Assembly: GCF_964019745.1 (NCBI RefSeq)
Contig: NZ_OZ026462.1
Coordinates: forward strand, 60,001-92,000
Direction: 5' to 3'
Length of the DNA stretch: 32,000 nt
Origin: Candidatus Saccharimonadota bacterium
GTDB taxonomy: Bacteria > Pseudomonadota > Gammaproteobacteria > Burkholderiales > Burkholderiaceae
Part shown: one piece after another, positions 1 through 32,000 of the stretch
Position numbering within the stretch: the stretch's first letter is position 1
How the letters are laid out: each line of letters begins with the position of its first letter
Notes under the pieces: generated by a model
Seen by the model: only the letters and a program-made list of their open reading frames with translations
What the model was told of the DNA's origin: nothing
The model's database searches: none
Translations under genes and position numbers: made by a program

Positions 1-569
1 ATACCAGATATATAAGCTGCTGCAAAAACCAAAGGATTTTTTATACCATGAGGAGTAGGAACCATCATAATAATTTCTTTTACACCAGCAACTTTAGCAG
101 GAATTACATTCATTAAAACTGATGAAGGATAAGAAGCTGTACCTCCTGGTACATAAACTCCAATACGTTTTATAGGTAATATTCTTTGACTAAAAGTATT
201 ACCATTTTTATCAATATAAGAAAAACCTTCAAGACCACTATTTAATTTTTGATATTCATGAAATTTTCTAATTCTATCAGCTGCAACATATAAAGAATCT
301 AAATTTTTTTTTGAAATAAATTTTAAAGATTTTTTTAATTCATTCAAACTTATTTTTAAAGATGATACACAAGAAATATTTAATTTATCAAAAAAATTTG
401 TATATTCAATAATAGATTTATCACCATATTTTTTAACATTATCTAATATTTTTGCAACTTCTAAATCTACATTTTCATTTAAAATATTATTTTTTTTTTT
501 TAATATTAAATAAAGTTTTTTTTTAAAATTTTCATCTTTTGAAATAAGTTTTTTAATTTTAATTTTCAT
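1..569 (-). CDS. hisD: histidinol dehydrogenase, N-terminal part (3' end lies beyond window start)
   Basis: My own minus-strand translation from ATG at 569..567 gives MKIKIKKLISKDE...KYGDKSIIEYTNFFDK...AADRIRKFHEYQ...KRIGVYVPGGTASYPSSVLMNVIPAKVAGVKEIIMMVP. These are typical HisD motifs. It lies directly downstream of hisG. It is absent from the ORF track because it is open at the window edge. Confidence 0.85.
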   Translation of the reverse strand, partial: MKIKIKKLISKDENFKKKLYLILKKKNNILNENVDLEVAKILDNVKKYGDKSIIEYTNFFDKLNISCVSSLKISLNELKKSLKFISKKNLDSLYVAADRIRKFHEYQKLNSGLEGFSYIDKNGNTFSQRILPIKRIGVYVPGGTASYPSSVLMNVIPAKVAGVKEIIMMVPTPHGIKNPLVFAAAYISG

Positions 570-596
570 TAAAAAAAATTATATTTTTTATATATC

Positions 597-1244
597 TTAT
601 AAATTTATATTTTTTTTAAAAATTTTAAATATTGACTGTAAAAAATTATTTTTAAACTTTAATGATGATTTATTAATTATTAATTGTGAAGAAACTTTTA
701 AAATACATTTTATTTCTATTAAATTATTTTCTTTTAAAGTTAAACCAGTATCTATTAAATCCACAATTATATTAGATAAACCTATTAAAGGACTTAATTC
801 TAAAGAACCACTTAATTTTATTAAATTTATATTAATATTTTTAGATAAAAAATATTTACGAGTAATATTAATATATTTAGTAGCAACACATAATTTTAAA
901 CCAGAATTAATAAATTTCAAATAATCAAAATTTGATTTTGAAATAATAGATAATCTACATTTAGAAATTTTTAAATCAGTTAAATGATATAAATTTTTTA
1001 AATTATGCTCAAATAAAACATCTCTACCAACAATACCTAAATCAGCCACACCATAATTAACATATATAGGTACATCAAAAGCTCTTACCAAAATAATTTT
1101 TATATTAGAATTATTAGTTTTTAAAATAAGTTTACGTGATAATAAATATTTTTTTTTAAAAAAAATTCCAATAGAATTTAATAATAAAATTGTTTCTTTC
1201 AAAATTCTACCTTTTGATAAAGCAATAACTAATTTATGAATCAT
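597..1244 (-). CDS. hisG: ATP phosphoribosyltransferase, short form
   Basis: 215-aa ORF. N-terminus LVIALSKGRILKETILLL and LIKLSGSLELSPLIGLSNIIVDLIDTG resemble HisG. It is adjacent to hisD. The size fits the short HisG class. Confidence 0.85.
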   Translation of the reverse strand: MIHKLVIALSKGRILKETILLLNSIGIFFKKKYLLSRKLILKTNNSNIKIILVRAFDVPIYVNYGVADLGIVGRDVLFEHNLKNLYHLTDLKISKCRLSIISKSNFDYLKFINSGLKLCVATKYINITRKYFLSKNININLIKLSGSLELSPLIGLSNIIVDLIDTGLTLKENNLIEIKCILKVSSQLIINKSSLKFKNNFLQSIFKIFKKNINL

Positions 1245-1517
1245 AATTAATTTTAATAAAAATATTTATTATTAAAATATAAAAATTATTTATTAATATT
1301 AAAAAAATATTTTATATTTTAATATATTTTTAAAAATATATATTTTTTAAAAAAATTTTTTTTAAAAAAATTTTTAAAATATTTAATAATTAATAAAAAT
1401 TTAAAATATTTCTAAAAAAATAATAATAAAATTTAAAAAAATAAAAAATTTTAATATTTTTATATATAAAATTATTAATTTTATTTTTAAAATAAAAATA
1501 TTATAAATATAATTTAT

Positions 1518-1934
1518 TTATTTTTTATATTTTTCTAAAAAAGATAATTTTGATAAAACAATATTTAAATTTGCTTGTATTAATGATAATTTATTTTTAT
1601 TTTTAATATTTTTAGAAAGTTTTTCTGCTATAATAGATCTATTTTTATCTAAATGAGCATTCCTAACAGCTATATCAACTAAAATATTTACTTTATTTAA
1701 TCTAATTTCTATAAATCCACCAAAAACAAAAATAAATTCATTATATTTTTTTTCATAAAATTTTATTTTAATAATCCCAGGAACTATAAAAGAAATAAAA
1801 GGAATATGATTAGGAAAAATACCAATTTGACCTAAAGTACATGGTACTACAATAAATTTTACTAATCCAGAAAAAATTTTTTCTTTTACAGAAAGAATAT
1901 TTATTTTTATAAAAGATTTTTTTTTATTTTGCAT
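1518..1934 (-). CDS. atpC: F1 ATP synthase epsilon subunit
   Basis: 138-aa ORF immediately downstream of atpD. Size and position fit the canonical atpBEFHAGDC order. The sequence is diverged. Confidence 0.8.
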   Translation of the reverse strand: MQNKKKSFIKINILSVKEKIFSGLVKFIVVPCTLGQIGIFPNHIPFISFIVPGIIKIKFYEKKYNEFIFVFGGFIEIRLNKVNILVDIAVRNAHLDKNRSIIAEKLSKNIKNKNKLSLIQANLNIVLSKLSFLEKYKK

Positions 1935-1938
1935 AAAT

Positions 1939-4241
<2,303 letters not shown>

Positions 4242-4248
4242 ATAATAT

Positions 4249-5787
4249 TTATATAAAATTTTTTTTAAATTCCATAATAGAATTATTTAATAATTTTTCT
4301 ATTTTTTTATTTATTAACATATTTTTTTTTATATTTTTTAATAAATCCATTTTATTTCTAATCATAAAAGAATGTAATTTTTTTTCAAAAATTAATATAT
4401 TTTTAATTTCTATATCATCTAAAAAACCAAAATTTACTGCAAATAAACTAATAGCTATTAAATAAAAAGGCAATGGTGAATATTGTTCTTGTTTTAATAT
4501 TTCTATAACACGAGAACCTCTATTTAATTGTTCCTTTGTTCTTTTATCTAAATCAGAAGAAAATTGAGAAAATGCTTCTAATTCTTTATATTGTGCAAGA
4601 TTAGTTCTAATATTTAAAGATAAATTTTTAATAATTTTTGTTTGAGCTGCACCACCAACTCTAGAAACAGAAATACCAGCATTAATAGCTGGACGAATAC
4701 CAGCGTTAAATAAAGAAGTTTCTAAAAATATTTGTCCATCAGTTATAGAAATAACATTAGTAGGAATAAATGCAGAAATATCTCCAGACTGTGTTTCAAT
4801 AATCGGTAAAGCTGTTAAAGAACCTGTTTTACCACATATTTTACCATTAGTAATTTTTTCTATATAATTTATATTAACTCTAGAAGCGCGCTCTAATAAA
4901 CGACTATGAAGATAAAAAATATCACCAGGATAAGCTTCTCTACCAGGTGGTCTTCTTAATAATAATGATATTTGACGATATGCTATAGCATGTTTTGATA
5001 AATCATCATAAATTATTAAAGCATCTTGTCCTAAATCTCGAAAATATTCACCAATAGTACAACCTGAATAAGGAGAAATATATTGCATAGCAGCTGATTC
5101 TGCAGCTGTTGCTACAACAATTATAGTATAATTTATAGCTTCATAAATAGTTAATAAATTTACAATACTTTTAATAAAAGCCGCTTTTTGTCCAATAGCA
5201 ACATAAATACAAATCATATTTTGATTTTTTTGATTAATTATTGTATCTATAGCTAAAGTAGTTTTTCCTGTTTGTCTATCTCCAATAATTAATTCTCGTT
5301 GACCTTTACCAATAGGTACCATAGAATCAATAGATTTTAAACCAGTATGTAAAGGTTCAGAAACAGATTCTCTATCAATAACACTTGGTGCTATTCTTTC
5401 TATAGGTAAAAAAGAATCACAATAAATTTCTCCTTTACCATCTATAGGGTTTCCTAATGCATTAATAACACGTCCACATAATTTATTACTAACTGGAATT
5501 TTTAAAATACTACCAGTACATATAACTAAATCACCTTCAGAAATATTTTCATAAGAACCTAAAATTACAACACCTACAAAATCTCTTTCTAAATTTAAAG
5601 CTAAACCTATTTCACCTTTAGAAAATTTTAACATTTCTCCTTGCATAACATTAGACAAACCATAAACATTACAAATACCATCAGAAACAGTAAGAACTAC
5701 ACCTTGATTTTTAATTTCTGTAATATATTTAAAAGATTCAATTTTTTTTTTAATTACTTCACTAATTTCAGAAATATTAATTTGCAT
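4249..5787 (-). CDS. atpA: F1 ATP synthase alpha subunit
   Basis: 512 aa. Walker A GDRQTGKT, plus [27 protein letters not shown]. Confidence 0.97.
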
Positions 5788-5815
5788 ATTTTTAATATAT
5801 ATAAAGATTTTAAAA

Positions 5816-6355
5816 TTAATTACTTAAAATTTTAAATAAAATATTTAAATTATTTTTAATAGAAACATCATAAATATTATCATTAATAATAATAAAAATA
5901 CCACCAATAATAGATTTATTTATAATAATTTTATATTTAATTTTACAACAAAAAAATTTTTCTATTTTATATATTAAATTTAATATTTGTTTTTTTGATA
6001 AAATATAAGCAGTAACAATTTTAATATTTTTAACATTTTTATAAATATTTATTAAAAGAAAAAAAAAATTTACAATTTTCGAAAAAAAAATTATTCTTTT
6101 ATTTTTAATTAAAATTTTAATAAAATTAATAATTTTTTTATTATTAATAATATCTTGATCTAAAAAATTTAAAAGAATTAAAAATTTATGTTTAAAAGAT
6201 ATAAATGAATTTTTTAAAAAATTTATAATTTCAGGACAAATTAAAATTTGCTTTAATTTTTTAATTAATTTTAACCAAACAACTAATTCTTCAGTAATTA
6301 CTATTTCAAACAAAGCACGAGAATAAAAATATAAATAAAAATCATCTTTAATCAT
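5816..6355 (-). CDS. atpH: F1 ATP synthase delta subunit (diverged)
   Basis: 179-aa ORF between atpF and atpA. The call rests on operon position and size. It overlaps the atpF 3' end by 8 nt. Confidence 0.7.
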
Positions 6356-6833
6356 TAAAAATATTTTTTGTAAAATTCAATTTATTTAAAAATTTATTTT
6401 TATCTTTATTAGTAATTTCTTTTTCTAAAATTTTTTCTAAACTTTTAAAAGTTAAAGAAATAATCTCATTTTTTAAATTATTTTTTGCTAAAAAAATATC
6501 TTGATTAATTTTTTCTTTAGCATTTTTAAAAATTTTTAAAACTTCTTTAGAAGCTTTTTTTTTTGCATTTATTATAATAAATTTTGATTCCTTTTCAGAA
6601 GCTTGAATAATTTTCAAAGCATCTTTTTTAGAATTTAATAATTTTTTTTTAATTTTTAATTTAATTTTTTGAATTTTTAATTTATTTTGTTTTATTATAG
6701 ATAAATTTTCTGTAATATTTTTTATTCTTTTTTCTAAAATTTTATTTAATAATGGATAAATAAATTTATAAACAAAACCAACTAATATAAAAAATATTAT
6801 AAATTCTATAAATAATGTTAAATTTAAATTCAT
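6348..6833 (-). CDS. atpF: Fo ATP synthase b subunit
   Basis: 161 aa with a single N-terminal hydrophobic helix followed by a long charged helical region. It lies between atpE and atpH. Confidence 0.78.
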   Translation of the reverse strand: MNLNLTLFIEFIIFFILVGFVYKFIYPLLNKILEKRIKNITENLSIIKQNKLKIQKIKLKIKKKLLNSKKDALKIIQASEKESKFIIINAKKKASKEVLKIFKNAKEKINQDIFLAKNNLKNEIISLTFKSLEKILEKEITNKDKNKFLNKLNFTKNIFND

Positions 6834-6891
6834 AAATATTGTAAATATTGTTATTATAAATAATAATATTATATATTAATAATTATAAAAA

Positions 6892-7149
<258 letters not shown>

Positions 7150-7168
7150 TTAAATAATTTATTATTTT

Positions 7169-8005
<837 letters not shown>

Positions 8006-8174
8006 TTATTTAAGATAAAATATTTACAAGAATAAAAAAAATTTAAATTATATTTTATAAATAAAAAATTATGTTTTTAATATATAAAAAAAAAAAAATA
8101 TTAGAAATAATAATAAAAAAAAAATATTAAATATAATTATAACATAATATAAAAATTATTTTAAACTAAATATT

Positions 8175-8248
8175 AGTGATATAGCTTAAATGGTTAAAGC
8201 ACAGCACTCATAACGCTGAGAGTGGTGGTTCAATTCCACCTATCACTA
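8175..8248 (+). tRNA. tRNA with CAU anticodon, elongator type (tRNA-Met, or tRNA-Ile2 if lysidinylated)
   Basis: Hand-folded 74-nt cloverleaf. Acceptor agtgata/tatcact; D stem gctt/aagc; anticodon loop ctCATaa (CAT at 8209..8211). T arm ggtgg-ttcaatt-ccacc, discriminator A, no encoded CCA. The 1:72 pair is A-T, so it is not initiator-like. There is one A/C mismatch at the 31:39 position. It is the only GC-enriched patch in the intergenic DNA. Confidence 0.85.
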
Positions 8249-8262
8249 AAATATATAAATAT

Positions 8263-9588
8263 ATGGAATATAAAATATATATTAAAACTTTTGGTTGTCA
8301 AATGAATGTTTATGATTCAAAAAAAATTTTAGAAATATTAAATATATATTTTAAAATTATTAAAATAAAAAATAAAGAAGATGCTAATATAATTATATTA
8401 AATACATGTTCAATAAGAGAAAAAGCAAAAGAAAAATTTTTTTCTGAATTAGGTAGAATTTCAAAACTTAAAAAAAAAAAAAAATTTTTAATTTGTATTG
8501 GAGGATGTGTTGCGCAAGAAGAAAAAGAAAAAATTTTTAAAAGATCACCTTTAGTTGATATAATTTTTAGTCCTAAAACATTACATATGTTACCAACAAT
8601 GATTAAAAATCATGAAAAAAATAAAAAACAAATAAAAATAAATTCTACAATTTTAAAAAAATTTTTAATAATTAAAAAAAAAAAAAAAAATAATAATCCA
8701 ACAGCTTTTTTAACAATAATGGAAGGATGTAATAAATTTTGTAGTTATTGTATAGTACCACAAACTAGAGGAAAAGAAATTTCGAGAAATATTAAAAATA
8801 TTTTAGAAGAAATTAAAGAATTTATAAAACAAGGGAAAAAAGAGATTATTTTATTAGGGCAAAATGTTAATGCTTTTAAAAATTTTAAAAATAATAAAAA
8901 AAAAGATTTTTCTGATTTAATAAAATATATTTCAAAAATCCCAGAAATTAAAAGAATAAAATTTATCACAAATCATCCTAAAGAATTTACAGAAAAATTA
9001 ATTAATAGTTATATTAATAATTCTAAATTAGGTAATCATATTTATTTACCAGTACAACATGCCTCTAATAAAATTTTAAAAAAAATGCGTAGAGGTTATA
9101 CTATAGAAGAATATAAAAATATTATATATAAAATAAAAAAAATAAAACCTAATATATCAATATCAACTGATTTTATTATTGGTTTTCCTGGAGAAAATGA
9201 TAATGATTTTAAAAAATTAATAAATTTAATTAATGAGATAAAATTTGATACTAGTTATAGTTTTATATATAGTCCAAGACTTAAAACATTAGCAGCAAAA
9301 TTTATAAATAACATTCCTGAAATAATTAAAAAATATAGATTGCAATATATACAAACAATAATTAAAAAAAATATTTATAAAATTAATAAAAATATGATAG
9401 GTTCAAAACAATATGTTTTAGTAGAAAATATATCAAAAAAAAATCCTTTAAAATTAACAGGTAAAACAGAAAATAATAAAATAGTTAATTTTTATATAAA
9501 AAAAAATAAAAAAAAAATTATAGGTAAAATTATACCTATAAAAATTACTAAAGCTTTTCAATTTTATTTAGAAGGTAAAATAATATAA
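8263..9588 (+). CDS. miaB: tRNA methylthiotransferase (radical SAM, MiaB-like)
   Basis: 441 aa. N-terminal KTFGCQMNVYDS (UPF0004 domain), radical-SAM cluster EGCNKFCSYCIVPQTRGKE, and a C-terminal TRAM-like region. Synteny with ybeY is as in many proteobacteria. Confidence 0.88.
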   Translation: MEYKIYIKTFGCQMNVYDSKKILEILNIYFKIIKIKNKEDANIIILNTCSIREKAKEKFFSELGRISKLKKKKKFLICIGGCVAQEEKEKIFKRSPLVDIIFSPKTLHMLPTMIKNHEKNKKQIKINSTILKKFLIIKKKKKNNNPTAFLTIMEGCNKFCSYCIVPQTRGKEISRNIKNILEEIKEFIKQGKKEIILLGQNVNAFKNFKNNKKKDFSDLIKYISKIPEIKRIKFITNHPKEFTEKLINSYINNSKLGNHIYLPVQHASNKILKKMRRGYTIEEYKNIIYKIKKIKPNISISTDFIIGFPGENDNDFKKLINLINEIKFDTSYSFIYSPRLKTLAAKFINNIPEIIKKYRLQYIQTIIKKNIYKINKNMIGSKQYVLVENISKKNPLKLTGKTENNKIVNFYIKKNKKKIIGKIIPIKITKAFQFYLEGKII

Positions 9589-9612
9589 ATAATATTTATT
9601 ATATAAAAATAT

Positions 9613-10058
9613 ATGAAAAAAAAAAATAAAATATATATTAATTATTATAATAAATATATAAATAAAATTATACCTTATTTTATAATATATAAATGTGGGA
9701 ATTTAATTTTTAAAAAAAAAACAGAGATTTCAATTATTAATGTAAAAAAAAAAAAATTAAAAAACTTAATTTTAAATATAGAAAAAAAAAAAAAATAACT
9801 AATATTTTAACTTTTACATATATAAAAAAAAAAAATATAAAAGCTGATATAATTTTATGTATAAAAAAAATAATACAAGAAGCAAAAAAACAAAAAAAAA
9901 CACTTTTATTTCATATAATTCATTTAATAATACATGGGATGTTACATATACAAGGTTATAAACATAATAATAAAAAAACTTTAAAAAAAATGAAAAAAAA
10001 AGAAATAAAAATTTTAAAAAAAATAGGATTTAAAAATCCATATATTATTAATTTTTAA
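9613..10058 (+). pseudogene. ybeY: endoribonuclease YbeY, split by a frameshift inside an A13 run (9744..9756)
   Basis: Frame of 9613 gives ...TEISIINVKKKK, then runs to a stop at 9796..9798. The frame ending at stop 10056..10058 gives IKKLNFKYRKKKKITNILTF...ADIILC...HLIIHGMLHIQGYKH. The latter carries the YbeY TNVLSF-like motif and the HxxxHxxxxxH zinc site. Adding one A to the run fuses the halves into about 148 aa. Confidence 0.78.
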
Positions 10059-10091
10059 TATAATATATTATAAATTATATTATTTTAAAAA

Positions 10092-10967
10092 ATGATAACT
10101 ATACAAAAAATTATATTTAAACTTAATAAATTTTGGGAAAAATATGGATGTATATTATTACAACCATATGATATAGAAATAGGTGCCGGTACATCACATA
10201 CAGCAACTTTTTTAAAAGCTATAGGACCAGAACATTGGAAAGCTGCTTATATACAAAATTCTAGAAGACCTAAAGATGGAAAATATGGAAAAAATTTTAA
10301 TAAAATTCAAAATTATTTTCAATATCAAGTAGTTTTAAAACCTACTCCAGATAATTTTTTAGATTTATATATAAATTCATTAAAATTTTTAAAATTAAAT
10401 TTTAAAAATAATGATATTAGATTTATAGAAGATAATTGGAAAAATCCAACATTAGGTTCATGGGGGGTAGGATGGGAAGTAAAATTAAATGGTATAGAAA
10501 TAACACAAATAACATATTTTCAACAAGTTGGTTGTATAAATTGTAATCCAATATTAGGTGAAATTACCTATGGCATAGAAAGACTTGCTATGCATTTACA
10601 AAATAATAAAAATATTAACAATTTAATTTGGACAGAAATTAAAAATAAAAATAAAATTAAAAAAATATTATATAAAGAATTATTTATTCAAAATGAATAT
10701 GAATTTTCATTATTAAATTTTAATTTTTATAATAAAAAAATTTTATTAGAAACATTTAATATATATGAAAAAGAATCAAAAAGATTAATTAATTTATTAT
10801 TAATTTTTCCATCATATGAAATGATGTTAAAATCAACACATATTTTTAATTTATTAGAAGCTACTGGTACTATTTCTGCAATAGAAAAAATTAATTATAT
10901 ATATCGTATTAAAAAAATATCTTGTAAAATTGCAAAATTATATCTTTCTTTAAAAAATAAAAAATAA
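10092..10967 (+). CDS. glyQ: glycyl-tRNA synthetase alpha subunit (intact copy)
   Basis: 291 aa. FWEKYGCILLQPYDIEIGAGTSHTATFL and WGVGWEVKLNGIEITQITYFQQVG are highly conserved GlyQ blocks. Confidence 0.96.
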   Translation: MITIQKIIFKLNKFWEKYGCILLQPYDIEIGAGTSHTATFLKAIGPEHWKAAYIQNSRRPKDGKYGKNFNKIQNYFQYQVVLKPTPDNFLDLYINSLKFLKLNFKNNDIRFIEDNWKNPTLGSWGVGWEVKLNGIEITQITYFQQVGCINCNPILGEITYGIERLAMHLQNNKNINNLIWTEIKNKNKIKKILYKELFIQNEYEFSLLNFNFYNKKILLETFNIYEKESKRLINLLLIFPSYEMMLKSTHIFNLLEATGTISAIEKINYIYRIKKISCKIAKLYLSLKNKK

Positions 10968-11002
10968 ATAAATTTATATATAATATATTTTAATAATTTA
11001 AA

Positions 11003-13114
11003 ATGATAAAAAAAAATCTTTTGATAGAATTAATGACAGAAGAACTACCTCATAAAATTTTATTAAATATAGAAAATACATTTACAAAAAATATTATTTA
11101 TAAATTACAATTAGAAAATTTTATAAAAAAAAATTCATATATAGAAACATATTCAACAATACGACGAATAGGTATATATATAAAAAATGTAAAAAAAAAA
11201 TCTAAAAGTTTAATTTTTAAAAAAAAAATATTATCTAAAAATATAGCCTTTGATAAAAATAATCGTCCAACTTTTTTTTTAATAAAAAAAATTTCAATAA
11301 TTTCTAAAATTAATAATTTTTATAAAATTTCTATTAATAAAATAAAAAAAAAAAATAAAAATAATAAAAAGGAATTATTTTTTTATTATAAAAAAAAAAA
11401 TATATATTTAAAATATTTTTTAAAAAATGTATTAGAAAATTCTATAAAAAAATTATCTATTTATAGATTTATGAAATATAATAAAAAAATAAATAAAAAT
11501 TTCATAAAAATTATTGAATTTATTAGACCAATAAAAAATTTATTAATTATTTTTGGTAAAAAAATAATTTCATTAAATATTCTTCATATTAATTCAAATT
11601 CTATAACTTATGGTAATAGATTTATTAAAAATAATATTTTAAATATTAATAATGCAAATAATTATTCTAAAATATTAATAAAAGAAGGTAAAGTAATACC
11701 AAACTTTTCTCAAAGATTATTAACAATAAAAAATCTTTTATTTAAAAAAGCTAAAAATTATAAATTATCTATAAACAAAAAATTATTAAAAGAAATTACA
11801 GCTCTTATTGAATGGCCAACAGTATATAAATGTGCGTTTAATAAAGTTTTTTTAAAACTTCCAAAAAAATGTATAAAAATAATAATTCAAAATTTTCAAA
11901 AACATTTTATTTTAAAAAATAAATATAATAAAATATGTAAATATTTTCTTATAGTTTGTAACTCTAACACTAAAAATTTTAAAAATATTATTCAAGAATA
12001 TGAAAAATCAATTTTTTATATATTATCAGAAATAAAAATCTTTTTTAAAAAAGATAAAAAAACTACATTATATAAAAAAAAAAAATTATTAAAAAATATT
12101 ATTTATCATAATAAATTAGGAAATCAATTACAAAGAATAAAAAGAATAAAAAAAATATCAATAGATATTTCCAATATTATTAAATGTAATAAATATTTGC
12201 TAAAAAGAAGTTTATCTCTATTTAAAATTGATCTTACTACTAAAATAGTAAAAAAATTTCCAATTTTACAGGGAATTATAGGAAAATATTATGCAATATA
12301 TGATGGAGAAAATAAAAAAGTTGCTAAATCTATATTAGAACATTATTTACCTAAATTTTTTAATGATAAATTACCATTTTTAAAAATTTCAATAATAATT
12401 TCTATAGCAGACAAATTAGAAATTATAATTGGTATTTGGAATATAGGTTTTAAACCTAAAAATAATAAAGATCCTTTTAAAATTAAAAGAAATATAATTG
12501 GATTATTACAAATATTAATAGAAAAAAAATTATTATTATCTATACCAATGTTAATAAAACAAACTATTAATAGTTTTAAAAAAAATAATATTTTTAAGAA
12601 TCAATATATGAATATATATAATTTTATTTATAAAAAATTAAATAAATTATTATTAAAATATAATTTTAAAAAAAATGAAATAAAATCTATAATTTCTAAA
12701 AAACCAAAAATTATTGGAGATATAATTTATAAATTAAAAACATTAAAAATAATTAATTTTTCAATAAAATATAATAATTTATTTATTTCTAATAAAAGAA
12801 TTATAAATATTTTAAAAAAATTTAATAAAAATATTTATATAAATAAAAAATATTTAAAAAAAAAATATGAAATATATATTTATAATAAAATTATAAAAAC
12901 ACAAAAATTAATTAATATTAATATTAAAAAAAAAAAATATATTAATATATTTAATAAATTATTAATTTTTAATAAATATATAGAAAAATTTTTTAAAAAA
13001 ATAAAAATAAATTCAAAAAATATAAATTATAAAAATAATAGAAAAGCAATATTAAAAAATATATATAATATGTTAAATAAAATTATAAATTTAAATTTTT
13101 TAAAAAAAAATTAA
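11003..13114 (+). CDS. glyS: glycyl-tRNA synthetase beta subunit (copy 1)
   Basis: 703 aa directly after glyQ. The N-terminus LLIELMTEELP and LQGIIGKYYA are GlyS-like. Otherwise it is very diverged and Lys-rich. Confidence 0.85.
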   Translation: MIKKNLLIELMTEELPHKILLNIENTFTKNIIYKLQLENFIKKNSYIETYSTIRRIGIYIKNVKKKSKSLIFKKKILSKNIAFDKNNRPTFFLIKKISIISKINNFYKISINKIKKKNKNNKKELFFYYKKKNIYLKYFLKNVLENSIKKLSIYRFMKYNKKINKNFIKIIEFIRPIKNLLIIFGKKIISLNILHINSNSITYGNRFIKNNILNINNANNYSKILIKEGKVIPNFSQRLLTIKNLLFKKAKNYKLSINKKLLKEITALIEWPTVYKCAFNKVFLKLPKKCIKIIIQNFQKHFILKNKYNKICKYFLIVCNSNTKNFKNIIQEYEKSIFYILSEIKIFFKKDKKTTLYKKKKLLKNIIYHNKLGNQLQRIKRIKKISIDISNIIKCNKYLLKRSLSLFKIDLTTKIVKKFPILQGIIGKYYAIYDGENKKVAKSILEHYLPKFFNDKLPFLKISIIISIADKLEIIIGIWNIGFKPKNNKDPFKIKRNIIGLLQILIEKKLLLSIPMLIKQTINSFKKNNIFKNQYMNIYNFIYKKLNKLLLKYNFKKNEIKSIISKKPKIIGDIIYKLKTLKIINFSIKYNNLFISNKRIINILKKFNKNIYINKKYLKKKYEIYIYNKIIKTQKLININIKKKKYINIFNKLLIFNKYIEKFFKKIKINSKNINYKNNRKAILKNIYNMLNKIINLNFLKKN

Positions 13115-13893
13115 TTTTTTTTTTTTTTTAAAAAATTTGATAATAAAATATATTGTTTTATTGTTAACATTTCTGGTCTTAATTTAGGATTAATTTTTAA
13201 AAAAATAAAATCTTCTTTAGAAAAAAAATTACTAACACAATTAAAAATAAATTTTCTACGATTTGAAAAGGCTTTAATTAAAATTTTATTTAAAAAAAAT
13301 ATATTATATTTAATAAGTATTTTTTTTGAAATTATACGAACCATAGCTGATTTTACTTTAGGCTTAGGTTTAAAAGATTCAGGATTAATTAAAAATAATA
13401 ATTTTATTTTAAAATGAATCTGTAACATAATAGATAAACGACCAAATTTTTTATTTCCTGGTTTAGCTATCATACGATCCACAAATTCTTTTTGTAAAAT
13501 AAAATGTTGATCTATTAATAAATTGGAAAATTGTATAAGATAAAATAAAAGTAAACTAGAAATATTATATGGTAAACTTCCTATTAATCTAATTTTTTTT
13601 TTAAATCTATTAAAAAAATTTAAAAAATTAAAATTTAAAACATCTAAAAAATAAATTTTTATTTTTTTTAAAAAAAATTTTTTTTTTAAAAAATTAACTA
13701 AATTTTTGTCTATTTCTATAACATAAATTTTTTTTAAAAATTTTAATAAATATTTAGTAATATTACCATATCCAGGACCAATTTCAATAACTAAATCATC
13801 ATTTTTAAAATCTAAAAATGAAATTATTTTTTTTATAATATTTTTATCTATTAAAAAATTTTGAGAAAAATTTTTTTTTTTATTTTTTTTCAT
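13111..13893 (-). CDS. rsmA: 16S rRNA (adenine1518/1519-N6) dimethyltransferase (copy 1)
   Basis: 260 aa. NFSQNFLIDKNII and the SAM-binding VIEIGPGYGNIT are typical KsgA/RsmA motifs. Confidence 0.9.
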   Translation of the reverse strand: MKKNKKKNFSQNFLIDKNIIKKIISFLDFKNDDLVIEIGPGYGNITKYLLKFLKKIYVIEIDKNLVNFLKKKFFLKKIKIYFLDVLNFNFLNFFNRFKKKIRLIGSLPYNISSLLLFYLIQFSNLLIDQHFILQKEFVDRMIAKPGNKKFGRLSIMLQIHFKIKLLFLINPESFKPKPKVKSAMVRIISKKILIKYNIFFLNKILIKAFSNRRKFIFNCVSNFFSKEDFIFLKINPKLRPEMLTIKQYILLSNFLKKKKN

Positions 13894-14049
13894 ATTTTTT
13901 ATATATAAAATTATATTTTTACTTAAAATATTAAAATATTATTTTTATATTATTTATATAAAAAATATATAAATATTTTATATTTATAATAATTTATATT
14001 ATTATATATAATTAATAAAAAAAAAATTAAATATAATTTTTATTTAAAA

Positions 14050-15147
14050 ATGAAAAAAAAAAAAATAATATTAGGAATGTCTGGAGGTATAGATTCTTCA
14101 GTATCAGCTTGGATTTTAAAAGAACAAGGATATGAAGTAATAGGTTTATTTATGAATAATTGGAATGATAATAAAAAAAAAAATAATTTTTGTAATAATA
14201 AAAAAGATTTAATTGATGCTATAAGCATAGCAGATATTATAGGAATAAATATTAAAATAGTAAATTTTTCAAAAGAATATAAAAAATATATTTTTTCAAA
14301 TTTTATAAAAGAATATAAAAAAGGTAATACACCTAATCCAGATATAACTTGTAATTCTATAATTAAATTTAATTTTTTTTTAAATTATGCAAATTCTATC
14401 TTAAAAACTAATTTAATTGCCACAGGACATTATGCTAGAATAAAAAAAACTTTAAAAGGTAAATATAAATTATTAAAAGCTAAAGATTTAAATAAAGATC
14501 AAAGTTATTTTTTATATAGATTAAATCAAAAACAATTATCAAAAAGTATCTTTCCTATAGGAAATTTCTATAAAACAAAAATTAAAGAAATTGCTAAAAA
14601 ACTTAAATTTCCTAATGTAAACAAAAAAAATTCTACTGGGATTTGTTTTATAGGTAAAAGACCATTTAGAAAATTTCTAAATAATTATATAAATTATAAT
14701 CCTGGGCCAATAAAAACTACAAGTGGAATAACAATTTCAAAACATATAGGATTAAGTTTTTATACTATAGGTCAAAGAAAAGGTATAGGTATTGGTGGTA
14801 TAAAAAAAAATATATATATAAAAAAAAAAAATACTCCTTGGTATGTTGCTAAAAAAAATATAAAAAAAAATATTTTATATGTTGTACAAGGTCATAATCA
14901 TCCATGGTTATTATCATATAAAATTATAATATATAAAACTCATTGGATATCAGGTAAAGCACCTAAAAACTTTTCAATATTAAAAGCAAAAATTAGATAT
15001 AGACAAAAAGATTCAAAATGTATTATATATTATTATAACAAACTATATATTTTATATTTTATAGAACCTCAATGGGGTGCAGCTAAAGGACAATCAATAG
15101 TATTATATAATAAAAATATATGTTTAGGAGGAGGGATTATTAAATAA
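14050..15147 (+). CDS. mnmA: tRNA 2-thiouridine(34) synthase (copy 1)
   Basis: 365 aa. PP-loop GMSGGIDSSVSAWIL, plus TPNPDITCN, ATGHYAR and KDQSYFL motifs. Confidence 0.95.
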   Translation: MKKKKIILGMSGGIDSSVSAWILKEQGYEVIGLFMNNWNDNKKKNNFCNNKKDLIDAISIADIIGINIKIVNFSKEYKKYIFSNFIKEYKKGNTPNPDITCNSIIKFNFFLNYANSILKTNLIATGHYARIKKTLKGKYKLLKAKDLNKDQSYFLYRLNQKQLSKSIFPIGNFYKTKIKEIAKKLKFPNVNKKNSTGICFIGKRPFRKFLNNYINYNPGPIKTTSGITISKHIGLSFYTIGQRKGIGIGGIKKNIYIKKKNTPWYVAKKNIKKNILYVVQGHNHPWLLSYKIIIYKTHWISGKAPKNFSILKAKIRYRQKDSKCIIYYYNKLYILYFIEPQWGAAKGQSIVLYNKNICLGGGIIK

Positions 15148-15220
15148 TAATATACAAATTAATTATATATATAACAATATTTTTTATTTATTAAAATATA
15201 TTTTAAAAAGGAAAATTATT

Positions 15221-15685
15221 ATGAATAATTTAAAAATTATTAATTTATTAAATGATCAATTAATTAATGAATTAATAGCAAGTAATCAATATTTTTTAAA
15301 TTCTATAATTTATAAACATTTAGGTTATAAAAAAATTGCATTAAAAGAAAAAAATGAATCAAAAGAAGAATTAAAACATGCAAAAAAAATTTTAAATAGA
15401 ATATTAACTCTTGAAGGTAAACCCAATATTGAAATTTTAAATAAATTTATATTTAGTAATAATATAGAAGAAATTTTAAAAAATAATTTATATTTTGAAA
15501 AAAAAATTCAAAAAAATCTTAAAAAAAATATACTTATATGTGAAAAAAAATATGATTATATCACAAGAATACTTTTAGAAGAAATTTTATATGATTCTAT
15601 TAAACATATAAAATGGATAAAATTTGAATTAAATATTATTAATATAATTGGAATTAAAGATTACTTAAAAATACAAATTAATTAA
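15221..15685 (+). CDS. bfr: bacterioferritin-like protein (copy 1)
   Basis: 154 aa, colinear with E. coli Bfr as I recall it (INLLNDQLINELIASNQYFL; EELKHA; ILTLEGKPN; KHIKWI). An AAGGA ribosome-binding site lies upstream (about 15208). Confidence 0.8.
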   Translation: MNNLKIINLLNDQLINELIASNQYFLNSIIYKHLGYKKIALKEKNESKEELKHAKKILNRILTLEGKPNIEILNKFIFSNNIEEILKNNLYFEKKIQKNLKKNILICEKKYDYITRILLEEILYDSIKHIKWIKFELNIINIIGIKDYLKIQIN

Positions 15686-15707
15686 TTTTTAAAATTATAA
15701 AGATAAA

Positions 15708-17240
15708 TTAAATATTTCGTAAATAAGGAAATAAAATTACATCTTTTATACTAAAAGAATTTGTTAAAATCATAACTAAACGATCAATACCAATACCACA
15801 TCCAGCTGTAGGTGGCATACCATATTCTAAAGCATTAATATAATCTTTATCATAATATTTATTATTTTTAAATGTTTTTTTTTTAATATTTTTAATATTA
15901 ATATTTTTATGTTTTATAATTTGTTTTAAAAATCTTTTAGATTGTTCTTTAGAATCATTTAATTCAGAAAAACCATTAGCTATTTCACAACCATAAATAA
16001 ATAATTCAAAACGTTCAGTTATATTTTTATTAATATTTGATAAACGTGCTAAAGGAGAAACAGAAACTGGATAATCTATAATATAAGTAGGATTAATTAT
16101 TTTAGATTTTGTTGTTATATCAAATAAAATTAATTGCATTTGATATAAATCCATATCTAAATTTTTAATAATTTTTTTATTTAATTTTAAACTAATTTTT
16201 TTTAATTCTAAATATAAAAAAGAAATATTATTTAATTGAAATATAGTATAATTTGTATAATTTAATATAGCATCAATAATAGTAAATCTTTTAAAAGGTT
16301 TAGAAAAATCTATTTTTTTTTCACGATATTTTATTATATTTTTTTTATATAAAAAAAAAGTTAATTTTTTAAAAATTTTTTCAATAAAAATCATTAACCA
16401 TTTATAATCAACATAAGTTGAATAAAATTCTAACATAGTAAATTCAGGATTATGAAAAATAGATAAACCTTCATTACGAAAATTTCTATTAATTTCAAAA
16501 ATTCTATTAAAACCACCAACAATTAATTTTTTTAAAAATAATTCTGGAGAAACTCTTAAAAACATTTTCATATTTAAAGAATTATGATATGTAATAAATG
16601 GTTTAGCTGAAGCTCCTCCAGGAATTTTATGAAACATTGGTGTTTCAACTTCTAAAAAATCATTTTTTTCTAAAAATTTTCTAATAAAAGAAATAATAGA
16701 AGATCTAATTTTAAAAACTAATCTTACTTTAGGATTTATAATTAAATCTAAATATCGTTTACGATATTTAATTTCTTTATTTGATAAACCATAAAATTTA
16801 CTTGAAATTTGATGAATAGATTTATTAATAAATAAAATTTTATTAACTTTTATAGTTAATTCATTTGTATTAGTTTTAAATAAAATTCCACATACTCCAA
16901 TAATATCTCCTAAATCATAATTTTTAAAATTATTAAATCCAATTTTACCTAATATATTATAATTAATATATATTTGAATTTTTCCATTTAAAAAAGATCC
17001 TGAAAAATCACTAATTAAAGCAAAAATTGCTTTTCCAAAAATTCGTTTAGTAAATATTCTACCGGCTATAGAAACATTAATTTTTTTTTTTTCTAAAATT
17101 AATTTATCAAAATTATTATATTTTTTACATAAAAAATATGTTTTATTTTTAGGAATAAAATTATTAGGAAAATTAAAACCTTGAGAAATCATTAAATCTA
17201 ATTTTTTTTTTCTATTATTAATTTCTGAAAAAATATTCAT
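15708..17240 (-). CDS. lysS: lysyl-tRNA synthetase, class II (copy 1)
   Basis: 510 aa. YRKRYLDLI, FLEVETPMFH, RNEGLSIFHNPEFTMLEFY and GMPPTAGCGIGIDRLVMILT are class II LysRS motifs. Confidence 0.95.
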   Translation of the reverse strand: MNIFSEINNRKKKLDLMISQGFNFPNNFIPKNKTYFLCKKYNNFDKLILEKKKINVSIAGRIFTKRIFGKAIFALISDFSGSFLNGKIQIYINYNILGKIGFNNFKNYDLGDIIGVCGILFKTNTNELTIKVNKILFINKSIHQISSKFYGLSNKEIKYRKRYLDLIINPKVRLVFKIRSSIISFIRKFLEKNDFLEVETPMFHKIPGGASAKPFITYHNSLNMKMFLRVSPELFLKKLIVGGFNRIFEINRNFRNEGLSIFHNPEFTMLEFYSTYVDYKWLMIFIEKIFKKLTFFLYKKNIIKYREKKIDFSKPFKRFTIIDAILNYTNYTIFQLNNISFLYLELKKISLKLNKKIIKNLDMDLYQMQLILFDITTKSKIINPTYIIDYPVSVSPLARLSNINKNITERFELFIYGCEIANGFSELNDSKEQSKRFLKQIIKHKNINIKNIKKKTFKNNKYYDKDYINALEYGMPPTAGCGIGIDRLVMILTNSFSIKDVILFPYLRNI

Positions 17241-17297
17241 TTTTTTATAAATTAAATAAATTTTTAAAATTATATTAAAAATAAATATAAATATATT

Positions 17298-18037
17298 TTA
17301 TACTTTTAATTTTAAAAATTCATAAATAAAATTATCTATTTTACCATCTAAAGTACCTTTTATATCATTAGTTTGATAATTAGTTCTTAAATCTTTAATA
17401 AATGATTTATCTAAAATATAAGATCTAATTTGTTGCCCCCAACTTATATTAGATTTCAAATTTTCAATTTTTTTACGTTTAATTAATTGTTTATTTTTTT
17501 CAAAATTATATAATTTATTTTTTAACATATTCCATGCAGTAACTTTATTACGATATTGACTTCGACTATTTTGACATTTAACTACTATTCCAGTAGGAAT
17601 ATGAGTTAAACGAACAGCAGAATCAGTTTTATTAACATGTTGTCCACCAGCACCTGAAGATTTATAAGTATCAATTTTTACACTAGAAATATCAATTGTA
17701 ATTTTTATTAAATTTTCATAATCAGGATATACAAATAAACTAGCAAAAGAAGTATGTCTATTTTTTGAAAAATTAAATGGAGATTTTCTTACTAAACGAT
17801 GAATACCTGTTTCAGTTTTTAAAAAACCAAATGCATATTTACCTTTTACTTTAATTGTTGCTAATCTTATACCATTTTTTTCACCATAAGATTTATGCAT
17901 AATTTCAGTTTTAAATTTTTTTCTCTCACAATATTTTAAATATTGACGTAATAATATAAAAGACCAATCTTCTGCATCTATACCTCCAGCACCAGCTTTT
18001 ATATCTATAAAACAATTTTTTTTATCAATAGAATTAT
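17298..18037 (-). pseudogene. prfB: peptide chain release factor 2, 5'-truncated duplicate fragment (C-terminal ~246 codons)
   Basis: Identical to 25186..25925 of the full gene. It ends abruptly at the duplication junction. The first in-frame ATG is at 17900 (the 200-aa ORF in the track, which contains the SPF and GGQ motifs). Confidence 0.88.
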
Positions 18038-18855
18038 GTATATTATTACAACCATATGATATAGAAATAGGTGCCGGTACATCACATACAGCAACTTTTT
18101 TAAAAGCTATAGGACCAGAACATTGGAAAGCTGCTTATATACAAAATTCTAGAAGACCTAAAGATGGAAAATATGGAAAAAATTTTAATAAAATTCAAAA
18201 TTATTTTCAATATCAAGTAGTTTTAAAACCTACTCCAGATAATTTTTTAGATTTATATATAAATTCATTAAAATTTTTAAAATTAAATTTTAAAAATAAT
18301 GATATTAGATTTATAGAAGATAATTGGAAAAATCCAACATTAGGTTCATGGGGGGTAGGATGGGAAGTAAAATTAAATGGTATAGAAATAACACAAATAA
18401 CATATTTTCAACAAGTTGGTTGTATAAATTGTAATCCAATATTAGGTGAAATTACCTATGGCATAGAAAGACTTGCTATGCATTTACAAAATAATAAAAA
18501 TATTAACAATTTAATTTGGACAGAAATTAAAAATAAAAATAAAATTAAAAAAATATTATATAAAGAATTATTTATTCAAAATGAATATGAATTTTCATTA
18601 TTAAATTTTAATTTTTATAATAAAAAAATTTTATTAGAAACATTTAATATATATGAAAAAGAATCAAAAAGATTAATTAATTTATTATTAATTTTTCCAT
18701 CATATGAAATGATGTTAAAATCAACACATATTTTTAATTTATTAGAAGCTACTGGTACTATTTCTGCAATAGAAAAAATTAATTATATATATCGTATTAA
18801 AAAAATATCTTGTAAAATTGCAAAATTATATCTTTCTTTAAAAAATAAAAAATAA
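18036..18855 (+). pseudogene. glyQ: glyQ duplicate lacking the first ~18 codons and the start codon
   Basis: Identical to 10148..10967. The frame is open back to 17947 but has no ATG before 18478 (my own translation). The ORF-track entry 18478..18855 is only the tail of this fragment. Confidence 0.88.
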
Positions 18856-18890
18856 ATAAATTTATATATAATATATTTTAATAATTTAAA

Positions 18891-21002
18891 ATGATAAAAA
18901 AAAATCTTTTGATAGAATTAATGACAGAAGAACTACCTCATAAAATTTTATTAAATATAGAAAATACATTTACAAAAAATATTATTTATAAATTACAATT
19001 AGAAAATTTTATAAAAAAAAATTCATATATAGAAACATATTCAACAATACGACGAATAGGTATATATATAAAAAATGTAAAAAAAAAATCTAAAAGTTTA
19101 ATTTTTAAAAAAAAAATATTATCTAAAAATATAGCCTTTGATAAAAATAATCGTCCAACTTTTTTTTTAATAAAAAAAATTTCAATAATTTCTAAAATTA
19201 ATAATTTTTATAAAATTTCTATTAATAAAATAAAAAAAAAAAATAAAAATAATAAAAAGGAATTATTTTTTTATTATAAAAAAAAAAATATATATTTAAA
19301 ATATTTTTTAAAAAATGTATTAGAAAATTCTATAAAAAAATTATCTATTTATAGATTTATGAAATATAATAAAAAAATAAATAAAAATTTCATAAAAATT
19401 ATTGAATTTATTAGACCAATAAAAAATTTATTAATTATTTTTGGTAAAAAAATAATTTCATTAAATATTCTTCATATTAATTCAAATTCTATAACTTATG
19501 GTAATAGATTTATTAAAAATAATATTTTAAATATTAATAATGCAAATAATTATTCTAAAATATTAATAAAAGAAGGTAAAGTAATACCAAACTTTTCTCA
19601 AAGATTATTAACAATAAAAAATCTTTTATTTAAAAAAGCTAAAAATTATAAATTATCTATAAACAAAAAATTATTAAAAGAAATTACAGCTCTTATTGAA
19701 TGGCCAACAGTATATAAATGTGCGTTTAATAAAGTTTTTTTAAAACTTCCAAAAAAATGTATAAAAATAATAATTCAAAATTTTCAAAAACATTTTATTT
19801 TAAAAAATAAATATAATAAAATATGTAAATATTTTCTTATAGTTTGTAACTCTAACACTAAAAATTTTAAAAATATTATTCAAGAATATGAAAAATCAAT
19901 TTTTTATATATTATCAGAAATAAAAATCTTTTTTAAAAAAGATAAAAAAACTACATTATATAAAAAAAAAAAATTATTAAAAAATATTATTTATCATAAT
20001 AAATTAGGAAATCAATTACAAAGAATAAAAAGAATAAAAAAAATATCAATAGATATTTCCAATATTATTAAATGTAATAAATATTTGCTAAAAAGAAGTT
20101 TATCTCTATTTAAAATTGATCTTACTACTAAAATAGTAAAAAAATTTCCAATTTTACAGGGAATTATAGGAAAATATTATGCAATATATGATGGAGAAAA
20201 TAAAAAAGTTGCTAAATCTATATTAGAACATTATTTACCTAAATTTTTTAATGATAAATTACCATTTTTAAAAATTTCAATAATAATTTCTATAGCAGAC
20301 AAATTAGAAATTATAATTGGTATTTGGAATATAGGTTTTAAACCTAAAAATAATAAAGATCCTTTTAAAATTAAAAGAAATATAATTGGATTATTACAAA
20401 TATTAATAGAAAAAAAATTATTATTATCTATACCAATGTTAATAAAACAAACTATTAATAGTTTTAAAAAAAATAATATTTTTAAGAATCAATATATGAA
20501 TATATATAATTTTATTTATAAAAAATTAAATAAATTATTATTAAAATATAATTTTAAAAAAAATGAAATAAAATCTATAATTTCTAAAAAACCAAAAATT
20601 ATTGGAGATATAATTTATAAATTAAAAACATTAAAAATAATTAATTTTTCAATAAAATATAATAATTTATTTATTTCTAATAAAAGAATTATAAATATTT
20701 TAAAAAAATTTAATAAAAATATTTATATAAATAAAAAATATTTAAAAAAAAAATATGAAATATATATTTATAATAAAATTATAAAAACACAAAAATTAAT
20801 TAATATTAATATTAAAAAAAAAAAATATATTAATATATTTAATAAATTATTAATTTTTAATAAATATATAGAAAAATTTTTTAAAAAAATAAAAATAAAT
20901 TCAAAAAATATAAATTATAAAAATAATAGAAAAGCAATATTAAAAAATATATATAATATGTTAAATAAAATTATAAATTTAAATTTTTTAAAAAAAAATT
21001 AA
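18891..21002 (+). CDS. glyS: glycyl-tRNA synthetase beta subunit (copy 2, identical)
   Basis: The 703-aa protein is identical to the product of 11003..13114 at an offset of 7888. Confidence 0.85.
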   Translation: MIKKNLLIELMTEELPHKILLNIENTFTKNIIYKLQLENFIKKNSYIETYSTIRRIGIYIKNVKKKSKSLIFKKKILSKNIAFDKNNRPTFFLIKKISIISKINNFYKISINKIKKKNKNNKKELFFYYKKKNIYLKYFLKNVLENSIKKLSIYRFMKYNKKINKNFIKIIEFIRPIKNLLIIFGKKIISLNILHINSNSITYGNRFIKNNILNINNANNYSKILIKEGKVIPNFSQRLLTIKNLLFKKAKNYKLSINKKLLKEITALIEWPTVYKCAFNKVFLKLPKKCIKIIIQNFQKHFILKNKYNKICKYFLIVCNSNTKNFKNIIQEYEKSIFYILSEIKIFFKKDKKTTLYKKKKLLKNIIYHNKLGNQLQRIKRIKKISIDISNIIKCNKYLLKRSLSLFKIDLTTKIVKKFPILQGIIGKYYAIYDGENKKVAKSILEHYLPKFFNDKLPFLKISIIISIADKLEIIIGIWNIGFKPKNNKDPFKIKRNIIGLLQILIEKKLLLSIPMLIKQTINSFKKNNIFKNQYMNIYNFIYKKLNKLLLKYNFKKNEIKSIISKKPKIIGDIIYKLKTLKIINFSIKYNNLFISNKRIINILKKFNKNIYINKKYLKKKYEIYIYNKIIKTQKLININIKKKKYINIFNKLLIFNKYIEKFFKKIKINSKNINYKNNRKAILKNIYNMLNKIINLNFLKKN

Positions 21003-21781
21003 TTTTTTTTTTTTTTTAAAAAATTTGATAATAAAATATATTGTTTTATTGTTAACATTTCTGGTCTTAATTTAGGATTAATTTTTAAAAAAATAAAATC
21101 TTCTTTAGAAAAAAAATTACTAACACAATTAAAAATAAATTTTCTACGATTTGAAAAGGCTTTAATTAAAATTTTATTTAAAAAAAATATATTATATTTA
21201 ATAAGTATTTTTTTTGAAATTATACGAACCATAGCTGATTTTACTTTAGGCTTAGGTTTAAAAGATTCAGGATTAATTAAAAATAATAATTTTATTTTAA
21301 AATGAATCTGTAACATAATAGATAAACGACCAAATTTTTTATTTCCTGGTTTAGCTATCATACGATCCACAAATTCTTTTTGTAAAATAAAATGTTGATC
21401 TATTAATAAATTGGAAAATTGTATAAGATAAAATAAAAGTAAACTAGAAATATTATATGGTAAACTTCCTATTAATCTAATTTTTTTTTTAAATCTATTA
21501 AAAAAATTTAAAAAATTAAAATTTAAAACATCTAAAAAATAAATTTTTATTTTTTTTAAAAAAAATTTTTTTTTTAAAAAATTAACTAAATTTTTGTCTA
21601 TTTCTATAACATAAATTTTTTTTAAAAATTTTAATAAATATTTAGTAATATTACCATATCCAGGACCAATTTCAATAACTAAATCATCATTTTTAAAATC
21701 TAAAAATGAAATTATTTTTTTTATAATATTTTTATCTATTAAAAAATTTTGAGAAAAATTTTTTTTTTTATTTTTTTTCAT
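20999..21781 (-). CDS. rsmA: 16S rRNA dimethyladenosine transferase (copy 2, identical)
   Basis: The protein is identical to the product of 13111..13893. Confidence 0.9.
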   Translation of the reverse strand: MKKNKKKNFSQNFLIDKNIIKKIISFLDFKNDDLVIEIGPGYGNITKYLLKFLKKIYVIEIDKNLVNFLKKKFFLKKIKIYFLDVLNFNFLNFFNRFKKKIRLIGSLPYNISSLLLFYLIQFSNLLIDQHFILQKEFVDRMIAKPGNKKFGRLSIMLQIHFKIKLLFLINPESFKPKPKVKSAMVRIISKKILIKYNIFFLNKILIKAFSNRRKFIFNCVSNFFSKEDFIFLKINPKLRPEMLTIKQYILLSNFLKKKKN

Positions 21782-21937
21782 ATTTTTTATATATAAAATT
21801 ATATTTTTACTTAAAATATTAAAATATTATTTTTATATTATTTATATAAAAAATATATAAATATTTTATATTTATAATAATTTATATTATTATATATAAT
21901 TAATAAAAAAAAAATTAAATATAATTTTTATTTAAAA

Positions 21938-23035
21938 ATGAAAAAAAAAAAAATAATATTAGGAATGTCTGGAGGTATAGATTCTTCAGTATCAGCTTGG
22001 ATTTTAAAAGAACAAGGATATGAAGTAATAGGTTTATTTATGAATAATTGGAATGATAATAAAAAAAAAAATAATTTTTGTAATAATAAAAAAGATTTAA
22101 TTGATGCTATAAGCATAGCAGATATTATAGGAATAAATATTAAAATAGTAAATTTTTCAAAAGAATATAAAAAATATATTTTTTCAAATTTTATAAAAGA
22201 ATATAAAAAAGGTAATACACCTAATCCAGATATAACTTGTAATTCTATAATTAAATTTAATTTTTTTTTAAATTATGCAAATTCTATCTTAAAAACTAAT
22301 TTAATTGCCACAGGACATTATGCTAGAATAAAAAAAACTTTAAAAGGTAAATATAAATTATTAAAAGCTAAAGATTTAAATAAAGATCAAAGTTATTTTT
22401 TATATAGATTAAATCAAAAACAATTATCAAAAAGTATCTTTCCTATAGGAAATTTCTATAAAACAAAAATTAAAGAAATTGCTAAAAAACTTAAATTTCC
22501 TAATGTAAACAAAAAAAATTCTACTGGGATTTGTTTTATAGGTAAAAGACCATTTAGAAAATTTCTAAATAATTATATAAATTATAATCCTGGGCCAATA
22601 AAAACTACAAGTGGAATAACAATTTCAAAACATATAGGATTAAGTTTTTATACTATAGGTCAAAGAAAAGGTATAGGTATTGGTGGTATAAAAAAAAATA
22701 TATATATAAAAAAAAAAAATACTCCTTGGTATGTTGCTAAAAAAAATATAAAAAAAAATATTTTATATGTTGTACAAGGTCATAATCATCCATGGTTATT
22801 ATCATATAAAATTATAATATATAAAACTCATTGGATATCAGGTAAAGCACCTAAAAACTTTTCAATATTAAAAGCAAAAATTAGATATAGACAAAAAGAT
22901 TCAAAATGTATTATATATTATTATAACAAACTATATATTTTATATTTTATAGAACCTCAATGGGGTGCAGCTAAAGGACAATCAATAGTATTATATAATA
23001 AAAATATATGTTTAGGAGGAGGGATTATTAAATAA
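21938..23035 (+). CDS. mnmA: tRNA 2-thiouridine(34) synthase (copy 2, identical)
   Basis: The protein is identical to the product of 14050..15147. Confidence 0.95.
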   Translation: MKKKKIILGMSGGIDSSVSAWILKEQGYEVIGLFMNNWNDNKKKNNFCNNKKDLIDAISIADIIGINIKIVNFSKEYKKYIFSNFIKEYKKGNTPNPDITCNSIIKFNFFLNYANSILKTNLIATGHYARIKKTLKGKYKLLKAKDLNKDQSYFLYRLNQKQLSKSIFPIGNFYKTKIKEIAKKLKFPNVNKKNSTGICFIGKRPFRKFLNNYINYNPGPIKTTSGITISKHIGLSFYTIGQRKGIGIGGIKKNIYIKKKNTPWYVAKKNIKKNILYVVQGHNHPWLLSYKIIIYKTHWISGKAPKNFSILKAKIRYRQKDSKCIIYYYNKLYILYFIEPQWGAAKGQSIVLYNKNICLGGGIIK

Positions 23036-23108
23036 TAATATACAAATTAATTATATATATAACAATATTTTTTATTTATTAAAATATATTTTAAAAAGGA
23101 AAATTATT

Positions 23109-23573
23109 ATGAATAATTTAAAAATTATTAATTTATTAAATGATCAATTAATTAATGAATTAATAGCAAGTAATCAATATTTTTTAAATTCTATAATTTA
23201 TAAACATTTAGGTTATAAAAAAATTGCATTAAAAGAAAAAAATGAATCAAAAGAAGAATTAAAACATGCAAAAAAAATTTTAAATAGAATATTAACTCTT
23301 GAAGGTAAACCCAATATTGAAATTTTAAATAAATTTATATTTAGTAATAATATAGAAGAAATTTTAAAAAATAATTTATATTTTGAAAAAAAAATTCAAA
23401 AAAATCTTAAAAAAAATATACTTATATGTGAAAAAAAATATGATTATATCACAAGAATACTTTTAGAAGAAATTTTATATGATTCTATTAAACATATAAA
23501 ATGGATAAAATTTGAATTAAATATTATTAATATAATTGGAATTAAAGATTACTTAAAAATACAAATTAATTAA
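23109..23573 (+). CDS. bfr: bacterioferritin-like protein (copy 2, identical)
   Basis: The protein is identical to the product of 15221..15685. Confidence 0.8.
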   Translation: MNNLKIINLLNDQLINELIASNQYFLNSIIYKHLGYKKIALKEKNESKEELKHAKKILNRILTLEGKPNIEILNKFIFSNNIEEILKNNLYFEKKIQKNLKKNILICEKKYDYITRILLEEILYDSIKHIKWIKFELNIINIIGIKDYLKIQIN

Positions 23574-23595
23574 TTTTTAAAATTATAAAGATAAA

Positions 23596-25128
23596 TTAAA
23601 TATTTCGTAAATAAGGAAATAAAATTACATCTTTTATACTAAAAGAATTTGTTAAAATCATAACTAAACGATCAATACCAATACCACATCCAGCTGTAGG
23701 TGGCATACCATATTCTAAAGCATTAATATAATCTTTATCATAATATTTATTATTTTTAAATGTTTTTTTTTTAATATTTTTAATATTAATATTTTTATGT
23801 TTTATAATTTGTTTTAAAAATCTTTTAGATTGTTCTTTAGAATCATTTAATTCAGAAAAACCATTAGCTATTTCACAACCATAAATAAATAATTCAAAAC
23901 GTTCAGTTATATTTTTATTAATATTTGATAAACGTGCTAAAGGAGAAACAGAAACTGGATAATCTATAATATAAGTAGGATTAATTATTTTAGATTTTGT
24001 TGTTATATCAAATAAAATTAATTGCATTTGATATAAATCCATATCTAAATTTTTAATAATTTTTTTATTTAATTTTAAACTAATTTTTTTTAATTCTAAA
24101 TATAAAAAAGAAATATTATTTAATTGAAATATAGTATAATTTGTATAATTTAATATAGCATCAATAATAGTAAATCTTTTAAAAGGTTTAGAAAAATCTA
24201 TTTTTTTTTCACGATATTTTATTATATTTTTTTTATATAAAAAAAAAGTTAATTTTTTAAAAATTTTTTCAATAAAAATCATTAACCATTTATAATCAAC
24301 ATAAGTTGAATAAAATTCTAACATAGTAAATTCAGGATTATGAAAAATAGATAAACCTTCATTACGAAAATTTCTATTAATTTCAAAAATTCTATTAAAA
24401 CCACCAACAATTAATTTTTTTAAAAATAATTCTGGAGAAACTCTTAAAAACATTTTCATATTTAAAGAATTATGATATGTAATAAATGGTTTAGCTGAAG
24501 CTCCTCCAGGAATTTTATGAAACATTGGTGTTTCAACTTCTAAAAAATCATTTTTTTCTAAAAATTTTCTAATAAAAGAAATAATAGAAGATCTAATTTT
24601 AAAAACTAATCTTACTTTAGGATTTATAATTAAATCTAAATATCGTTTACGATATTTAATTTCTTTATTTGATAAACCATAAAATTTACTTGAAATTTGA
24701 TGAATAGATTTATTAATAAATAAAATTTTATTAACTTTTATAGTTAATTCATTTGTATTAGTTTTAAATAAAATTCCACATACTCCAATAATATCTCCTA
24801 AATCATAATTTTTAAAATTATTAAATCCAATTTTACCTAATATATTATAATTAATATATATTTGAATTTTTCCATTTAAAAAAGATCCTGAAAAATCACT
24901 AATTAAAGCAAAAATTGCTTTTCCAAAAATTCGTTTAGTAAATATTCTACCGGCTATAGAAACATTAATTTTTTTTTTTTCTAAAATTAATTTATCAAAA
25001 TTATTATATTTTTTACATAAAAAATATGTTTTATTTTTAGGAATAAAATTATTAGGAAAATTAAAACCTTGAGAAATCATTAAATCTAATTTTTTTTTTC
25101 TATTATTAATTTCTGAAAAAATATTCAT
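23596..25128 (-). CDS. lysS: lysyl-tRNA synthetase, class II (copy 2, identical)
   Basis: The protein is identical to the product of 15708..17240. This copy keeps the native prfB-lysS arrangement. Confidence 0.95.
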   Translation of the reverse strand: MNIFSEINNRKKKLDLMISQGFNFPNNFIPKNKTYFLCKKYNNFDKLILEKKKINVSIAGRIFTKRIFGKAIFALISDFSGSFLNGKIQIYINYNILGKIGFNNFKNYDLGDIIGVCGILFKTNTNELTIKVNKILFINKSIHQISSKFYGLSNKEIKYRKRYLDLIINPKVRLVFKIRSSIISFIRKFLEKNDFLEVETPMFHKIPGGASAKPFITYHNSLNMKMFLRVSPELFLKKLIVGGFNRIFEINRNFRNEGLSIFHNPEFTMLEFYSTYVDYKWLMIFIEKIFKKLTFFLYKKNIIKYREKKIDFSKPFKRFTIIDAILNYTNYTIFQLNNISFLYLELKKISLKLNKKIIKNLDMDLYQMQLILFDITTKSKIINPTYIIDYPVSVSPLARLSNINKNITERFELFIYGCEIANGFSELNDSKEQSKRFLKQIIKHKNINIKNIKKKTFKNNKYYDKDYINALEYGMPPTAGCGIGIDRLVMILTNSFSIKDVILFPYLRNI

Positions 25129-25185
25129 TTTTTTATAAATTAAATAAATTTTTAAAATTATATTAAAAATAAATATAAATATATT

Positions 25186-26292
25186 TTATACTTTTAATTT
25201 TAAAAATTCATAAATAAAATTATCTATTTTACCATCTAAAGTACCTTTTATATCATTAGTTTGATAATTAGTTCTTAAATCTTTAATAAATGATTTATCT
25301 AAAATATAAGATCTAATTTGTTGCCCCCAACTTATATTAGATTTCAAATTTTCAATTTTTTTACGTTTAATTAATTGTTTATTTTTTTCAAAATTATATA
25401 ATTTATTTTTTAACATATTCCATGCAGTAACTTTATTACGATATTGACTTCGACTATTTTGACATTTAACTACTATTCCAGTAGGAATATGAGTTAAACG
25501 AACAGCAGAATCAGTTTTATTAACATGTTGTCCACCAGCACCTGAAGATTTATAAGTATCAATTTTTACACTAGAAATATCAATTGTAATTTTTATTAAA
25601 TTTTCATAATCAGGATATACAAATAAACTAGCAAAAGAAGTATGTCTATTTTTTGAAAAATTAAATGGAGATTTTCTTACTAAACGATGAATACCTGTTT
25701 CAGTTTTTAAAAAACCAAATGCATATTTACCTTTTACTTTAATTGTTGCTAATCTTATACCATTTTTTTCACCATAAGATTTATGCATAATTTCAGTTTT
25801 AAATTTTTTTCTCTCACAATATTTTAAATATTGACGTAATAATATAAAAGACCAATCTTCTGCATCTATACCTCCAGCACCAGCTTTTATATCTATAAAA
25901 CAATTTTTTTTATCAATAGAATTATTAAAAATTTTTTTAAATTCTATTAATATAATTTTTTTTTTTATTTTTTTTATTTCTAATAAAATAAAATCTAATA
26001 AAGAAAAATTTTTTTCTAAAAAAGTAAGTAAAATTAATTCTTTTATATTTTTTATTTCTAAATTAATTAATTTAATTTTATTTAAAATTTTTTCAATTTT
26101 TTTTTTTTTATTTAAAAAAAAAATTTTTTTTTTATATTGATTATAAATTAAAGGTTTTAATAATTCATTATTAATTTTTTTAATTTTTTTTTTTTTTTTT
26201 TTAATATTTAAAATATTACATAATTTTACAAAAAGTAATAATATCTTTTTAAAAGATATTTTTAATATTTCTTTTTTTTTTAAAAATATCAT
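25186..26292 (-). CDS. prfB: peptide chain release factor 2 (full length, single ORF)
   Basis: 368 aa. The SPF tripeptide (RKSPFNF) specifies RF2; the GGQ motif (SSGAGGQHVNKTDSAVRLTHIPTG) is present. There is no internal in-frame stop or +1 frameshift site. Confidence 0.92.
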   Translation of the reverse strand: MIFLKKKEILKISFKKILLLFVKLCNILNIKKKKKKIKKINNELLKPLIYNQYKKKIFFLNKKKKIEKILNKIKLINLEIKNIKELILLTFLEKNFSLLDFILLEIKKIKKKIILIEFKKIFNNSIDKKNCFIDIKAGAGGIDAEDWSFILLRQYLKYCERKKFKTEIMHKSYGEKNGIRLATIKVKGKYAFGFLKTETGIHRLVRKSPFNFSKNRHTSFASLFVYPDYENLIKITIDISSVKIDTYKSSGAGGQHVNKTDSAVRLTHIPTGIVVKCQNSRSQYRNKVTAWNMLKNKLYNFEKNKQLIKRKKIENLKSNISWGQQIRSYILDKSFIKDLRTNYQTNDIKGTLDGKIDNFIYEFLKLKV

Positions 26293-26500
26293 AAAAATAA
26301 AAATTGTATAAATTTTATTTAAATAAATTTTTTTAATATATATTAATATTTTTTAAAAATATATTTTATAAATATTTATATATTTAATAAATATATATTT
26401 AATATATTAATTAATAATTAATATTTTTTTATAAATATAATTATAAAAATTAATATTTTTATTATAAATAAATATTTATTAAATTTTTAATAAATAAAAT

Positions 26501-26680
26501 TATTTAATATTATTTAATATTATTTAATATTATTTAATATTATTTAATATTATTTAATATTATTTAATATTATTTAATATTATTTAATATTATTTAATAT
26601 TATTTAATATTATTTAATATTATTTAATATTATTTAATATTATTTAATATTATTTAATATTATTTAATATTATTTAATAT
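26501..26680. repeat. perfect 10-bp microsatellite (tatttaatat) x 18
   Basis: Counted directly: 18 uninterrupted identical units over 180 bp, with degenerate unit-like sequence on both flanks. Confidence 0.97.
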
Positions 26681-27318
26681 TAATAAATCAAAAATTATAT
26701 TCTTTGAATAATAAAGACTACTAATTATAGCTATCATATCTACTCCAAATTTAAATAAAGGTAAAAAATTTTTTTTATTTATACCACCAATTGCTACAAT
26801 TGGAACAAATATTTTTTTTTTTATTAAAGATATTAACTTTAAATTTGTTTTAAATAAATATTTTTTAATGTTTGAAAAATAAAACCCTCCTAAAGAAATA
26901 TAATTTGCACCATTAAGAAAATTTTTCTTAGCAAAATATAATGAATTATAACAAGAAGAACCAATAATTTTTTTATTTCCTAAAATATATCTAGCTTCAA
27001 AAATAGAAAAATCTTTATAACCTAAATGAACACCATCAGCATTAATCTGAATACATAAATCAATATCATTATTAATTATTAAAGGAATATTATTATTATG
27101 ACATAATTTTAATAAAAATATTGCTTGTTTTTTTTGAATATCTTTTTTAGAAATTTTATTTCTATATTGAATTAATGAACATTATTTCTATATTGAATTA
27201 ATGAACAACCACCTTTAATTATTTTTTTAGTTATTAAAATTAATTTTTTTGTATCATTCCAATCAGGAGTAATAATATATAAACCTTTATATATATATTT
27301 ATTTTTTAAATTGTTCAT
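26660..27318 (-). pseudogene. thiE: thiamine-phosphate synthase disrupted by a 26-bp tandem duplication
   Basis: My own codon-by-codon translation starts at ATG 27318..27316: MNNLKNKYIYKGLYIITPD...GGCSLIQYRNNVH, then a stop at 27172..27174. Removing one 26-bp unit gives an uninterrupted 210-aa ThiE. That product has NADGVHLG, IGSSCYN, GANYISLGGFYFS, VPIVAIGGIN and GVDMIAIISSLY motifs. The stop is at 26660..26662. Confidence 0.88.
27156..27207. repeat. perfect 26-bp tandem duplication (ttatttctatattgaattaatgaaca x 2) inside thiE
   Basis: Units 27156..27181 and 27182..27207 are identical when read directly from the sequence. Confidence 0.95.
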
Positions 27319-27334
27319 AACAATAAAAATAAAT

Positions 27335-28129
27335 TTAAAAAAAATTAAATTTTGGAGAAGAAGAAAAAGCTATATTTTTTTTATTCATTCTACCAGCTAA
27401 AAAAGATTGACGTCCTGATTGCACAGCTTTTTTCATAGCATTTGCCATAATTATAGGATTTTTAGCTTTAGCAATAGCTGTATTCATTAATACTCCATCA
27501 CATCCAATTTCCATAGCTATTACTGCATCTGAAGCAGTACCAATACCTGCATCTACTATAATTGGTATATTTGACTCTTTAACTATTAATGATAAATTAA
27601 ATTTATTTAAAATCCCCATACCTGAACCTATCATAGATGCTAAAGGCATTATTGCTATAACACCCATTTTTTCTAAAATTTTTGCTTGTATAGAATCATC
27701 AGTACAATAAACCATTACTTTAAAATTATCTTTTATTAAAATTTCAACAGCTTTAAAAGTTTCTTGCATATTTGGTAATAATGTTTTTTTATCTCCTAAA
27801 ATTTCTAATTTTATTAAATTATTACCTTCTAATAATTCACGTGATAATTTTGAAACATAAACAGCTTCTTCTGCATTATAACAATTAGCTGTATTAGGTA
27901 AAATAGTACAAGATTCTTTATATAACATTTTTAATAAATTTGAAGAAGCTCTTTTTTCAAATAAATTTAATCTTTTAATAGAAATAGTAATTATATTTGC
28001 TTTACTAATTTTAATAACATCACGTAATTCAAAAAAACTTCTATATTTACCAGTACCTATTAAAAGCCTAGATTTATATTTTTTATTACATAAAATAAAA
28101 GAATTATTTTTAAAATTTTTTTTTAACAT
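27335..28129 (-). CDS. thiG: thiazole synthase
   Basis: 264 aa. LLIGTGKY, the KLEILGD-type block, VMVYCTDD, AIMPLASMIGSGMGI and IIVDAGIGTASDA are ThiG motifs. Confidence 0.92.
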   Translation of the reverse strand: MLKKNFKNNSFILCNKKYKSRLLIGTGKYRSFFELRDVIKISKANIITISIKRLNLFEKRASSNLLKMLYKESCTILPNTANCYNAEEAVYVSKLSRELLEGNNLIKLEILGDKKTLLPNMQETFKAVEILIKDNFKVMVYCTDDSIQAKILEKMGVIAIMPLASMIGSGMGILNKFNLSLIVKESNIPIIVDAGIGTASDAVIAMEIGCDGVLMNTAIAKAKNPIIMANAMKKAVQSGRQSFLAGRMNKKNIAFSSSPKFNFF

Positions 28130-28173
28130 TTAAATGTGTAAATTATAAATTTTAAATAAATATTTTTTAAAAA

Positions 28174-28374
28174 CTATCCACCACCTACAGCTGTAATAAT
28201 ATCTACACAATCACCTTCATTTAATAAATACCTAGACCAATTACAAATTTGTATAATAATTTTATTAACAGAAACAGCAATAAGATATTTATTTAAATTA
28301 AGTTTAATTATTAATTCATTTAAAAAAAAAATATTTTTTAAAAAAAAAAATTTACCATTTAATTTAATTTTCAT
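28174..28374 (-). CDS. thiS: sulfur-carrier protein ThiS
   Basis: 66 aa with a C-terminal ...GDCVDIITAVGGG (Gly-Gly end). It lies between thiC and thiG. Confidence 0.78.
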   Translation of the reverse strand: MKIKLNGKFFFLKNIFFLNELIIKLNLNKYLIAVSVNKIIIQICNWSRYLLNEGDCVDIITAVGGG

Positions 28375-28415
28375 AAATTAATATAATATATTTACATTTT
28401 TATAATAAATTTAAA

Positions 28416-30224
<1,809 letters not shown>

Positions 30225-30371
30225 TTAAAATAAAAAATTTTATTTATTTTAAAAAAAAAATTATTTATAATATCATTGATAATGATATTTTTTTTAAAAA
30301 AAAAAAAAAATATTAATTTTCAATATATTTTTTAAAAAAACAAAAATAATTAAAAATTATTAAAATTTAAA

Positions 30372-32000
30372 ATGAAAAAAATATTTTTTTTAAAAAAAAA
30401 AAAAACAAAAAAAATTTTTTGCATACAACTTCCTCCCCCAAATATTACTGGAATATTACATTTAGGACATGCTTTTAATCAAATAATTTCAGATATATTA
30501 ATGAGATATCATTTTATGATGGGATATAAAATAAATGGAATTTTTGGTACAGATCACGCGGGTATAGCAACACAATTAATAATTGAAAAACAATTAAAAA
30601 AAATAAATTCTTCAAAAGAAGAAATAGGAAAAATTGAATTTAAAAAAAAAATTTTTAATTGGAAAAAAAAATCAGAAAATAAAATTAAAAAACAAATTAA
30701 AAAAATAGGAATATCTATAGATTTTAAAAAAAAATATTTTACAATGAACAAAAAATTTTCTTCTATAGTAAAAAAAACATTTGTAAAATTATTTAATGAT
30801 AATTTAATTTATAAAAAAAAAAAAATAGTAAATTGGGATCCAACAATAAAAACAGTAATTTCTGATTTAGAAATAAAATGGAAAAAAAAAATAGGTAAAA
30901 TTTGGAATATTAAATATAATATTTTAAATTCTAATAAATATATTGTTGTTTCAACAACTAGACCTGAAACTATTTTTGGTGATGTAGCTATAGCTATTAA
31001 TCCTAAAGATGATAGATATCATAAACTTAAAAATAAAATGTTTAAAGTACCTATAATAAATAAAATTATACCAATAATAGCAGATGAAAAAATTAAAAAA
31101 GAATTTGGAACAGGATTAGTAAAAATAACACCTGCTCATAATTTTATAGATTATGAAATAAGTAAAAAACATAATTTAGAAAAAATAAATATATTTACAA
31201 CTGATGTTAAAATTAATAAAAAAGCCCCATATAAATACCAAGGTATGGATAGATTTCAAGCAAGAGTAGAAATTTTAAAAGAACTTAAAAAAAATAAATT
31301 AATAGAAAGTTATAAACTACATAAAATAAATATTCCATACGCAGAAAGAACAAATGCAATTATAGAACCTATGTTAATGAATCAATGGTTTATTGCAGTA
31401 AATAAACCCTCAAAAAACAATAAATATTTTTATAAAAAATCATTAGCAGAAATAACAAAAGAAAAAATTAATAATAAAGAAATTATAATAATTCCTTCTT
31501 ATTGGAAAAAAACTTTCAATAAATGGATAAATAATATTCAAGATTGGTGTATTTCTCGTCAATTATGGTGGGGGCATAAAATACCTGCATGGTATGATGA
31601 AAAAAAAAATATATATGTAACAAATACAAAAACTGAAGCTATAAAAAAAGCAAAAAATAAAAAAATTATTCAAGAAAAAGATGTTTTAGATACTTGGTTT
31701 TCTTCCGCATTAATACCTTTTGCCACTATAAAATTATCAAAAAAAAAAAAATATAATCCATATTTACCATCTTCTATTTTAATTACAGGATTTGATATAA
31801 TATTTTTTTGGGTTATAAGAATGATAATGATGACTGCTTACTTCACAGGTAAAATACCTTTTAAAAAAATATATATACATGGTATTATAAAAGATAAAAA
31901 AGGTAAAAAAATGTCAAAATTTAAAGGTAATACTATTAATCCAATAGATATAATAAATAAAATTAATTCAAAAAAATTAATTAAAAAAAAAAAAAAAAAA
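30372..32000 (+). CDS. valS: valyl-tRNA synthetase, N-terminal 543 codons (runs off window end)
   Basis: My own translation from ATG 30372 gives MKKIFFLKKKKTKKIFCIQLPPPNITGILHLGHAFNQ (HIGH region). It also has TTRPETIFGDVAIAINP, WCISRQLWWGHKIPAWY and KMSKF (the KMSKS loop, about 31909). It is not in the ORF track because no stop falls inside the window. Confidence 0.92.
   Translation, partial: MKKIFFLKKKKTKKIFCIQLPPPNITGILHLGHAFNQIISDILMRYHFMMGYKINGIFGTDHAGIATQLIIEKQLKKINSSKEEIGKIEFKKKIFNWKKKSENKIKKQIKKIGISIDFKKKYFTMNKKFSSIVKKTFVKLFNDNLIYKKKKIVNWDPTIKTVISDLEIKWKKKIGKIWNIKYNILNSNKYIVVSTTRPETIFGDVAIAINPKDDRYHKLKNKMFKVPIINKIIPIIADEKIKKEFGTGLVKITPAHNFIDYEISKKHNLEKINIFTTDVKINKKAPYKYQGMDRFQARVEILKELKKNKLIESYKLHKINIPYAERTNAIIEPMLMNQWFIAVNKPSKNNKYFYKKSLAEITKEKINNKEIIIIPSYWKKTFNKWINNIQDWCISRQLWWGHKIPAWYDEKKNIYVTNTKTEAIKKAKNKKIIQEKDVLDTWFSSALIPFATIKLSKKKKYNPYLPSSILITGFDIIFFWVIRMIMMTAYFTGKIPFKKIYIHGIIKDKKGKKMSKFKGNTINPIDIINKINSKKLIKKKKKK

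Follow-up and report, generated by a model that had tools for sequence, protein, structure and literature searches.

Frameshifts in coding poly(A) tracts

Frameshifts at homopolymers are well described in AT-rich insect endosymbionts, and the closest cases to the one analyzed here come from Buchnera and Blochmannia (Tamas et al. 2008, as presented in PMC5009743 and PMC3017870). In the account given by these two sources, a 1-nt indel lies in a long coding poly(A) tract of a conserved housekeeping gene that is otherwise intact, and the rescue proposed is the addition of an A by the RNA polymerase. The same sources place the fraction of corrected transcripts at 12-50%, and PMC3017870 cites about 30% as the share of transcripts of frameshifted genes that are full-length. 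Symbiont genome papers routinely count genes with such poly(A) frameshifts as intact (PMC3017870). A/T runs accounted for 151 of the 157 insertions found in transcription in Buchnera, most insertions being of one base, and the rates rise exponentially with run length; among the errors detected in those data, none restored a reading frame (PMC5574713). Ribosomes have also been found to slide on homopolymeric A (Koutmou et al. 2015, PMC4363877), in E. coli and with reporter constructs rather than in the symbiont studied here. Lastly, PMC3017870 describes, through its references 15 and 16, frameshifts that are conserved between symbiont populations and species without degradation of the gene; the Blochmannia studies by Wernegreen and colleagues are among these references.

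In this work, we analyzed a ybeY gene split at a run of 13 A in the genome of a betaproteobacterial insect symbiont (hereafter G000). This extremely AT-rich genome of 336.6 kb is deposited as a single contig of 336,619 bp with 16.9% GC. The window, that is, the whole stretch of 32,000 nucleotides that was analyzed, corresponds to G000:C1:60001-92000, and coordinates given below without a prefix are positions within it. Like the Buchnera and Blochmannia genes, ybeY appears from its sequence to carry a single 1-nt indel in a coding homopolymer of about 9 bases or more while being otherwise intact. It departs from them in belonging to a betaproteobacterial symbiont and in the length of its tract, A13 against the up to 12 bp given for such symbionts in PMC3017870. 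As judged from the sequences compared, it also seems to differ from the conserved, Blochmannia-type frameshifts in that the ybeY of its relative is intact (junction V-NKKK-I), so that conservation offers no proof in this case; the same frameshift appears to be kept in a relative for another gene of this genome, rsmG.

Layout of the split gene and site of the shift

ybeY covers 446 nt of the plus strand (9613-10058) and is laid out in two frames that overlap at 9741-9798. Frame A runs from the ATG at 9613 to a premature TAA at 9796-9798, which terminates it after 61 codons if no slip occurs; its first 48 codons (9613-9756, Met1 to Lys48) form the 5' part of the gene and end in the A13 run. Frame B is open over 105 codons, from 9741 to the TAA at 10056-10058, and provides the 3' part (9756-10058, 100 codons plus the TAA) with Arg57 (9780-9782), the ITNILTF block and the metal site. 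As frame B lies at -1 relative to frame A, the frame is restored by one additional A, or by the removal of two, in the run of exactly 13 A at 9744-9756. As deposited there is thus no continuous ORF for ybeY, and one arises only with A14 or A11. Insertion of one A yields a stop-free product of 148 aa, to which we refer as the A14 model.

The initial annotation had described both parts as YbeY-like. This was clear for the C-terminal part, as frame B alone matched the Pfam YbeY family (PF02130) with an E value of 7.5e-25 over profile positions 36-128 of 129. The first 48 codons had no match of their own in Pfam, and their kinship to YbeY emerged from the comparison with relatives: they are identical at 28 of 48 positions to the N-terminus of an intact 148-aa YbeY (P0002), and they raise the score against a custom YbeY profile by 13 bits (148.0 vs 134.8). 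The read-through protein P0001, equivalent to the A11 version, matched PF02130 over positions 19-128 of the 129 in the profile, with a score of 92 bits (E 3.4e-26). The PDB YbeY chains 1xm5 (E. coli) and 1xax (H. influenzae) match at E values of about 1e-16, and the match between the read-through and 1xm5, over residues 33-145, continues without interruption across the junction.

The zinc site HLIIHGMLHIQGYKH lies at 9921-9965 and has the H-x3-H-x5-H pattern of the known YbeY proteins. Its histidines, encoded at 9933-9935, 9945-9947 and 9963-9965, are His108, His112 and His118 of the 148-aa model. Within it, HGMLHIQGYKH (9933-9965) is aligned to HGSLHLLGYDH of 1xm5, and the three histidines are invariant in our alignment (A1). 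The conserved arginine of the LN-x-x-YR motif is retained as Arg57 in LNFKYR, as are the three zinc histidines. These results bear out what the initial annotation had claimed about the two-part layout with an A13 at 9744-9756, about the intact metal site and ITNILTF block of the C-terminal part, and about the continuous 148-aa YbeY, with no other lesion, produced by one extra A; this last product is moreover gapless against P0002. The symbiont protein thus resembles 1xm5 and 1xax in its full-length family match, its motifs and its length of 148 aa, and is set apart from them by an extremely lysine-rich composition and by the frameshift that splits it. We also rejected the idea that the C-terminal part is expressed by itself, since frame B has no ATG, GTG or TTG before 9939, a position inside the metal site.

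The gene sits in a setting shared with its relatives. Upstream, miaB (8263-9588, plus strand) is intact and contains in-frame runs of A15 and A17; downstream, glyQ (10092-10967, plus strand) is intact as well. The miaB-ybeY adjacency is found in the relative G017 and the ybeY-glyQ adjacency in the relative G006. No RNA gene, tRNA or terminator overlapping the locus was found, the nearest being a tRNA-Met at 8174-8249. An exact look-up of both ybeY pieces, glyQ and miaB in the protein collection returned them only on the 336,619-bp contig, and a search of that collection for short forms of ybeY returned only the window's own pieces. Just downstream of ybeY, inside glyQ, begins a tandem duplication whose two copies match letter for letter at a period of 7,888 bp (10148-18037 identical to 18036-25925, hence window positions 10148-25925), with a partial second copy of glyQ at its junction.

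Regarding the position of the shift, the initial annotation had stated that the frames change exactly within the A13 run. The sequence by itself is less specific: the zone permitting the shift extends over 9741-9795 and contains a second long run, an A14 at 9782-9795, which is in frame in frame B (where it encodes KKKK before ITNILTF) and provides an alternative site. Three further runs of at least 10 A are present in the gene, an A11 at 9616-9626, an A10 at 9712-9721 and an A12 at 9824-9835. We scored the possible shifts against a YbeY profile built from 21 relatives. Extending A13 to A14 gave 148.0 bits and shortening it to A11 gave 141.1 bits, while the C-terminal part alone scored 134.8 bits. 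A +1 shift in the second run reached only 128.8 bits, 19 below the A13 site, and was rejected, as was a +1 shift in the upstream A10, which scored 131.8 bits and left a stop in the product. It is thus the homology score, and not the position, that singles out A13 as the shift site, and on those grounds the earlier placement stands. The alignment to P0002, a Logan-derived relative, illustrates this result: its YbeY shares 72-73% identity with the A14 model without gaps and reads V-NKKK-IKKLNF at the junction, where the model reads V-KKKK-IKKLNF. The A14 model also matches the spacing of E. coli YbeY.

Coding homopolymers and split genes across the genome

The family to which this genome belongs spans, in our search for relatives, genomes of about 0.2 to 7 Mb, among them G006 (208,564 bp) and G017 (459,399 bp). 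The load of coding homopolymers in G000 is extreme: 448 in-frame sense poly(A) runs of at least 10 were counted in 288 ORFs (117 of them of at least 13, the longest being A23), as opposed to only 43 sense poly(T) runs of at least 10. In addition, all 18 homopolymers of at least 10 in the 7,888-bp duplication are identical between its two copies. The in-frame runs, together with the identical duplicated ones, indicate that the assembly is not full of homopolymer errors. As a separate remark, the deposited sequence contains 619 N.

We searched the ORFs of a 1.12-Mb relative (G008) against this genome. Among the about 250 gene matches, hisA, rsmG and ybeY were split, and rnpA, which was checked separately, brings the total to four. 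Only three of these genes are broken at poly(A) runs of at least 10, namely ybeY (A13), rnpA (a T13-A16 pair) and rsmG (A11), and each of them requires one more A. In rnpA, the gene of the RNase P protein (G000:C1:123500-123950, outside the window, with the gene at 123570-123886), the sole frame with an ATG stops right after A16 and the conserved core goes on in the -1 frame; the Pfam Ribonuclease_P match accordingly has one TAA inside it.

The third gene, rsmG (G000:C1:128761-129437, outside the window), is split at an A11 run at G000 positions 129199-129209. Its N-terminal ORF is of 142 aa and ends in RVENFKKKNFTI, with four out-of-frame codons after A11. The nearest database protein to this ORF, P0016, comes from an independent Logan assembly (a 2,095-bp contig) and is 79% identical; it also has exactly 142 aa and ends in RVENFKKKTFLI, an out-of-frame tail of a similar kind. 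As the same break is found in a lineage whose protein is about 21% diverged, and as both lineages have kept the upstream ORF intact, it is inherited, real, old and tolerated, and such breaks thus persist in this clade. This pattern is like that of the frameshifts conserved without degradation which PMC3017870 refers to. By analogy, the rsmG case would raise the prior for a real, tolerated break in ybeY, although it is not evidence on the run of ybeY itself.

A different genetic code as the cause of the split was rejected: the matches to real genes contain 518 TGG codons and a single TGA, and the ORFs end in TAA (205), TGA (3) or TAG (1). As TGA is not read as Trp in G000, translation table 11 is appropriate. 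An apparent signal of TGA aligned to Cys or Trp was traced to antisense shadow ORFs of a reference genome with 43% GC. In G006, unlike in G000, glyQ alone requires six readings of TGA as Trp, so that the genetic code varies within this group of tiny genomes.

Rescue, miscall or loss of ybeY

Taken together, these results point towards a real break, with A13 where A14 is needed, in a ybeY gene that is still expressed by slippage, a reading to which we give roughly even odds (about 0.5). We infer both that the DNA tract is truly 13 bases long and that slipped products exist. Rescue by slippage of the RNA polymerase or of the ribosome is plausible by analogy with the systems described above. The break might have originated in two steps. 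First, a Lys codon would have replaced the Asn codon by which the run of the relative is broken up (V-NKKK-I), fusing the A's into a run of 14 bases; then, replication slippage in a genome with no detected MutS would have deleted one A. Searches of the genome for MutS domain V and for the C-terminal domain of GreA/GreB gave no match, results that carry little weight in so diverged a genome and that are consistent with sloppy transcription and unstable runs.

A minority of expression events would then return to the proper frame at the A13 run and yield the full-length YbeY of 148 aa, and they might do so in two ways. In the first, backward slippage of the RNA polymerase would lengthen the mRNA by one A. 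In the second, the ribosome would slide by -1 on the run, which offers four consecutive AAA codons: the tRNA-Lys at 9754-9756 would re-pair with 9753-9755, leaving AUU (9756-9758) as the next codon. Such a slide, alike in kind to that described in PMC4363877, would give the product of an A14 transcript, and both routes would lead to the same junction, VKKKK-IKKLNFKYR, in the same 148-aa protein. The yield could be very low, as there are five runs of at least 10 A in the 446 nt of ybeY and the four others would derail many transcripts.

A somewhat unlikely, but by no means far-fetched, explanation is that ybeY is simply intact, A14 being the true or a co-dominant tract length, either because a long run was miscalled or because a polyploid symbiont that lacks mismatch repair carries both lengths. 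A homopolymer of 13 or 14 bases is a classic place for a length error, and all four split genes require one more base, as under-calling would produce. Besides, an unstable tract length in the DNA is what would be expected with no MutS detected, and the undecayed state of ybeY fits an intact gene perfectly. A search for sequencing runs that contain the region listed eight, of DNA or of unknown type and none of RNA; the best of them has 0.99 of the words sampled from it rather than 1.00, a shortfall that the figure does not localize. Against a miscall, the 448 long coding runs that are in frame (including the 117 of at least 13) set the error rate per run at about 1% or less; a rate of around 1% would nevertheless suffice to explain ybeY. 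Moreover, the rsmG break, reproduced in the independent assembly of a divergent relative, means that at least one break of this type is real, and the three genes broken at poly(A) are all small RNA-processing genes, a draw that does not look random, albeit noticed post hoc.

We find it unlikely that the gene has just been lost, with a real A13, slippage products too rare or useless and a role that is dispensable or otherwise covered. Gene erosion in endosymbionts usually begins with homopolymer frameshifts (PMC3017870), hisA, rnpA and rsmG are likewise broken in this genome, and the five slippery runs in such a short gene would lower the yield of error-free product. The comparison with relatives that the initial annotation had suggested could also be read in this direction: it recovered an intact ybeY with an interrupted run in P0002, and the A13 break was not common to both. 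As P0002 is the only relative found and is intact, the break is lineage-specific rather than old or conserved, which would suit a recent loss. However, there is no second lesion in 148 lysine-rich codons, in which single substitutions (AAA to TAA) would readily create stops.

The pace of evolution does not favor loss either. We counted, at the protein level, the sites at which only one of the two proteins, that of G000 or P0002, differs from an outgroup. G000 and P0002 had 4 and 10 unique changes, respectively, when G006 served as the outgroup, the same numbers when G017 did, and 9 and 7 when P0005 did. The branch of the split gene thus shows no higher rate than its intact counterpart, and the sequences suggest no pseudogene-like acceleration; a very young break, or one that is not real, would leave the gene just as free of decay. 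Besides, ybeY is present in 31 of 31 genomes (G000 and the 30 relatives searched), its frames being open even in G005 and G006, of about 0.2 Mb, and in the 0.46-Mb G017, so that its loss would be unusual in this group. Finally, at the slippage rates presented in PMC5574713, PMC5009743 and PMC4363877, as far as these sources give them, some in-frame product would be hard to avoid on an A13. The single lesion, the intact motif, the lack of excess substitutions, the retention in 30 relatives and the sister case of rsmG thus support, indirectly, that ybeY is still useful to the symbiont.

It is tempting to speculate further that an RNA-maturation set made of ybeY (A13), rnpA (T13-A16) and rsmG (A11) is stably one A short, its expression depending obligatorily on +1 slippage of the polymerase or -1 sliding of the ribosome; this would be a standing low-yield regime and not a step towards gene loss, in a genome in which neither GreA/GreB nor MutS was detected and 448 other long runs keep their frame. 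We put this forward tentatively, as it is rather doubtful that it holds for the three genes. Whichever reading is right, this is an ordinary case of the homopolymer frameshifts of AT-rich insect endosymbionts. In annotation, ybeY, rnpA and rsmG would be better marked as "frameshifted at a homopolymer, probably expressed" than as lost, a choice that bears on the minimal RNA-processing set inferred for a 0.34-Mb symbiont. The lineages in which slippage may buffer frameshifts are also joined by a betaproteobacterial symbiont whose coding runs are unusually long, reaching A23. ybeY, rnpA and the conserved rsmG break make a convenient trio of targets, without opening a new question.

The most useful by-products of this analysis are the conserved break of rsmG and the site in hisA. 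The latter gene lies outside the window on the minus strand (G000:C1:57050-58050), in a his gene cluster that is intact in other respects. It requires one more nucleotide, and its split falls in a run of no more than four A, at GAA-AAG-TAG. Such a short run could not sustain polymerase slippage; the candidates are frameshifting by the ribosome, a genuine loss of the gene or an error. Should tRNA-Lys shift by -1 from AAG onto AAA while the stop codon occupies the A site, translation would go on into VVLHW, colinear with the HisA of the relative.

Follow-up and report, generated by a model that had tools for sequence, protein, structure and literature searches.

An exact 7,888-bp head-to-tail repeat in the genome of the Zinderia endosymbiont of the spittlebug Aphrophora alni

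Introduction

Obligate insect symbionts are the textbook case of a frozen genome structure. In Salmonella and E. coli, RecA-independent tandem duplications are head-to-tail, with a single join and 0 to few bp of microhomology; tandem duplications of free-living bacteria are quickly lost by RecA-dependent recombination and seldom appear in reference genomes. In Buchnera, the amplified genes are rate-limiting for the amino acids supplied to the host; trpEG and leuABCD, studied by Lai, Baumann and Baumann in 1994, are reportedly amplified on plasmids, in several copies. The duplicates of Tremblaya are dispersed and inverted, include the rRNA operon, and are common to several mealybug lineages.

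Tremblaya princeps carries identical multi-kb duplicates in a tiny genome without most recombination genes, as stated where PMC3673631 cites McCutcheon & von Dohlen 2011. The closest precedent for the locus described here is the variable tandem array of 'Ca. Portiera aleyrodidarum'. In Portiera of Bemisia tabaci, a 6.1-kb block lies between identical direct repeats of 349 bp, through which recombination takes place (Sloan & Moran 2013, PMC3673631); by Southern hybridisation, its tandem copy number within individual insects ranged from 0 to 4 or more. An earlier reading of our locus, made from the sequence only, had started from the premise that strongly reduced endosymbiont genomes are normally static and single-copy; given the variable array of Portiera (PMC3673631), this is too strong if taken as a universal statement.

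Results

The DNA analysed, here called the window, is a 32-kb stretch of the 336,619-bp RefSeq contig of 'Candidatus Zinderia endosymbiont of Aphrophora alni', a spittlebug. The contig was produced within the Darwin Tree of Life from PacBio HiFi reads (run ERR12015732) assembled with hifiasm; the mean read length, 9.3 kb (68.61 Gb in 7.34 M reads), exceeds that of the 7.9-kb repeat unit. Base-by-base comparison revealed that positions 10148-18035 are identical to positions 18036-25923 over 7,888 bp, with no mismatches and no indels. The copies lie head-to-tail with no spacer between them, and a separate repeat search of the window returned the same spacing of 7,888. Identity does not extend leftward and extends rightward by 2 bp (AT, 25924-25925 = 18036-18037 = 10148-10149), so that the end coordinate of 25925 proposed earlier is right. 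All 52 long homopolymers (50 A/T runs of at least 8 and 2 G/C runs of at least 5), including T15 at 13115 and A13 at 14053, are identical between the copies. The alignment that the sequence-only reading had called for thus bears out what it claimed: a block at 10148-18035 recurring at 18036..25923, equality of slippage-prone homopolymers such as the T15 run, and, in a strongly reduced endosymbiont genome, a head-to-tail duplication that gives five housekeeping genes a second copy. Its term "minimal genome" needs correction: the contig (336.6 kb) is small but does not rank with the most minimal genomes. An exact repeat of 7,888 bp cannot have originated by chance.

Genes were named with NCBIfam profiles, accepting matches at or above the curated cut-offs, which confirmed the names given earlier to GlyQ, GlyS, RsmA, MnmA, bacterioferritin, LysS, and RF2. 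The unit begins within glyQ, at codon 19, and ends within prfB, at codon 122. The intact glyQ (10092..10967, plus strand; NF006827, 397.7 bits, cut-off 369) has its first 56 nt outside the unit and is followed, after a 35-nt spacer, by glyS (11003..13114, plus; TIGR00211, 495 bits). Then come rsmA (ksgA; 13111..13893, minus; TIGR00755, 225.5 bits), mnmA (14050..15147, plus; NF001138, 424.8 bits), bfr, encoding bacterioferritin (15221..15685, plus; TIGR00754, 130.4 bits, cut-off 125.55), and lysS (15708..17240, minus; NF001756, 587 bits). The first copy closes with a 3' fragment of prfB (17298..18035, minus) that holds 246 of 369 codons (the C-terminal 245 plus the stop) and matches positions 158-353 only of the TIGR00020 profile; its translation keeps the SPF and GGQ motifs, and its first ATG is at 17900. 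The second copy opens with a glyQ fragment (18036..18855, plus) without the first 56 nt, on which RefSeq places a 262-aa model, WP_339045127.1, which we map, in frame with glyQ, to the ATA codon at 18067. The five genes present in full in both copies are glyS, rsmA, mnmA, bfr, and lysS, and their second copies are identical to the first: glyS at 18891..21002 (plus), rsmA at 20999..21781 (minus), mnmA at 21938..23035 (plus), bfr at 23109..23573 (plus), and lysS at 23596..25128 (minus). The second lysS lies 57 nt downstream of the intact prfB (25186..26292, minus; 368 aa; TIGR00020, 410.8 bits, cut-off 370), a single open frame without a frameshift site.

In the window, the A. alni Zinderia has kept RF2, and UGA does not occur in frame. 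In 'Ca. Zinderia insecticola' UGA is read as Trp, and the combination seen in the A. alni symbiont bears on the timing of the UGA code change.

The duplication has one novel join, 18035|18036 (18030..18041), where the 5'-truncated prfB fragment abuts the 5'-truncated glyQ fragment in divergent orientation. The two boundary genes, glyQ and prfB, each occur once intact and once truncated; no gene has been lost. Both fragments lack a start codon and upstream sequence, and no ATG, GTG, or TTG is found near the junction in either fragment's frame. The second glyS is downstream of the promoterless glyQ fragment, and the first-copy lysS, being downstream of the truncated prfB fragment, is without the region upstream of prfB. 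One glyS and one lysS would thus be cut off from the promoter region and the start of the upstream gene in what are presumably the operons glyQS and prfB-lysS, and the genes' own upstream spacers are doubled only for rsmA, mnmA, and bfr. The effect of the duplication on gene dosage is therefore probably small, if there is any, and the duplication itself is likely to be either neutral or mildly deleterious.

A 2-bp microhomology, AT, is shared between the beginning of the unit (10148-10149 and 18036-18037) and its right flank (25924..25925) and allows three placements of the breakpoint; no flanking direct repeats beyond these 2 bp were found at the unit boundaries. All window ORFs of at least 80 aa, as well as the 66-aa thiS, were assigned to housekeeping or biosynthesis families, and none of them is a transposase, an integrase, or another mobile-element gene. 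A duplication bounded by an IS or transposon was rejected: no such gene is among these ORFs, and no terminal inverted repeats occur at the boundaries, which fall within glyQ and prfB.

Both breakpoints are located in small inverted repeats. The right one, 25923|25924, is in a quasi-palindrome at 25915..25948 composed of a perfect 9-bp inverted repeat (25915-25923 / 25940-25948) and an inner 6-bp stem, and marks the inner edge of that repeat's left arm; edges of this kind account for 1.26% of the inter-base positions in the window. The left one, 10147|10148, is likewise the inner edge of the left arm of an inverted repeat (10142..10169) with 6-bp arms (10142-10147 / 10164-10169) and a 16-nt spacer, as at the right breakpoint; 12.4% of positions qualify, so this coincidence is weak alone. 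The joint chance of both coincidences is about 0.005, a post hoc value that allows for the three placements. Hairpin folds at the breakpoints are no stronger than those of shuffled sequence (z = -0.9 and -1.4).

The same window contains other perfect tandem repeats: a 26-bp sequence present twice (27156-27207), which frameshifts thiE, and a 10-bp microsatellite of 18.4 units (26499-26682). In 10 Markov simulations the longest perfect tandem never exceeded 25 nt. Because both repeats are far beyond chance and occur within the same 32 kb, the sequence as it stands shows a replicon prone to slippage and duplication. Coding sequence makes up 83% of this 32-kb window, with spacers of up to 1.8 kb.

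Related symbionts are represented by contig L003 from SRR21069056 (Logan) and by L002 and L004 from ERR14886530. L003 is about 86% identical to the window and 92.8% identical to L002. The nearest relative with data over both boundaries is ERR14886530, which is closer to the SRR21069056 lineage; it is single-copy, with L002 and L004 crossing both boundaries unbroken. The first base of L003 is the homologue of window position 25924, i.e., it lies at the prfB breakpoint, within the 2-bp ambiguity. By our own estimate, made post hoc for contigs of about 2.5 kb, a start within 1 bp of the breakpoint has a chance of about 0.002-0.007. The opposite end of L003 is at an unremarkable place. An inverted-repeat arm in L002 begins at the same homologous base too.

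De Bruijn graph contigs break at the edge of a tandem unit. The start of L003 is therefore what would be seen if the repeat were an old tandem array that predates the split of the A. alni and SRR21069056 symbionts, has been kept uniform by unequal exchange or gene conversion, and has collapsed in ERR14886530. No complete GlyQ or PrfB of SRR21069056 was present among the protein-search matches, which is what splitting of both genes at the edges of the unit would produce; Portiera has documented perfect repeats kept by gene conversion, and Tremblaya too has perfect repeats (PMC3673631). The contig end is, however, a single observation, and the unremarkable other end of L003 indicates that random ends do occur in SRR21069056. 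The closer relative, ERR14886530, is continuous through both boundaries; a 7.9-kb perfect repeat should collapse fast under active recombination, so that its persistence would need selection; and the L002 arm starting at the same base means that L003 could be accounted for by a site that is locally fragile or difficult to assemble, without a shared duplication. We consider an old array distinctly improbable. The wider proposition, that the prfB-side breakpoint is not private to the A. alni symbiont because there is either an old shared array under concerted evolution or a recurrent fragile site at 25915-25948, appears quite unlikely. Its first form would imply an array shared with a Zinderia lineage that is about 14% diverged and kept letter-perfect by continual unequal exchange, which would amount to concerted evolution of an essential-gene block in a symbiont thought to be without recombination. 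Its second form would have the quasi-palindrome seed rearrangements independently in different spittlebug symbionts.

The repeat could also be an artefact of assembly or circularisation: a 7,888-bp terminal overlap, left untrimmed when the contig was closed or rotated, would have become an internal repeat in the record of a symbiont that is single-copy. This we regard as unlikely, though far from negligible. The copies are 100% identical down to the last homopolymer; the unit, shorter than the mean read, has the size expected of an untrimmed overlap of a circular contig; mid-gene breakpoints with negligible microhomology resemble arbitrary read ends; and the sister lineage ERR14886530 is single-copy. 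Against this, hifiasm normally outputs closed circles without overlap. In addition, the RefSeq accessions from WP_339045032 (hisG) to 048 (PrfB), 051, and 052 (ThiS) are co-linear with the gene order of the window. As the numbers run unbroken, no record origin lies inside the window, and the copies are internal and adjacent rather than the record's two ends. The sequence-only reading had considered that the same 7.9 kb might stand at both contig ends; the co-linear numbering, an indirect test that concerns the record as deposited, argues against this. That reading had named the right candidates for the origin of the repeat (a recent event, homogenised copies, or an artefact), except that an artefact of the simple record-ends type does not fit the numbering: with both copies inside the deposited record, an extra, undocumented rotation step is required. 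The position of both breakpoints at inverted-repeat arm edges, and of one of them at a contig break in an independent sample, is unlike that expected of random read ends (both observations are post hoc), and the nearby perfect tandem duplications show that this genome really produces them.

A further alternative is a single chromosomal copy accompanied by a free 7.9-kb circle, the two having been threaded by the assembler into a two-copy chromosome. Circles and tandem repeats yield the same junction reads, so junction sequence alone cannot separate them, and for the 6.1-kb block of Portiera the same alternative had to be addressed by Southern hybridisation (PMC3673631). No circle was found in Portiera when tested (PMC3673631), the Zinderia unit contains neither genes for replication or partition nor a long repeat through which it could be excised and re-integrated, and HiFi reads of more than 8 kb should have joined flank, unit, and junction. 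A free circle is thus highly improbable.

Discussion

We lean, with modest confidence, towards a genuine, young, microhomology-type direct tandem duplication of chromosomal DNA in the A. alni Zinderia symbiont. A replicating nascent strand, having copied to prfB codon 122 (25923-25925), would release its template, re-pair at codon 19 of glyQ (10148) on the sister template via the 2-nt microhomology AT, and copy the 7,888 bp a second time. Such a process would belong to illegitimate, homology-independent template switching, with both switch points within small inverted repeats able to form hairpins. The event would be young; alternatively, it may be carried by just a fraction of the numerous genome copies in the symbiont population.

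A biological origin is favoured because both breakpoints are inner edges of inverted-repeat arms, which is not expected of random read ends; because other perfect tandem repeats (the 26-bp repeat in thiE and the 10-bp x18 array) are nearby; because the co-linear WP numbers place the copies inside the deposited record; and because L003, a contig of a relative, begins exactly at the position homologous to the prfB breakpoint. It is also favoured by the use of HiFi reads and hifiasm, a string-graph assembler that makes internal junctions only from real reads, and by the precedent of Portiera BT. The case for a genuine duplication is weakened because zero differences in 7,888 bp, 52 homopolymers included, are equally the signature of an artefact, and because, ERR14886530 being single-copy, the structure as a whole is without independent confirmation.

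The verified exceptions to structural stasis, Portiera and Tremblaya, are informative on replication and recombination after the loss of most repair genes. If genuine, the Zinderia duplication would be a further, independent exception, in an ancient betaproteobacterial partner of Auchenorrhyncha, and its clean microhomology join and hairpin-associated breakpoints would point to template switching over repeat-mediated recombination. If it is an artefact, the RefSeq genome holds 7.9 kb and seven gene models that are spurious.

In comparison with known systems, the duplication is most likely of a kind already known from other insect symbionts. Like Portiera, Zinderia is an ancient obligate symbiont of insects with multi-kilobase, sequence-perfect tandem repeats in its chromosome, as well as enlarged spacers and microsatellites (here, a window that is 83% coding and a 10-bp x18 array), and it presents the same ambiguities of circle versus tandem and of read depth. 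In Portiera copy-number variation was measured; in Zinderia the assembled record shows two copies, and the boundaries share 2 bp as opposed to 349-bp direct repeats. A repeat-mediated array of the Portiera type is not supported, as long identical flanking direct repeats are absent. The zero-copy state seen in Portiera is impossible here, since the unit carries essential translation genes.

Tremblaya princeps, the classic case of homogenised copies, resembles Zinderia in having identical multi-kb duplicates in a small symbiont genome; unlike those of Tremblaya, the copies in Zinderia are directly adjacent. Buchnera, too, is an obligate insect symbiont in which a block of genes is multiplied in tandem, but the Zinderia unit consists of tRNA-synthetase, rRNA- and tRNA-modification, and iron-storage genes, in two copies. 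Adaptive amplification of the Buchnera type does not fit: the unit is without rate-limiting nutrient genes, and the second glyS and lysS are without the upstream part of their operons. An adaptive dosage reading is weak for the same reason, i.e., two copies and two operons cut from their upstream regions.

The spontaneous duplications of Salmonella and E. coli are matched in the single join, the short microhomology, the boundary genes that are each intact once, and the young, identical copies. Unlike in free-living bacteria, such a duplication could persist or become fixed in a symbiont where recombination is weak and drift is strong.

Structure and gene content of the repeated block

Base-by-base comparison within the window revealed that positions 10148-18035 and 18036-25923 are identical over 7,888 bp, with 0 mismatches and 0 indels, which confirms the head-to-tail tandem duplication proposed in the sequence-only reading. 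The match extends leftward beyond the unit by 0 bp and rightward by 2 bp (AT, 25924-25925). The two units thus form a clean tandem, head to tail, with one novel join (18035|18036) and a 2-bp microhomology. A repeat search of the window returned a 7,888-bp spacing throughout. The likeness of slippage-prone homopolymers between the copies, noticed earlier, also held: all 52 long homopolymers of the unit (50 A/T runs of at least 8 nt and 2 G/C runs of at least 5 nt), including T15 at 13115 and A13 at 14053, are equal in both copies.

The left part of the window is occupied by hisG and atpCDGAHFEB on the minus strand, followed by tRNA-Met, miaB, and glyQ. The unit starts within glyQ, at the third base of codon 19, continues through glyS, rsmA (minus strand), mnmA, bfr, lysS (minus), and the 3' part of prfB (minus), and ends after 246 C-terminal prfB codons (stop counted); the whole unit is then repeated. 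To the right of the second unit lie the remainder of prfB and thiE (broken), thiG, thiS, and thiC, the thi genes being on the minus strand. In copy 1, glyQ is intact and prfB is a headless fragment; in copy 2 the situation is reversed. Five complete genes are present twice. The glyQ and prfB fragments at the join are divergent (pointing apart), and no ATG, GTG, or TTG start codon was found near the join in either fragment's frame. RefSeq annotates the decapitated glyQ (18067-18855) as a 262-aa GlyQ, WP_339045127.1, whose start maps to the ATA codon at 18067 and whose accession is out of series with those of its neighbours, WP_339045041-048. The duplication is free of transposase and integrase genes and of flanking repeats, and a mobile element or site-specific recombination was rejected for that reason.

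A spacer of 35 nt separates glyQ from the downstream glyS, and one of 57 nt separates prfB from the downstream lysS; in E. coli, glyQ-glyS and prfB-lysS are both operons. Because the unit edges cut these pairs, the second copy of glyS and the first copy of lysS are without their presumed upstream promoter region, and only rsmA, mnmA, and bfr are doubled together with their own spacers. Promoter-like sites are not enriched around the junction (22 versus 25.6 +/- 5.6 in shuffled sequences), and a scan of the same region found no terminators. Adaptive dosage amplification was rejected as the main reading on the grounds of gene content and the decapitated operons.

Genuine duplication or assembly artefact

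The source, 'Candidatus Zinderia endosymbiont of Aphrophora alni', is represented by a single RefSeq-annotated contig of 336,619 bp; the G+C content of the window is 16.4%. The Darwin Tree of Life data for the host come from one whole male and comprise a PacBio Revio HiFi run (ERR12015732, specimen ihAphAlni3; 7.34 M reads totalling 68.61 Gb, mean read ~9.3 kb) and a Hi-C run (ERR12035232). The host genome was assembled with hifiasm 0.16.1, and the A. alni genome paper makes no mention of the symbiont (PMC11579584). A literature search found no published description of a Zinderia genome from A. alni, and exact-protein look-up with MiaB, GlyS, a 200-aa prfB fragment, and Bfr returned no assembly of the A. 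alni reads.

An internal repeat of this kind can be produced during assembly, when the ends of a circular contig are left untrimmed and the overlap is brought inside by rotation. The perfect identity of the two copies fits such an origin, and the unit (7.9 kb), being shorter than the mean read, looks like an untrimmed terminal overlap. However, the artefact requires the additional rotation step, the copies being internal in the record. The RefSeq accessions strictly follow gene order (WP_339045032 hisG, 033 atpC, 040 atpB, 041 MiaB, 042 GlyQ, 043 GlyS, 044 RsmA, 045 MnmA, 046 Bfr, 047 LysS, 048 PrfB, 051 ThiG, and 052 ThiS), and the copies are therefore adjacent and internal there. The positions of the breakpoints may also speak against it. 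On the right, the break at 25923|25924 falls where the left arm of a perfect 9-bp inverted repeat (25915-25923 / 25940-25948) ends on its inner side; this repeat lies within a 34-nt quasi-palindrome, and such edges make up only 1.26% of window positions. On the left, the break at 10147|10148 likewise falls on the inner side of a left arm, here of a 6-bp inverted repeat whose spacer is also 16 nt long; 12.4% of positions are edges of this kind. The joint chance of both breakpoints falling at arm edges is ~0.005, with three equivalent placements allowed for and the pattern found post hoc. The stability of hairpin folds at the breakpoints did not differ from that of shuffled sequence (z = -0.9 and -1.4). 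Finally, two further perfect tandem repeats in the window demonstrate that the replicon makes tandem duplications. On this indirect evidence, we regard the artefact, one of the origins considered in the sequence-only reading, as plausible but unlikely, and the duplication structure as probably real. A single chromosomal copy accompanied by a free circle of the unit appears highly improbable.

Probable origin and age of the duplication

The best explanation, in which we place moderate confidence, is a genuine and young tandem duplication. It would have arisen by homology-independent template switching between two hairpin-prone sites at the 2-bp microhomology, and it may exist in only some of the symbiont's genome copies. 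Moran et al. 2009 reportedly put the Buchnera-like rate at ~1e-7 substitutions per site per year, at which two 7,888-bp copies are expected to diverge by ~1.6e-3 changes per year; zero differences thus bound the age at roughly 2,000 years. A higher mutation rate in the betaproteobacterial lineage, of the kind suggested for Nasuia by duplex sequencing (PMC7952229), would lower this bound.

Related symbionts

Searches with LysS and GlyQ gave no more than short Logan contigs, which belong to two related symbionts. Among GTDB representative genomes, neither the source genome nor relatives were found, only an unrelated Paceibacter MnmA (39% identity), and a LysS search of JGI metagenomes gave no match. 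P0248 / L006 proved to be a 60%-GC free-living bacterium and was set aside.

Two contigs from sample ERR14886530, 84-87% identical to the window, cross the unit edges. Over the left boundary, L004 reads without a break from upstream sequence through glyQ and into glyS; over the right one, L002 likewise covers lysS, the prfB breakpoint, and the 5' part of prfB. Contigs from a de Bruijn graph end at the edges of a tandem unit, yet these two continue across them, and the ERR14886530 lineage is therefore single-copy.

The third contig, L003 (SRR21069056_28863), shares 86% identity with the window and 92.8% with L002, and its base 1 aligns to window position 25924, within the 2-bp breakpoint ambiguity. 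With contigs of ~2.5 kb, the chance of a contig end within 1 bp of the breakpoint is a few per thousand; the coincidence concerns one contig end, the opposite end of L003 being at an ordinary place. An inverted-repeat arm (TAATTTT) in L002 begins exactly at the homologous base, so that local fragility of this site could explain the coincidence in place of a shared duplication. A palindrome-induced de Bruijn break as the cause of the L003 start was rejected by reasoning: at k = 31 the contig would begin ~30 nt inside the palindrome, whereas L003 begins 9-10 nt from the palindrome's end. The database contains no complete GlyQ or PrfB from SRR21069056, and partial contig-end proteins seem unsearchable there: the prfB fragments of L002 and L003 were not returned by the PrfB search. 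The start of L003 at the prfB-side breakpoint could thus reflect chance, fragility of the site, or a junction common to both lineages. An old array, common to the SRR21069056 lineage and homogenised by unequal exchange, is doubtful in our estimation. The finding would gain in interest if the junction were common to Zinderia lineages, or if the quasi-palindrome were a recurrent breakpoint.

Other features of the window

The thiE gene (minus strand, about 26683-27318) contains a perfect 26-bp x2 tandem duplication at 27156-27207 (unit TTATTTCTATATTGAATTAATGAACA, plus strand), which places the N-terminal 48 codons (27172-27318, a weak TMP-TENI match) and the remaining ~170 codons in different frames. 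This frameshift reflects either a consensus error or a very recent pseudogenisation, the thiC-thiS-thiG-thiE cluster being otherwise intact. By the numbering, WP_339045049 and 050 must fall to two RefSeq proteins between prfB and thiG (26293-27334), presumably thiE pieces. A perfect 10-bp microsatellite, ATTATTTAAT x18.4, at 26499-26682 takes in the 3' end of thiE together with the spacer towards prfB; by TRF, a degenerate version reaches 26332-26682. No perfect tandem >25 nt occurred in 10 composition-matched simulations. The thiC ORF read here (28416-30218, 600 aa) is without a RefSeq accession, so that the RefSeq thiC model differs; the region upstream of thiC gave no TPP riboswitch.

Coding sequence, junction fragments included, makes up only 83% of the window, which is loose for such a genome size. 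Three long, A+T-rich stretches (30219-32000, 9589-10091, and 1-596) contain no ORF of at least 80 aa and no Rfam match at gathering thresholds. All 19 genes checked stop at TAA, Trp is encoded by TGG (n=30), no in-frame TGA was found, and prfB (RF2, 25186-26292) is intact, without a frameshift site. Ca. Zinderia insecticola reads UGA as Trp, is without prfB, and has a 0.21 Mb genome of 13.5% GC; compared with it, the 336.6-kb 'Zinderia' seems to have retained the standard code along with a larger genome.

Comparison with known systems

The interpretation given in the sequence-only reading is partly supported, and the Zinderia duplication is not unprecedented. Its closest case is Portiera of Bemisia tabaci, in which the tandem copy number of a 6.1-kb block ranges from 0 to 4 or more inside individual insects; spacers in that genome are enlarged, microsatellites occur, and gene conversion maintains perfect repeats (PMC3673631). 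The 10-bp array in Zinderia is reminiscent of the unstable Portiera BT genome, in which microsatellites have proliferated. Unlike Portiera, Zinderia is without long flanking repeats, and its unit carries essential translation genes. The perfect repeats of Tremblaya and the trpEG amplification of Buchnera are more distant parallels. In its proposed mechanism, the structure matches the RecA-independent tandem duplications ordinarily seen in free-living bacteria.

Follow-up and report, generated by a model that had tools for sequence, protein, structure and literature searches.

A perfect 10-bp tandem array between thiE and prfB in a small AT-rich symbiont-type genome, a probable product of replication slippage

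Why should 184 bp of uninterrupted 10-bp repeats stand between a gene for thiamine-phosphate synthase and the gene for release factor 2, and does this array serve any function there? The question arose from a sequence-only reading of the DNA, which ascribed the array to replication slippage and also suggested that it might be intrinsically curved and might affect the prfB-lysS promoter. The window analysed here is a stretch of 32,000 nucleotides, corresponding to C1:60001-92000 of a genome that consists of a single contig of 336,619 bp with 16.9% GC. The array lies among the neighbouring genes thiC-thiS-thiG-thiE-prfB-lysS, all of which were identified by Pfam on the minus strand, with thiC, thiS and thiG (27335..30218) upstream of thiE on the same strand. 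In window coordinates, the features are as follows:

30218..28416, minus strand: thiC (Pfam ThiC_Rad_SAM)
28374..28174, minus strand: thiS (Pfam ThiS)
28129..27335, minus strand: thiG (Pfam ThiG)
26660..27318, minus strand: thiE, thiamine-phosphate synthase, frameshifted (Pfam TMP-TENI, E 7.8e-39)
27156..27207, no strand: perfect tandem duplication of 26 bp x 2 that breaks the thiE frame (TRF, 100% matches)
26499..26682, no strand: tandem array of period 10, 18.4 copies (lag-10 scan, TRF and reading of the sequence)
26293..26498, no strand: spacer from the array to prfB, 206 bp, 99.5% A+T (base composition; shuffles)
25186..26292, minus strand: prfB, release factor 2, a single 368-aa ORF with the SPF motif (Pfam PCRF and RF-1; relatives at no more than 58% identity)
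23596..25128, minus strand: lysS, downstream of prfB (Pfam tRNA-synt_2 and OB-fold anticodon-binding domain)

The anatomy of the array was established directly. A lag-10 scan finds a perfect period of 10 over 184 bp (26499..26682), that is, 18.4 copies at 100% identity of a unit that reads TATTTAATAT on the plus strand, or ATATTAAATA when read in the direction of thiE and prfB. Eighteen whole units of TATTTAATAT occupy 26501..26680, just as the sequence-only reading had reported, and the perfect tract runs slightly further. The distance of 209 to 388 bp upstream of the prfB ATG (26292) given in that reading is likewise correct for the 18 whole units; the full 184-bp array ends 207 bp upstream of the prfB start. 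Also borne out was the remark that TAA is met quickly in every frame on both strands: all six frames of the array reach TAA within 9 codons, and the longest open runs, always ended by TAA, measure 9 codons (plus strand) and 7 codons (minus strand). The array is bounded sharply, and within the single contig the sequence on either side of it is unique. With hardly any letters but A and T in this DNA, each lag-10 match can be assigned a chance of about one half, and at this rate the 174 consecutive matches would have a probability of roughly 0.5^174. TRF additionally returned a wider row (26332..26682, 35 copies, 78% matches), which might be read as a perfect core followed by decayed older copies. 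We reject this candidate: the left flank (26293..26498) aligns to the unit with a score of 43, compared with 29.9 +/- 7.9 for its dinucleotide shuffles, 23 of 300 of which reached that score. Because the flank fits the unit no better than its own shuffles do, we treat the array as a perfect core without recognisable decayed copies.

At its other edge the array enters thiE. The minus-strand frame ends ...GAT TTA TTA ATA TTA AAT AAT ATT AAA TAA, translated as ...D L L I L N N I K *, and the array writes the six last sense codons (ILNNIK) together with the TAA (26662..26660), all within 26660..26680. The overlap of the array with the thiE stop thus stands as first described, but the claim that the last seven codons lie inside it must be corrected to six full sense codons, since the preceding Leu codon (26683..26681) has only two of its three bases in the array. 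This overlap has no consequence for the protein. The TMP-TENI domain ends at residue 155 of the 173-residue ThiE translation (P0001), and solved ThiE chains align up to residues 157-159, ahead of the array-written residues. The tail beyond the last aligned residue comprises 14 to 16 aa here vs 19 to 23 aa in the solved chains, which is too little to tell whether the array has truncated the protein. Furthermore, the reading frame is set on the thiE side, which is fixed, before it reaches the array, and consequently any tract of at least 24 bp (about 2.4 copies) writes the identical ...ILNNIK* tail and stop; a change in copy number cannot alter the ThiE tail. In any case, thiE is frameshifted upstream. 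The 26-bp duplication shifts the frame to a stop at 27174..27172, where a 48-aa ORF ends; with one 26-bp unit skipped, ThiE has a frame of 210 codons that matches TMP-TENI in full. The ORF that truly runs into the array is only 25 codons long (26737..26660). The genes thiC, thiS and thiG remain open, unlike thiE. The relatives G005, G006 and G017 have no thiE and thus offer no orthologous spacer for comparison.

What the array most resembles is the rest of its own genome. Across the contig we counted 36 perfect tandem tracts that reach 40 bp or more. They amount to 5.4 kb in total, and their periods vary between 6 and 61 bp; the array is the 9th longest of these, and 30 have no overlap with any ORF of at least 70 aa. 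This company is a matter of direct count. The median intergenic gap is 54 bp, and the thiE-prfB spacer measures 367 bp, half of which is the array. Near-identical head-to-tail copies, many arrays in one genome and a mostly non-coding placement are among the features by which an endosymbiont slippage repeat is recognised, and all three were found here. The array is another instance of this known kind and is ordinary within its own genome. The genome stands alone in its genus in the genome set, within a family whose genomes range from about 200 kb in symbionts to as much as 7 Mb in free-living members. One relative in the same family, G006 (L023-L033; 208,564 bp, 13.5% GC), which we take from its size and GC to be the related spittlebug symbiont Zinderia insecticola CARI, contains zero perfect tandem tracts of at least 40 bp. 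Because this genome of still lower GC has none, the arrays are lineage-specific and not a by-product of AT-richness alone. Searches for the same locus elsewhere yielded 0 matches to a thiE-flank 31-mer in metagenomes, and a scan of genome contigs for other assemblies or strains, which did not include the record of the window itself, returned distant RF2 genes only.

Repair functions that could act on slipped repeats also went undetected. Six-frame Pfam searches of the contig detected no MutS_V, MutL, RecA, DNA_pol_A (Pol I) or 5'-3' exonuclease domains, and the best tblastn match of a MutS from a same-family genome to this genome had an E-value of 4.6; two DnaQ-like matches (RNase_T) and UvrD-like genes were found in the same six-frame searches. 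Counting against the slippage reading is the estimated completeness of the genome, only 87.66%, though it is one contig. By equal searches, tblastn for MutS included, MutS, MutL and Pol I were not found in G006 either. Since G006 shares the tested losses and has no arrays, repair loss is permissive at most, and the loss of one repair gene as the specific cause is unsupported. If G006 is indeed Zinderia insecticola CARI, the failure to find MutS and MutL in it conflicts with the report that Zinderia keeps mutS, mutL and mutH (PMC7952229).

We therefore favour, with good but incomplete confidence, the view that the array is a young, neutral or nearly neutral, non-functional short tandem repeat that arose by replication slippage. 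On this account the array would have grown at the 3' end of thiE, through slippage or template switching, against the background of a very small, 83% A+T, symbiont-type genome in whose spacers short tandem arrays have multiplied. Slipped intermediates within the perfect repeat would go uncorrected, and any change in length would need to be RecA-independent, because MutS, MutL and RecA were not found. The array would be tolerated owing to its non-coding site, to the same ThiE tail and TAA being written from about 2.4 copies up, and to the prior frameshift in thiE. The perfect, sharply bounded core, the company of 36 tracts and two nearby perfect tandem duplications, of 26 bp and 7,888 bp, all fit slippage. 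From these features we infer the mechanism, the youth of the array and a present-day polymorphism in its length. The slippage origin proposed in the sequence-only reading is thus well supported by the sharp-edged core, the genome-wide company and the undetected repair genes, but its functional part fared less well, as described below.

Comparable behaviour is documented in other insect symbionts. In Portiera BT, from Bemisia tabaci, microsatellites have proliferated in spacers, a 6.1-kb block is tandemly repeated and replication and repair genes have been lost, unlike in Portiera TV (Sloan and Moran 2013, PMC3673631). The two cases share a tiny obligate-symbiont genome, enlarged repeat-filled spacers, large perfect tandem duplications, missing replication and repair genes and a close relative that is repeat-free (Portiera TV there, G006 here). 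They differ in that unit length in Portiera BT peaks sharply at 7 bp and dnaQ is gone there, whereas the tracts here have periods anywhere from 6 to 61 bp and two DnaQ-like matches are kept; in addition, length variation was shown with data in Portiera, whereas here we infer it. A further parallel comes from two co-symbionts of sap-feeding Auchenorrhyncha, in which reads of one sample differ in unit number: from 8 to 11 in a 6-bp microsatellite of Sulcia, and from 7 to 53 in a 72/79-bp array of Nasuia (Waneka et al. 2021, PMC7952229). These too are AT-only tandem arrays, though with other unit sizes and at other loci, and the read-level variation seen in them is the behaviour we would predict for the thiE-prfB array. 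Repeat-associated indels have also been found to account for about 90% of the density of intrahost indels (PMC13345377).

Against this background, the functional proposal deserves scrutiny: curved DNA or a distal upstream element might tune the prfB-lysS promoter, with copy number setting its strength. The period of the array is near the helical repeat, and the array lies directly upstream of the best promoter-like matches, one of which has a -35-like hexamer at 26490, only 9 bp from the array edge. Classical curvature, however, is a property of A-tracts of 4 to 6 bp that lack TpA steps and are phased at about 10.5 bp. The array resembles such phased A-tract or UP-element-like DNA in being AT-rich, in its near-10-bp period and in its position upstream of a gene, but its unit carries three TpA steps and a single 4-bp ATTT tract, and the curvature predicted for the array does not exceed that of the genome background. 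To compute the path of the helix axis we used two dinucleotide wedge parameter sets (Bolshoy 1991, De Santis 1990). With the first, the ratio of end-to-end distance to contour length is 0.934 for the array vs 0.358 for a phased A6 control, and with the second it is 0.943 vs 0.437. In the Bolshoy model the array bends by about 5.9 degrees per turn, compared with 29 for phased A6. Among 184-bp windows of the genome, 74% (Bolshoy) and 57% (De Santis) are more compact than the array, and among windows with GC below 6% the corresponding shares are 66% and 40%. The unit has a summed twist of 345 to 352 degrees per 10 bp, which would make the bend direction drift by 8 to 15 degrees per unit. The array is thus not predicted to be unusually curved and falls in the mid-range of the genome distribution. 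The suggestion of intrinsic curvature did not survive this in-silico check, in which both wedge models placed the array at or below the median curvature of its genome, and we reject phased A-tract curved DNA as a description of a repeat with one ATTT per unit, with TpA steps and with a curvature within the genome background.

The suggested effect on the prfB-lysS promoter is not borne out by the promoter search either. Within the array, a consensus scan of the prfB strand found nothing promoter-like; the two best matches on that strand lie outside it (26490..26461 and 26468..26440), each agreeing at 10 of 12 positions. The 22 promoter-like matches in total compare with 14.9 +/- 4.6 in shuffles, a count that is not clearly above expectation and is weak evidence in such DNA. 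Promoter-like matches do occur inside the array on the antisense strand only, at 9 of 12 positions and recurring by periodicity, and these were set aside. The nearest known mechanism for a functional role is that of the Neisseria meningitidis nadA gene, where a TAAA repeat tract is a distal part of the promoter (Metruccio et al. 2009, PMC2791445) and shows that such a tract can tune transcription. In both cases a simple-sequence tract lies upstream of a promoter, and its length could shift the spacing of upstream elements. The nadA tract, however, changes helical phase through 4-bp units, is flanked by regulator-binding sites and serves a surface adhesin, whereas the array here would nearly keep phase with its 10-bp units, lies beside a housekeeping target and has no mapped promoter or known flanking operator. 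If the site next to the array is real, the array lies upstream of its -35, and therefore changes by whole units would leave the -35/-10 spacing and, roughly, the helical face unaltered, unlike in known spacing switches. The other three clean 10-bp arrays of the genome, moreover, have no common position relative to genes. Taking the evidence together, we regard tuning of the prfB-lysS promoter by the array as unlikely. A contingency locus was also rejected, given that the tract lies outside the promoter-like hexamer pairs of the prfB strand, that the ThiE tail is independent of copy number, and that the neighbours thiE, prfB and lysS have housekeeping roles and not surface, restriction-modification or variable functions.

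One observation sits less comfortably with slippage from random seeding, namely the near-identity of the units in all four clean AT-only 10-bp arrays of the genome:

C1:41244-41299: 10-bp array, unit TATTTAAAAT, 5.6 copies
C1:86499-86682: 10-bp array between thiE and prfB, unit TATTTAATAT, 18.4 copies
C1:111824-111920: 10-bp array, unit TATTAAATAT, 9.7 copies
C1:143215-143316: 10-bp array, unit TATTTAAAAT, 10.2 copies

These units are at most one substitution apart and two are identical, and the degenerate period-10 rows lie at a distance of 2 to 3 from the unit. Such agreement might mean that the four arrays belong to a single family (TATTTAAWAT-like) whose cause is sequence-specific, as arrays of protein-binding sites or through spread from one source. 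The chance that three random units would all fall so close is about 0.004 to 0.006, in a test that is post hoc and rests on a small sample. Against a common cause, 10-mers of the unit are no commoner than expected in the rest of the genome (26th to 73rd percentile), neither RecA nor mobile-element machinery was found in the genome, and we found no gene context common to the four arrays, whose flanks differ as well. We consider a sequence-specific family very improbable; the near-identity most likely means that some short duplications are more prone than others to arise or expand.

A further set of explanations invokes secondary structure: an RNA hairpin of A-U pairs might end or process the thi transcript before prfB, or a DNA hairpin or cruciform might drive instability or stall replication. 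Because the unit consists of TT plus the 8-bp palindrome TAATATTA, a single strand of the array folds into one long interrupted hairpin, with a DNA fold energy of -31.5 kcal/mol (z = -6.7 vs shuffles) and an RNA fold energy, flanks included, of -54.1 kcal/mol (z = -5.2 vs shuffles). A different picture emerges when the array is set against all 99 AT-only 10-mer arrays of equal length, among which it ranks 37th (median -21.6, minimum -79.7 kcal/mol). The z-scores therefore reflect periodicity only, and a special hairpin or cruciform potential, striking against shuffles, is gone against this null of 99 arrays. The stem also lacks any G-C pair, the scan for terminators returned no G+C-rich stem and T-run site, and no Rfam family matches at the array. 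With hairpin stability that is average for its class, an intrinsic terminator or structured RNA was rejected, and we give the action of secondary structure in either form scant credence. The search upstream of thiC (30219-30371) likewise yielded no TPP riboswitch at the Rfam gathering score. The sole Rfam match in the whole window is a tRNA (8175..8248).

It might also be argued that the array is real but that assembly or consensus calling gave it a false copy number or a false perfection. The genome is represented by a single assembly, and a nearby perfect 7,888-bp duplication poses the same question. A tract of 184 bp is, however, far below long-read length, its unique flanks lie within one contig, and dozens of arrays with many periods were resolved in that same contig; we accordingly hold an artefact to be highly unlikely. 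As for the larger duplication, it is a perfect head-to-tail tandem (10148..18035 = 18036..25923, with a 2-bp overlap at the junction; region 10148-25925). Its start falls within the gene 10092..10967 and its end, 575 bp from the array, within prfB, of which a truncated copy remains at 17298..18035. The only N run of the contig (C1:190967-191585, 619 bases), either a gap or withheld sequence, directly follows a 16-bp tandem array (190798..190966).

Taken alone, the array matters little, as one slippage repeat in a genome full of them. It may nevertheless have value as a marker: a perfect 184-bp array with unique flanks is easily sized by PCR or long reads and, alongside the 26-bp thiE duplication 470 bp away, could gauge within-host heteroplasmy and symbiont bottlenecks. 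The more interesting question is why 36 perfect arrays occur here and none in G006, which is smaller, more AT-rich and missing the same repair genes. A bolder idea, to which we attach very little probability, is that the array, perhaps together with the three near-identical TATTTAAWAT-like arrays, is a cis element whose length would set prfB-lysS transcription, via a promoter at its edge or read-through from the thi genes. If this were true, the dosage of release factor 2 could drift or switch within symbiont populations, which would be notable given that the small same-family genome G006 gave no RF2-grade match and that Zinderia insecticola CARI, which we take it to be, reads UGA as tryptophan.

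Several observations concern release factors more generally. The prfB gene has one open frame in which no programmed +1 frameshift site is apparent; the gene for RF1 is likewise intact (C1:335267-336316). Among the stop codons of 271 ORFs of at least 100 aa, TAA accounts for 259, TGA for 10 and TAG for 2. The search of G006 gave an RF1-like match only, which contains one in-frame TGA.

Finally, origin repeats of the DUE or iteron-like kind were considered and rejected, the array (C1:86,499) being far from the turning points of the GC skew. The cumulative skew has its minimum at C1:125,502 and its maximum at C1:317,571. By this skew the thi-prfB-lysS genes would be co-directional with replication, and the minimum lies a few kb from a 13-kb repeat island at about 131-144 kb.
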